In this document: positions 1 to 45,736 of the stretch, one piece after another
How positions within the stretch are numbered: position 1 is the first letter of the stretch
Layout of the letters: each line of letters starts with the position of its first letter
IMG/VR virus record: IMGVR_UViG_3300012940_000041
Location: 1 to 45,736 of that record
Strand: one strand, 5' to 3'
Origin: a virus
Lineage: Duplodnaviria > Caudoviricetes
Length of the DNA stretch: 45,736 nt
Translations under genes and position numbers: made by a program
The notes under the pieces: model-generated
What the model was told of the DNA's origin: nothing
What the model saw: only the letters and a program-made list of their open reading frames with translations
The model's database searches: none

Positions 1-193
1 ACTCCTCCAGCCTCGCCGCGTTGTGGATGGCCGTCTCGCTCGGCTGTGCTGTCGCTTGCGTCGAATTCGACCACTTCCAGACAGAAGGCGTTTCGAGCGT
101 GAGTTTTTGCATGGGCTGTGCTGTCGCTACCGGCTGCTGCGCTTTGGCGAGCAGGGTTTCCGGTTGTGTGGATGGATTCTTGTCGCTGCTCAT
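1..193 (-). CDS. Hypothetical phage early protein (partial, runs off the window)
   Basis: ATG at 193 overlaps the stop of the HNH gene; open to base 1 (MSSDKNPSTQPETLL...). Confidence 0.5.
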   Translation of the reverse strand, partial: MSSDKNPSTQPETLLAKAQQPVATAQPMQKLTLETPSVWKWSNSTQATAQPSETAIHNAARLEE

Positions 194-828
194 GGGTTGC
201 CCCCGGCATTGCTGCCTTTTCCGAATAATCTTTCTGCCGCCGCTCGATATGCAGCATGGGCTTCCTCTTTCGTGGCGAATGTCCCTAGCGTGATCGCCTT
301 CGAATTTGCTCGGATCTGCGCCTGCCACCTGTTGCCGCGCTGGTAAACACCCCTCAGACCTGACTTCTTGTTGTTGCGATATGCCTTCTCTGGCCCTACC
401 GCCGTTTTCTGCTTGTACGCCTGGTCGTGCAGTCGTTGGCAGGTGTGACATATCCGCCAGCCGTCTTCTGTGCCAATTACATTGCTCCCAGAGAGTTCAT
501 GACCGCGCTTGCAATGCGTCTTTTTAGCGTTTTGGGCGGTCGGCCCTATGCCACGGAGGGTGTTCTCTTTCGGAGTTACCGGCTCCAAGTGCTTGACGTT
601 GCAGCAGGCGCGGTTGCGGCAGAGATGGTCCAGCACTAGACCTTTCGGGACAGGGCCGTTGGCGGTTGTCCACGCAAGGACGTGCGCGCCTATTGACCTT
701 CCTTTGACGCTCACTCGACCATAGCCCTGTGCGGTGATGTGCCCGGCCCACGGCTCGCAGGGCGTTTCCATCCATGCGGGCCGCTCGTCCGTTACCGCTT
801 GCTGCGGCTGATTGTTATTCATAGTCAT
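190..828 (-). CDS. HNH homing endonuclease with C-terminal AP2 domain
   Basis: LDHLCRNRACCNVKHL HNH motif, THCKRGH and C..C zinc segment, SGLRGV..W.AQI..LGTF.T.EEA..AY AP2 motif; start placed at MTMNNN. Confidence 0.85.
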   Translation of the reverse strand: MTMNNNQPQQAVTDERPAWMETPCEPWAGHITAQGYGRVSVKGRSIGAHVLAWTTANGPVPKGLVLDHLCRNRACCNVKHLEPVTPKENTLRGIGPTAQNAKKTHCKRGHELSGSNVIGTEDGWRICHTCQRLHDQAYKQKTAVGPEKAYRNNKKSGLRGVYQRGNRWQAQIRANSKAITLGTFATKEEAHAAYRAAAERLFGKGSNAGGNP

Positions 829-934
829 TGTCTTGTCCCTTCTTCCAGTCGTCCGCAAGCTCGCACAGTGCCCACACAATCAGTGCGATGCAGAGCATGA
901 TCAGGATTGCTGCGATAGCGTGGGCGGAGGGCAT
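815..934 (-). CDS. Small membrane protein (39 aa)
   Basis: MPSAHAIAAILIMLCIALIVWALCELADDW..., one TM helix, abuts the gp157 stop. Confidence 0.55.
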   Translation of the reverse strand: MPSAHAIAAILIMLCIALIVWALCELADDWKKGQDNDYE

Positions 935-1438
935 TTACTTGATCTCAATCCGCGTGCCTTGGCTGGCCTTCGCGCCTGGCACGTCCTGCCCGGCATCCAG
1001 TGCGGCCTTGATTGCCTTCTTGTCGATCCGCTTAGCAGGCGGGGGCGGTTGCACCCAGAACGATTCCGGCACTTGGTTCTCGTCCCACACTTCGACGGAG
1101 GGTGGGTTCTTCTTGATCTTCATGGCGAAGTAGGGGCAGGACAGCTCCGATACCCCGGCAATCTCCATGCCTTGCTTGAGACGGGCGCGGAGGGCTTCGG
1201 CCCGCTTTTTCATTGCTTGCGCCCGCGCTTCCATCTGGACGATGGCGTTGTCGATGGCCTCGGCGCTGGCTTCCAGATTGCGGATGACGAATCCGTAGTT
1301 TTGCGCCTTCAACTCCAGCGGCCAGCGCTCACCCTCCAGCGTGTCGGCAAGGGTTTGCTCGTCGCATTGCGTGTCCATCAGTACGTCCGTGATCTGGCGG
1401 TACTCTTGGGCGATCTCGAAAAGGGTGAGTGCTGTCAT
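935..1438 (-). CDS. Siphovirus Gp157 family protein
   Basis: Coiled-coil N-terminus, KKNPPSV...IDKKAIKAAL..G.DVPGA signature. Confidence 0.9.
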   Translation of the reverse strand: MTALTLFEIAQEYRQITDVLMDTQCDEQTLADTLEGERWPLELKAQNYGFVIRNLEASAEAIDNAIVQMEARAQAMKKRAEALRARLKQGMEIAGVSELSCPYFAMKIKKNPPSVEVWDENQVPESFWVQPPPPAKRIDKKAIKAALDAGQDVPGAKASQGTRIEIK

Positions 1439-1450
1439 GGTCGGCTCCGA

Positions 1451-1861
1451 TCAAAACGGGATGTCGCTGTCTACGAACTTCTCAGGTGTCGAATACCCCT
1501 GCTGTTGTGGCTTGCCTTCCTGCTTCGGGCCACCACCAAGCATCTGCAGGGAGTCCGCAATGATTTCGGTCGTGTACCGCTCGATGCCCTCTTTATCGGT
1601 CCATTTCCGGGTTTGAAGCTTGCCTTCCAAGTACACGGATGAGCCTTTCTTTAGGTACTGGCCCGCGACCTCCGCCAAGCGGCGATAGAAGATAACGCGG
1701 TGCCATTCGGTGATCTCTTTCTTCTCGCCGGACGTCTTGTCCTTCCAGCTTTCGGTGGTGGCCACCGCGATGTTCGTGACGGCATCGCCTCCCGGGGTGT
1801 ATCGGGTTTCCGGGTCACGCCCGAGGTTGCCGACGATGATGACCTTGTTGACGGAAGCCAT
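1451..1861 (-). CDS. ssb: Single-stranded DNA-binding protein
   Basis: [15 protein letters not shown]...TEWHRV OB fold, acidic DSDIPF tail. Confidence 0.97.
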
Positions 1862-2781
1862 TACGCAGCCTCCTTCGTCAGTTGCGCTTTGCGCGTGTCC
1901 TTCACGTCAGTCAGGATTGCCAGGGCGTGCCCGTCGTTCAGCGCTTGGGCGGCGCGGTAGGCCACGGCGTAGGCCTTCTGTAGTGCCTCGATGTCGCCTG
2001 CCGCTTCAATGGCAGCCTTGTGGTCGGCGAACACCTTCTCGTCGAGCTTCGGAGGCTCGGCGCCGGACTCCAGCCACTCCAGCAGCATGCGGCCGGTTTC
2101 TTCGCTGATGACCTGCGGATCGCGGCCCATGAACAGGCCGGTGCGGTCCTTGGTGGCGGTGGCATAGTGGCCGTCATGGCTCAGGTCGAGCACAACGGTC
2201 ATTTCGTACTCGAAGCCGTCGCGCTGCTCGGCCTTCATGCCGAGCTTGACCACGGTCTTTTTCCCGTTCTGCCCCTCCTGCTGCGCGGTTTCGGTCTTGC
2301 TGCGCAGAGTGACAATCACGTGCATGGGCGATTGCAGGATCGCGTCGAGCAGCGCACGGTGGCGCGGCGTGACATCGTTCCACGCAGACCAGGAGTTGCC
2401 CTTGTAGCGCGCGCGGGCAATCTCATCCACCAGCTCCAGACAGCCCCCAACACCACTCCATTCGTGCGTGATGCTGTCGATGATCATGGTTGTGTAGCCG
2501 GCGCTTTCTGCTGCGCGGATGGCCTCGATGTAGCGCTCCGGTGTGTACGGCGATCCGAGGGACAGAGCATCGAACTCGGGCGGTTCGATGAAGCGACCGT
2601 CCGGAAGGCGGACCGGCTCCGCGTACAGGCTGGCGCTTTCGCGCTCGGTATCGAGCACGGCGATCTTTCCGCCGATGCCCTTTGCCAGCAGAAGGGCAGA
2701 TAGGGTCTTGCCGGAACCGCTAGGGCCAGTCAGACCCAAACGGAGTTTTGCTTTCTTGCGCACTGCTTTCTCGAACTTCAT
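1861..2781 (-). CDS. AAA_24/Sak4-like phage recombination ATPase
   Basis: Walker [18 protein letters not shown]; next to ssb and gp157; start placed at [10 protein letters not shown]. Confidence 0.85.
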
Positions 2782-2954
2782 CTTGACGCTCCTTTCCATT
2801 CTTCGGACTGTGGTTGCGTTCCACTTCAATCAATTGCTGCTCTTCTTCCTGCTCCTGCTGCTGCCTCCAGCACGCTCCGCTCATTCCCGCCTCCATCGCG
2901 TAAGCCACCGCCAGATTTGCCGCCACCGTCCTGCACGGCATGTTGGAATGCGCG

Positions 2955-3137
2955 TCATTGCGGCACCGCTTTCCTTTCAACGCGCCCGTCCAGAACCCAC
3001 CGCGAGCCACCAGGAGCACAGCGCAGCATCTCGACACTGCGCAGCCACTGGCGGCGGGCGTGGCGTACTGCTTGCGGATCGGTGTAGTCCCTGCGCGGGA
3101 ACAGAATCGCTGCTTTGCGGATCAAGTCTTTGTTCAT
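2955..3137 (-). CDS. Hypothetical phage protein (60 aa)
   Basis: MNKDLIRKAAILFP..., ATGA-coupled to its neighbours. Confidence 0.6.
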   Translation of the reverse strand: MNKDLIRKAAILFPRRDYTDPQAVRHARRQWLRSVEMLRCAPGGSRWVLDGRVERKAVPQ

Positions 3138-3313
3138 GCCGCACCTGCCTTGGCGAGAAACTGGCGAATTACGGAATCGCACTGATGTAGCAGCCATTCT
3201 TGGCCGAGACGAACAGCCCGACGACGGATCACCCGAGCTTCTTCCGCTGATTTGACGACCACACCGCCCAGTGTGAATACCAGTTTCGGCGTCGCTGTAT
3301 GTTTCCCTTCCAT
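3134..3313 (-). CDS. Hypothetical phage protein, first gene of the PL operon (59 aa)
   Basis: GGGAGGGAGAG RBS before ATG 3313, directly downstream of PL. Confidence 0.6.
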   Translation of the reverse strand: MEGKHTATPKLVFTLGGVVVKSAEEARVIRRRAVRLGQEWLLHQCDSVIRQFLAKAGAA

Positions 3314-3351
3314 CTCTCCCTCCCTGTCGGTGTTGCTGTGTCGATGGAGAA

Positions 3352-3393
3352 AGTATAGGAATGCCGATATTCAATGTCAATAGGAAATCCGAT
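3352..3393 (-). promoter_or_regulatory. PL promoter with two repressor operators (OL)
   Basis: Minus strand TTGACA-17-TATACT; ATAGG-N4-CCGAT at 3355-3368 and 3380-3393, matching the OR sites. Confidence 0.85.
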
Positions 3394-3433
3394 ATTTCGA
3401 GATAAAATATCCCCCACGCCACAACACAGACGC

Positions 3434-3531
3434 AAAAAAGCCCGCAGGTGCGGGCCGGGAGGCGCAAGAAAAAGCCGGCACGTGGCCGGCTGGGGAGGGG
3501 GGAAACAAAAAGCCCTCCGCAGGGGAGGGCT
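3434..3531 (-). terminator. Three tandem Rho-independent terminators ending the cI-side transcript
   Basis: GC hairpins at 3440-3455, 3473-3491 and 3511-3531, each followed by a minus-strand U tract. Confidence 0.75.
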
Positions 3532-3544
3532 CTGAATTTATGAC

Positions 3545-3573
3545 TTGCCTATGCCGACGGTATTGGATATATT
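3545..3573 (+). promoter_or_regulatory. Sigma70 promoter for the putative ncRNA
   Basis: TTGCCT-17-TATATT; +1 falls at ~3580. Confidence 0.6.
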
Positions 3574-3580
3574 CCCTTAT

Positions 3581-3660
3581 GTAGACAAGCGCAGGGATTG
3601 TAGAGGTCGCCGAAAGGTGGCAGCCCGTAGAGGGTGGGTTCCTCGAACCTGGGGTCTACC
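3581..3660 (+). ncRNA. Putative DUF3800-associated structured RNA
   Basis: Closing stem GTAGAC/GTCTAC; internal hairpins GTCGCC-GAAA-GGTGGC, GCCC-GTAGA-GGGT and GGTTC-CTC-GAACC; next to a DUF3800-like gene. Confidence 0.6.
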
Positions 3661-3666
3661 TCGTTT

Positions 3667-4002
3667 CTAAAGGCTCGCTAGATCGGCGAGCCTTTTTCTT
3701 TCCTCTCTGTCATTGCACCAAGTCTTGATGCCGTAACCGTCTACGCTCTTCTTGTGGCGATAAACAGTATTGGCGATCAGCCGTAAGTACCGATCTTCTA
3801 CTTCGCCGTATGGATTTTTGTTTGCTGCGTAGTAGGCGCTAGTAGCTACCGCGTCAGCAACTTGGAGCCCTGCAAGCTGATCATGGTTAACGGCCCGCAC
3901 CCGTTGGCTTGAGATAACCCCCCAGTCGATATTTACTGCCTCCCCCATCGCGGTGTTGCGCAGAAGCCTGTCAAGGTAATCCCTCAATTCTTCGTAAGAC
4001 AT
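3667..4002 (-). pseudogene. DUF3800-family protein, C-terminal half only
   Basis: GLQVADAVA (QxAD) motif; only 111 aa and no N-terminal DE motif. Confidence 0.65.
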
Positions 4003-4019
4003 GGCCGGTAAGTGTTTCG

Positions 4020-4823
4020 CTACGCTAGGTCACTGATATATAGCTTTGCGATCTCCCCGTCCTCGTCAATCTCGGCTTTCGCTTTGAATGCGAGGGGCTG
4101 CTGGCTGGCTAAAGCCAGAGCATATGGGTTGTTCGGGATGACGCGGATGGGATCCGTGATCTCGGCCTGGATGCGCTGATCGCTATCTCCAATCGAAACC
4201 TTGCAGCCGCCGGTCTTTGTGTCGAGTTCAGAAATCACCCCCGTATATACGCGGGTTTGCTCGAACTGCGTGACTGCCTGCTGGGCGAAAAAAGCCTTAT
4301 CTTCGCTATCGAGATTTACGAATTTCCGACCTCCTGAGTACAAGTCGATCTTTCCGCAAGTTTTTTCGATTGGAGCGGTTGCCAGGCGCGCAGACGGTCG
4401 CAGAGCATCCGCCATCTTATCGATGGTGGCGATTAACTTCTCTGTCTGCTGCGCGTTGTTGGCTAGCGCCTTGTCCAACGCGTCCTTAAGCATTTTCATT
4501 TCTTCGCCTGATCTCCGACTCAACACATATGCTACCACTGCCGCCAGAACGGCCCCGCCGGCTCCCGACCAAAGGTTTGCGCTCGAAAGAAGGCTCTTTA
4601 GTTGCGCGATGACCTCGTAGCAATTGTGCTTGTCAGGTTCCTTGGCGACGACTTTAACGGCCAAGCTGTCAAACTGTTTGTTGTACTTCCCAGTTTCGAC
4701 GAAGTTCCCGCAGACGGCAAGAATTCTGGCGAAGCCTTGTAGCGAAAGTCCTAGCTGGTTCAGATCTAACGTGTGGCTTTCCGCGTCGCCGCCCTCGTAG
4801 CGGATGGAGATGCTTTCTTGCAT
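4020..4823 (-). CDS. Hypothetical accessory protein (267 aa; central hydrophobic helix, beta-rich C-terminus)
   Basis: AGGAG RBS before MQESISIRYEGGDA; lower GC than the phage core. Confidence 0.75.
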   Translation of the reverse strand: MQESISIRYEGGDAESHTLDLNQLGLSLQGFARILAVCGNFVETGKYNKQFDSLAVKVVAKEPDKHNCYEVIAQLKSLLSSANLWSGAGGAVLAAVVAYVLSRRSGEEMKMLKDALDKALANNAQQTEKLIATIDKMADALRPSARLATAPIEKTCGKIDLYSGGRKFVNLDSEDKAFFAQQAVTQFEQTRVYTGVISELDTKTGGCKVSIGDSDQRIQAEITDPIRVIPNNPYALALASQQPLAFKAKAEIDEDGEIAKLYISDLA

Positions 4824-4830
4824 ATGGCTC

Positions 4831-5295
4831 CTACTGTTGTTTTTTATTCTTTCCCCGCCTCCACTCCCAAGGCGGGACCGCCTCCTTATCCGCCCACAGC
4901 CCGCGCCGCTCGGTCCGGGCCCGATCCTGCAGCTCTGGTAGCGCCGGATCACGGTTATATCGCGGCTCGGCCCAAGCCATTCCACGCCGCACCTGTTCCG
5001 TGCCGACATTCACTCCGTCGCAGTAGACGTGCGCGGTGATCCGGCTCCATGATTTGCCGGTCTTCTTGTACGTGGCATCTTTACCCCAGCACAGCTCGGA
5101 TAGGGATTGGCGTGACCGGGTACCGAATGGCTGCTTCCGCTCGGGAGCGTCGATGCCGTGGATGCGGATACTCACCTCTTGCTGCTCGACCAGCAGCTTG
5201 ATCGTGTCGCCGTCCGTGATGCCGATGACTTGGTGGGCGAGGGCGTGGAGGGGGAGGGCGCAAAGCGCGGCAAATACTACGGAGGACGTTTTCAT
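4831..5295 (-). CDS. Thermonuclease (SNase) family protein with signal peptide
   Basis: DGDTI, IRIHGIDAPE, QPFG, ARTERRGLW, PPWEWRR motifs. Confidence 0.92.
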   Translation of the reverse strand: MKTSSVVFAALCALPLHALAHQVIGITDGDTIKLLVEQQEVSIRIHGIDAPERKQPFGTRSRQSLSELCWGKDATYKKTGKSWSRITAHVYCDGVNVGTEQVRRGMAWAEPRYNRDPALPELQDRARTERRGLWADKEAVPPWEWRRGKNKKQQ

Positions 5296-5340
5296 TTCGG
5301 TGGCGAACGCGCAGCAGAGCTGCCGACAAGTCCGCGCTCG

Positions 5341-5520
5341 TTAGAATTCCGGAATGCCGCGAGTGCCGGCGTTCACAAGGTCCACAATTGAAACGATTGC
5401 AACCAAGATAGTGACCACGGAAACTGCTTTGACGAATACATTTCGGTCGCTGCGGCAGATTATTTCAATCATCCTTGTGATGATGTATGCCCCAATCATT
5501 ATTCCAATTGTTGGAATCAT
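5341..5520 (-). CDS. Small two-TM membrane protein (59 aa)
   Basis: GGGAG RBS; MIPTIGIMIGAYIITR...VSVVTILVAIVSIVDLV. Confidence 0.6.
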   Translation of the reverse strand: MIPTIGIMIGAYIITRMIEIICRSDRNVFVKAVSVVTILVAIVSIVDLVNAGTRGIPEF

Positions 5521-5718
5521 TTTTTCTCCCTGGCCGGCAGTATCGGCGTGCCGTTTCGCCTTTGTTGTTGATTAACAGCAATTAAACCTTTTGACAACTT
5601 TCACGTACATCCCATGAATATGAGGATAGGGCGCTCATTCCTTTTCAGAGTCGATCACTGCTCTTCCCGAGCTCAGTGCGGACGCCGTCTCGCCCCCAGA
5701 TGGGTGGTTAAAAGAAAA

Positions 5719-6273
5719 TCAAAGCGCACTTGCGGACTTGGCCCTGCGTCGATCTCCCTCTTCTCCCCATTCATCAGACTCATAGGTGATAGTAACGGCA
5801 AGCCGATCGGTGATGGCGACATAAAGCCCGTTGCCCCAGAAAGTGGAGTACCTCGCCTTTCCAAGTCGGATCGCCTGCTCCTCGTATCCATCCCCTTCGT
5901 AGTACGGGCGACGGAACATCTTGAATGTATCGGACGGGTCTCCATACTTTTCGACAAGCACCTTCCTGACTTCGTTGTACTTATCGATCGCACGCCGATC
6001 CGGTGTGGCAAGTACGATAAATACCTTGGCCAGCTTTTTATTCGAAAACATTGCCCATCCGGCCATTGTTTCCCCTAATAACTTTCCTTCGAACTTCAGG
6101 TCGCCATCCTTGTCGGTGGCAGTCGGCTTAAACCCTTTCCCGATAAGCTGGCGCTTTACTTCCTCTACAGTTGATCCCCACTTTATGTCAGCAAACAACG
6201 GCGACTGAGCTTGCGCGATTGGACTGAGTAGGAATGCAAGTGAAAGCAGTGCGGCTCGGAGGATCGTTTTCAT
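5719..6273 (-). CDS. Secreted/periplasmic hypothetical protein
   Basis: Signal peptide ending AQA; KWGSTVEEVK...LVEKYGDP; directly downstream of cI. Confidence 0.8.
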   Translation of the reverse strand: MKTILRAALLSLAFLLSPIAQAQSPLFADIKWGSTVEEVKRQLIGKGFKPTATDKDGDLKFEGKLLGETMAGWAMFSNKKLAKVFIVLATPDRRAIDKYNEVRKVLVEKYGDPSDTFKMFRRPYYEGDGYEEQAIRLGKARYSTFWGNGLYVAITDRLAVTITYESDEWGEEGDRRRAKSASAL

Positions 6274-6373
6274 TTCTCTAACTCTGGCGTAGCAAAAGGG
6301 GTGTCGTTTATTGATTTTTGGAAATTAGACCGTTTACCAACTACTGCGGCTATCCCATGGATATGGGATTGTG

Positions 6374-7081
6374 TCACACAAACTTTTCCAATTTCGCAAT
6401 AACCACGCCGCAGATATGCGACTCGGCCTGAATGGGGATGATGCGATTGGGCCACGCTGGATTTAGCGCTTCCAAGTACCAGTCGGAGCCGTCGATCAGC
6501 AGGCGCTTAAACGTCACCTCGTTCGTCAAATCGAGTTTTGCGATGACCAGGGATTTGTGCACTGCGCTGCGCTCCGGATCGACAAACACAATGTCGCCGT
6601 CATCGAACGATGGCTTCCCCCCTGGATTGCGCATGCTTTCGCCGCGAATCTGGAGGGCGTAGGTGCGTGGGCCATGCCGCACCGGACAAGACAGCCACTC
6701 ATTGCCGTCGCCGGCAGGGTAGGGGTCTTGCGCCTCGCACCAATTCCCCGCCTGCACCCACGAAATGAGTGGCACGGCATCGAGTTCTGTTTTTATCGGA
6801 CGTACGTTGTACTCATCAGCGACCGCATCCGAAGCGACAGGCGGAGGCAGTCCGGACGGGGCGGGGCCGAACATGGATCGCTTTGGGCCGCGCCCGGTCT
6901 CCAGCCACAGAGCATTCACGCCAAGAGCCGCTGCCATTGTCGCAATACTCGTCGTGCCGCGCGAATCCCCTCGCTCCAGCTCTGACAGAGTCGGTTGACT
7001 AATCCCCACTTTGGCGGCCAAGTCCTTTTGGCTCAGCTTCGCCTCTTTCCGTGCTTCGCGCACGCGCTCCCCGATAGACAT
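6374..7081 (-). CDS. cI: CI-like phage repressor (XRE HTH + S24 peptidase)
   Basis: IGERVREARK HTH; VPLISWVQAG cleavage site, GESM Ser and TFKRL Lys catalytic motifs. Confidence 0.95.
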   Translation of the reverse strand: MSIGERVREARKEAKLSQKDLAAKVGISQPTLSELERGDSRGTTSIATMAAALGVNALWLETGRGPKRSMFGPAPSGLPPPVASDAVADEYNVRPIKTELDAVPLISWVQAGNWCEAQDPYPAGDGNEWLSCPVRHGPRTYALQIRGESMRNPGGKPSFDDGDIVFVDPERSAVHKSLVIAKLDLTNEVTFKRLLIDGSDWYLEALNPAWPNRIIPIQAESHICGVVIAKLEKFV

Positions 7082-7147
7082 ATCTGGATTCTTATATATT
7101 TCCGCATCGGAAATCCTATTGACTTCCTTTATCGGAAGTCCTATATT
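7082..7147. promoter_or_regulatory. OR operators with PR (and overlapping PRM)
   Basis: ATCGG-N4-CCTAT at 7106-7119 and 7131-7144, degenerate copy at 7082-7095; PR is TTGACT-17-TATATT (7119-7147). Confidence 0.85.
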
Positions 7148-7154
7148 CTTGCTC

Positions 7155-7397
7155 ATGGACATCGCGAATCTTATTTCCCTGTTGCGGGAGAAGGGGTTGA
7201 CCCAAGCCGAAATCGGCAAATCGGTCGGGTGCAGCCAGCCCGCGATTAGCGAAATGGCGAGCGGAAAGATTGGGAAGGCCCGCCCGTCGTGGCGAATAGT
7301 CGAGGGTTTTCGACTACTTGCCGAAAAGCATGGGTTAACACTAACACAGCAGCCCGAGCGGCCCCGCGCCCGCCGCCGCACCGACAAGAAGCAGTGA
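7155..7397 (+). CDS. cro: Cro-like HTH regulator
   Basis: GLTQAEIGKSVGCSQPAISEM HTH, divergent from cI. Confidence 0.85.
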   Translation: MDIANLISLLREKGLTQAEIGKSVGCSQPAISEMASGKIGKARPSWRIVEGFRLLAEKHGLTLTQQPERPRARRRTDKKQ

Positions 7398-7663
7398 TGA
7401 CAACAGTCCAGCTAGCAGCCGACCTGACCGACGTTCACGCGCAGTTGCGCGAAGCGCGTGAGCTACTTGAGCAAATCCCCGAAGGATTGCTTCAGCATTT
7501 TCGCGAGATGTTGTTCGAGAGTGTCTCCGCCGGCTGTCTTGAGATCGGCAAAACGAGTCTCGACGCCACAACGCCCACAACGTACCGCTTTCGGTTCCGC
7601 CTCGGTTGGCGCTTCGATGCAGTTGTGGCCGCAATGCGGGCAAAACAGCTTGAGGCTGGCTGA
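7397..7663 (+). CDS. Hypothetical protein (88 aa)
   Basis: TGATG-coupled to cro; overlapped by an antisense ORF. Confidence 0.45.
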   Translation: MTTVQLAADLTDVHAQLREARELLEQIPEGLLQHFREMLFESVSAGCLEIGKTSLDATTPTTYRFRFRLGWRFDAVVAAMRAKQLEAG

Positions 7664-7672
7664 CTCGGTCAT
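7463..7672 (-). CDS. Small zinc-ribbon protein
   Basis: CPHC...CGRC; AAGGA RBS; TACGAT -10 upstream. Confidence 0.6.
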   Translation of the reverse strand: MTESASLKLFCPHCGHNCIEAPTEAEPKAVRCGRCGVETRFADLKTAGGDTLEQHLAKMLKQSFGDLLK

Positions 7673-7810
7673 GGGAGGTTCCTTTGCAGATTGTTGTTGA
7701 GGAACTGCAATCGTAGCGCATTGGAACTTCCCTCCCGTTTGTTGATGTTGTTGGCCGAACTGTAAGAGAAGTTTCAGAAAAGCAAAACCACCGGAAATCA
7801 GGAGAAGTCA

Positions 7811-8263
7811 GTGAATCTGCGCGCGACCTATCAAAAGATGATTACCAGTCTCAAGGGCGGATGGGACGGCATGGCTGCCAACCTTGGCCTCTCGACGTCT
7901 GCGCTTGAGAACTACGTCTACGAGAAGAAGGGGCAGTGCATGTCGGTGCATATGGCGCTGCAGATTCAAGACTTCTCCAACACGGCCTTGTTTGCGGAAG
8001 CCATTGCGAAAGCCAGTGGCGGCGTCTTCGTCTCGTTGCCCCGCGCAGACGATATTGACGACGAAGCACTCCAGTCGAAATTTCACGCGCTGTACGCCGA
8101 GCTCGGTCGCCTTTCGCAGACCTACAGTGAAGCAATAGAAGACGGTGAAATCGATCGGCGCGAGCGCGCGGATCTGACAGCAATAAGCGACCGCATGCAC
8201 CAGATCATGCAGGAGCTGATGGGTCTGATGTTCCGCATCTACTGCCGCCCGGAGGGCGCATGA
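7811..8263 (+). CDS. CII/YmfL-like phage regulatory protein
   Basis: GGWDGMAANLG HTH, EAIEDGEIDRRE motif, position after cro. Confidence 0.8.
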   Translation: MNLRATYQKMITSLKGGWDGMAANLGLSTSALENYVYEKKGQCMSVHMALQIQDFSNTALFAEAIAKASGGVFVSLPRADDIDDEALQSKFHALYAELGRLSQTYSEAIEDGEIDRRERADLTAISDRMHQIMQELMGLMFRIYCRPEGA

Positions 8264-8499
8264 CGATCACGTACACACCCGAGGCAATGCGTCAGCGCGT
8301 CCTGGCTCGTGCGAGCGAGGATTTCGAGGCTGGGAAAGACCTGTCCGACAACCCGTACCCGTGGAACTCTGCCGCCTATCTCACATGGGAGCAGGAGTGG
8401 ATGCGGCTTATCTCCGAACGCTCGGCGCAATCTTCCCCTGATCTCATGATTCGGCAGGGCGGCGCTACCCGGATTGATCCTGCTCAGGTGGAGGCATGA
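8260..8499 (+). CDS. Hypothetical phage protein
   Basis: ATGA-coupled; NPYP..S..Y..W motif. Confidence 0.65.
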   Translation: MTITYTPEAMRQRVLARASEDFEAGKDLSDNPYPWNSAAYLTWEQEWMRLISERSAQSSPDLMIRQGGATRIDPAQVEA

Positions 8500-8500
8500 C

Positions 8501-8932
8501 ATGACTCAAGTGGATCTCTCTTGCGCAACGAAAGGCCCGAAGCCGGGCAGCGCTGCGGACAAGATCGTCCGCGCAATCTATGAGCGCGGGCCGATGACCA
8601 CAGATGAGCTGATTTCCGTGACCGGGATGATGCTCGCCCGCCGCAACGGCTACACATCGGCTCTGCGTCGTTGTGTTGATTACGGCTGGCTGGAGCTTGG
8701 AGCCGGCGCGAAATATTCGCTGACGCCGGTCGTGCTTGGCCTGCTCGCCCGCGAAGTGCCGGAACCGGTGAAGTACGAAGGCGCAGTAGCCGGGCCGCGC
8801 TACCACAAGGAATTCACGCCGATTCAGGCGAAGAACATCCCGTCGCTGGAACCGCGCCGTCCTGATGCGCTGCCTGCGCGCCGCGTGTCGTTCGTGTCCT
8901 GCTCGGGCGCGCCGTCCCAGGTGTGGGGCTGA
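8501..8932 (+). CDS. Hypothetical protein, possible winged helix
   Basis: GGAGG RBS; IVRAIYERGPMTTDEL pattern. Confidence 0.65.
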   Translation: MTQVDLSCATKGPKPGSAADKIVRAIYERGPMTTDELISVTGMMLARRNGYTSALRRCVDYGWLELGAGAKYSLTPVVLGLLAREVPEPVKYEGAVAGPRYHKEFTPIQAKNIPSLEPRRPDALPARRVSFVSCSGAPSQVWG

Positions 8933-8933
8933 T

Positions 8934-9047
8934 ATGGCGCCCGCCCTCTACATCCTGCACATCGTGGACGACTTCGGCAATCAGATCGCGCCTTGCGCAC
9001 TGCCGCATGACGTCTACATGCGTCGCTACGCCTTCTTCACGGAGTAA
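8934..9047 (+). CDS. Small hypothetical protein (37 aa)
   Basis: Fills the gap between coupled genes. Confidence 0.4.
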   Translation: MAPALYILHIVDDFGNQIAPCALPHDVYMRRYAFFTE

Positions 9048-9049
9048 CC

Positions 9050-9484
9050 ATGGCCGCGCTCGTCGTCAACAGCCTGGAGTCGCTGCAGCGGACTTTCGGA
9101 ATCCTGCGCGACGACTTCGCAAAGTACAAGTTCCTGCGCTTGAGCTGGAAACGCGGGCTGGACCGGAGCCTTCCGCAGAACGCGATTACCCATGTTTGGT
9201 ATGAGCAATTGGCCCGTGAACTGCCAGAAGACGACGCGCTTGGCTGGAAGTGCTACTGCAAGCTGCACCACGGCGTCCCGATCATGCGCGCCGAAGACGA
9301 CGAGTTCCGCGAGACCTACGACAGCGCAATCAAGGGGCTGAGCTACGAGCAGAAGTTGAAGGTTATGCGCCTGCTGCCGGTCACTTCCCTGATGACCAAA
9401 GAACAGCTTTCCAAGTACGCCGAAGCCGTGCAGATGGACTTCGCGCAGCGAGGCGTGTTCCTTGAGTTCCCGGAGGCGAAATGA
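9050..9484 (+). CDS. NinB-like recombination protein
   Basis: RSLPQNA..H.W and TSLMTKEQLSKY motifs; upstream of ninG. Confidence 0.65.
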   Translation: MAALVVNSLESLQRTFGILRDDFAKYKFLRLSWKRGLDRSLPQNAITHVWYEQLARELPEDDALGWKCYCKLHHGVPIMRAEDDEFRETYDSAIKGLSYEQKLKVMRLLPVTSLMTKEQLSKYAEAVQMDFAQRGVFLEFPEAK

Positions 9485-10113
9485 GTATCGCGGCCACTTC
9501 TTTGCAGGCTTACGACCAACTGCGCGTCACCTCGAACCCGTCTCTCACGATCAAGGAGAAGAAGCGCAAGTGCGCCATCTGCCGTACCGAGTTCCGCACC
9601 TTCTCCAGCCTGGTGAAGTGGTGCAGCCCGGAGCACGGCGCCGAGGTGGCGATGCGCGCGCTGGAGAAGAAGAGGGCGCGGGAGGCGAAGGAGGTGCGTC
9701 AAGCCGACCGCGCGCGCCGCGAAAAGCTCAAGACCCGCTCGGACTGGATGAAGGAGGCACAAAGTGCATTTAACGCATGGGTCAAGGAGCGCGACTTCGA
9801 TCTTCCCTGTGTTTCATGCGGCCGCCACCACAACGGCGCATATCACGCAGGGCACTACTTGAGCGTTGGCGCCAGACCGGATCTCCGTTTTGAGCCCCTT
9901 AATGTATGGAAGCAATGCGCTCCATGCAACCTGTATTTGTCCGGGAACCTGGTCCTTTACCGCCAAGAGTTGGTGCGGCGCATCGGTTTAGCGAAGGTCG
10001 AATGGCTTGAGGGGCCGCACGAGTCGAAAAAACTGACAGTAGAAGACTTGCGCGAAATAGTGAAAACGTACCGCGCCAGGGCTCGCGAAATGAAGAGGTC
10101 AAGAAATGCCTGA
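9481..10113 (+). CDS. ninG: NinG/Rap recombination nuclease
   Basis: KC.IC...F, WCSPEH, RD..LPCVSCG, AGHY.S.GA.P.LRF, QC..CN. Confidence 0.92.
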   Translation: MSIAATSLQAYDQLRVTSNPSLTIKEKKRKCAICRTEFRTFSSLVKWCSPEHGAEVAMRALEKKRAREAKEVRQADRARREKLKTRSDWMKEAQSAFNAWVKERDFDLPCVSCGRHHNGAYHAGHYLSVGARPDLRFEPLNVWKQCAPCNLYLSGNLVLYRQELVRRIGLAKVEWLEGPHESKKLTVEDLREIVKTYRARAREMKRSRNA

Positions 10114-10633
10114 GACATGGAAGCCGGTCGTGGGATATGAGGGCCTCTATGAGGTTAGCAACTTCGGTCGAGTGCGCAGCCTTGACAGGGAGGGCGTCTT
10201 TAAAGGCCGATGGGGCGAGGTCTGCATGCGATTCCCGGGAAAGGAAATGAGGATCTCGCGCGCAAGAAGCGGGTATTGCTACCTATCCCTATCAAGGGGC
10301 GCCATCTCGACCAAGCACCTCCTGCATCGACTCGTTCTTGCCGCCTTTGCTGGCCCGAGTGATCTGCAGGTGAACCACAAAAACGGAGACAAAGAAGATA
10401 ACCGTCTGGCAAACCTTGAGTACTGCACAAGCCAAGAAAACCTTCTCCATTGCACCAGGGTTCTCAAGAAAAAGATCGGCGAAGGAAATGGGTGCGCAAA
10501 GCTGAAGACTGCCGACATCCCAAAGATTCGTGCCGATTCACGTTCACTAAAAGCGATTGCTCGGGATTACGGCGTTACCCACCAAGCGATCTACTTGGTG
10601 AAAAAAGGAAAAAACTGGGGGCACGTGTCGTGA
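10106..10633 (+). CDS. NUMOD4-HNH homing endonuclease
   Basis: EtWKPVVGYEGLYEVSNFGRVRS; HRLV..AF, VNHKNGDK.DN..NLE. Confidence 0.92.
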   Translation: MPETWKPVVGYEGLYEVSNFGRVRSLDREGVFKGRWGEVCMRFPGKEMRISRARSGYCYLSLSRGAISTKHLLHRLVLAAFAGPSDLQVNHKNGDKEDNRLANLEYCTSQENLLHCTRVLKKKIGEGNGCAKLKTADIPKIRADSRSLKAIARDYGVTHQAIYLVKKGKNWGHVS

Positions 10634-10685
10634 TCAAGGCGCACTACAAGGCGAAATTGAAGGAGTTGCAGCAAGGGAGGCAGTC

Positions 10686-10865
10686 GTGAACCACCAGCAG
10701 AAAGCCATCCGATTCGCGAAGACCATCAAGTCCAAGAAGACGAAGGCAGAGAAGCGCGAAGCCGCCCACGTGGTCTGCGAATACTGCATCGCCATCTTGG
10801 CCGATGGCTACCGGAAGATCGGTGGCAAAGCAGCCCCCGATGGTCGCGCTGGGAGGTTCTGCTGA
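10686..10865 (+). CDS. Hypothetical protein (59 aa)
   Basis: GGAGG RBS, GTG start, TGATG-coupled to the initiator gene. Confidence 0.5.
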   Translation: MNHQQKAIRFAKTIKSKKTKAEKREAAHVVCEYCIAILADGYRKIGGKAAPDGRAGRFC

Positions 10866-11737
10866 TGCGTGAGTATGGAAAAGTGAGCCCGCAGTTCTGG
10901 ATCGGTGACACCGGCAAGCGCCTGCGCGCGGCCGGCCCTGCCGCTCAGGTTGTGGCGCTGTATCTGCTGACAAACCCGCACGCCAACATGCTTGGTCTGT
11001 ACTACCTGCCCAAGATGTTCATCGGGCACGAGACCGGATTGGGCTTTGAAGGGGCTTGCAAGGGGCTTCAAAGCTGCATTGAAGCCGGGTTTTGTGACTA
11101 CGACGACGATTCTGAGACGGTGTGGGTCTTTGAGATGGCCGCATTCCAGATCGCAGATGCGCTGAAGCCAGGCGATTTGCGCGTGAAAGGGGTTCAAAAC
11201 GAATACAACGCATTGCCCGCAAACCCTTATTTGGCGCTGTTTTTCGAGAAATATGCTGGTCCATTCCATATGACTGAACAGCGCGGCGCCCCTCTGCAGA
11301 ATGCACCCACCGAACAAGCCCCTTCGGAGCCCCTTCGAAGCCAAGAGCAGGAGCAGGAGCAGGAACAGGAGCATTTACTTACCCCTGCTAACGCAGGGGA
11401 GGCGGGAACATCCGTTCCTCGCCCAGCGCGACCGAATTGCCCTCATCAGGAAATCATCGCCCTTTACCACGAGCTGCTGCCTATGGGCCTGCAGGTGAGG
11501 ACGTGGAACGGAGACAGGCCCAAGAACCTGCAAGCTCGTTGGCGTGAAGACCCCAAGCGCCAGTCTCTCGACTGGTGGCGCAAGTTCTTTACGTACTGTG
11601 CCAAATCTGAATTTCTGACCGGTCGCGCCGCTCCGGCGCGCGATCGTGACCCGTTTGTCGTGAGCTTGGATTGGCTGGTCTCCCCGAAGAATTTCGCGAA
11701 GACCCTTGAGGGGCGCTACCACCGGGAGGCCACATGA
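10865..11737 (+). CDS. Phage replication initiator (O-like)
   Basis: MREYGKVSPQFW...YLLTNPHANMLGLY, EQ-repeat linker, C-terminal LDWL...NF.K.LEG.Y; upstream of DnaB. Confidence 0.85.
   Translation: MREYGKVSPQFWIGDTGKRLRAAGPAAQVVALYLLTNPHANMLGLYYLPKMFIGHETGLGFEGACKGLQSCIEAGFCDYDDDSETVWVFEMAAFQIADALKPGDLRVKGVQNEYNALPANPYLALFFEKYAGPFHMTEQRGAPLQNAPTEQAPSEPLRSQEQEQEQEQEHLLTPANAGEAGTSVPRPARPNCPHQEIIALYHELLPMGLQVRTWNGDRPKNLQARWREDPKRQSLDWWRKFFTYCAKSEFLTGRAAPARDRDPFVVSLDWLVSPKNFAKTLEGRYHREAT
11049..11342. repeat. Candidate iterons of the phage origin
   Basis: AAGGGGCTT x2 (11049, 11060) and inverted (A/G)AGCCCCTTC x2 (11316, 11327), 11-bp period. Confidence 0.5.
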
Positions 11738-13110
11738 ACGCGCCAATGAACCACACCGAAAGCCGTCTGATTGCCCGTGACGCAGAGCAGTTCGTCCTGG
11801 GCGCTTTGTTGATTGACAACGACGCTATTGACCGCATGGGCGACCTGCGCGCCGAGCACTTTGCGATCGGAGAACACCGCGCCATCTTTGCCGAGATGGT
11901 CGGCATGATTTCCCGCGGCGAGCCGGCGGATGTGCTGACCGTTTCCGACGCGCTCAAGGCGAAGGGTTCGGACGCTGGCGATTTGGTCTACCTGAACGCA
12001 CTCCACCAGAACACGCCGAGCGCCGCGAACATCGGGCGCTACTCGGCGATGGTGCGGGACAAGGCGGTCAAGCGTGGGCTGATCGCGTTGGGCCGTGAGA
12101 CGGTCGAGATCGTAGAGAGCTCTGCCCTGGAAGCTGCCGCGCTGGTCGATCAACTCTCCAGCAGGCTCGAAGCGCTGGCGCAGGAGCGCATCAAGCAGGA
12201 GCCGACGAAGGCCGCGGATGACTTGGTTGCCCACGTCGAGCTGCTGGAGCAGCGCAGGGCTGGCAATGGGCCGAGCAAGGCAATTCCTACTGGATTCCCG
12301 GACCTGGATGCAAAGCTGAATGGTGGCATCCGCCGCGGGGAAATGGTTGTGGTTGCCGCTCGGCCGAAGATGGGCAAAACGGCGTTTGCGCTCAACATCG
12401 CCTGCGGCATCGCGAGAGATTACGGCGTATTGGTGCTGTCGATGGAAATGCCGAAGTCACAGCTCCACGATCGCAACTTGGCGACCCTCGGCCGAATCCC
12501 GCTCCCGCACCTCCTGCAGCCGAATGCGATGACTGACCGCGAATGGGCGCAGATGACGGATGCCATGGTCAAGCTCAACGGCATGAACTTGTGGACCGAT
12601 GACCAAGGCGGATTGAGCCTGCTGGATGTTCGGATGAAGGCGAAGCAGGTCAAGCGCCGCCATGGTCTGGACGTTCTGGTGATCGATTACCTGCAGTTGA
12701 TGGAAGGCGAGGGTGCAAACCGCAACGCCGAGATCGAGGGCATTACGCGCGGCCTGAAAGCGCTGGCGAAGGAACTCGGCATCGGAATCATCCTGCTTTC
12801 TCAGCTCAACCGGGAATTGGAGCGCCGACCGAACAAGCGGCCGCAGCCGTCAGACCTGCGAGATTCAGGCTCGATTGAACAGGATGCGGACGTCGTCATC
12901 TTCCTGTACCGCGACGAGGTCTACAACCCCGATTCCCCGGACAAGGGCATTTGCGAAGTCAATGTGGCGCTGAACCGCCAAGGCGAATCCGGACGCGTCG
13001 CGCTTGCCTACATTGGCGAGTACACGAAGTTCGAAAGTCTGGCGCACCCATGGTCGCCGCCACCCCCCAAGGCTCCACCATCCCGCAGCCGCGGATTTTC
13101 TGATGATTGA
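11734..13110 (+). CDS. dnaB: Replicative DNA helicase
   Basis: AARPKMGKT, SMEM, IDYLQLM, LSQLNR, DLRDSGSIEQDAD. Confidence 0.97.
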   Translation: MNAPMNHTESRLIARDAEQFVLGALLIDNDAIDRMGDLRAEHFAIGEHRAIFAEMVGMISRGEPADVLTVSDALKAKGSDAGDLVYLNALHQNTPSAANIGRYSAMVRDKAVKRGLIALGRETVEIVESSALEAAALVDQLSSRLEALAQERIKQEPTKAADDLVAHVELLEQRRAGNGPSKAIPTGFPDLDAKLNGGIRRGEMVVVAARPKMGKTAFALNIACGIARDYGVLVLSMEMPKSQLHDRNLATLGRIPLPHLLQPNAMTDREWAQMTDAMVKLNGMNLWTDDQGGLSLLDVRMKAKQVKRRHGLDVLVIDYLQLMEGEGANRNAEIEGITRGLKALAKELGIGIILLSQLNRELERRPNKRPQPSDLRDSGSIEQDADVVIFLYRDEVYNPDSPDKGICEVNVALNRQGESGRVALAYIGEYTKFESLAHPWSPPPPKAPPSRSRGFSDD

Positions 13111-13120
13111 AAGGATAGTC

Positions 13121-13357
13121 ATGAAAACCATGCTCGAAGACAAGAACTACAAGCCGAACGCACTGCTCGATTTCGCGATCGAGGCGCTGAATCTGAAGAA
13201 CGACGCGGCTCTCGCGCGGGCGCTCGAAGTGGCGCCGCCGCAGATCAGCATGGTTCGTCATCGCCTCCGGCCTATCGGTCCGACGCTCCTGCTGAAGCTG
13301 CACGACCTGACAGCTCTGTCGGCCAAGGAACTGCGACGGATCGCGGGGATGCCGTGA
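13121..13357 (+). CDS. HTH protein
   Basis: LNLKNDAALARALEVAPP.IS..R family, recalled from Oxalobacteraceae. Confidence 0.75.
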   Translation: MKTMLEDKNYKPNALLDFAIEALNLKNDAALARALEVAPPQISMVRHRLRPIGPTLLLKLHDLTALSAKELRRIAGMP

Positions 13358-13515
13358 CCTGGTTCACGAATCCCAACGTGTTCATGTGGGTCATCACCGC
13401 GCTGTTTGCTGCGTCTGCAATCCGTAATGCGGTCGACCTGAACTGGCCGCAGGCGGCGTATGGAGTTGGGGCGGTGGTGCTGAATCTGGCTGTTATCTCG
13501 ATGGGAGGGAAGTGA
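13354..13515 (+). CDS. Small membrane protein (53 aa)
   Basis: GTGA-coupled; two hydrophobic segments. Confidence 0.5.
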   Translation: MTWFTNPNVFMWVITALFAASAIRNAVDLNWPQAAYGVGAVVLNLAVISMGGK

Positions 13516-13607
13516 TGGCAATGGCAATCGGTATCTGCATCCTGCTCGCGCTCGGATGTGGCGTGGCCTGGCTCTGTTCCAAGCTGGACGCGGAGGACTG
13601 GGAGTGA
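13515..13607 (+). CDS. Small membrane peptide (30 aa)
   Basis: GGAGG RBS, TGATG coupling on both sides. Confidence 0.45.
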   Translation: MAMAIGICILLALGCGVAWLCSKLDAEDWE

Positions 13608-13870
13608 TGGCGGCTCGAGGTGGATTCAAACGGCCGGTTGACCCGCTTCCTGCCGCGTTGGATCGGGTGATGGATGCAATCAGCGAGGGAAAGGAAGAGG
13701 TCGCAATCTTCATGGTTGATGGCAAAGTGATGGTGACAAAGAAAAGCTCGAGATCCTTCGACCCAAACATCCAGCGGCTGACCAACAACCTGGTTGGGGT
13801 CTACAGCCTCGGCGCGGACGCGCGGCATGTGCGGGCTGATCTGGCGGAGTTCTACAGGGAGGCAGCGTGA
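13607..13870 (+). CDS. Hypothetical protein
   Basis: GGAG RBS, coupled; ends REAA. Confidence 0.6.
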   Translation: MAARGGFKRPVDPLPAALDRVMDAISEGKEEVAIFMVDGKVMVTKKSSRSFDPNIQRLTNNLVGVYSLGADARHVRADLAEFYREAA

Positions 13871-14070
13871 AAAGCCACACGCTGGAAGAAATGATGGCCA
13901 TCCTCACGGCAGGAGGCCGGAGCTCTGGCGAGCAGAGCAGGGCGCTACCACGACATGCCTACGGCGATCCAGCAAACCACGTCGAATTCCCCGCCGAGGC
14001 CGAGCGCCGGAGAAAGTTGAGAGAAGCGAAGAAGTTGAAGAAACTGCAGTACAGAGCGAAGGGGAAATGA
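13867..14070 (+). CDS. Hypothetical protein
   Basis: Coupled ORF; YGDPA motif, basic tail. Confidence 0.6.
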   Translation: MKSHTLEEMMAILTAGGRSSGEQSRALPRHAYGDPANHVEFPAEAERRRKLREAKKLKKLQYRAKGK

Positions 14071-14612
14071 TGGAACTGTTCAAGAACGCGAACGATGCTT
14101 TGATCTTCGCATTCCGCTATTCGAGCCAGCAGTACGCGCTGTCGCCTATGGCGAAGATGATGAAGACTGGCCCCGTGGGGGGCGGCAAAGGTCTCGTTTC
14201 CCTGGATGGGGCTGGTCAAGCCGGCCTCATCCGAGGCGAGATCGATCGTATGCCTTCGCTCCGCAGGTCCTGCATCGTCGCCCGCTACTCCGTGCGGTAC
14301 GAGGATTGTCCGTGCTGCGGCGGGGAGAAGATGCTGCAGGAGTATGCCGAGGCGGTGGCGAATCTCTCCGACTGGGCCACGCAGTGGATTGCCGGCATGT
14401 CCGTCCGTGGCATGCGGCATGCCATTATCCGGGCGTACTTCGAGCGCGGTGTCTCGATCCAGGATGTGGCGAAACGGTTGAACGTGCCGAAGAGCACGGC
14501 CTACGATCAGAAAAGCGTGATCTGGGCGAAGCTCAAAGAGTTGGACGCCGAGGCGCAGCGAGAGGCGGATGACAGGCTGGAGAAACTGTGCGGAGTCGCG
14601 GTGGGATCCTGA
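14067..14612 (+). CDS. Probable late-gene antiterminator/activator (Q-like)
   Basis: CPCC zinc knuckle plus C-terminal HTH (SIQDVAKRLNVPKSTAY); last gene of the early right operon. Confidence 0.7.
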   Translation: MMELFKNANDALIFAFRYSSQQYALSPMAKMMKTGPVGGGKGLVSLDGAGQAGLIRGEIDRMPSLRRSCIVARYSVRYEDCPCCGGEKMLQEYAEAVANLSDWATQWIAGMSVRGMRHAIIRAYFERGVSIQDVAKRLNVPKSTAYDQKSVIWAKLKELDAEAQREADDRLEKLCGVAVGS

Positions 14613-14681
14613 AAAATTCCACTACAGGGGTGAAATGGTAAAAAATTCCATCACACCCCTATCTCCAAAAATTCCGCTACA
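14612..14681 (+). repeat. Three AAAAATTCCnnnACA direct repeats
   Basis: Copies at 14612, 14641 and 14667. Confidence 0.6.
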
Positions 14682-14898
14682 CCCTGTCCCGCAGCTCGAA
14701 CTCCGGATGCTGGCCAGCCAGCAGCAATAGCAGCTCATACTCGCCGACCGACAACGCGCGGGAGCTGGCGCCGGCCAGCTCTTTCTTTTTCCAGCCAGAA
14801 AGCGAATAGCCGAAACGTGCTGCGCATTCGTCCTGGTTCAGTCCGGCAGCGATACGCGCAGCGCGAACCTGATCAGGGGTCGGATTAGCATTTGTCAT
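14677..14898 (-). CDS. Aca-like XRE HTH regulator
   Basis: PTPDQVRAARIAAGLNQ HTH, 73 aa, ATGA-coupled to the acrVA2-like gene as last gene of the operon. Confidence 0.75.
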   Translation of the reverse strand: MTNANPTPDQVRAARIAAGLNQDECAARFGYSLSGWKKKELAGASSRALSVGEYELLLLLAGQHPEFELRDRV

Positions 14899-15932
14899 TT
14901 CACGGGTCGGATCGTTGCCGGCAGCCCATCCAAGCCGTCGAGTTTGACTGGAATCGGCGGCAACCAGCGCAAATCGAATTTGCGCTCCTGCGTCGGTATT
15001 TCGCTGCCGTCAGCCCGTTTCATGGGGCCGGATCGGAATCCGTGCCAGTGAGCGCGGCGGATATGCGGCCGCGGCCCGGCATGCATGTCATCACCACCTG
15101 TTTCGGCCTGCTGATATGCGGCGCGCAGTGCAGCCCCGAGGCGTACGCCGACATCCCACGTGGTTGGCCGGTCGGCCGGAAACAGTCTCCAGCCGCGCTT
15201 CGTGCGCTTCGGTTCCGGATTTGACGGCGCGCGCTTCCCGTCGCCGATCTCCGCATTCTGCGAGCAGAGATACAGCAGTAGGGACACCATCGGCTCGACA
15301 TGACTTCTGATCTCTGACGTCAGCCCGGCCGGCGGCGCCCCGATCCCGGCAGCGATTGCATTGATTGACGCGACGTCGACCATGCGCGCGATCGATTCTC
15401 GCAGCGACCACGGGCCCAGGTGCACCGGGATCGGCAGCAGCATGGATTCGGCGTCGATCAACAGCCGCAGCTCAGGCCGGCCGCTGCCGGCGTCGTGCTC
15501 CAGGTGTGCAAAAAATCCGTGGACATCGTCCCCTGCCACCTGCATACCTGGCGTCTCGATGTACACGCACCATTCCGGCAGCCTGAACAGGATCTCGTGC
15601 GGCACATCGCCATCAACAGGGGTTTTGATGATCTCGGCATAGACCGCCGGGTCGAATCGATAGATGCCCTGCGTGACACGCCAGGCAGCCAGGGCGCCGA
15701 GGCGCCCTACGTCGGCCGCGCGATCGAGCGGGACGCGATTGTCGCCGCCACCACTGACAATCGCGTAGGACGCGGCCAGCGGCAGGTAGCACCAGTCCGG
15801 CCAGTGCGGCAGGTCCTGGCCGCGCCCGGCGCGGAATTCGTCGGCGGCTTTCCACGCGCCGAGGTAAAGTTTGGCAGCGGCGACCAAGTGATCGCGCGGG
15901 CGGCAGGGGCGTTTGTCGAACTGGGGTTTCAT
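14895..15932 (-). CDS. acrVA2: AcrVA2/FinQ-family anti-CRISPR protein
   Basis: AWRVTQGIYRFD, LPEWCVYIE, LLLYLC and RPHIRRAHWHGF match the recalled AcrVA2 motifs (AWR.T.GIY, LPDWCVY, LLWLC, RPHIRRGHWHGY). Confidence 0.82.
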   Translation of the reverse strand: MKPQFDKRPCRPRDHLVAAAKLYLGAWKAADEFRAGRGQDLPHWPDWCYLPLAASYAIVSGGGDNRVPLDRAADVGRLGALAAWRVTQGIYRFDPAVYAEIIKTPVDGDVPHEILFRLPEWCVYIETPGMQVAGDDVHGFFAHLEHDAGSGRPELRLLIDAESMLLPIPVHLGPWSLRESIARMVDVASINAIAAGIGAPPAGLTSEIRSHVEPMVSLLLYLCSQNAEIGDGKRAPSNPEPKRTKRGWRLFPADRPTTWDVGVRLGAALRAAYQQAETGGDDMHAGPRPHIRRAHWHGFRSGPMKRADGSEIPTQERKFDLRWLPPIPVKLDGLDGLPATIRPVK

Positions 15933-15954
15933 TTGCTATCGGGCGAATCTCTCG

Positions 15955-16722
15955 TCAAAGTGGCATAACTGGTTCGGTTTTGGGCATTGCTGGGATGCTC
16001 GCAGAAATGCGGCGACCATCAATTGTCATAAGCGACAAAGAGGGGTTCTCAATATACAAATAGTGGTGTGTTGAATTGGGGGTGCCACTCTGAATGACGA
16101 ACGGCTCGTCGTCATAGGGCACTACGCACCAGCTCAGCGGCGAACTGTGGATGCCGAACTCGCGCACTTTTATCCCGCTGTTGCCGTATGTTTTTATCCC
16201 CTTGGTATCGTTGAGCCACCAAGCGCCGTGGCGATGCCAAGCGATCATGCGCTTGCCGAGAAGTTTGGAAGTGTCCCAGTGGTGGCGGTGTAAGAGTTTC
16301 CCGCCCGTGAATATGACTTCTAGCCCGTCTTCCATGATGAACCCGTCGCGGGTTAGCACTTCGCGGGGCGGGACAAGCGGCGCGAACGTTCTGCGTTTGA
16401 TGGCGGCGGACATGAAAGCGGAGTAAGCTGCCTCTGTCCATCCGCGTAACTCCAGCGCATCCACAAGGCGTGGAGAGCGGACCCATTGCTGCTGTTCGAT
16501 GTCCCAATATCCTTCTGGGAACATTGATAACTGTGAATCGGAGAGTTCTGGAAACTGCGCGGGGCCTTGCCGCTTCCATTGATCCGGCTGATGCCACCAG
16601 TCGTTACCGCGAACGACGAACTGATCGAAATAGACACGGGTGAAGTTTTGGGCATTACGCGGCAGCCAGGGCTTGCCGCCCATCATCACGTGATAGAAGA
16701 GCGGATGATCGCGTTTCCACAT
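15955..16722 (-). CDS. Hypothetical protein, candidate anti-defence factor (255 aa, Trp-rich)
   Basis: Long ORF inside the acr operon; lower GC. Confidence 0.7.
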   Translation of the reverse strand: MWKRDHPLFYHVMMGGKPWLPRNAQNFTRVYFDQFVVRGNDWWHQPDQWKRQGPAQFPELSDSQLSMFPEGYWDIEQQQWVRSPRLVDALELRGWTEAAYSAFMSAAIKRRTFAPLVPPREVLTRDGFIMEDGLEVIFTGGKLLHRHHWDTSKLLGKRMIAWHRHGAWWLNDTKGIKTYGNSGIKVREFGIHSSPLSWCVVPYDDEPFVIQSGTPNSTHHYLYIENPSLSLMTIDGRRISASIPAMPKTEPVMPL

Positions 16723-16727
16723 CGTTG

Positions 16728-17036
16728 TTAGCTGTAGATGTAGGTGTCTTCGTCATCGTCCAGATGCTGGCGTGACGCACGCACTTCAGCCCAATATTGC
16801 TTCAGCGCTTCGCGGTCGATGTCGATCTTGCCGTCAGCGTTCAGAATGATGAAATCGGGGTTTTCGTCGAGGACATTGCCGAAGGTGTCATCGCCGGCCG
16901 TCAGATCGTCGAGATTCGCAACCGGGAATTTGCGAGTGTCAGTTTGATCCCAGCCGCAATCCTCAAGGTCTACACCGTAGACGGTGTGGCCGGAGCTCGT
17001 GACTTTGTTGGACTTCCAAGCTGCAATGTAGATCAT
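16728..17036 (-). CDS. Small acidic protein, candidate anti-CRISPR
   Basis: 102 aa, 22 D/E versus 9 K/R; AAGGA RBS; first gene after a strong promoter. Confidence 0.75.
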   Translation of the reverse strand: MIYIAAWKSNKVTSSGHTVYGVDLEDCGWDQTDTRKFPVANLDDLTAGDDTFGNVLDENPDFIILNADGKIDIDREALKQYWAEVRASRQHLDDDEDTYIYS

Positions 17037-17108
17037 GATTATTTCCTTTTGAAATTTCTCCGGCTACTCACCACCGGCTGGTGTATCAGCGTTGCGCCGA
17101 TGAAGATA

Positions 17109-17136
17109 ATTATATACGCACAAAATAAGAATGCAA
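17109..17136 (-). promoter_or_regulatory. Promoter of the acr operon with operator
   Basis: TTGCAT-16-TATAAT; near copy of the 19694-19721 promoter. Confidence 0.75.
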
Positions 17137-17141
17137 GGAAT

Positions 17142-17507
17142 TTATCCGCGAGTTGCTGCCAATGCTTGGCGGATACCCTCAGACATATTGCCGTTGCCGA
17201 GCTTTGCTGCCCGCGCCAGGCTCTCGTCATCGAGATACAAGCTTACGCGCCGCCCGCCGACGGTCTTTGGCCGGCCGGCGTTGTTGCTGATGCCAAGCGC
17301 CGCTTTGACGCGCCGCTGGTCGAGCGATGTCACCGCGCCTGCATTGACCATCACGTAGACGCCGGCCTCGGTGCGGGCCAACGCGCCTGTGCGATCGCCC
17401 TGCGAGACGGTCCCGAGCATTTCAGTGCCGGGAGTCGTGTGCTGCGTGTAGAGCCGCCAGTTGCCGGACAAATCGACAGCGAGGCGGTGCCGGTTGTCGT
17501 GACCCAT
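17142..17507 (-). CDS. Protein with C-terminal ribbon-helix-helix domain
   Basis: GRPK...RRVSLYLDDESLARAAKLGNGNMSEGIRQAL; start codon uncertain. Confidence 0.7.
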   Translation of the reverse strand: MGHDNRHRLAVDLSGNWRLYTQHTTPGTEMLGTVSQGDRTGALARTEAGVYVMVNAGAVTSLDQRRVKAALGISNNAGRPKTVGGRRVSLYLDDESLARAAKLGNGNMSEGIRQALAATRG

Positions 17508-17515
17508 GATAATAT
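17507..17515 (+). promoter_or_regulatory. Extended -10 promoter upstream of the solitary repeat
   Basis: TG-A-TAATAT; +1 at ~17522. Confidence 0.5.
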
Positions 17516-17524
17516 TCCCGTGCT

Positions 17525-17552
17525 GTTCGCCCTTCGGGGCGCGGATTGAAAC
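17525..17552 (+). CRISPR. Solitary type I-C-like CRISPR repeat unit
   Basis: GTTCGCCCTTCGGGGCGCGGATTGAAAC: GT start, CGCCC/GGGCG hairpin, GGATTGAAAC 3' end; single copy. Confidence 0.65.
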
Positions 17553-17616
17553 CAAGATTGGGTGGGAAACCCGTTGACATCCTCCCCGGCCTAAAGGCCG
17601 GAGATTCCTACGGCGC

Positions 17617-18840
17617 TCAGTGGAGGCATTGAGCCGCCCCTGAGTCGCTTCGGTGGGTTCCTGCTGCTGGCGGCATTACTGCACCGCTCACTTCACAGGC
17701 GAACCGGGCGTGCCCCGCCCTTAAAACATTGATCGCGCCAACCACGTCGGCGTTTTCCTCGAAGCCGCATTCCACGCACTCGAACTGGGCTTGTGTCTGG
17801 CGGTTGTCCGCTGACACATGGCCGCAGCACGGGCAGGTGCGGCTGGTGTTCTGCGGCGGCACGGCAATGAGCCGGCCGCCCGTCCATGCCAGCTTGTAGT
17901 CCAATTGGCGGCGGAACTCAAACCAGCCTTGATCGAGGATGGACTTGTTCAGGCCGGACTTAGCCCGAACGTTTTTCCCCGGCGTTTCGGTGCTGCCTGC
18001 CGCCGACCTGGACATGTTCCGAACCTGCAAGTCCTCGATACACACCATCGCGTGGTTTTGGCTGATCGCGGTCGAGGTCTTGTGTAGGAAGTCGCGGCGG
18101 GCGTTGCCGATACGGGAGTGAATGCGCTGGACTCGGGCTTTAGCCTTCTTCCAGTTGTTGCTGAATTTGGTTTTGCGGCTCATGGCCTGCTGCGCTTTGC
18201 GCAGGGCCGTTTCATGCTGCTTGAAGCTGTTGAGCGGCGCGTAGAACGTGCCGTCCGAGAGTGTGGCGAAGCGGATCACGCCCATGTCGATACCCACTGC
18301 TGTGGTGGCCTGCGGCACGGCCTGCTCAACTTCGCGCTCGGTCTGGATGCTTACGAACCACTTGCCGCCCGACAGGCTCACGGTAACGTTCTTGACCGTA
18401 CCCAGCACCTTCCGACTATTGCGGTAGCGCAGCCATCCCAGCTTTGGCAGGAAGATACGACTGTTGCCCTGATCGAGCTTGATCTGCTTCGGATCGGGGT
18501 AGCGGAAGCTGTCGCCTTGGCCCTTCTTCTTGAAGCGCGGGAAGTCCGCCCGCTTGGCGAAGAAGTTGCTGTAGGCCCGCTCCAGATCCTTGAGCGCCTG
18601 TTGCAAGGGATGGACCGGCGCATCGGCCAGCCAAGCCATTTCCGCGCTGTTGCGCCACTCGGTGAGTATCTTGCACAGCCCGGCGTAGCCGAGCTTTTTC
18701 TCGCCCTGCTCGTAGCGCTCTTTCTGCAACGCCAACGCCTTGTTGAACACGAACCGGCAGGAGCCAGCGAAACGGCGTATTTGCCGCTCTTGCTGGCCGT
18801 CTGGTCGCAGTTCGTATTTGAAGGCTTGGAGGCGTCGCAT
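17617..18840 (-). CDS. tnpB: RNA-guided endonuclease TnpB
   Basis: AFKYELRP HTH, RuvC GIDMG / IEDL / NADVVGA all intact, CPCC..CVEC zinc finger. Confidence 0.96.
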   Translation of the reverse strand: MRRLQAFKYELRPDGQQERQIRRFAGSCRFVFNKALALQKERYEQGEKKLGYAGLCKILTEWRNSAEMAWLADAPVHPLQQALKDLERAYSNFFAKRADFPRFKKKGQGDSFRYPDPKQIKLDQGNSRIFLPKLGWLRYRNSRKVLGTVKNVTVSLSGGKWFVSIQTEREVEQAVPQATTAVGIDMGVIRFATLSDGTFYAPLNSFKQHETALRKAQQAMSRKTKFSNNWKKAKARVQRIHSRIGNARRDFLHKTSTAISQNHAMVCIEDLQVRNMSRSAAGSTETPGKNVRAKSGLNKSILDQGWFEFRRQLDYKLAWTGGRLIAVPPQNTSRTCPCCGHVSADNRQTQAQFECVECGFEENADVVGAINVLRAGHARFACEVSGAVMPPAAGTHRSDSGAAQCLH

Positions 18841-18861
18841 GCGGATATTATAATTTGGCCT

Positions 18862-19275
18862 ATGAGCGACGACAACGATATTAGGCATGGACGGCACTGC
18901 GTTTTTAAGATGCATGTCCATTTGGTCTTTGTGGCGAAATATCGCCGCAGAGTGTTCGATGGCCCGGCCATTGATACCCTGCGCGGCATCTTCGCCAAGG
19001 TCTGCGCCGACTTCGAGGCTAGCCTGATCGAGATGGACGGCGAGGACGATCATGTTCATCTTCTGGTTGAGTATCCGCCGAAGGTGGCGGTGTCGAATCT
19101 GGTAAACAGCCTCAAGGGCGTATCCAGCCGCCTGCTGCGCAAGGAACGGCCCGACATCCAGAAACGCTACTGGAACGGGGTACTGTGGTCGCCGTCCTAC
19201 TTCGCCTCAAGCTGTGGTGGAGCGCCGATTTCCATCGTGCGCCAGTACATCGAACAGCAGCAGACTCCACACTGA
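18862..19275 (+). CDS. tnpA: IS200/IS605 Y1 transposase
   Basis: HLVFVAKYRR, DHVHLL (HUH), KGVSSR, WSPSYF, YIEQQ. Confidence 0.97.
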   Translation: MSDDNDIRHGRHCVFKMHVHLVFVAKYRRRVFDGPAIDTLRGIFAKVCADFEASLIEMDGEDDHVHLLVEYPPKVAVSNLVNSLKGVSSRLLRKERPDIQKRYWNGVLWSPSYFASSCGGAPISIVRQYIEQQQTPH

Positions 19276-19348
19276 AGCCCAAGGACGGCTACGCCGTCCG
19301 CGCTATCCTTCCCCGCCCTGAACGGCGGGGCTTGTCGCGCACCCGGTC

Positions 19349-19380
19349 AAAAAAGGGCGCTTCGGCGCCCTTTTTGTTTT
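19349..19380. terminator. Bidirectional terminator
   Basis: AAAAAAGGGCGC-TTCG-GCGCCCTTTTT. Confidence 0.8.
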
Positions 19381-19630
19381 AGTCGGGCAGTGCGAACAAC
19401 ACTTTAGCGGTCGAGCCGAAGCGGAACGCCTCGCCATCGCGTTGTGCGGCGCGCACTGCGCTGCGCACCAAGTCAACTTTGGTCACCGCCTCGCCGAACA
19501 GATCTTGTTTGCCGAGCTGTGAGCGTTGAGACTCCGGCAGCAGGCCGAACACGATTTCTGCGACCGCTTGCTCCGCTGCCGCAGCGGTGGACTTGTTCAG
19601 GGTGACGAGGTCGGATGCGATGACGTTCAT
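19379..19630 (-). CDS. Hypothetical protein (83 aa), candidate anti-defence factor
   Basis: GGAG RBS, own strong promoter and terminator. Confidence 0.7.
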   Translation of the reverse strand: MNVIASDLVTLNKSTAAAAEQAVAEIVFGLLPESQRSQLGKQDLFGEAVTKVDLVRSAVRAAQRDGEAFRFGSTAKVLFALPD

Positions 19631-19693
19631 GGTTTTCTCCACCCCTGATTACCGCGAGGTGCCGGTTGACCGTTGTGGTCTGTTGATGTGGTA

Positions 19694-19721
19694 ATTATAT
19701 GCGCATAATTTTAGATTGCAA
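19694..19721 (-). promoter_or_regulatory. Strong leftward promoter with palindromic operator TATGCGCATA
   Basis: TTGCAA-16-TATAAT; palindrome at 19698-19707. Confidence 0.75.
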
Positions 19722-19753
19722 GAACTATTTGATGTGGCGCTTGGAATTTTTTC

Positions 19754-19781
19754 TTGCCCGGAATATTCATTCCGCTATAAT
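19754..19781 (+). promoter_or_regulatory. Late promoter (PR'-like)
   Basis: TTGCCC-16-TATAAT followed closely by a terminator. Confidence 0.7.
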
Positions 19782-19812
19782 CATGATTTAGATACACGTC
19801 AAAATTGCGTCC

Positions 19813-19847
19813 AAAAAGCCCCGAACTCGAAAGAGCCGGGGCTTTTT
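19813..19847 (+). terminator. tR'-like terminator
   Basis: AAAAAGCCCCG...CGGGGCTTTTT. Confidence 0.75.
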
Positions 19848-20031
19848 GCTTTTGCAGTGCATCTGAAGGCCGGGCTTAGCGCGGATGGGGCCATCGGGCA
19901 GCGCGTAGCTTGGGGTTGGCGCCCCCTTAATCGGGTCAGTGAGCCTACGACAACGAGGAAAATTCGGAAACCAGCCGTAAAGCACAACGGCAGCGGGACG
20001 CTGTAACCCGCACCAATTCTCGGGAGGCCGC

Positions 20032-20256
20032 ATGGACAAAGACAGCATCCGCCGCCAGTTGCGCAGCTTCCCGGTAGACGGCTACCGCCTAAACGACAAG
20101 CAGTGGGCGATCATCCATCGCGGCCCGCCCGTGTACGAGACCGAGCTAAAGCCGGAAGACCACGAGCCGGGCGTCTGGAACGCCGTGTTGCTCGATCTGG
20201 AGCGGTGGCCGGACGCGAAGGAAGGAACGATGATAGGAGCCGGATCAGGTGGATAA
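20032..20256 (+). CDS. Hypothetical protein
   Basis: GGAGG RBS, 74 aa. Confidence 0.55.
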   Translation: MDKDSIRRQLRSFPVDGYRLNDKQWAIIHRGPPVYETELKPEDHEPGVWNAVLLDLERWPDAKEGTMIGAGSGG

Positions 20257-20644
20257 GCGACCGACAGCGTAGCGATTTGTGCAAATTTCTAGATCCGTCA
20301 ACCTTCTTTTTGTGCGGATCGCGGATTTTGTCAACCAACGCGGTATGAAGGCAGGTGGTTAGAGCGCCGCGACAAGCAAGCCGCCAGACGTAACTGGCGT
20401 GACTGCTGCGGGGTAGCCTCCTGCCTTGATAGCGTAGCGTGGGCTCTAGCCAGGCTGGGCGATGGTGCCTTTATCGGTTCGACTCCGACGACGCAAGCCC
20501 GCTATCAACCAAATGAATATGTCCCCCTCCTCTGTGCCCGATCATGTGTCGGTGTCTCAAGTGGGGGATCTCTCGTAATCTCCTTCCTCCCGTCTCCCTC
20601 GGGAGTTGCCCCGCTTCGGCGGGGTTTTTTATTTGAGGTCGCGC

Positions 20645-20980
20645 ATGGCACTTCTCGGGCACGAGATCGGCGAAGAGTTGTGCAAGGCGCTCGGCCTGCC
20701 GAAGTACACCCGGAGCTTCACGCTTCGGTGCGATGTGAATGAGCCTGTCACTGTCGAGTGCGAGTACTACCCGGAAGGCTCGCTCGAGACCGCACTGGCC
20801 GAGTTTGAGCTGGTACGCAAGGAAGCGCGTGCCGATCCGCCCAAGGTGGACTTCGACAGCTGGTACCGGGAGCGCCAAGATCGCGCACACCGGGAGTTCA
20901 TGGCGCGTGACGCCAAGCTGCGGGATGCCGACTATGCGATAGCCGTGCGTGATCACAGAGCGGCAGTTGGCCCGCTATGA
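20645..20980 (+). CDS. Hypothetical phage protein
   Basis: GAGG RBS; LCKALGLPK...VTVECEYY. Confidence 0.7.
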   Translation: MALLGHEIGEELCKALGLPKYTRSFTLRCDVNEPVTVECEYYPEGSLETALAEFELVRKEARADPPKVDFDSWYRERQDRAHREFMARDAKLRDADYAIAVRDHRAAVGPL

Positions 20981-21168
20981 CCACGACCGGCGAGATTATC
21001 GACGCTCTAGTTCGGATGGAGCGTGAAGGCGCCAGCGCACGAGAGCAGCAGCTCTACCGACAGAACTTGCAGGTGCTGGTCGAGATAGCCCGAGCGGAAG
21101 GCCGGCACCAGGCGCTGGTTGAGGTGCCGGAGGATGTGCGGCACTCGTATCGGTCTACGGTTCACTGA
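20977..21168 (+). CDS. Hypothetical protein
   Basis: Coupled on both sides. Confidence 0.6.
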   Translation: MTTTGEIIDALVRMEREGASAREQQLYRQNLQVLVEIARAEGRHQALVEVPEDVRHSYRSTVH

Positions 21169-21533
21169 TGCCAAAGCTCAAGACTATCAAGCCCCGATTG
21201 CAATCCGCGCCCATCCGTCTGGCGCAGGTCGCCCGGCCGGCTGGTACCGAGCGTATCCGCGGCAGCGCATTGCAGAAGATCAGGGACCGGATATTGCGGC
21301 GTGACTGCGGCGTGTGCCGGTGCGAGCAGTGCCTGCGCGAGGGCAGTGCACGGTTTGCGCATGAGATCGAGCACCGAGTCCCGCTGTGGGCCGGCGGTGC
21401 CGAGGATGACGACAACCGGTACGCAATCAACCGGGAGTGCCACGAGGCAAAGACTAAGTGCGAGGCGAGGATGCGGGCGGCCGGCGGGTACAACCCAGCG
21501 GCCTGCACTTGTGGCCGGCATCGGATTGAATAG
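21168..21533 (+). CDS. Terminase-associated HNH endonuclease
   Basis: ILRRDCGVC..C, EHRVPLWAGG.....N, CHEAKT; just upstream of terS. Confidence 0.88.
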   Translation: MPKLKTIKPRLQSAPIRLAQVARPAGTERIRGSALQKIRDRILRRDCGVCRCEQCLREGSARFAHEIEHRVPLWAGGAEDDDNRYAINRECHEAKTKCEARMRAAGGYNPAACTCGRHRIE

Positions 21534-21716
21534 CGGCTCCATGGCAATCGAGTTGTCGCGGGGGTCGGAAGACGCTGGCACAGCACAGATCGGCGCTCAT
21601 GTGGGCTCTTAGTGCGAGCGTGAGGGGGTATGGGGGTGAGATCCCTATCGATCCGAGCGACGGAAACCGCCCGGTACCTCACGCGCAGAAAATTTCCCCC
21701 TTGGAGGATTTGTTAA

Positions 21717-22193
21717 ATGGCTTTAACAGGCAAGAAGTTGAAGTTCGCCAAGGCCGTTTGCGCGGGGAAGTCGAACAAGCAGGCGGCCATCGAAGCCGGA
21801 TACAGCGCGGCAACGGCTGCGCAGGCGGGCTCCCGGCTGGCGAAGGATAAGGATGTCGTCGCTTACGTCGCAAAGAATCGCCAAGTGCCGGCCAAGACAG
21901 CCGAACCTGAAAAGCCGGATCAGGCGACTGAGGAAAAACGCCCAACGTTCGACCTGAGCAAGGCTCTGATGCACGCCGACCCGAAGAACTTCCTTCTGGC
22001 GGCGATGAATGACGACGCGCTCGACACCAAGCAGCGAATTGAGGCCGCAAAGGCCCTGATGCCGTTCATGCACAAAAGGCTGGGCGAGGGCGGCAAGAAG
22101 GAACAGAAGGACGCGGAGGCCAAGAAGGTTGCGGGACGGTTCACTCCTGCCGCGCCTCCCAAACTGGTTGCTGCCGGCGGTAAGAAGGTCTGA
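21717..22193 (+). CDS. terS: Terminase small subunit
   Basis: LT.KK.KFA...AAIEAGYS..TA...GSRL. Confidence 0.9.
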   Translation: MALTGKKLKFAKAVCAGKSNKQAAIEAGYSAATAAQAGSRLAKDKDVVAYVAKNRQVPAKTAEPEKPDQATEEKRPTFDLSKALMHADPKNFLLAAMNDDALDTKQRIEAAKALMPFMHKRLGEGGKKEQKDAEAKKVAGRFTPAAPPKLVAAGGKKV

Positions 22194-22195
22194 GC

Positions 22196-23875
22196 ATGGA
22201 ATGGACGACAGCCTGCCCTGATTGGGAAAGCAGGCTGATTGCGGGTCGGTCGATCATCCCGGCGCCGATCTTCCCCGATCAGGCCGAGCAGGCGCTGGCC
22301 ATCTTTAAGCAGTTGCGGGTGGTTGATCTACCAGGCAAGCCGACGTTCGGCGAGTGTAGCGAGCAGTGGGTCTTTGACTTCGTGGCTGCGATCTTCGGCG
22401 CCTACGATGCCGACACCGGCAAGCAGTTGATCCGGGAATTTTTCCTCCTGATTAGCAAGAAAAACACAAAATCGACCATCGCCGCTGGGATCATGCTGAC
22501 GGCTGTCATCCTGTGTTGGCGCGAGGAAGAGGAGCACCTGATCCTGGCGCCGACGAAGGAGGTGGCGGACAACTCGTTCAAGCCTGCGGCAGGTATGGTC
22601 CGGGCGGACGAGGAGTTGTCCGCATTGTTCCACGTGCAGGACCACGTCCGGACGATCACGCACCGCGTCTCGCGCGCGTCGCTCAAGGTAGTGGCGGCGG
22701 ACACTGACACGGTCTCCGGTAAGAAATCGGGCCGGATCCTGGTGGACGAGCACTGGCTGTTCGGCAAGAAGGCGAACGCCGAGGCCATGTTTATGGAGGC
22801 CGCCGGCGGGCAGGTGTCGCGCGAGGAAGGGTGGGTGATCTACCTGACCACACAGAGCGACGAGCCGCCGGCGGGGGTATTCAAGGACAAGCTCCAGTAC
22901 TACCGAGATGTGCGAGACGGGAAGATCCACGACCCCCGCTCGCTTGGCGTGCTGTACGAGTTTCCCCGGAAGCTGATCCAGTCGAAGGGTTACCTGGACG
23001 CCCGGAACTTCTACATCACGAACCCGAACATCGGCCGCTCGGTGAGCGCCGAGTGGCTGGAAGACCAGCTCCGCAAGGTGCAATCCAAGACGGACGGCAC
23101 GCTCCAGCAATTCCTGGCGAAGCACCTGAACGTCGAGATCGGGCTGAACCTCCGCTCCGATCGCTGGGCGGGTGCCGAATTCTGGGAGGCTGCAGCCGAT
23201 CCGGAGATCACGCTGGACTACATCCTGGAGCACTGCGAAGTAGTGGTTGTTGGTGTCGACGGCGGAGGCCTGGATGACCTGCTCGGTCTGAACGTGATTG
23301 GCCGCGAGCGCCTGACGCGCCGCTGGCTGACATGGAGCCACGCATGGGCCCACAAGATCGTCCTTGAGCGGCGCAAGGAGATTGCGGCTCAACTGCTGGA
23401 TTTTCAGAAGGACGGCGACTTGACGATCGTTGAGCAGCCTGGCGATGACGTGCGTGCGGTTGCCGACATCATCTGCCGCATCCGAGACAGCGGACTGCTT
23501 CCGGAAAAGCAGTCGATCGGAGTCGACGCAGCCGGCATCGGTGACATAGTTGACGAGCTTACTACCGAAGAGCGCGGGATCACCATGGATCAGATCGTGG
23601 CGGTATCCCAGGGCTGGCGGCTAAATGGCGCCGTGAAGACCGCGGAGCGAAAGGTGGCCGGCCGAGAACTTGTGCACGGCGGCCAGCCATTGATGGCGTG
23701 GTGTGTCGGCAATGCAAAGGTCGAAGACAAGGGCAATGCCGTAGCCATTACGAAGCAGGCATCCGGCAAGGCAAAAATTGACCCGCTGATGGCGATGTTT
23801 GACGCCGTGTTTCTGATGGCTCTGAACCCAGCCGCAATGATGATCGGTGACGACTACGAATTGGTGACTGCATGA
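22196..23875 (+). CDS. terL: Terminase large subunit (HK97/cos type)
   Basis: KKNTKST Walker A, LVDE Walker B, GVDGGGLDDL and KIDPLMA nuclease motifs. Confidence 0.95.
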   Translation: MEWTTACPDWESRLIAGRSIIPAPIFPDQAEQALAIFKQLRVVDLPGKPTFGECSEQWVFDFVAAIFGAYDADTGKQLIREFFLLISKKNTKSTIAAGIMLTAVILCWREEEEHLILAPTKEVADNSFKPAAGMVRADEELSALFHVQDHVRTITHRVSRASLKVVAADTDTVSGKKSGRILVDEHWLFGKKANAEAMFMEAAGGQVSREEGWVIYLTTQSDEPPAGVFKDKLQYYRDVRDGKIHDPRSLGVLYEFPRKLIQSKGYLDARNFYITNPNIGRSVSAEWLEDQLRKVQSKTDGTLQQFLAKHLNVEIGLNLRSDRWAGAEFWEAAADPEITLDYILEHCEVVVVGVDGGGLDDLLGLNVIGRERLTRRWLTWSHAWAHKIVLERRKEIAAQLLDFQKDGDLTIVEQPGDDVRAVADIICRIRDSGLLPEKQSIGVDAAGIGDIVDELTTEERGITMDQIVAVSQGWRLNGAVKTAERKVAGRELVHGGQPLMAWCVGNAKVEDKGNAVAITKQASGKAKIDPLMAMFDAVFLMALNPAAMMIGDDYELVTA

Positions 23876-24057
23876 ATATCAGAGTTTTCAATGTATGCCT
23901 GCTGCTCGGCTGGATCATGGTGCTGGCCGGTGGGGTGATGCTCAACCCTGGTTGGGGAGTCGCCTTTGCAGGCGGTTTGTTAATCGTCCTGACCCTCTCT
24001 GCTGCGTACATCGCAGGCTGGGAGCAGCCGAAGCGCAACAAGGAAGAGACTGACTGA
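23872..24057 (+). CDS. Small membrane protein
   Basis: Two TM helices between terL and portal, coupled. Confidence 0.7.
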   Translation: MNIRVFNVCLLLGWIMVLAGGVMLNPGWGVAFAGGLLIVLTLSAAYIAGWEQPKRNKEETD

Positions 24058-26669
24058 TGTTCATCAGCAGCATTCGATCGGAGGCGGACGACCGTTCGCC
24101 GGCTGGTCGCTTTTGGTTCGAGCCGATCGGCATGCGCACGGCTGCCGGTGTGCGAGTAACCCCGGCGTCTGCCATGGCGCTCCCGGCTGTGTTCGCGTGC
24201 GTTCGCGTACTCGCGGAATCGTTCGCGATCATGCCGTTCATGTTGTACCGCCCGAACGAAAACGGCGGCCGTGCGAAGGTGCGAAATCACTGGTTGTATC
24301 GTCTGATTGCCAAGGCACCAAACCGGTTTCAGTCGCCCTACGAGTGGCGACTGATGATGCAGGGGCATCTCGCGCTGCGCGGCAACGCGTTCAACCAAAT
24401 CACGGCGAATAGTCGAGGAGAGATTACAGAGCTACTACCGCTGCACCCGGACAGAATGTCCGTCGAAATGCTGTCGAACGGTAGCTATCGGTACGTCTAT
24501 CTCGACCAGGACGGACGTTCCATCACGTACAGCAGGCACGAAATCTGGCACCTACGGGGCATGAGTGATGACGGCCTGATGGGCATGAGCCCGATCGGCT
24601 TGGCGCGCGAAGCAATAGGCGAGGGTCTGGCGATCCAGTCCTATTCCAGCCGATTCTTCACGAATGACGCAAAGCCGGGTGGCGGATGGATCGAGTATCC
24701 CGGGTCTTTTGCGACGAACGAGGCAAAGAAAAAGTTCCGCGAGTCCTGGCAGGAGCTGCAGGGCGGATCGAACCGCGGGAAGGTCGCGGTGCTCGAGAAG
24801 GGCATGAAGTTCCATGAGCTCGGCTTGTCGAACAAAGACAGTCAGTTCATTGAGGCTCGGGGCGCAAAGGTCACCGAGATTGCCCGGATTTTCCGCGTGC
24901 CGCCGCACAAGATCATGGATCTGGCACGGTGCATGCCGGGCGACACACTCGTCTTTACCAGCACCGGGCCAAAGCCGATCGCCAGCGTGCTCCCAGGCGA
25001 GAAGGTATGGAGTCCGACTCCGACCGGGCCGAAGCTCTGCACAGTGCTGAACAACTGGTATAACGGCGTGCGCGAGACGCTGGAGATTCGCACCACGAAC
25101 CGGACAGTCCGATGCACAGCAAATCACCGACTGCTGGTGCGCCGCGCCCACGAACGCGACCTAAATCCTGGCGAAACCGGTGGGAAGAACGTCGGCGGAA
25201 AGAAGAAGCGCGTGGTTTGGCGTAATGAATATGTGATGGCGGGAGAGCTGCGCGAGGGCGATACTCTCGTGACGCTCGATCGACTGCCTAGCCAAGGCCG
25301 CACCATCTCGCCCACCGGTCGCGTTCTGACCGAGGGGTTCATGGAGTTCGCCGGTCTGCTGATGGCGGACGGCAATGTGAAGTACCAGAATGGAAAGCCA
25401 TCGCACGTGTCCATTGCGCGCGCAGACACTGCCAGTTACATGCCGCATTATCGCCATGTTATGCGCTCGGAATTCACGCGCTGTGCCACCGGTGGAATTT
25501 ACGCATCGGCGTCTCCGCTGCGAGCACCTGTTCATTTGACGGAGGGTGCGAGGTGCACGATCTTCGCGTCGGTTGAAGAGGCGGGCGCGTTGTTCAAAAT
25601 GGGATTTGCCGGGACCGCTTTCACGAAACGCATACCCGGCTGGGTGTTCGAGACGAGCGAGGATCACCGCCTCGCCTTCTTGCGCGGATTCCTTGATGGC
25701 GACGGAACCGTCGATGCGAAGGGTCGGATCACGTACTACTCCGCGAACAAGGCGCTACTGGATGACGTGCGTCATCTGTGCATGAGTGCTGGCGTTCCTG
25801 TGACGAACGTGCGGTCTGACGTGAATCGCAAACCGGCGCCAGGATCGAAGCATTTGGTGCCAACGCGGATGTGGCGCTTCACATGTTCAGATCCTGGCGC
25901 GAATGCGCGCATCGGATCCCACGACGCTCGGTACATCGAGCGCCTACAGTCTGGCAAACCGTTCGGGCGCAAGGACCGGGCTTATCCGCGATTCGGCGGA
26001 AAGAACTTCGCCGCACCAGGTCTCGCACTTTCGCGAATCATTAGCATTGAGAAGTGCCCCGCAGAAGCCGTATATGACATCGAGGTAGAGGGTGAGCACT
26101 GCTTCTTTGCCGACGGTGTTGCATCGCACAACAGCACCAACAACAACATCGAGCATCAGGGTATCGAGTTCTGGACTGACACGATGTTGCCGTGGGCGAC
26201 GCTGTGGGAATCCTCGATCGGATTCTTCCTGCTCGGTCCGGACGAGGACCTGGAGCCGGATTTTGATCACAAGCCGATGATGCGCGGCGATGGCCAGGCC
26301 AGAGCCGAACGAATCAGCAAACTTGTTACTGCGGGCGTGATGACGCGGAACGAAGGCCGGGAGGAAGAGGGGTACGACCCGATCGATGGACTGGATGAAC
26401 CGCTGCGCCCGTTGAACATGGTGAGCGAAGACGTTGCCGACGATACTGAGGATCAATCGAGCTCTGCACGGATGCGCGCGCTGCTGCACAGCAATGCGTC
26501 TCGCATGGCTCGGCGCCTCGCTGCCGGCAAGCCGGTATCTGCCGAGACGCTGGCCGACGCCTTGGCCATCAGCACCCCGTGCGCAGATTCCTGGCTTTCG
26601 CTCGACCGAACCGGCCTCACTGAAGATGAACTGACCGCCTCCCTATTGGAGCTTGGAGAAACCGCATGA
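24057..26669 (+). CDS. HK97-family portal protein containing an intein
   Basis: AVFACVRVLAES, LRGNAF, GMSPI, EIARIFRVPPH, MTRNEGR. Confidence 0.95.
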   Translation: MFISSIRSEADDRSPAGRFWFEPIGMRTAAGVRVTPASAMALPAVFACVRVLAESFAIMPFMLYRPNENGGRAKVRNHWLYRLIAKAPNRFQSPYEWRLMMQGHLALRGNAFNQITANSRGEITELLPLHPDRMSVEMLSNGSYRYVYLDQDGRSITYSRHEIWHLRGMSDDGLMGMSPIGLAREAIGEGLAIQSYSSRFFTNDAKPGGGWIEYPGSFATNEAKKKFRESWQELQGGSNRGKVAVLEKGMKFHELGLSNKDSQFIEARGAKVTEIARIFRVPPHKIMDLARCMPGDTLVFTSTGPKPIASVLPGEKVWSPTPTGPKLCTVLNNWYNGVRETLEIRTTNRTVRCTANHRLLVRRAHERDLNPGETGGKNVGGKKKRVVWRNEYVMAGELREGDTLVTLDRLPSQGRTISPTGRVLTEGFMEFAGLLMADGNVKYQNGKPSHVSIARADTASYMPHYRHVMRSEFTRCATGGIYASASPLRAPVHLTEGARCTIFASVEEAGALFKMGFAGTAFTKRIPGWVFETSEDHRLAFLRGFLDGDGTVDAKGRITYYSANKALLDDVRHLCMSAGVPVTNVRSDVNRKPAPGSKHLVPTRMWRFTCSDPGANARIGSHDARYIERLQSGKPFGRKDRAYPRFGGKNFAAPGLALSRIISIEKCPAEAVYDIEVEGEHCFFADGVASHNSTNNNIEHQGIEFWTDTMLPWATLWESSIGFFLLGPDEDLEPDFDHKPMMRGDGQARAERISKLVTAGVMTRNEGREEEGYDPIDGLDEPLRPLNMVSEDVADDTEDQSSSARMRALLHSNASRMARRLAAGKPVSAETLADALAISTPCADSWLSLDRTGLTEDELTASLLELGETA
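24930..26132 (+). mobile_element. Intein with LAGLIDADG homing endonuclease (401 aa)
   Basis: R|CMPGDT, TANHRLL block B, FAGLLMADG and FLRGFLDGDG, VYDIEV...SHN|S. Confidence 0.95.
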
Positions 26670-27601
26670 ACCATCACCTGATCGCCTTTGCACTTTCGCA
26701 GCCCTGGGCCTTGCGGCCGGAAGTCATGGCCGCCTACGCTGCCGTGCTGGCCCGCCGGGTGGCAACCAAGGAGGGCATCGTTCCGCGGGTGCCGCGGGCG
26801 ATGGAGGATGAGGGTATCGAGCCGCCCGGTCCTACCACGGTCATGTCAAAGGTCGGCGGCGGCGAAACGCGCGGCGGTTCTATCGCAGTCATCCCGATCA
26901 GGGGCACGATTGTTCAGCGGGCCGACCAGCTCGGCCTCTGCGAAGGTGGCACCAGCACCGAGGACATCAGCCAGGCGCTGCGCATGGCGATGTCCGATCC
27001 TGCCGTCAGCCAGGTGATTCTGCATCAGCACAGCCCTGGCGGGAGTGTCTACGGGGTGCAGGAGCTGGGCGAGGAAATTCGCGAGGCACGCAAGGAAAAG
27101 CCGATCGTCGGTTTCGTCTCCAGCCTGTCGGCCAGTGCCTGTTACTGGATCGGCGCGCAGTGCAGCGAGCTTTACGTCACGCCCGGCGGGGAGGTGGGTT
27201 CGATTGGTGTGTGGAGCGCCCATCAGAACATCAAGGCCTATCTCGAGAAGGAGGGCGTGGATATCAAACTGATTTCCGCTGGCAAATTCAAAACCGAAGG
27301 GCATCCTTACGACGCCCTGTCGGAAGAGGCCGAGGCGTTCATGCAGTCCCGCGTCAATGACTACTACGCTGCATTCACCGAGGCAGTGGCCAAGGGCCGC
27401 GGAGTGCCGGTGAGTCAGGTCCGCGAGGGCATGGGGCAGGGCCGGGTTCTGGGCGCGCAGGCGGCGCTGGCGGAGAAGATGGTGGACGGCGTCATGACCT
27501 TCCAGGAAGTGATCCGAAAGATGCAGCGCGACGCAAGGTCCGCGCGCCCCGGTCGCTCGGCGCGCGCCAATGCCAACGAAATCGAACTTCTCTCTCTGTA
27601 A
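26666..27601 (+). CDS. S49 family prohead protease
   Basis: HSPGGSV, SASACYWI, VGSIGV, AGKFK. Confidence 0.92.
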   Translation: MNHHLIAFALSQPWALRPEVMAAYAAVLARRVATKEGIVPRVPRAMEDEGIEPPGPTTVMSKVGGGETRGGSIAVIPIRGTIVQRADQLGLCEGGTSTEDISQALRMAMSDPAVSQVILHQHSPGGSVYGVQELGEEIREARKEKPIVGFVSSLSASACYWIGAQCSELYVTPGGEVGSIGVWSAHQNIKAYLEKEGVDIKLISAGKFKTEGHPYDALSEEAEAFMQSRVNDYYAAFTEAVAKGRGVPVSQVREGMGQGRVLGAQAALAEKMVDGVMTFQEVIRKMQRDARSARPGRSARANANEIELLSL

Positions 27602-27754
27602 TGAATTCAGGGCTGGCACGGCCCACCCGCAGGAGGATCCGTTGATCTGACCGCGTGGCCCCATTGGGCCGTTGTGCAACCCCAGCAACCCGCTTCGGCG
27701 GGTTTTTTCATTTCTGGCCGCCTTCGGGCGGCTTTTGTATTTGGAGAACCAAAA

Positions 27755-29140
27755 ATGTCTACCAAGCTCCGTGCTCTGCAGGCGAAGAAGGCCGAACTGG
27801 TCGCAGCCGCCCGCAAGTTCAACGATGAAACCGATGCCAAGGCTCAAGCCGAGAATCGCGCCTGGACCGACGAAGAGCAGCAGCAGTACGCCGCCATGCG
27901 TGACAGTATCGCCGCAACCAGCGCAGCGATCGACCGAGAACAGGCCCTGATCGCGGAAGAAGCCGGCCTGAACGCCGTTGCCCAGATGGCCGGGGGTGCA
28001 GTTGGGCAGAACGCCCCGCCTTCGGCTGGCGGCGTTCCGATTCCGACCGGCGCGCGCATCAGCGTCGAAGAAAACTCGGATCGCGACCCGAACCGCGGAT
28101 TCCGCAGCCTTGGCGAGTACGCGATGGCTGTACGCGGCGCAGCGTTCTCCCAGCGCACTGGCCAGCCGATGGACCAACGCCTTGCCGCACTCGGAGGCAT
28201 GCAAGCTGCGGCCCCGAGCACATTCGGTGGCGAGAGCAACGGTGCGGACGGCGGTTTCCTGATCCCACCCGGCTTTTCCACGAACCTGTGGACCCTGTCG
28301 CTCGAAGAGCAGGCCCTGTTGCCGCTGACCGACCGCCTGCCGGTCTCTGGCAACAGCATGTCCATCCCGAAGGATGAAACCACGCCTTGGGGCTCCAACG
28401 GCATCCGCGCCTACTGGCAAGGTGAGGCGACGGCCGGCACGCCGACCAAGCCGGTGCTCGGCCGCACGGAGCTGAAGCTGAAAAAGCTGATGGCACTGGT
28501 GCCGATGTCGGACGAGCTGATGAACGACGCGGTCGCACTCGGTGCTTACCTGACGCCGAACATGGCCCGCTCGATCCGCTGGAAGACCGACGAGGCTGTT
28601 CTGTTCGGTAGCGGTGCTGGCGTGCCGTTCGGCGCGCTGTCGGGCGGCGCCGTCGTCACCGTGGACAAGGAAACCGATCAGGCGGCTGCCACCTTCAACG
28701 TCACCAATGCGTCGAAGATGATCGCTCGCTTGCTGCCCGGCTCCTACGGCCGCGCGGTCTGGCTGATCAACAACGACGTGCTGCCGCAGTTGTTCACCAT
28801 GGTGCTGGGGAACGTGCCGGTCTACCTGCCAGCGAGCGAGGGCGCCAAGTCCAACCCCTACGGCACGCTTATGGGCCGGCCGGTCATCGTCACCCAGCAC
28901 GCGAAGTCAATAGGCACGCAGGGCGATGTGTCGCTGGTCGATTTGAGCCAGTACCAGTCGATCGAGAGCAAGGGCGGCATACAGACGGCGACCTCCATGC
29001 ACCTGTACTTCGATGCAGATGCCGTGGCGTTCCGCGCAACCTTCCGCGTGGATGGTCAGCCGAAGCTGGCTGCACCGGTGTCGCCGGCCAACGGCAGCAA
29101 CACCCTGTCGCCGTTCGTCCAACTCCAGACCCGCTCGTAA
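27755..29140 (+). CDS. Major capsid protein (HK97 fold)
   Basis: GGAG RBS, coiled-coil delta domain, DGGFLIP, W.GE, LMGRPV, FRATFRVDG. Confidence 0.95.
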   Translation: MSTKLRALQAKKAELVAAARKFNDETDAKAQAENRAWTDEEQQQYAAMRDSIAATSAAIDREQALIAEEAGLNAVAQMAGGAVGQNAPPSAGGVPIPTGARISVEENSDRDPNRGFRSLGEYAMAVRGAAFSQRTGQPMDQRLAALGGMQAAAPSTFGGESNGADGGFLIPPGFSTNLWTLSLEEQALLPLTDRLPVSGNSMSIPKDETTPWGSNGIRAYWQGEATAGTPTKPVLGRTELKLKKLMALVPMSDELMNDAVALGAYLTPNMARSIRWKTDEAVLFGSGAGVPFGALSGGAVVTVDKETDQAAATFNVTNASKMIARLLPGSYGRAVWLINNDVLPQLFTMVLGNVPVYLPASEGAKSNPYGTLMGRPVIVTQHAKSIGTQGDVSLVDLSQYQSIESKGGIQTATSMHLYFDADAVAFRATFRVDGQPKLAAPVSPANGSNTLSPFVQLQTRS

Positions 29141-29220
29141 CCAGAGCAGCCCTGATGTAGCCGCGGGCCTCATGCTCGCGGCACATCCACCGCATTCCCG
29201 CTTACTTCAAGGAGAACATC

Positions 29221-29664
29221 ATGAACGTCAACGCTGGCGCCGGCGAAAAGCTGGCACTCGTGGGCACAATCGATCCGCAGACCGTGGCCAATACCGAAAA
29301 ATTCACGGACGTGGTCGACATGTCCGAGTTCCATCAGGTTCTTGCCATTGCCATGCTGGGTGATATGGCCGCCGAAACCATCGATTTCACGGCCTACATC
29401 TGTGATTCCGACGGCAGCAATGCGACCGAACTGAAGGCGGCAGCCCAACTTTCCGCCCACGCGTCGGACAACGACAACAAGCAGATCGCCATTCAGGTTC
29501 GAGCCGATGAACTCGGCCCGCTCGGCAAGCGCTATGTCAAGTTCGGCCTCGTCACCGGCAACACCACCGGTGGCGCTGCTTCCGTGGCCGTGATCGGTGT
29601 GGATGGCCGCTACCAGCCGGAAGCTGACAACGACCTGTCCAGCGTGGTGCAGATCAAGACCTGA
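29221..29664 (+). CDS. Putative head decoration/structural protein
   Basis: Follows the capsid gene; AAGGAG RBS; VDMSEF...RYVK beta-rich pattern. Confidence 0.65.
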   Translation: MNVNAGAGEKLALVGTIDPQTVANTEKFTDVVDMSEFHQVLAIAMLGDMAAETIDFTAYICDSDGSNATELKAAAQLSAHASDNDNKQIAIQVRADELGPLGKRYVKFGLVTGNTTGGAASVAVIGVDGRYQPEADNDLSSVVQIKT

Positions 29665-29734
29665 TCTGGTGCGCAACAAATGAAGGCGGCGCCGCAATGG
29701 CCCGCCTTCACTTCCAATCACACGGAGAACCGAC

Positions 29735-29968
29735 ATGAAGAAAGCCAAATTCCTGGTCTCGCACTTTGACGCCGGCACCGAGAAATTCAAAGCAGGCCAT
29801 GCGTATGACCTGACTGATGAAACGCGCTTGTGCATCAAGCGTGGTGCAGCCGTGGAAGTGGACGTGCCTGACGAGACGCCGACTGAGCAGAAAGCCGGCA
29901 ATGGCGAAAGCACGCAGGACAATCAGCCGGTCGCCACCGCGCAGCCCGCCACGAAGTCGAAAAAGTAA
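29735..29968 (+). CDS. Hypothetical head-associated protein
   Basis: GGAG RBS, position. Confidence 0.6.
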   Translation: MKKAKFLVSHFDAGTEKFKAGHAYDLTDETRLCIKRGAAVEVDVPDETPTEQKAGNGESTQDNQPVATAQPATKSKK

Positions 29969-29986
29969 CGCAATCGGAGCGCCCGC

Positions 29987-30589
29987 GTGTTGGTCCAGAT
30001 TACTCCGCCCGCCATCGAACCGGTGAGGCTGCAGGACGCCCGCCTGCAGGTGAGATTGACTACCGACGATCCGGTAACGGAGGATGCGCTGATCAAGCTG
30101 TACATCAGCGCGGCGCGTCGGCACGCCGAGGCCTACACCGGCCGAAGCTTTATCACACAGCGTTGGCGCCTGGTGCTTGACGGCTTCCCGCGCTGTATCG
30201 AGCTTGAGCGCGGAGATGTGCAGCGTATCGACTCGATCACCTACCGTGACATGACCGGCGCCACGCAAGTCGTGGCGTGGGATGAGCCCACCAGTTCTGT
30301 GCAGCGCTCAAGCGACGGCACGATGGTCGCCGACATTTCTGGCGGGGTGGCTCGAATCACCCCTGCGTTCGGCTGTGTGTGGCCGGTCGCTGTCCCGGAA
30401 ATCGGAGCCGTAGCGGTCGCGTACACCGCCGGATATGGCGGTGAGGAAGATGTGCCCGAAGGCATCAAAAGCTGGATTTTGCTGCGAGTAGCCCGGCTGC
30501 ATGCCGATCGCGAGGAGATTGTCGACGGACAGGCGCCGTCGAGCTATCTCGACGGGCTCCTTGATCCCTACAGCATTCTGCGTGCATGA
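29987..30589 (+). CDS. Head-tail connector (gp6-like)
   Basis: EPV.L..AR, EDALI..YISAAR..AE.YTGR, YTAGYG..VP. Confidence 0.9.
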   Translation: MLVQITPPAIEPVRLQDARLQVRLTTDDPVTEDALIKLYISAARRHAEAYTGRSFITQRWRLVLDGFPRCIELERGDVQRIDSITYRDMTGATQVVAWDEPTSSVQRSSDGTMVADISGGVARITPAFGCVWPVAVPEIGAVAVAYTAGYGGEEDVPEGIKSWILLRVARLHADREEIVDGQAPSSYLDGLLDPYSILRA

Positions 30590-30915
30590 AATCCATGAAA
30601 GCAGGGCAGTTCAGTAGCCTGGTCACGGTCCAGCAGCGTGCGAGTGGCCAGGACCCGGCCGGTCAGCCGTTGATAACCTGGGAAAAGGTCGCGTCAGTAT
30701 GGGCCAACATCCGGCATCGTAGCGGGTTGGAAGCGATCAAGGCCGACGCAGATACCTCGATCGTGAAAGCCAGCATCCGCATCCGGTACCGAGACGGTAT
30801 CAACGCCGGCATGCGCGTACTGCATGGCGCAACGATCTACGACATCAAGGCCGTGCTGCCGGACGTAGCAAAAAAAGAGCATCTGGACCTGATTTGCGAG
30901 GTGGTCAATGGCTGA
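30586..30915 (+). CDS. Head closure protein
   Basis: AG.....VTVQ, W...VWA.I, IRYRDGI.AGMRV. Confidence 0.9.
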   Translation: MKSMKAGQFSSLVTVQQRASGQDPAGQPLITWEKVASVWANIRHRSGLEAIKADADTSIVKASIRIRYRDGINAGMRVLHGATIYDIKAVLPDVAKKEHLDLICEVVNG

Positions 30916-31366
30916 CGCATTCAGCATCAAGTTCGATGATTCAAGCTTGAGCGTGGCGCTTGATGAGATCGAGCAGAGGTCCGGGGAGTGTGTGCGGCCG
31001 GCAGCGCAGGCGGGGGCATCTGTCCTTTACAGCGAAGCGAAGTTCCGCGCGCCGGTCAGCGAGGGGGCGCATTATTTCTACGGTACGCATCAGAAGTACC
31101 TGTTTCCGGCCGGGACGCTACGCGACAGCATCTACCACGCCTACTCTGAAGACAATTCAAAGGCTGGGCGCTCGGCCACGTATCACATCGCCTGGAACCA
31201 CAGCAAGGCCCCGTACGGCTTCATGGTCGAATTTGGCACAAGTCGTGCGCCGGCCCACCCGTTCCTGCGACCTGCATACGATGCTACGCGTGATCTCGCG
31301 CTTACCGTGGCGCGTGACAAGTACCTGTCCTTGATGGAAGAAGCGATCCCGGAGCTGACGAGATGA
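30908..31366 (+). CDS. HK97 gp10-family tail protein
   Basis: EFGTSRAPAHPFLRPA. Confidence 0.9.
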   Translation: MADAFSIKFDDSSLSVALDEIEQRSGECVRPAAQAGASVLYSEAKFRAPVSEGAHYFYGTHQKYLFPAGTLRDSIYHAYSEDNSKAGRSATYHIAWNHSKAPYGFMVEFGTSRAPAHPFLRPAYDATRDLALTVARDKYLSLMEEAIPELTR

Positions 31367-31722
31367 CGATCGAAACGACCATCGTCGACGTGCTGAAAGG
31401 GCTGGTGCAAGACGCAGACGGCACTGTCCGCATCTTCCCCGATGTTGCCGAATTCGGAACGCCACCCCCATATATCACCTACCAGCAGGTAGGCGGCGCG
31501 GCGCTGAACTTCCTAGAGGCTGCACCGCCCGGCAAGCGCAACGGGCGATTCCAGCTGAACTGCTGGGCCGGCTCGCGGATAGATGCATCAGAGTTGGGGC
31601 GGCAAGTCGAGGATGCGCTTGTAACTGCCCTCGGGGCGTACGTCCTCGGCGCTGCGGTAGCGGCTTATGAGCCGGATACCAAGCTCTATGGCACACGCCA
31701 GGATTTCAGCATCTGGTTCTAG
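31363..31722 (+). CDS. Tail terminator (DUF3168-like)
   Basis: PPYITYQ.VGG, FQLNCWA. Confidence 0.85.
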   Translation: MTIETTIVDVLKGLVQDADGTVRIFPDVAEFGTPPPYITYQQVGGAALNFLEAAPPGKRNGRFQLNCWAGSRIDASELGRQVEDALVTALGAYVLGAAVAAYEPDTKLYGTRQDFSIWF

Positions 31723-31805
31723 TTTCATCCTGCCCGTTCGGGCAATTTTCAACCGGCCCAACTGGCCGGCTTTTTTCCAACCTCACTCCATGGAGTCTCG
31801 TTGAA

Positions 31806-31985
31806 ATGAGTACAGAGAAGACTCGCCTTTTGCGGGCGGCAAAAGAGTTCGAGGATGCGCTGAATGCTGCGGCCATCCCAGTCGATGTTCACGTTAATCA
31901 AATTAGCGGAATGAGAATCGGAGACGCTCGCGAGCAGGTTGTTTATCAAATCGAAATCCGTTCTAACGAAAGGCTTTATCCATGA
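31806..31985 (+). CDS. Small hypothetical protein (59 aa)
   Basis: GGAG RBS, lower GC. Confidence 0.45.
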   Translation: MSTEKTRLLRAAKEFEDALNAAAIPVDVHVNQISGMRIGDAREQVVYQIEIRSNERLYP

Positions 31986-32074
31986 GCCATGCAACTAAAG
32001 AACTGCACGAAACACTGATCCGCTTGCTCAAGGGGTGCTTGAGCGCATGGGAAAAGTGGCTCGCTAAACAGTAG
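31982..32074 (+). CDS. Small amphipathic peptide (30 aa)
   Basis: ATGA-coupled; MSHATKELHETLIRLLKGCLSAWEKWLAKQ. Confidence 0.45.
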   Translation: MSHATKELHETLIRLLKGCLSAWEKWLAKQ

Positions 32075-32175
32075 TCAATAAAGCTGCCTCGCGGTGCGCA
32101 ATGAGAAGCGCGCACCAAATGCCTCGCAGAAATCAACCGGCCCATCAGCGGCCATTTTTTTTGTGAGGAAATCAA

Positions 32176-32826
32176 ATGTCTGTCTCTCTCCCGAACGGCG
32201 CAATTGTCGCCATTGCAAGCGGATACGGCGATTCGAAGACGATGTCCGCACTCACCAACGCAAATCCGGCCGTCGCGACCCTCGAAGCGTCTCATGGGGT
32301 GGCAGAAGGCGACTTCCTAGAAGTCACTTCCGGCTGGTCGCGCCTGACCGAAAAGATCGTCCGCGCCGGTACTGTTTCTACCAATGACGTCGAGCTTGAA
32401 AATTACGACACATCGTCCGAGAGCATCTACCCGGCCGGCACCGGCGCGGGCTCCGTGCGCAAGATCACTGGCTGGACTCAGTTGTCTCAGATTCTGAGCT
32501 CCAGCTCGAACGGTGGCGAACAGCAATTCCTTGAATATCAGTTCCTGGAAGCGGACGCCCAGAAGCGCATCCCCACGTTCAAGAGTGCTTCCGGACTGTC
32601 CTTCTCCGTCGCCGATGACCCAGCACAAGCAGGTTTCATTCTGGCTTCCCAGGCAAATGACGACCGCCTGCCGCGCGCTGTGCGCATCACCCTGCCGAGC
32701 GGCGCAATCATCCTCTACAACGCGTACATCTCGCTCAACAAGACCCCGTCGCTCACGGTGAACGAGCTGATGGCCGTGCAGGTCACGCTGTCCCTGCTCA
32801 ACGAACCCGTTCGATACGCAGCGTAA
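32176..32826 (+). CDS. Major tail tube protein
   Basis: MSVSLPNG...TSGWSRL...GGEQQF pattern; position. Confidence 0.9.
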   Translation: MSVSLPNGAIVAIASGYGDSKTMSALTNANPAVATLEASHGVAEGDFLEVTSGWSRLTEKIVRAGTVSTNDVELENYDTSSESIYPAGTGAGSVRKITGWTQLSQILSSSSNGGEQQFLEYQFLEADAQKRIPTFKSASGLSFSVADDPAQAGFILASQANDDRLPRAVRITLPSGAIILYNAYISLNKTPSLTVNELMAVQVTLSLLNEPVRYAA

Positions 32827-32828
32827 TC

Positions 32829-33140
32829 ATGGCAAAGCTTTCACTTAAGGCAAATCCCACCTTTTCGGCGAAGGTGGGCATTCCGAAACACGGTTCCACG
32901 CCTGTCGAGATTCAGTTCACCTTCAAGCACAGGACCAGCAAAGACTTCAGTGACTGGCTGAAGTCACTCGACGGCAAGGACAAAGCCGAGGCGGTGCTTG
33001 AAATGGCCGAAGGATGGGAACTCGAAGATGAGTTCAGCACCGACAACATCCGCGTGCTCTTGTCGAACTACATGGGCGCCTTCCAGGCAATTCTGGACAC
33101 GTACATGAAGGAGTTGACTCAGGCCCGCTTGGGAAACTGA
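32829..33140 (+). CDS. Tail assembly chaperone (G)
   Basis: PTF.AKV.IP, FTFKHR, ends RLGN at a GGGAAAC slippery site. Confidence 0.9.
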   Translation: MAKLSLKANPTFSAKVGIPKHGSTPVEIQFTFKHRTSKDFSDWLKSLDGKDKAEAVLEMAEGWELEDEFSTDNIRVLLSNYMGAFQAILDTYMKELTQARLGN

Positions 33141-33454
33141 GAGAGGCGGCCCGCCGGCTCTATACCAAGCCTCCGACTGAAGAGGAGGCGAGAGCCTTTG
33201 GCTTTACCGTGGAAGAAGCCAGCGGACCGCCAGTAGAACTGTGGCCGGACAACGCGCAATCAGTGAACGTGTTCATGGCTATGTCGACCCAATGGCGCAT
33301 GGGCCCGATCGGGCCGAGCGGATTGGACTACAACGTGCTGCCGGAAGTCTGGCGCCGCCTAAAGGTGGCGCCAGTAGACCGAGACCAGGTGTTCCAGGAT
33401 CTGATGGCGATGGAAGACGAGGCGTTGCGCGTGATGCGTGAGAAGAAGGACTGA
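33131..33454 (+). CDS. Tail assembly chaperone extension (T), reached by -1 frameshift
   Basis: The -1 frame is open from G GGA AAC; WPDN...TQWR...GLDY...ME..AL. Confidence 0.85.
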   Translation, partial: GKLREAARRLYTKPPTEEEARAFGFTVEEASGPPVELWPDNAQSVNVFMAMSTQWRMGPIGPSGLDYNVLPEVWRRLKVAPVDRDQVFQDLMAMEDEALRVMREKKD

Positions 33455-33463
33455 GGAAAGCGA

Positions 33464-36247
33464 ATGGCCGATTTGAAAGCTCAACTCGAAATCTCTGCCG
33501 ACGCCACTGGCGTTGAGGCCGGGGTTTCGAAGGCCAAGCGCTCGCTGGCCGATCTCGGAGTTACCGCTGCGTCTGCTGGCAAGAAGGCTGCTGACGGCTT
33601 AGACAGTATCGGGAAGGGCGGTGACCAGTCGGCAGTGAAATTGGACGCTGCCACCCGCAACATGATCGGCAGTATTCAGCGCACTACTGCGGCAATGGAA
33701 GCCGGCGGGCGAACCAGCTCAAAGTATTACGAGGCGCTTGCCGCGCAACGTGGAATTGATGTCAATGCTCTGAAGCCATACCTGGATCAGCTGGATGCCG
33801 CAACCAAAAAAAATGTAGATCTAGGGCTCTCCGCCAAACAAACAACCGCTGCTCTGCGTCAAGTTCCAGCGCAGCTGACTGACATCGTGGTTAGTTTGCA
33901 GGGTGGGCAGGCGCCAATGACTGTACTGCTCCAACAGGGCGGTCAGTTGAAGGACGTGTTCGGCGGTATCGGTCCGGCTGCCCGGGCGCTGAGCAGCTAC
34001 GTCATCGGATTGATCGGCCCGTTCACGCTAGCAGCTGGTGGCGCGGCGGCGCTCGCTGCTGCCTACTACCAAGGCAGCAAAGAGGCGGATGCCTACAACC
34101 GCGCTCTGATCATAACCGGCAACGCCGCCGGCACGACCGCTGGTCAACTGGCGCAGATGGCGGAAAATCTGAGCGAATCTGTCGGTACCCAGGGGGCCGC
34201 GGCTGCCGCATTAACGGAACTCGCCGGCACTGGACGAATTGCGGCTGAGAACCTGGAAGAGTTTGCCAGAGTAGCCGCCCAGATGGAAAAGACGGTCGGG
34301 CAAAGTATTCAGGCAACGGCAAAAGACCTGTCAGAACTTGCAAAGGCTCCACTGGAAGCGTCGATCAAGCTCAACGAACAGTATCGTTATCTCACGAAGT
34401 CAGTCTACGACCAGATCAAGGCGCTTGAAGACCAAGGGCGAGTAGAAGAGGCTGCGGCGGTTGCACAGAAAGCGTACGCAGACGCATTTGATGAGCGGTC
34501 GCAGAAGATTCAAGAGGACTTGGGCTACATCGAACGTGGCTGGGCGGTGATTACCAACGAGGCGAAGCGCGCATGGGATGCCATGCTTGGACTTGGTCGC
34601 AAGGAGACGCTTTCTGATCTTTACGACCAACTGAACTTCGCCATCGCGAGCGGAGCTTCTGAAGCAGAGATTGCGGACTTCGAGAAGCGAATCGCGAAGC
34701 TGAAGGACGAGGAGGATCAGAGACGGAAAGTCGCGGAAGCGCAGTCTGCTCAAGTCAAACTGCAGCAGGCTCAAATTCAGTGGGATCAGGAGGGCGAAAA
34801 GCTTCTCGACAAAAAGGCCAAGAAGGAGAAAGAAATTGCGCAAGCGAGAGAGCTTGCCAGACAGGCGGGAATTACCGACCAAAGCATCATTGATGAGCGC
34901 ATTCGTCAGATCGAAGATAAGTACAAGGACAAAGGGGCGATCAGTGCTGGCCTCAAGATCGACAAGGCGACACTGACAGCCGACATCGAGTCAGTCCGCA
35001 ATGCGTTCAGCGCACTGAGTAGCACCTACGACAACGCTGAAAAAATCCTTGAGGCCCGCCGTTCTGCCGGCTTGGTGAGTGAGGCTGAATACTGGGAGGC
35101 CAAGCGCGAATTCATCCGCTTGAACGAGCAAGCCGAAGCCGAGGCTCTCCAAAAGCAGATCGAGCGGCTGAGCGCGGAAAAGGCGACCGGCGATCAGAAG
35201 ATCAAGAACGACGAAAAGATAGCCGAGTTGATGGCCGAGATGGGCGTCTTGCGGGCAAAGGCGTCGTCCGATATAGAGATCCTGTCAGCGAAAGAAGCGG
35301 CTGCGAACGAGCGCGTCAAGCGTTCATACGATGAAGCGCGTCAGGCAGCCGAGCAGTATGTCCAGTCCATCGAAAAGCGCTATGCACGCGAGTTGGAAGG
35401 AATCGGCCGAGGTACGCGATACCGCGACCGCCAGGCAGGCCGTAATCAGATCGATGACAAGTATGATCGCCAGCGTCAAGACTTGGCTGGTGAGCTTCGG
35501 CGCAATGAAATTACTCAGGAGCAGTACGACCAGCAGCTTGCCATCATCGACGAGTATCACGCCAAGGCTGCACAGAGTTACGAGGACTACTACGCGAGGA
35601 TCGAGGAAGCCCAGTCCAACTGGGTGAACGGCGCCACTGAGGCGATCCAGAACTATCTGGATCAGTCACGAAACGTTGCCAAGCTCACCGAGGACCTGTT
35701 CACCAGCTCTATTCGTGGAATGGAGGACGCGCTTGTCGATTTTGTTACGACAGGCAAGACGTCCTTTAGCGATTTGGCTACGTCGATCATTGCCAACATC
35801 GTCCGCATGCAAATTCGGGCGCAGATGTCCAGTATTTTCGGCGGCGTGCTTGGCGCGATTTTCCCTTCCGCTGCGCCTGCGGTGACCGGAGCTGCGACCA
35901 GTTTCGCCGGTCCGACCTACTCAGCCGCCGGCGGATTCGATATTCCTTCCGGCGTCAACCCGGCCGTACAACTCCACCAACGCGAGATGGTGTTGCCAGA
36001 GCAGTACGCGGATGTAATCCGGGGGCTTGCTGCGGGCGGCGGCGGGTCCGGCGGCAATGTCTCGATCCAGATCATCGGCGCGCCGAGTCGTCCATCTGTG
36101 CAGGAGACGACGGATAGCCGCGGCAACCGTGACATCAAGGTTGTATTCGGTGAAATGGCTGGAGCCGAAATGCGCCGGCCAGGGTCCGCAATGAATCAAT
36201 CGGCACGGGCCAGCTTCGGCCTACAGCCTGCACTAGTGAGGCGGTAA
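33464..36247 (+). CDS. Tail tape measure protein
   Basis: QLTDIVVSLQGGQ..LLQQGGQLKD lambda-H motif; long and helical. Confidence 0.95.
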   Translation: MADLKAQLEISADATGVEAGVSKAKRSLADLGVTAASAGKKAADGLDSIGKGGDQSAVKLDAATRNMIGSIQRTTAAMEAGGRTSSKYYEALAAQRGIDVNALKPYLDQLDAATKKNVDLGLSAKQTTAALRQVPAQLTDIVVSLQGGQAPMTVLLQQGGQLKDVFGGIGPAARALSSYVIGLIGPFTLAAGGAAALAAAYYQGSKEADAYNRALIITGNAAGTTAGQLAQMAENLSESVGTQGAAAAALTELAGTGRIAAENLEEFARVAAQMEKTVGQSIQATAKDLSELAKAPLEASIKLNEQYRYLTKSVYDQIKALEDQGRVEEAAAVAQKAYADAFDERSQKIQEDLGYIERGWAVITNEAKRAWDAMLGLGRKETLSDLYDQLNFAIASGASEAEIADFEKRIAKLKDEEDQRRKVAEAQSAQVKLQQAQIQWDQEGEKLLDKKAKKEKEIAQARELARQAGITDQSIIDERIRQIEDKYKDKGAISAGLKIDKATLTADIESVRNAFSALSSTYDNAEKILEARRSAGLVSEAEYWEAKREFIRLNEQAEAEALQKQIERLSAEKATGDQKIKNDEKIAELMAEMGVLRAKASSDIEILSAKEAAANERVKRSYDEARQAAEQYVQSIEKRYARELEGIGRGTRYRDRQAGRNQIDDKYDRQRQDLAGELRRNEITQEQYDQQLAIIDEYHAKAAQSYEDYYARIEEAQSNWVNGATEAIQNYLDQSRNVAKLTEDLFTSSIRGMEDALVDFVTTGKTSFSDLATSIIANIVRMQIRAQMSSIFGGVLGAIFPSAAPAVTGAATSFAGPTYSAAGGFDIPSGVNPAVQLHQREMVLPEQYADVIRGLAAGGGGSGGNVSIQIIGAPSRPSVQETTDSRGNRDIKVVFGEMAGAEMRRPGSAMNQSARASFGLQPALVRR

Positions 36248-36612
36248 TGGCGTACTCGATCGTGTGGCCCCCGGCACTGCCGCAAGTGCCGGTGACGCCA
36301 TATAGCGAAAGCGGCGGGGTCAGGATGCTGAGCACGCCGATGGACAAAGGGCCGGCCAAGACGCGCCTTCTGGGCGCAAAGCCGGATGTCATTCCGTTGG
36401 AGTTCCTGATGACCGGCGGACAGCTCGACGCCTTCATTACGTTCGTCAAAGAGACAACGCGAGGCGTGCTGCGGTTCGGCTTCCCACACCCGCGCACCAA
36501 GGAAATAGCGGAAGTGCGATTTCTGCCGACCGGCGACGGTGACGTGTATTCGGTCGACAATGCCGGTCCGAGGCTATGGCGTGTGCGGTTCCAGGTGGAG
36601 GTGCTCCCATGA
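36247..36612 (+). CDS. Distal tail protein (gpM-like)
   Basis: WPPALP...MDKGPAK.R, directly after the tape measure gene. Confidence 0.75.
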   Translation: MAYSIVWPPALPQVPVTPYSESGGVRMLSTPMDKGPAKTRLLGAKPDVIPLEFLMTGGQLDAFITFVKETTRGVLRFGFPHPRTKEIAEVRFLPTGDGDVYSVDNAGPRLWRVRFQVEVLP

Positions 36613-37124
36613 GCCGTCTGTCGACAATGAGCCCGGCGGCTCTGCGCGCGCTGTTCTCCCCGAATGCGGACGACACGCTGGTGACCCTGTTGACAGTGAC
36701 CGGGGCGGGGTTGGCAGAGCCGATCCGCCTTGCCGACAACTTCGACCAGCGCCTGTCCGAGACCGACGAGGACGTACTGTACGGCATTGTCAGCCGCGGT
36801 GAGCAGTACATGTTCCTGCCGATGGAGGTTGTCCTGCCGTCCGACGAGGAAGCCGCCGCACCGCGCGCATCGATCGTGCTGCACGACGTCACACGCATCC
36901 TGATTCCGACTATTCGCACGCTGACCGAAGCACTTGAGGTCACGATCGAACTGGTGCTGAAATCCACGCCCGACGTGGTCGAAGCCAGCTTCCCGGGCTT
37001 CTTCATGAGCCATGTGCCGTACAACGCCGACGCCATCACCGTGCAGCTCGATGTCGAGAGCCTGGCCGCTGAGCCGTTCCCGTGTCACACCATGACGCCT
37101 TCCTACTTTCCGGGGTTGTTCTGA
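36609..37124 (+). CDS. Minor tail protein (DUF1833/gpL-like)
   Basis: EPIRLA...LP.D, FP....P..FPGLF end. Confidence 0.8.
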   Translation: MSRLSTMSPAALRALFSPNADDTLVTLLTVTGAGLAEPIRLADNFDQRLSETDEDVLYGIVSRGEQYMFLPMEVVLPSDEEAAAPRASIVLHDVTRILIPTIRTLTEALEVTIELVLKSTPDVVEASFPGFFMSHVPYNADAITVQLDVESLAAEPFPCHTMTPSYFPGLF

Positions 37125-40100
37125 TGACCTGGTGGAACGACTACGTCGGCATCCCCTACGCCTCGCGCGGCCGCGACCGCGCCGGCATCGACTGCTGGGG
37201 CCTCGCGCGCCTGGTCTATCGCGAGCAGTTCGACCGCGATCTGCCGAGCTTCGACGGCGAGTATGTCGACGAGCACGACCGGGAGGCCAATGCGGAGCTG
37301 ATCGCCCGCCGCGTCGAGGGCTGGCAGCGGCTGGACGGCACGCCTGAACCGGGCGATCTGGTGCTGTTCTGGATCGCAGACCCGGAGACGAAAAAACGTC
37401 ATCTTTCCCACATCGGCATCGCCGCCGCCCCGGGCCACTTCCTGCACGCCAGGCAAGGCACCGACTCGACGATTGAGCGCCTGGACGCCGGTGTTTGGAA
37501 GCACCGTGTCGAGGGCTTCTACCGCTACACGCCGACGGCATCTGGGCAGACCTTCGCGCTATCGGCCATGCCGCACCCGCTGCGCACGCAGCAACTGCAC
37601 GCCGAGATCCCGGCAGGCCTGACGCTGGCGGGCGTGCGCGACTGGATGCGCGAGCACGGCCACGTGCCCGAGCACATTCCGCACCGCCCGGTGATGATGC
37701 TCGATGGCCGCGTGATTCCGGCCGAGTTGCTGGACAAAACGGTGGTGCTGCCGGGGCAGCGAGTCGAATACCGAGCGGTCCCACTCAATGGCCGTGCGGT
37801 TCTTAGCCTTGTCACGATGGCTGTCGCGTGGTGGGCTGCGCCGATGGTTGTCGGAGCGCTCGGTGGCGCTGCAGCGACTGCGACGAGCGCGGCGGTCGGA
37901 GTCGGAGGCCTGTCATACAGCGCCAGCATTGGCGTTGCGGCGATGAGCATCAGCATGGTTGGCGGCCTGCTGGCAAATGCCATCTTCCCAGTGCGCCCGC
38001 CGAAGCAGAACAACCCGGGCACCGCGGAAAGCATGAACTTCCTGCAGGGCGGCCAGAACCAGGCGCGGCCGTACGGAGCCATTCCGGTCGTGCTCGGGCG
38101 CTTCCGCTTCACGCCGCCGGCGGCCGCGATTCCCTACACCGAGGCGAACGCCACTACCAGCTACCTGCGCCTGGTCCTGCTCTGGGGCTACGGCCCGCTG
38201 CAAATCTCCGACTTGCGCGTCGGCGCCACGCCGCTGGAGTCGCTGGAAGAAGTCGAGTACGAGACGCTGACCGGCTGGGACGACACCACGGAAGACGTGG
38301 CGAATTTCAACCGCCTGTACGGCACGGACGTCTCGCAAGAGGTCGTCAATATCAAGCTGGAGAGCGACGGCACCGATGCCGGCTCCCCATGGACCAGCCG
38401 CGTGATCGGCGACGAATGCGACCGCATCACGGTCACGCTGCACTTCCCCGAAGGCCTGCGGCAAATGCCGATCGAGGGCGGCAATGCCGGGAAGATCTAC
38501 GAAGCGGCATTCGTCGGCCAAGTGCAGGTGCGCCAGCTCGATGCGGACACGCTGGAGCCCTTGACCGGCTGGGGCGAGATCAACGCCGTTTTCCGCGGGC
38601 AGACGATCAATCTGCAGCCGGCATGGTTCAACGTCGACAACGATGCCGAATTGGAGCCCGTCTACCGCTGGACGCGTATCAGCCTGGACGAATACAACAA
38701 CCTGATCGTTCGCAACGGCGCATTCACGGCCAATCCGTCGAGCGAGCCGAGCGGCATGCTGCTGCAGCGCCAGCAGGAAGCAGCGTTCGGCGTGGGGATG
38801 ATCTACAACCGCCTGCCCGACTACGGCCCGAGCGAAGAGCCGTTGTGGGACATCTGCATGTACGGGAACACGGTCTATCAGACCGTGGACCGTCGCGGAT
38901 CGGGCACGGCCGGCGTCACCGGCTGCGATCTGTCGATCAGCGGCTACAGGGCCACCATTGCATCCGGCACGCTTGCGCGCGCGCAAGTCGAGGCCGTCAA
39001 CTACGGCAAATCGGGACAGCCCTACCACAAGCGCAAGGACGCATTCAGCACAAACATCAGTTTCTCGGTGCCGCGCGGTGTGTACGAAGTGCGCGCGCGC
39101 CGGCGGAACACGTCGGAGAAAGAGTTCACGACCGGGAACGGCAACAAGGTCATGCGCTACCACGACGCCTACCTGTACGCGATCACCGGCTACGAAAACC
39201 GGCGCCCGGTCGTCAATCCGCCAAGTGTGAAGCTGGCGATGACCGCGATCCGGATCAAGGCCACGAACCAGTTGAACGGGAGCCTGGACGGCATCACCGG
39301 CACCGTGCAGGTTATTTGCAAGGACTGGGATCACGTAACGCAGACGTGGATCACGCGCCCGACCCGCAACCCCGCGAGCCTCATCCGCCACGTCCTGCAG
39401 CACCCCGGCAACGCCCGGCGCTGCCCGGACAGCGCGATCAACCTGACGGAACTCGCCGACTTCCACGACTACTGCCGCGAAAACGGCTTCATGTACGACG
39501 GTGTGATGGCCGAGCAGCAAAGCGTCGACGACGTCCTGCGCGACATCGCCGCCGCCGGCCGCGCCTCCCCGACGCGCCGCGACGGCAAGTGGACGGTCAT
39601 CATCGACCGCCCGCGCACCGTCGTCGCCCAACACTTCACCCCGCACAACAGCTGGGGATTCGAGGGCGTCAAGACCTTGCCGCGCATGCCGCACGCCTTC
39701 CGCGTGCAGTTCAAGAACGCGGAGAAGGGCTACCAGGACGACGAGATGATCGTCTACAACGACGGCTACTCATCGGCCAATGCGACACTGTTCGAAGGCC
39801 TGCAGCTGCCCGGCGTGACGACGAAGGAAGCGGTCTTCAAACACGCACGCTTCCACCTCGCGCAGATCAAGCTGCGGCCGGAAACGTACACGCTGAACGC
39901 CGACATCGAGCACATCATCTGCACGCGCGGCGATTTGGTGCGCGTGACCCATTTCGTCCCGATGTGGGGTATCGGCACTGGCCGCATCAAGGAGCGCGCA
40001 AGCGAAACGGTGCTCCAGCTCGACGAGCAGGTGCCGATGGACGCCGGCCAGCAGTACACGATCCGCATCAGACTCGAAGATGGCAGCAGCATTACGCGCA

Positions 40101-41428
40101 CGGTCGAGGCGGTGGCGGAGGACGGCTATTACGGAGAGATCACGCTGACCAGCGGCGTTACAGCCGACGAGGGAAAGCCCGGCAACCTGTTCATGTTCGG
40201 CGCGCTGGAGGCGGAATCGGTCGAGTTGATCGTCCAGAACATAGAGCCAGCCGCGAACATGAATGCGCGTCTGACGCTGGTCGACTACTCGCCAGCGATC
40301 TACGACAGCGACAGCGAACCGATCCCGGACTTCGACAGCCAGATCACGCGCCCTCCTGTTTTGCTGATCCCGACGATCACCGAGACTCCAGTTCTCGGAA
40401 CTCCGGTCAGCGACGAAAGCGTAATGGTGGTACTTGCGCCCGGTCGGTATCAGTACCGAATCAAGCTGCCATTCTCGAACCTGGCCACGTTGCCGACCGA
40501 TGTCACGCACATCGAGGGGCAGATTGCATTTGCTGGCGCTACTGATTGGGAAACGGTCTCGCGTGTGCCGCTCGCGCACGGCGCAGTGTTCTTTGCCGAC
40601 GTGCAGGAGGGTGACGAGCATCAGCTTCGCCTCCGGTACGTCGACGGGCGCGGGCGGACTGGCCCTTGGACTGAACCTGTTACCCATACGGTAGTAGGCA
40701 AGACCGCGCCGCCACCATTCGTCGACCGCTTCAAGCTGATCGAGCAGCCGGGCGGAATCAAGCAGTTTTTCTGGCAGATGGAGAATCCGCCTGCCGATCT
40801 GTTCGCCTACGAAGTGCGCTACAGCCTTGGCACGACTCTCCGCGAATGGGACAGGATGATCCCGCTTTTCGCAAAGGATCACCGAGCGCAACAGCATGAA
40901 AACGTCGAGCCGGCTGCAGATGGCGTCTACACCTTTGCGATCCGAGCGTTCGACGACGGGGGCAGGGGATCAGAACAGCCGCACTACATCACCGAAGTTC
41001 TCGACGGGGATCAGTTCGGTGCGGTTCTCAAGATCGTCCTCCCGCACGAGGACGACTGGCCCGGCGCAAAGACCGACTGTTACGTGTCAGGCACTTCGCT
41101 AATCGACTCTGGCGTTCTGACTTGGGATGCCCTTGATGTGACATGGGATGAGACAGAGGAAACGTGGAATAACACCCCGGCCTCGCCAATCATCTACGAG
41201 CATCCTGCGGTCGATCTCGGCGCGTCACTGGAGGTGACGATCCGAGCGAACTCCCTCGCAGCTGGTACGACGCTTATCGAAATAAGCACAAGTGATGATG
41301 ACCTGGCCTATTCGGAATGGGCCGAAGTCCCGAATTCATCCGTCACTGCTCGCTACTTCAAATTCCGCTGGACCGTTTCAGGAACCAGCCCACTTCTGTA
41401 TCGCGCTCAAGCGATTTTCTACACGTAG
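37124..41428 (+). CDS. Fused tail tip protein: NlpC/P60 (K-like) + I-like + TipJ
   Basis: YVGIPY..GRD..GIDCWGL, HIGI, FLHA; then NQARPYGAIPVVLG, TRNPA, GDLVRV and FN3-like repeats. Confidence 0.88.
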   Translation: MTWWNDYVGIPYASRGRDRAGIDCWGLARLVYREQFDRDLPSFDGEYVDEHDREANAELIARRVEGWQRLDGTPEPGDLVLFWIADPETKKRHLSHIGIAAAPGHFLHARQGTDSTIERLDAGVWKHRVEGFYRYTPTASGQTFALSAMPHPLRTQQLHAEIPAGLTLAGVRDWMREHGHVPEHIPHRPVMMLDGRVIPAELLDKTVVLPGQRVEYRAVPLNGRAVLSLVTMAVAWWAAPMVVGALGGAAATATSAAVGVGGLSYSASIGVAAMSISMVGGLLANAIFPVRPPKQNNPGTAESMNFLQGGQNQARPYGAIPVVLGRFRFTPPAAAIPYTEANATTSYLRLVLLWGYGPLQISDLRVGATPLESLEEVEYETLTGWDDTTEDVANFNRLYGTDVSQEVVNIKLESDGTDAGSPWTSRVIGDECDRITVTLHFPEGLRQMPIEGGNAGKIYEAAFVGQVQVRQLDADTLEPLTGWGEINAVFRGQTINLQPAWFNVDNDAELEPVYRWTRISLDEYNNLIVRNGAFTANPSSEPSGMLLQRQQEAAFGVGMIYNRLPDYGPSEEPLWDICMYGNTVYQTVDRRGSGTAGVTGCDLSISGYRATIASGTLARAQVEAVNYGKSGQPYHKRKDAFSTNISFSVPRGVYEVRARRRNTSEKEFTTGNGNKVMRYHDAYLYAITGYENRRPVVNPPSVKLAMTAIRIKATNQLNGSLDGITGTVQVICKDWDHVTQTWITRPTRNPASLIRHVLQHPGNARRCPDSAINLTELADFHDYCRENGFMYDGVMAEQQSVDDVLRDIAAAGRASPTRRDGKWTVIIDRPRTVVAQHFTPHNSWGFEGVKTLPRMPHAFRVQFKNAEKGYQDDEMIVYNDGYSSANATLFEGLQLPGVTTKEAVFKHARFHLAQIKLRPETYTLNADIEHIICTRGDLVRVTHFVPMWGIGTGRIKERASETVLQLDEQVPMDAGQQYTIRIRLEDGSSITRTVEAVAEDGYYGEITLTSGVTADEGKPGNLFMFGALEAESVELIVQNIEPAANMNARLTLVDYSPAIYDSDSEPIPDFDSQITRPPVLLIPTITETPVLGTPVSDESVMVVLAPGRYQYRIKLPFSNLATLPTDVTHIEGQIAFAGATDWETVSRVPLAHGAVFFADVQEGDEHQLRLRYVDGRGRTGPWTEPVTHTVVGKTAPPPFVDRFKLIEQPGGIKQFFWQMENPPADLFAYEVRYSLGTTLREWDRMIPLFAKDHRAQQHENVEPAADGVYTFAIRAFDDGGRGSEQPHYITEVLDGDQFGAVLKIVLPHEDDWPGAKTDCYVSGTSLIDSGVLTWDALDVTWDETEETWNNTPASPIIYEHPAVDLGASLEVTIRANSLAAGTTLIEISTSDDDLAYSEWAEVPNSSVTARYFKFRWTVSGTSPLLYRAQAIFYT

Positions 41429-41435
41429 GTAAATC

Positions 41436-43373
41436 ATGACGATTGATACTACTAACCTTGACTCTGGCGAGGACAAGGTAAAGCTGGCTCGCGCCGCTAT
41501 TCTGGCGATGGCTGAGTGGATGAACGAAGGCGTGAGTGACGAGAAGGTCGCGCCATCGAGCAAGCTCTACAACCGCATTCATGATGTGGTGAGCGTTAGG
41601 GACTTCGGCGCTGTCGGTGATGGTGAAACCGACGACACCGAAGCAATCCAGACTGCGATTACAGCAGCAGCCAGCATGTCGCAAGGCGAGCGGCGTGCGG
41701 TATGGTTCCCTAAGGGGCTATACAAGGTTACGGGTGGATTGAGCATTCCAGACACGACCAGCCACCTCACGCTTTACGGCGAATCTTCGGAAGGGATCGG
41801 AGCATCCGCCATCTACTTTTACCACCCGGGCGATGCGTCCGTCACGGTTCTGATCGACGCCCCAATCCAGAACTTCACGATGCTGGACCTCGCTGTGCGG
41901 CAGATGAGCGAGTCTGACTACACCGCACTCGACCCCGTTACTGCGGTGCGTACCAAGAGGCCAACGACCGCCACTGCTGACACGGACACCATCATCGAGC
42001 GGTGCTGCTTCAAGCAATTCTCGAAAGGCATCGAGAATTGGGGCCGCGGACTTAAGGCAAGTTACAACGTATTCGATCAGTGTGGGGAATGCATCGAACT
42101 GGAATGGCCCGACGTCGGCGACTACGCTGCATCAGCACCTGCAATATCGCAAGACACGACGGGCTTCCGCGCGTTCCGTATCCAGAACAACCGTTTCCAC
42201 TCCATCGGCACGATTGCGGTCAAGAACTCGGGCGCGAACGCATCCAAGATTCACGCTATCGACATCAGCGGGAACATGCTCGACATTGGGCGGCGCTTGT
42301 TCGAGGGCGTATTGGTTGACGGCCAGATAGTCAACAACCAGTCGATCATGACCCCGACGAAAGTCATCGTTCTGCAAGATGGCTCGAAGAATTATGTGGT
42401 CAGTGGCCTCGTCATGGCCGGGAACACCGATGCCAGCCGCATCCCCGATTACTTCATTGAATTTACCGGCACGCACACCAACGGGCAAATCAGCAATGTC
42501 ACGATGGACAATTGCTCCATCGACGCGATCCGCGCGAGCACCGGGAGCGTACTGAATGGCGTGACGTTCAACGGCATCAGTTGCGGCACGGTAGGCAGTT
42601 CGTCGAACAACGTTATCCGGTTGGTCGGGAACAGCCATAAGGTCGCCATCAACGGGCTGACCTACTACGGCCCGCTGCTGACAGAGGCTGTGCGCGTCGA
42701 CTCTGGCTCCGTGGTGTCGGTATCGGGTTACGCCTCGTTGAATAGCGCGACGCCGCTTTCCGTTTCCGGTGCATACACGACGAAGGATGTCGTGATTAAC
42801 GGCTCGAATGTGTTTCAGAAGTTCGTTTCGCAAAGCGGGACAGAACTGGGATCGCTGACTTACGAAAACGCCGGCACGAATGGGATCACACTGGTTTCCT
42901 CTGACGGGTCGATCAATTTCAAGCCGTCAAACAATTCGGTGCGACCTTTCGATGACAACTTAACGTCGCTCGGGATGGGGTCGCGTCGTTATTCCGTGGT
43001 TTACGCAGGGACCGGCACGATTAACACCTCAGACGCGGAAGACAAGGAAGAAATCAGGGAAGTCGACGAAGCGGTGACCCGTGCCGTGCGCAAAATCAGT
43101 TTCAAGCAGTTCAAGTTCAAAGACGCCGTTGCTAGAAAGGGAGCGGCCGCGCGTACGCATGCCGGTGTGATTGCGCAGGAGGTCAAAGCTGCATTCGAGT
43201 CGGAAGGATTGGACCCGTTCGCCTGGGGAGTGCTCTGCTACGACGAGTGGCCGGAAGAACCGGAAGTGCGCGACCCGGAAACCGGCGAAGTGGTGCAGGA
43301 ATACCGTCCAGCAGGGTCGCGCTATGGAGTCCGATACGACCAGTTGCTTTGCTTGAAGCTGGCATCGATGTAG
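41436..43373 (+). CDS. Tailspike: pectate-lyase-like beta-helix + C-terminal S74 intramolecular chaperone
   Basis: VSVRDFGAVGDGETDDT; INTSD...K...HAGVIAQEV...RYGVRYDQL. Confidence 0.9.
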   Translation: MTIDTTNLDSGEDKVKLARAAILAMAEWMNEGVSDEKVAPSSKLYNRIHDVVSVRDFGAVGDGETDDTEAIQTAITAAASMSQGERRAVWFPKGLYKVTGGLSIPDTTSHLTLYGESSEGIGASAIYFYHPGDASVTVLIDAPIQNFTMLDLAVRQMSESDYTALDPVTAVRTKRPTTATADTDTIIERCCFKQFSKGIENWGRGLKASYNVFDQCGECIELEWPDVGDYAASAPAISQDTTGFRAFRIQNNRFHSIGTIAVKNSGANASKIHAIDISGNMLDIGRRLFEGVLVDGQIVNNQSIMTPTKVIVLQDGSKNYVVSGLVMAGNTDASRIPDYFIEFTGTHTNGQISNVTMDNCSIDAIRASTGSVLNGVTFNGISCGTVGSSSNNVIRLVGNSHKVAINGLTYYGPLLTEAVRVDSGSVVSVSGYASLNSATPLSVSGAYTTKDVVINGSNVFQKFVSQSGTELGSLTYENAGTNGITLVSSDGSINFKPSNNSVRPFDDNLTSLGMGSRRYSVVYAGTGTINTSDAEDKEEIREVDEAVTRAVRKISFKQFKFKDAVARKGAAARTHAGVIAQEVKAAFESEGLDPFAWGVLCYDEWPEEPEVRDPETGEVVQEYRPAGSRYGVRYDQLLCLKLASM

Positions 43374-43391
43374 CGTGGCCCAGAAGCTAGC

Positions 43392-43420
43392 TTGCGCGCT
43401 AGATTTCAATCATGTATGGT
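43392..43420 (+). promoter_or_regulatory. Putative moron promoter
   Basis: TTGCGC-17-TATGGT. Confidence 0.5.
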
Positions 43421-43448
43421 GCCGCGATTCCAGCCAGGATCGTAGCCT

Positions 43449-44204
43449 ATGAGCACTCTTGCCATACTGTCACAATATCATGATGAAAATGGCAACACCA
43501 TCGATTATGCGGGAAGCGTTGAAAAGGGCGTCCGCATAGTGTTCGTCGGGTCCAATAACCGACTCGTTGTGAACGATGGCGCCAAGATCACGGATCTTTC
43601 GATTCGCTTCGATTGTGACAATGCTCACATTGAGATCGGAGCATGCAGCATAAAGGGGTCCATGCTCATCGGCCAGGATTGCCGCATCCTCGTCGAAGAT
43701 GGCGTCACCTCATCAGGCAAGGTGTTTATCACAGCAGCCGAGGGAACTGAGGTGACTATCGGTGAGGACTGCATGTTCTCATCTGATATTACCGTTCGGA
43801 CGCATGACTCTCATCCGATATTTGATGTCGCAACAGGTATGAGATCAAATGTGGCGAAGTCGATTAGCATCGGGCGGCATGTATGGGTTGGGGCGGATGT
43901 CGCTATTCTGGGCGGCTCCAGTATTGGCGATGGAAGCGTTATCGGGATGCGAAGCGTAGTGAAAGGGAAGTTCCCGAACAATGTTGTAGTCGTGGGGATG
44001 CCAGCAAAAACGGTGAAGCGCAATATTGCCTGGGAGCGACCACATTTGACCGGCAAGCCGCCGTTCTACAAGCGAGACGCATCGACCGTCAAAAAATCCG
44101 CATACTGGGATATGACCAGGGAAGAGCCGGTGGTAGAAAAAAAATGGAGTTTGCTCAAGATTGTGAAAAACGCATTAGGCAAACTCCGGCTCCGGCCAGC
44201 ATAG
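43449..44204 (+). CDS. Hexapeptide-repeat (LbH) O-acetyltransferase
   Basis: IGEDCMFS..RTHDSH, IGRHVWVG, IGDGSVIG, GMPAK. Confidence 0.9.
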   Translation: MSTLAILSQYHDENGNTIDYAGSVEKGVRIVFVGSNNRLVVNDGAKITDLSIRFDCDNAHIEIGACSIKGSMLIGQDCRILVEDGVTSSGKVFITAAEGTEVTIGEDCMFSSDITVRTHDSHPIFDVATGMRSNVAKSISIGRHVWVGADVAILGGSSIGDGSVIGMRSVVKGKFPNNVVVVGMPAKTVKRNIAWERPHLTGKPPFYKRDASTVKKSAYWDMTREEPVVEKKWSLLKIVKNALGKLRLRPA

Positions 44205-44217
44205 GAATCCATGACTG

Positions 44218-44238
44218 ACCCGCTTCGGCGGGTTTTTT
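44218..44238 (+). terminator. Rho-independent terminator
   Basis: ACCCGC-TTCG-GCGGGT-TTTTT. Confidence 0.8.
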
Positions 44239-44280
44239 ATTGCCCGCCCGAGCGGGTTTTTTTTCGTCTACTGAAAGGCC

Positions 44281-44643
44281 ATGAACATGGAACCAACAAG
44301 CGGCACCGCTGCAACCGGCTTTGCCATTGGTAAGGCACTCGCGTCTCCGGGTGTGATCGGCATTCTCGGCGGGGCTCTCGGATTCCTCATCCTATGGCCG
44401 AAGACGGCCAAAGAAGGGTTCTCCCGCCTTGTAGTGAGCGGAATCTCGTCGCACTTCTTTGGCGATGCGGTGCTGCGTACGATCGTCGAATTCGCCGAAT
44501 GGATTCCACCAGAAGAGATCCGGGCTGGCGCCTACCTGATCGCGGCATTGCCTGCATGGTGGATTCTCGGTGCAATCCTGAAGTACCTCAGCCGTGGCAA
44601 CGACATCAAACAGATTGCTCAAGACGTAAAGGAAATGATGTGA
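44281..44643 (+). CDS. Holin
   Basis: About three hydrophobic helices; coupled to the endolysin. Confidence 0.75.
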   Translation: MNMEPTSGTAATGFAIGKALASPGVIGILGGALGFLILWPKTAKEGFSRLVVSGISSHFFGDAVLRTIVEFAEWIPPEEIRAGAYLIAALPAWWILGAILKYLSRGNDIKQIAQDVKEMM

Positions 44644-45062
44644 ATAGAGAAGCACTGGCAAAGCAGCTCGTCATCGACGAAGGCCTGCGCCTCAAGCCCT
44701 ATCACTGCACGGCTGGCAAGCTGACGATTGGAGTCGGGCGCAACCTGGACGACGTCGGGATCACGAAAGCCGAAGCCATGATGCTGCTCGCCTCGGACAT
44801 TGAGCGTGTGGAAACCGAGCTCGATCGCGTGCTGCCGTGGTGGCGTGGGATGAGCGACAAGCGCCAGCAGGTGCTCGCCAACATGTGCTTCAACATGGGG
44901 ATCGGGAACAGCACATGCGGCTTACTCAGCTTCCGAAACACGCTGGCTGCCATGCAGCGGGGCGACTACAAGGCGGCGGCACGCGGCATGCTCGACTCTG
45001 CCTGGGCGCGGCAGGTTGGCGACCGCTCCGAGCGCTTGGCCAAGATGATGGAACAGGGATGA
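44640..45062 (+). CDS. Endolysin, GH24/T4-like lysozyme
   Basis: GTG start; DEGLRLKPY.C.AGKLTIGVGRNL, M.FNMG, S.WARQVG.R. Confidence 0.92.
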   Translation: MNREALAKQLVIDEGLRLKPYHCTAGKLTIGVGRNLDDVGITKAEAMMLLASDIERVETELDRVLPWWRGMSDKRQQVLANMCFNMGIGNSTCGLLSFRNTLAAMQRGDYKAAARGMLDSAWARQVGDRSERLAKMMEQG

Positions 45063-45514
45063 ATCCGCTCGCAATCCGTGGCCTGCTCCTGCTTGCCGGG
45101 GCAGCCACTGCATTCGCCGCCGGCTGGCTGGTCAACGGCTGGCGTCTCGGTGAGCAGATGGCCGAACGCGAGCGCGATCAGGTCGCAGCCGTGGCGGCCG
45201 CAAACGAAGCCGCACGTCTGAAAGAACGTGCGATGACCAAACAAGCCGAGGAGGCTCGAAATGCTGCAACTCAACGTGAAATCGCTCTGCGTCGTGCTGC
45301 TGATGGGGCTCGCGGTGCTCTTGACGGGCTGCTCTACGACATCGCAGATCTCAGACGTGCAATGCCCAGTATGGCCGACGATGCCCTCCGTGAGCGAGCC
45401 GATACCCTCGGAAAGCTACTCGCAGAGTGCTCAGCGGAATATCGAGGGCTGGCGGAGCGAGCTGACCGGCACGTCAACGACGTCCGGACGCTGAGGGAGG
45501 CGTGGCCGAAGTAG
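45059..45514 (+). CDS. i-spanin (Rz-like)
   Basis: N-terminal TM (GWLVNGWR) plus coiled coil. Confidence 0.85.
   Translation: MNPLAIRGLLLLAGAATAFAAGWLVNGWRLGEQMAERERDQVAAVAAANEAARLKERAMTKQAEEARNAATQREIALRRAADGARGALDGLLYDIADLRRAMPSMADDALRERADTLGKLLAECSAEYRGLAERADRHVNDVRTLREAWPK
45261..45494 (+). CDS. o-spanin lipoprotein (Rz1-like, embedded)
   Basis: Lipobox LTGC, Pro-rich, +1 frame inside Rz. Confidence 0.8.
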   Translation: MLQLNVKSLCVVLLMGLAVLLTGCSTTSQISDVQCPVWPTMPSVSEPIPSESYSQSAQRNIEGWRSELTGTSTTSGR

Positions 45515-45613
45515 CGCCGCGCAAAAGGAAAAACCCACCGGCGCATATTAGAAACTGTCTAATATACAGAGGTGGGTTTACATACAGCCGAGGCTGTAAG
45601 CCTTTGAATCCAA

Positions 45614-45691
<78 letters not shown>

Positions 45692-45736
45692 CGAAGCTGG
45701 GGATTATAGCAAGAGCCGGGTTATTCCGCCATGGCA

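What the first reader, a model, noticed from the sequence alone, without database searches (positions are those of the whole stretch)
14677..17136. Anti-CRISPR operon: strong promoter > two unknown ORFs > acrVA2-like > aca-like HTH
Seen: a leftward four-gene operon with its own near-consensus promoter, inserted between the Q-like gene and the late promoter. The 345-aa protein shares four motif blocks with AcrVA2. Known: AcrVA2 blocks Cas12a biogenesis and is related to FinQ; acr loci typically end in a small HTH aca. Inference: this is an anti-defence locus, and its AcrVA2 homologue may target something other than Cas12a in this host.
Basis: partly seen in the sequence, partly recalled or inferred. 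Interest (0 to 1): 0.8.

Follow-up and report, generated by a model that had tools for sequence, protein, structure and literature searches.

The report
RHH-controlled phage anti-defence island with AcrVA2
This phage carries a 5-kb island of extra genes, among them a true relative of the anti-CRISPR protein AcrVA2 and a lone copy of a CRISPR repeat, behind twin promoters that a small ribbon-helix-helix protein likely represses; the AcrVA2 relative probably silences a target other than Cas12a, which would make it a handle on what this widespread protein family normally does.

Summary
The four leftward genes are real. The 345-aa protein is a true AcrVA2/FinQ-family member: E 1e-15 to PDB 7CI1, same fold, all five activity residues kept. 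The locus is larger than reported, about 5.1 kb between the Q-like gene and the late promoter. It also holds a ribbon-helix-helix (RHH) gene, an IS605, an 83-aa ORF and a twin promoter. The promoter motif tracks the RHH family, not the terminal HTH: of 11 GC-rich contigs found by the motif alone, 8 encode this RHH and none the HTH. In a relative the same promoter type drives acrIF11. A solitary type I-C CRISPR repeat (Racr candidate) lies at 17525-17552, antisense to the operon. Cas12a was found in 0 of 50 genomes carrying relatives, so another target is likely. Nothing functional was tested. Verdict: an anti-defence island of a known kind with a probably undescribed RHH-operator pair. The scan noted AcrVA2-like islands with twin promoters or an RHH gene on two other genomes.

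The parts
14067..14612 (+). Q-like antiterminator candidate, left border of the island
   Evidence: Weak Sigma70_r4/HTH hits, E 6e-5 to 3e-4, below cut-off; position after the replication and nin-type genes
14612..14684 (.). Convergent intergenic stretch with three 18-nt direct repeats and a hairpin; likely transcript end for both directions
   Evidence: Repeat family D1; fold z -2.6 and -2.9
14677..14898 (-). 73-aa XRE-type HTH; family common on enterobacterial conjugative plasmids; role here unclear
   Evidence: PDB 7XI5 E 6.8e-4; phrog_7950 E 0.0028; 4224 of 72,556 plasmid records
14895..15932 (-). 345-aa AcrVA2/FinQ-family protein
   Evidence: 7CI1 E 9.8e-16; model pLDDT 93.6, Foldseek E 2e-17, TM 0.65/0.70; FinQ E 1e-23; W84, D94, H290, R292, H295 kept
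15955..16722 (-). 255-aa protein of a rare unnamed family; predicted C-terminal SH3/KOW-like barrel
   Evidence: 7 relatives at 50-62%; 11 cluster representatives including itself at E<=0.001; no Pfam, PHROG or NCBIfam hit; model pLDDT 83.7, best Z 6.4 over 62 residues, background level
16728..17036 (-). 102-aa acidic orphan, first gene behind P1; Acr-like in size and charge only
   Evidence: 22 D+E against 9 K+R; no homologue among 3 candidates; no usable Atlas hit; SD-like AAGGA upstream
17107..17137 (-). Promoter P1 with RHH-type half-site over the -10
17142..17507 (-). 121-aa protein with a C-terminal ribbon-helix-helix; likely repressor of P1 and P2
   Evidence: RHH_1 E 0.0055, below cut-off; family beside acrVA2-like genes in 5 clear loci of 94; full-length relative in L217; N-terminal half is a separate gene in 3 Acidovorax phages
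17525..17552 (+). Solitary type I-C CRISPR repeat (Racr candidate), antisense to the operon
   Evidence: 22 fixed bases shared with arrays next to cas1c and cas2; Rfam CRISPR-DR9 21.7 bits, below gathering 45; single copy
17574..19345 (.). IS605-family element: tnpB 17617-18840 (-), tnpA 18862-19275 (+)
   Evidence: Pfam OrfB_IS605, Cas12f1-like_TNB, Y1_Tnp; right end at 17574 from loose ends of three other contigs, depth 88 against 14; left end 19343-19345 read from sequence
19349..19376 (.). Terminator-like hairpin with U-tails on both strands, between ORF83 and the IS
   Evidence: Fold z -3.05; sequence
19379..19630 (-). 83-aa unknown ORF behind P2
   Evidence: No family hit; strong SD
19692..19722 (-). 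Promoter P2, twin of P1
   Evidence: 81% identical over 31 nt; the only two exact motif matches in the window; near-identical promoter ahead of an RHH gene in L144
19754..19855 (+). Likely late promoter (TTGCCC-16-TATAAT, 19754-19781) and its terminator; right border
   Evidence: Read from sequence; hairpin z -4.5; HNH and terminase genes follow

Best explanation
The locus is a 5-kb accessory island of a lambdoid phage that likely serves counter-defence: twin promoters would fire on entry and are likely shut down by the island's RHH protein, and the AcrVA2-family protein is predicted to bind a nascent host protein other than Cas12a, most likely a defence protein, and trigger decay of its mRNA. 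Shown: gene order, twin promoters, family membership, fold, conserved residues, motif-RHH co-occurrence, the lone I-C repeat. Inferred: early expression, repression by the RHH, the mRNA-decay mechanism (by homology to AcrVA2) and the target class. ORF102, ORF255 and ORF83 would be further swappable cargo. The HTH is probably a passenger from another module or a second regulator with an unknown site. The repeat would be an RNA decoy for type I-C Cascade if transcribed from the plus strand.
For: Family: 7CI1 E 9.8e-16; the only Foldseek hits at E<=0.001 are three AcrVA2 chains. AcrVA2 residues W79/D89/H286/R288/H291, needed for activity (10.1101/2022.11.29.518452), map to W84/D94/H290/R292/H295; HxRxxH is in 119 of 119 listed homologues and 70 of 77 locus ORFs. 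Target: Cas12a in 0 of 50 genomes holding relatives, while the same search found it over cut-off in 9 of 301 control genomes; the preprint reports the same pattern. Regulator: among 94 acrVA2-like loci the motif with a full TATAAT occurs in 4, all with this RHH. Among contigs found by motif alone, 8 of 11 GC-rich ones encode it (training contig excluded) against 0 of 36 control loci, Fisher p 5e-7; HTH family 0 of 81 loci. In L005/L038 this promoter type drives acrIF11 (NF052490, 100.9 bits, cut-off 50). An RHH Aca repressing two operons is known (PMC13551039).
Against: No function was tested and the host is unknown. Over all motif contigs the RHH link is weak (8 of 77 against 0 of 36, p 0.054; 0 of 66 AT-rich contigs, likely chance matches), and the GC cut was chosen after seeing the data. 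P1 and P2 show only the -10-proximal half-site, whereas about half of the RHH contigs have a full inverted repeat. A terminator-like hairpin and an IS605 separate the RHH gene from P2, so its expression here is uncertain. Of 38 cargo and neighbour proteins scanned only 1 hit an Acr model. Most genomes searched for Cas12a are incomplete MAGs. The other characterised relative, FinQ, acts against a plasmid, not a defence system.
Confidence: 0.55

Rival explanations
1. FinQ-like conflict between mobile elements: the same mechanism is aimed at a conjugation or phage protein and works in the lysogen.
For: FinQ is in the family (556 plasmid records, 516 typed conjugative) and appears to lower F transfer mRNA (preprint). 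The HTH family is plasmid-borne. Type I-C cas5 is over cut-off in only 8 of 50 relative genomes, so neither CRISPR type tested is a general target.
Against: FinQ is only about 28% identical. The context points at CRISPR: the I-C repeat here, and acrIF11 behind the same promoter type.
Confidence: 0.2
2. One reading: a classic acr-aca operon in which the protein inhibits Cas12a and the terminal HTH represses P1.
For: Fold and activity residues are kept. The HTH is last in the operon and weakly like 7XI5 (that this entry is Aca10 is recalled, and its 65-aa length agrees with PMC9410906 Table 1). A 33%-identical HTH sits directly before acrVA2-like genes in L001/L007.
Against: Low identity to AcrVA2 (20-22% in the structural alignment); Cas12a in 0 of 50 relative genomes; E98 of the known peptide site aligns with K103 (weak, as that site is dispensable in vivo); HTH family in 0 of 81 motif loci; no plasmid-type operator in the window.
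Confidence: 0.1
3. A decaying mosaic: unrelated cargo collected at a tolerant site, with the RHH cut off by the terminator and the IS605 and the repeat a silent relic.
For: The IS605 insertion; the repeat is antisense, while 19 of 28 solitary copies elsewhere precede a sense ORF (crude test, no background); no close match to this repeat in 94 acrVA2-like loci beyond two loose ones; ORF255 relatives lie in other contexts.
Against: All reading frames are open, both promoters keep a perfect -10 and the half-site, and the activity residues are intact. Swappable cargo is normal for acr loci (PMC9410906 passages).
Confidence: 0.15

Closest known systems
AcrVA2 of Moraxella bovoculi prophage (PDB 7CI1/7CI2; 10.1101/2022.11.29.518452)
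   Same: Fold, W/D and HxRxxH activity residues, location on a mobile element
   Different: 20-22% identity in the structural alignment; none of the neighbouring ORFs hit an Acr model; relatives' genomes lack Cas12a; target unknown
[quoted passage not shown]
   Same: Same family, about 28% identity over residues 80-345
   Different: Phage-borne, in a small-gene island with twin promoters
Aca14, the RHH anti-CRISPR-associated repressor (PMC13551039)
   Same: RHH domain, motif over the -10, two neighbouring operons, link to known acr genes in relatives
   Different: RHH fused to variable N-terminal domains; GNGNxSEGIR signature; in several relatives the half-sites flank the -35 and the -10, about 20 nt apart; looks unlike Aca14 by eye, not tested by alignment
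RacrIC1 and solitary repeat units (PMC10651486)
   Same: A single type I-C repeat in a phage anti-defence region
   Different: RacrIC1 is co-transcribed with acrIC5; this copy is antisense, has a shorter stem-loop (28 nt against a 31-nt array repeat) and abuts an IS605 end
HTH Aca10 (PDB 7XI5, identification recalled) and Aca9
   Same: Small XRE-type HTH ending an operon
   Different: Only E 7e-4 to 7XI5; unlike Aca9 by eye; belongs to a plasmid family at 37-61% identity whose operator is absent here

Membership tests
AcrVA2/FinQ family | Significant sequence match to AcrVA2 | tested here: met
   E 9.8e-16 over residues 73-304; PF26125 on all 120 listed rows, one named AcrVA2 family; phrog_6160 E 1e-49. 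The local Pfam and NCBIfam scans gave no hit.
AcrVA2/FinQ family | AcrVA2 fold | tested here: met
   Model pLDDT 93.6; Foldseek E 2e-17, TM 0.65/0.70, rmsd 4.8-5.6
AcrVA2/FinQ family | Activity residues W79, D89, H286, R288, H291 | tested here: met
   W84, D94, H290, R292, H295 by the alignment (chain offset +1)
Functional AcrVA2 (anti-Cas12a) | Host encodes Cas12a | tested here: inconclusive
   Host unknown; 0 of 50 genomes with relatives; search shown to work
Functional AcrVA2 (anti-Cas12a) | Binds the Cas12a N-terminus and lowers its mRNA | not testable with these tools
   Needs plaque and qRT-PCR assays
HTH Aca (Aca1-Aca12), for the 73-aa gene | Small HTH at the end of an acr-like operon | tested here: met
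HTH Aca (Aca1-Aca12), for the 73-aa gene | Clear homology to a named Aca | tested here: inconclusive
   7XI5 E 6.8e-4 only; Aca9 compared by eye only; Aca profiles not available
HTH Aca (Aca1-Aca12), for the 73-aa gene | Its family's operator in the operon promoter | tested here: not met
   Operator read from two plasmid loci has no window match under 4 mismatches; family in 0 of 81 motif loci. Operators can diverge.
HTH Aca (Aca1-Aca12), for the 73-aa gene | Homologues next to known acr genes | tested here: inconclusive
   0 of 15 neighbours at three loci hit an Acr model; only 2 of over 4200 plasmids were opened
RHH-type Aca (Aca14-like), for the 121-aa gene | RHH domain | tested here: inconclusive
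   RHH_1 17 bits against cut-off 20.5, 1 of 5 members; DUF2239 weak in another; no solved relative; not folded
RHH-type Aca (Aca14-like), for the 121-aa gene | Conserved motif over the -10 of its own and neighbouring operons | tested here: met
   motif twice in the window and in L038, three times in L170
RHH-type Aca (Aca14-like), for the 121-aa gene | Family found with known acr genes | tested here: met
   acrIF11 in L005/L038, one element
RHH-type Aca (Aca14-like), for the 121-aa gene | Homology to Aca14 itself | not tested
   Aca14 seen only as coding DNA in a supplement; no alignment run
RHH-type Aca (Aca14-like), for the 121-aa gene | Represses the promoter | not testable with these tools
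   Needs reporter or EMSA
Racr, type I-C | Mimics a type I-C repeat (hairpin plus 11-nt handle) | tested here: met
Racr, type I-C | Solitary, near acr-type genes | tested here: met
   One copy; 1.6 kb from the acrVA2-like gene
Racr, type I-C | Transcribed in repeat sense and inhibits I-C | not testable with these tools
   Antisense to the operon; a possible extended -10 at 17507-17515 seen by eye only

The most novel reading that the evidence does not exclude
The island is a two-layer attack on type I-C CRISPR: the AcrVA2-family protein destroys the mRNA of a type I-C Cas protein as it is translated, while the lone repeat is made as a small plus-strand RNA that soaks up Cas5c/Cas7c, all under an undescribed RHH Aca family. 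This would be the first non-Cas12a defence target of the AcrVA2 family.
Probability: 0.1. Interest if true: 0.82.

Novelty: new variant of a known kind. Interest (0 to 1): 0.5.

Why it matters
AcrVA2 uses an unusual mechanism, peptide-triggered mRNA decay, and its roughly 1,800 relatives mostly live without Cas12a; their targets are an open question (10.1101/2022.11.29.518452). This copy is intact and sits beside a type I-C repeat, which gives a concrete target to test, although any of the many homologues could serve for a target screen. The RHH protein and its promoter motif appear to mark small-gene operons in several phages, one with acrIF11, and could be used as a marker for finding new anti-defence genes. 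The five literature searches were not aimed at this RHH family, so its novelty is not established.

Tried and rejected
Complex prediction of the 345-aa protein with residues 1-32 of Acidaminococcus Cas12a gave no verdict (score 0.01); it says nothing either way. No RNA holder was listed for the region. Aca9 identity for the HTH was a recalled lead, dropped after seeing the Aca9 sequence; pKM101/R46 ArdR was also dropped (no match to R46). CasPR relevance: abstract only, Bacillota proteins with other domains. ORF255: no Foldseek match at E<=0.001, only background SH3/KOW scores, no Atlas lead, no viral loci; the overlapping 161-aa frame was rejected because conservation follows the 255-aa frame. 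ORF102: no relatives by word search; no profile search was left for it. Direct search for RHH loci found none. A first Cas12a control did not ring (0 of 200). The TnpB guide seed has no second exact match in the window, and the tail behind the repeat matches only itself. No empty-site joint across the IS was seen. Relatives cannot be drawn for a virus record, so the host was not found.

Full report
Setting. The window is a whole 45,736-base virus record with lambdoid order: repressor, NinG, replication genes, Q-like gene, HNH, terminase, portal, capsid, tape measure, lysozyme. The terminase is 68-78% identical to those of Burkholderia and Bordetella phages and one unnamed phage, so a Burkholderiales host is likely (inference).

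Observation. The four leftward ORFs are present and tightly spaced. P1 has a perfect -10 and a 3-of-6 -35, and was not called by the consensus scan. The island is larger than reported. Upstream on the same strand lie a 121-aa gene, an IS605, a terminator-like hairpin, an 83-aa ORF and promoter P2, 81% identical to P1 over 31 nt. P2 sits back to back with the likely late promoter at 19754-19781.

The 345-aa protein. It matches AcrVA2 (7CI1) at E 9.8e-16 and FinQ at E 1e-23, and has 1826 hits among 8000 scored candidates. A model built on 146 rows (pLDDT 93.6) finds only AcrVA2 chains at E<=0.001. The residues whose loss weakens AcrVA2 (W79, D89, H286, R288, H291; preprint 10.1101/2022.11.29.518452, parts 1-2 of 4 read; its supplements are closed) map to W84, D94, H290, R292, H295. 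HxRxxH is in 119 of 119 listed homologues and 70 of 77 locus ORFs; the 7 misses were not examined. The 146-row alignment left out duplicates and ORFs lacking the motif, so invariance there is partly by selection. Family membership is therefore shown; anti-Cas12a activity is not.

Target. Cas12a was found in 0 of 50 genomes (50 of the 57 genome loci). The same search found it over cut-off in 9 of 301 genomes of another phylum and in 0 of 200 of a third group. Many genomes are incomplete. Type I-C cas5 passed the cut-off in 8 of those 50; without a background rate this shows no enrichment, and it argues against I-C as the family's general target. The preprint reports the same lack of Cas12a and proposes other targets. 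A 2026 review (PMC13131331, passages) lists the decay machinery as unresolved.

Who controls P1. Relatives of the 73-aa HTH lie on 4224 plasmid records. At the two opened, twin promoters carry an inverted repeat in the spacer that has no window match under 4 mismatches. The 121-aa protein ends in a weakly scoring RHH. Its family lies near acrVA2-like genes in 5 clear loci of 94, and the P1/P2 motif with a full TATAAT occurs in 4 of the 94, all of them RHH loci (L005 and L038 are one element; L037 has the RHH without the motif). As an independent test I fetched viral loci by the motif alone: 11 of 81 loci encode the RHH family, 0 of 81 the HTH family, 0 of 36 control loci either. By distinct contig, without the training contig, this is 8 of 77 (p 0.054), or 8 of 11 among GC-rich contigs (p 5e-7); 0 of 66 AT-rich ones. 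The GC cut was set after seeing the data. In L005/L038 a second copy of the promoter drives acrIF11; this was the only Acr hit among 38 proteins scanned. L217 shows promoter, 84-aa ORF and a full-length RHH relative in a row, which suggests the ancestral layout of the P2 operon; here a hairpin and the IS605 interrupt it, so RHH supply may depend on read-through (inference). An RHH repressor of two acr operons, Aca14, is described (PMC13551039; parts 1, 4, 5 of 8, passages, and part of the supplement). I could not align against it.

The repeat. Bases 17525-17552 on the plus strand form a GC hairpin followed by an 11-nt handle. The Rfam score is weak (21.7 bits, E 0.31). However, 22 fixed bases match 36 viral loci exactly, including arrays of 58 and 114 copies on one contig beside type I-C cas1 (over cut-off) and cas2; 28 of the 36 are solitary. 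The shuffle result (0 of 100) is circular, as the pattern came from the window. Solitary repeats are a known class and RacrIC1 inhibits type I-C (PMC10651486, passages). Against a role: this copy is antisense to the operon, is shorter than the array repeat, abuts the IS end, and is not a regular companion of acrVA2-like genes (two loose matches in 94 loci; none in 14 loci chosen for the RHH or its promoter). One listing-level search for both terms returned a single review.

Other cargo. ORF255 belongs to a rare unnamed family with a confident model but only background-level SH3/KOW matches. ORF102 is an acidic orphan. ORF83 has no family hit and was not searched further.

Mechanism. Most likely (0.55): both promoters fire on entry or induction; the RHH then binds the half-site over each -10; the AcrVA2 relative binds a nascent host protein and uses its HxRxxH region to bring about mRNA decay. 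Rivals are FinQ-like conflict between elements (0.2), a decaying mosaic (0.15) and a classic anti-Cas12a acr-aca operon (0.1).

Other papers seen: PMC9410906 (passages, section 18, supplement search), PMC7648647 (passages, supplement search), 10.64898/2026.02.23.707548 (abstract and outline). Earlier scan notes describe AcrVA2-like islands on two other genomes; I did not check them, and my reading of the twin promoters and the RHH was reached before that call.

Verdict. A real anti-defence-type island of a known kind, with a family member of unknown target, a probably undescribed RHH-operator pair and a Racr candidate. New variant; interest 0.5.

Noticed in passing
window 24057-26669 (+): The portal gene is 870 aa and carries intein and LAGLIDADG hits: an intein in a phage portal protein.
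   Followed up: no
window 14612-14684: Three 18-nt direct repeats and a hairpin between the Q-like stop and the HTH stop; a similar A-rich word lies just before the late promoter at 19744-19752 on the other strand.
   Followed up: partly
window 17574-19345: IS605 with intact tnpA and tnpB; the same five bases follow both the presumed left junction and the right end on the minus strand; multi-copy in run X1.
   Followed up: partly
window 190-879 (-), 10106-10633 (+), 21168-21533 (+): Three HNH genes (HNH-AP2, NUMOD4-HNH, packaging-type HNH).
   Followed up: no
window 4020-5009 (-): 329-aa DUF7946/DUF7947 protein near the repressor; possible moron.
   Followed up: no
window 41436-44204 (+): Tail spike with pectate-lyase-like and S74 chaperone domains, followed by a hexapeptide-repeat transferase before the lysozyme.
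   Followed up: no
L106-L141: 28 of 36 viral loci hold solitary type I-C repeats, often just ahead of a sense ORF, some of them structural-looking genes; one contig has two.
   Followed up: partly
L094 2931 and 4220; L095 2788 and 4209: The plasmid HTH family sits between twin promoters with a clear inverted repeat and small unknown genes: an Aca-like regulon on thousands of enterobacterial plasmids.
   Followed up: partly
L162, L170, L026, L096, L144, L168, L217: The same RHH is fused to several different N-terminal domains, and one of these domains is a stand-alone gene in Acidovorax phages.
   Followed up: partly
L002 2904 (+): A loose type I-C handle about 2 kb upstream of another acrVA2-like gene.
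   Followed up: no

Follow-up and report, generated by a model that had tools for sequence, protein, structure and literature searches.

What a single CRISPR repeat might do in a phage genome that carries neither an array nor cas genes is the question raised by a locus in the window analysed here, the whole 45,736-nt stretch of a viral record. In this locus a promoter-like motif is followed by one short repeat resembling those of type I-C arrays, and an IS605-family element separates the repeat from a GC hairpin. The sequence-only reading had regarded the unit as a self-promoted crRNA mimic, either an RNA anti-CRISPR (Racr) or a mini-guide redirecting the host Cascade, paired with protein Acrs.

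The accessory island and the layout of the unit

The window is a 45.7-kb record of a lambda-like soil phage or prophage that encodes portal, HK97 capsid, tape measure and DnaB proteins, and its terminase is nearest to those of Burkholderia phages (78%). The portal gene (24057-26669; 870 aa) gives a protein with two portal stretches and, to judge from sequence motifs, presumably holds an intein with a homing-endonuclease-like part; a DUF3800-VII RNA is found at 3580-3665, and a tRNA at 45617-45690, at the contig end, is possibly an attachment site. The repeat locus lies within a minus-strand accessory island with a Q-like gene on one side and packaging genes on the other. On that strand the island encodes a 345-aa protein of the AcrVA2/FinQ family (14895-15932), which has an HxR motif and matches 7ci1 (E 9.8e-16), and a 73-aa HTH protein (14677-14898) that is weakly Aca10-like, with a weak match to PDB 7xi5 (E 6.8e-4), a code occurring once in the Aca10 structure paper. 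The homologue of a validated Acr and the Aca-like regulator together form the combination by which acr-aca islands are recognised, and "anti-CRISPR island" seems from the gene sequences a reasonable name for the region, though no I-C Acr protein was identified in it. According to bioRxiv 2022.11.29.518452, most members of the AcrVA2 family occur in the absence of Cas12a, and the family may act on something else.

Two orphan genes on the minus strand, one of 83 aa (19379-19630; TTGCAA-16-TATAAT) and an acidic one of 102 aa (16728-17036), each have a strong promoter in front, the two promoters being alike in design; both genes are Acr candidates by position only. These near-identical minus-strand promoters (17101-17150 and 19686-19735) have an operator-like motif in common, which also occurs upstream in L001 and L002, two loci considered below. 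A third small gene encodes a 121-aa phage protein (17142-17507, minus strand) with a beta-rich N-domain and a likely ribbon-helix-helix C-domain, the latter taken here as a lead. No relatives of the 83-aa and 102-aa proteins were found in the searches run, fold and atlas searches gave no function for the orphan proteins, and none of the 83-, 102- and 121-aa proteins matched any solved Acr. For the 121-aa protein no fold match was obtained and single-protein scans were without result; an alignment search recovered homologues of its gene in 3 viral loci and in 13 of 401 genomes. Another protein of the island, of 255 aa, has eight relatives, none of them named. The proposed setting in an anti-CRISPR island is supported by the AcrVA2 homologue and the weak Aca10-like gene; a pairing with I-C Acr proteins is not supported, the small genes having no relatives. 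The scanned ORFs (sets of 41, 7 and 12, partly overlapping) contained no cas gene, in agreement with what had been said of the window, and the sole Cas-related protein among them is TnpB.

The unit itself begins with an extended -10 promoter-like motif (17507-17515, plus strand), with a predicted start near 17522, that overlaps the start codon and the AT-rich start of the minus-strand 121-aa gene. A sigma-70 scan did not call this motif because it has no -35 element; TGnTAnnnT sites with at least four of six matches are nevertheless rare, numbering only 5 in 91,472 strand positions. The 28-nt repeat, recognised by motif search, folding and Rfam alignment, follows at 17525-17552 (plus strand) and consists of a 5-bp stem (17528-17532/17537-17541), a UUCG loop and an 11-nt handle (17542-17552), with the Cas5c cut predicted at 17541/17542; a stem arm plus the 16-nt repeat end was matched once in the window as against 0 times in 100 shuffles. 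The GC hairpin with its UUCG loop and U tract (19355-19380, plus strand; hairpin proper 19355-19370) was called by a terminator scan and has a folding z of -5.25. As it is flanked by A6 before and U6 after and lies 8 nt beyond the stop of the 83-aa gene, the hairpin is predicted to be a two-way intrinsic terminator, able to end transcripts of both strands. Motif, repeat and hairpin were each found where the sequence-only reading had placed them (from 17507, 17525 and 19355) and occur once in the window. The compact order of repeat, 30-nt pseudo-spacer and terminator, known from Cracr RNAs, is present after removal of the IS only; the parts of the RNA proposed earlier are real, and its joined form is a reconstruction from the two flanks, the IS-free allele itself not having been seen. 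In this reconstruction the pseudo-spacer comprises 17553-17573 and 19346-19354 on the plus strand: the minus strand of the first 21 nt is the predicted guide of the TnpB omega-RNA, and the last 9 nt contain the TAM (19346-19349) and a stretch of A that, read on the minus strand, gives the terminator there its U tract.

Identity of the repeat and related short-stem repeats

Burkholderiales genomes in which one of the phage genes has a homologue (4 of 151) stood in for the host as its putative kin. Among 401 relatives of the proxy genome, 31 have Cas5c, and 21 of the 31 I-C loci have arrays, with a 37-nt repeat in 17 and a 32-nt form in 4. The CGCCC/GGGCG stem base of the window repeat recurs in 14 of the seventeen 37-nt repeats, and a handle starting with C, as in the window, in 4 of them. 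Judged by this sequence comparison, the phage unit is the 37-nt Burkholderiales I-C repeat with the variable 14-nt stem apex swapped for UUCG and with the base and the 11-nt handle kept. The 5′ lead, the stem base and the handle are also common to the Rfam family CRISPR-DR9 (RF01322), from which the window repeat differs in being a single copy with the apical 14 nt reduced to 4; the alignment, in which the apex falls from 12 to 4 nt, reaches 21.7 bits (E 0.02), below the gathering score of 45. DR9-type arrays adjoin cas3-cas5c-cas8c-cas7, and two named genomes have long-stem repeats of this kind next to complete I-C operons. The 37-nt arrays, the CRISPR-DR9 alignment and the intact Cas5c determinants together bear out the type I-C identity assigned earlier. 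At one further locus, L253, a solitary degenerate repeat lies between cas3 and cas5c, 79 nt upstream of cas5c, and is a CreR candidate.

In PMC8524198 and PMC5965381, Cas5c is described as reading the stem base and the 3′ overhang, cutting at the base and leaving an 11-nt handle, and changes in the loop did not stop it. The parts kept in the phage repeat are therefore the parts that the enzyme reads, so that the structure used in processing, stem base plus 11-nt handle, is retained as expected of a Racr or solitary repeat unit (SRU). BhaCas5c favours UGG after the cut (same papers); the window handle starts with CGG, as do natural arrays. A 5-bp stem closed by a tetraloop, as a putative Cas5c substrate, is without precedent in the literature covered here.

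A search with the short-stem pattern returned 14 viral loci, several of them near-duplicates. In all of them (14 of 14) the free position of the handle is T or C, and in most (12 of 14) TC precedes the stem, neither being demanded by the pattern. L055, L047 and the prophage-like L206 show a -10 box, then the short repeat and, after 26-35 nt, a terminator hairpin, and L055 is also antisense to small genes with which it has a common terminator; the remaining 12 viral loci lack at least one of these features or, as four near-duplicates, were left unfolded. The acr context of such analogue loci is defined here by gene size and layout, and the neighbours of the L055-type loci gave no match to a named Acr family in PHROGs or Pfam. 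Since the same layout occurs in three unrelated phage or prophage loci, the stand-alone transcription unit, which had been called unusual, is better seen as a recurring design; its own promoter has a counterpart in RacrIF1 and its order of parts in CracrVA1, as discussed below. In the related prophages L048, L050 and L052-L054, a short-stem I-C repeat lies between small acidic genes beside an integrase. An identification of the L048-L054 loci as RacrIC1 was dropped, the published primers giving a different sequence.

The short repeat had 37 hits in genomes, 9 of which are odd copies within arrays and 10 of which are the ends of a conserved ~110-nt module by housekeeping genes, outside any acr context. 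This module is a dispersed chromosomal element of beta- and gamma-proteobacteria (Thiothrix, Thiofilum, Rhodoferax, Accumulibacter and Azoarcus; loci L193, L195, L197, L199, L201, L203, L214, L215, L217 and L218, and G009 and G004) that is built of a degenerate handle, two hairpins and then the short DR9-like repeat end. It has 42 and 29 matches in two genomes and changes on both sides in 9 of 26 pairs; no Rfam family matches it, and it may be a non-autonomous mobile element. One copy lies inside an atypical operon of Thiofilum flexile (L252:8900-17350), which consists of a 991-aa gene, a Csc2/Cas7-like gene, a 210-aa gene and a Cas3′-like helicase gene, followed by tnpB. Elsewhere, in a Desulfovibrio MAG (L188:2900-3110), two short-stem repeats and a terminator directly follow a reverse transcriptase gene.

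One possibility is that the phage unit is a captured remnant of this dispersed element with no anti-CRISPR role, and that the hairpin belongs to the 83-aa gene as its terminator. The frequency with which the short repeat ends the module would suit such an origin, as would the tolerance of the IS insertion and the resemblance of the rebuilt pseudo-spacer to the second hairpin of the module, which was noticed post hoc and is reached by 6 of 1,500 real spacers and 8 of 1,500 shuffles (p about 0.005). However, the upstream part of the module is missing in the phage unit, the order of the parts would need permuting, the rare extended -10 motif stands at the right distance from the repeat, and the promoter-repeat-terminator layout also exists in unrelated phage loci, all of which make a captured remnant improbable.

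The IS605-family element

Plasmid copies of the element align with the window from 17574 onward, other near-identical copies with different flanks in four runs cease to match the window ahead of 17574 and beyond 19349, and the plasmid copies L039 and L042 have the same four letters beside the left end as the window. These alignments and the four kept letters place the IS at 17574-19345, with the right end at 17574, the left end at 19345 and the TAM TGAC on the minus strand, and so corroborate the boundaries given by the sequence-only reading. Within them lie tnpA (18862-19275, plus strand), identified by protein scan as a Y1 HUH transposase gene of 137 aa, and the open frame of tnpB (17617-18840, minus strand; 407 aa), in which three acidic motifs of RuvC type are present. 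A Y1 tnpA together with tnpB, hairpin ends, a conserved TAM and the same ends with other flanks characterise the IS605 group and are all present. Divergent tnpA and tnpB, hairpin ends, TAM-side insertion and a guide from the right flank are likewise described in bioRxiv 10.1101/2023.03.14.532601, and the element itself is no different from known members of the family, only its landing site being notable.

That preprint also describes insertion without target duplication and scarless excision for IS605-type elements, which makes joining the two flanks a sound reconstruction of an IS-free unit that was never observed. Searches for IS-free alleles or homologues in related phages and prophages, as the earlier reading had advised, found none in viral contigs, annotated phages and 351 genomes, nor in the 125 metagenome loci examined of about 410 estimated stretches, and the contigs of the runs examined contained no IS-skipping joint. 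Run X1, which may be the source sample, spans both junctions with the IS present; three RNA runs, in which the phage itself may be absent, cover the IS only and give no information on expression of the unit. In folding, the repeat stem has pair probabilities of 0.62-0.92 without the IS and 0.76-0.88 with it. With the IS in place, 21 nt of the spacer are retained, the terminator is now 1.8 kb off, and the RNA would enter the TnpB guide RNA gene in antisense.

Under the published rule that the TnpB guide derives from the right flank (bioRxiv 10.1101/2023.03.14.532601), the guide would be the antisense of 17553-17573, and TnpB would therefore cut the IS-free allele. Because this holds for any IS605 insertion, we read it as an accident and not a device, and the IS is most likely an accidental passenger. 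A more far-reaching proposal is that trimmed I-C repeats are an overlooked class of stand-alone phage decoy RNA genes, missed by searches for repeats, and that a TnpB element has here made one of them a guarded switch, excision restoring the RNA and TnpB, with its guide antisense to the pseudo-spacer, cutting sister phages with an intact gene; we consider it improbable. As further observations on the element, its right end (17573-17607, minus strand), the 3′ end of the TnpB guide scaffold, gives a weak CRISPR-DR9 alignment (E 1.5), and 17561-17722 (minus strand) matches HgcC (E 2e-4), so that there is an HgcC-like match in the TnpB guide RNA gene. The same five letters are found just outside the right end (17569-17573) and just inside the left end (19341-19345), which could be due to chance or to extra pairing when the target is chosen.

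Decoy, guide or regulator

The repeat keeps the I-C stem base and handle, and its link to the terminator is broken by the IS. The unit is a real, non-random mimic of a type I-C repeat, currently interrupted, and our preferred explanation, which we hold to be probable without being confident of it, is that this lone apex-trimmed repeat, organised like a small RNA gene of the phage, acts as a Racr-like RNA anti-CRISPR decoy with the IS605 element in its 3′ half. In its favour are the non-random match, the kept Cas5c determinants, the recurrence of the layout in L055, L047 and L206, the AcrVA2 homologue and Aca10-like gene close by, and the predicted folding of the stem with and without the IS. 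In this mechanism an RNA of about 85 nt would start near 17522 and would be cut at the stem base by the host Cas5c, and the handle would draw Cas5c, Cas7 and Cas8c into assemblies that lack a useful guide, leaving less working Cascade. In the present allele the stem should still fold, so that some decoy activity may remain, with the nearby terminator lost; scarless excision by TnpA could bring the gene back, and the site formed in this way would be a target of TnpB.

Comparison with published Racrs is consistent with such a role. Like them, the window repeat is solitary and intergenic on a mobile element, has no array or cas genes and lies near acr-type genes, and RacrIF1 too has its own promoter (Camara-Wilpert et al. 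2023, PMC10651486). It differs in being 28 nt long with a 5-bp stem where Racr repeats are near full-length, in being antisense to the acr genes where RacrIC1 is co-transcribed with acrIC5 (same source), and in being split by an IS. SRUFinder requires 90% or more identity and coverage relative to a known repeat and a score of 41.1 bits or higher; the best values for the window repeat, compared with 89 array repeats assembled for this analysis in place of the published database, were 38.2 bits and 51% coverage. A Racr-like working is thus what we infer for a repeat that lies below the published sequence thresholds, and a search by those rules would miss the trimmed form. In the literature searched, with most subscription journals outside reach, neither a trimmed I-C Racr nor an IS605 element within a Racr is described.

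Another possibility is a guide of the Cracr type. Once processed, its RNA would join the I-C Cascade of the host and repress the promoter of a cas gene or of CreT by means of a brief match next to the PAM, for which the 21 nt left before the IS would remain available. The unit has the same components as Cracr RNAs, a repeat-like part, a short spacer-like part and an intrinsic terminator beside acr genes; CracrVA1 is one repeat, spacer and terminator, and type I-C members of the group have been predicted (Liu et al., bioRxiv 10.1101/2024.10.29.618823), with CreR-like elements reported at I-C loci (bioRxiv 2023.03.10.532045). The 30-nt spacer is also shorter than the 34-35 nt of DR9-type arrays, and since matches of 9-10 nt suffice, a target in an unsampled host could be missed. 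For the target searches TTC was taken as the I-C PAM. The comparison with cas promoters that had been suggested gave 12 seed matches of at least 9 positions in a sample of 33 I-C loci (439 kb), and none of the 12 was flanked by TTC. A TTC plus 11-nt seed was matched in 4 of 301 genomes as against 17 control matches, all four within long ORFs; among 125 metagenome loci (19 of 64 parts scanned), more than 9 seed positions were shared by the window's own record only, and the window has no self-target. In contrast to Cracrs, neither a PAM-flanked target nor a matching host CreR was found for the unit in these samples, and folding predicts for its rebuilt spacer an 8-bp hairpin that covers the seed and crosses the IS junction, a fold matched in strength by 3.5% of 1,500 real spacers. 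The lack of a target in the sampled loci and genomes and the predicted self-pairing of the spacer favour the decoy over the guide, which we regard as unlikely, if the least so of the alternatives to the decoy. Of the two roles first proposed, the Racr is the likelier, with its I-C mimicry and kept Cas5c determinants, and the mini-guide recedes.

The decoy reading had been expected to go with conservation of the repeat at homologous loci, which was not seen, an outcome that counts against it. At L001, L002, L259 and L260, where the N-terminal part of the 121-aa gene has a homologue in full, there is no repeat upstream of that homologue, 35 loci around AcrVA2-like genes have no repeat with the stem, and no homologous RNA gene was found in viral contigs, metagenome loci or 351 genomes. 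The absence at homologous loci shows no sign of conservation and fits a cassette gained in this lineage. Nor did a set of 3,425 spacers contain a convincing phage match, the best full-seed hit being 24 of 26 nt in a conserved ssb region, and the low share of proxy relatives with Cas5c, 31 in 401, likewise speaks against the decoy.

The same neighbourhood raises the possibility of a cis or antisense regulator, in which transcription of the minus-strand operon would be attenuated by the cassette, whose promoter would also disturb expression of the putative 121-aa regulator, Cas5c cleavage being a possible sensor. The placement of the terminator 8 nt past the 83-aa gene and of the -10 motif over the start codon of the 121-aa gene would suit such regulation, and L001 and L002 have no such cassette, a small gene there leading directly into the 121-aa homologue. 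The exact I-C handle, however, is left unexplained by cis regulation unless Cas proteins have a role, a promoter scan found no promoter for the 121-aa gene within the cassette, and the identity of the 121-aa protein as a regulator is a lead; we rate this as the least likely of the explanations considered.

The principle of an RNA anti-CRISPR decoy is already published, and the trimmed form seen here is a variant of it. If the decoy is active, a repeat of 28 nt, pared down to the stem base and the handle, would suffice to engage the type I-C Cascade, a minimal Cas5c substrate would be defined, and published SRU searches would undercount RNA anti-CRISPRs. With and without its IS, the locus gives a natural pair of alleles by which decoy activity could be separated from guide activity.
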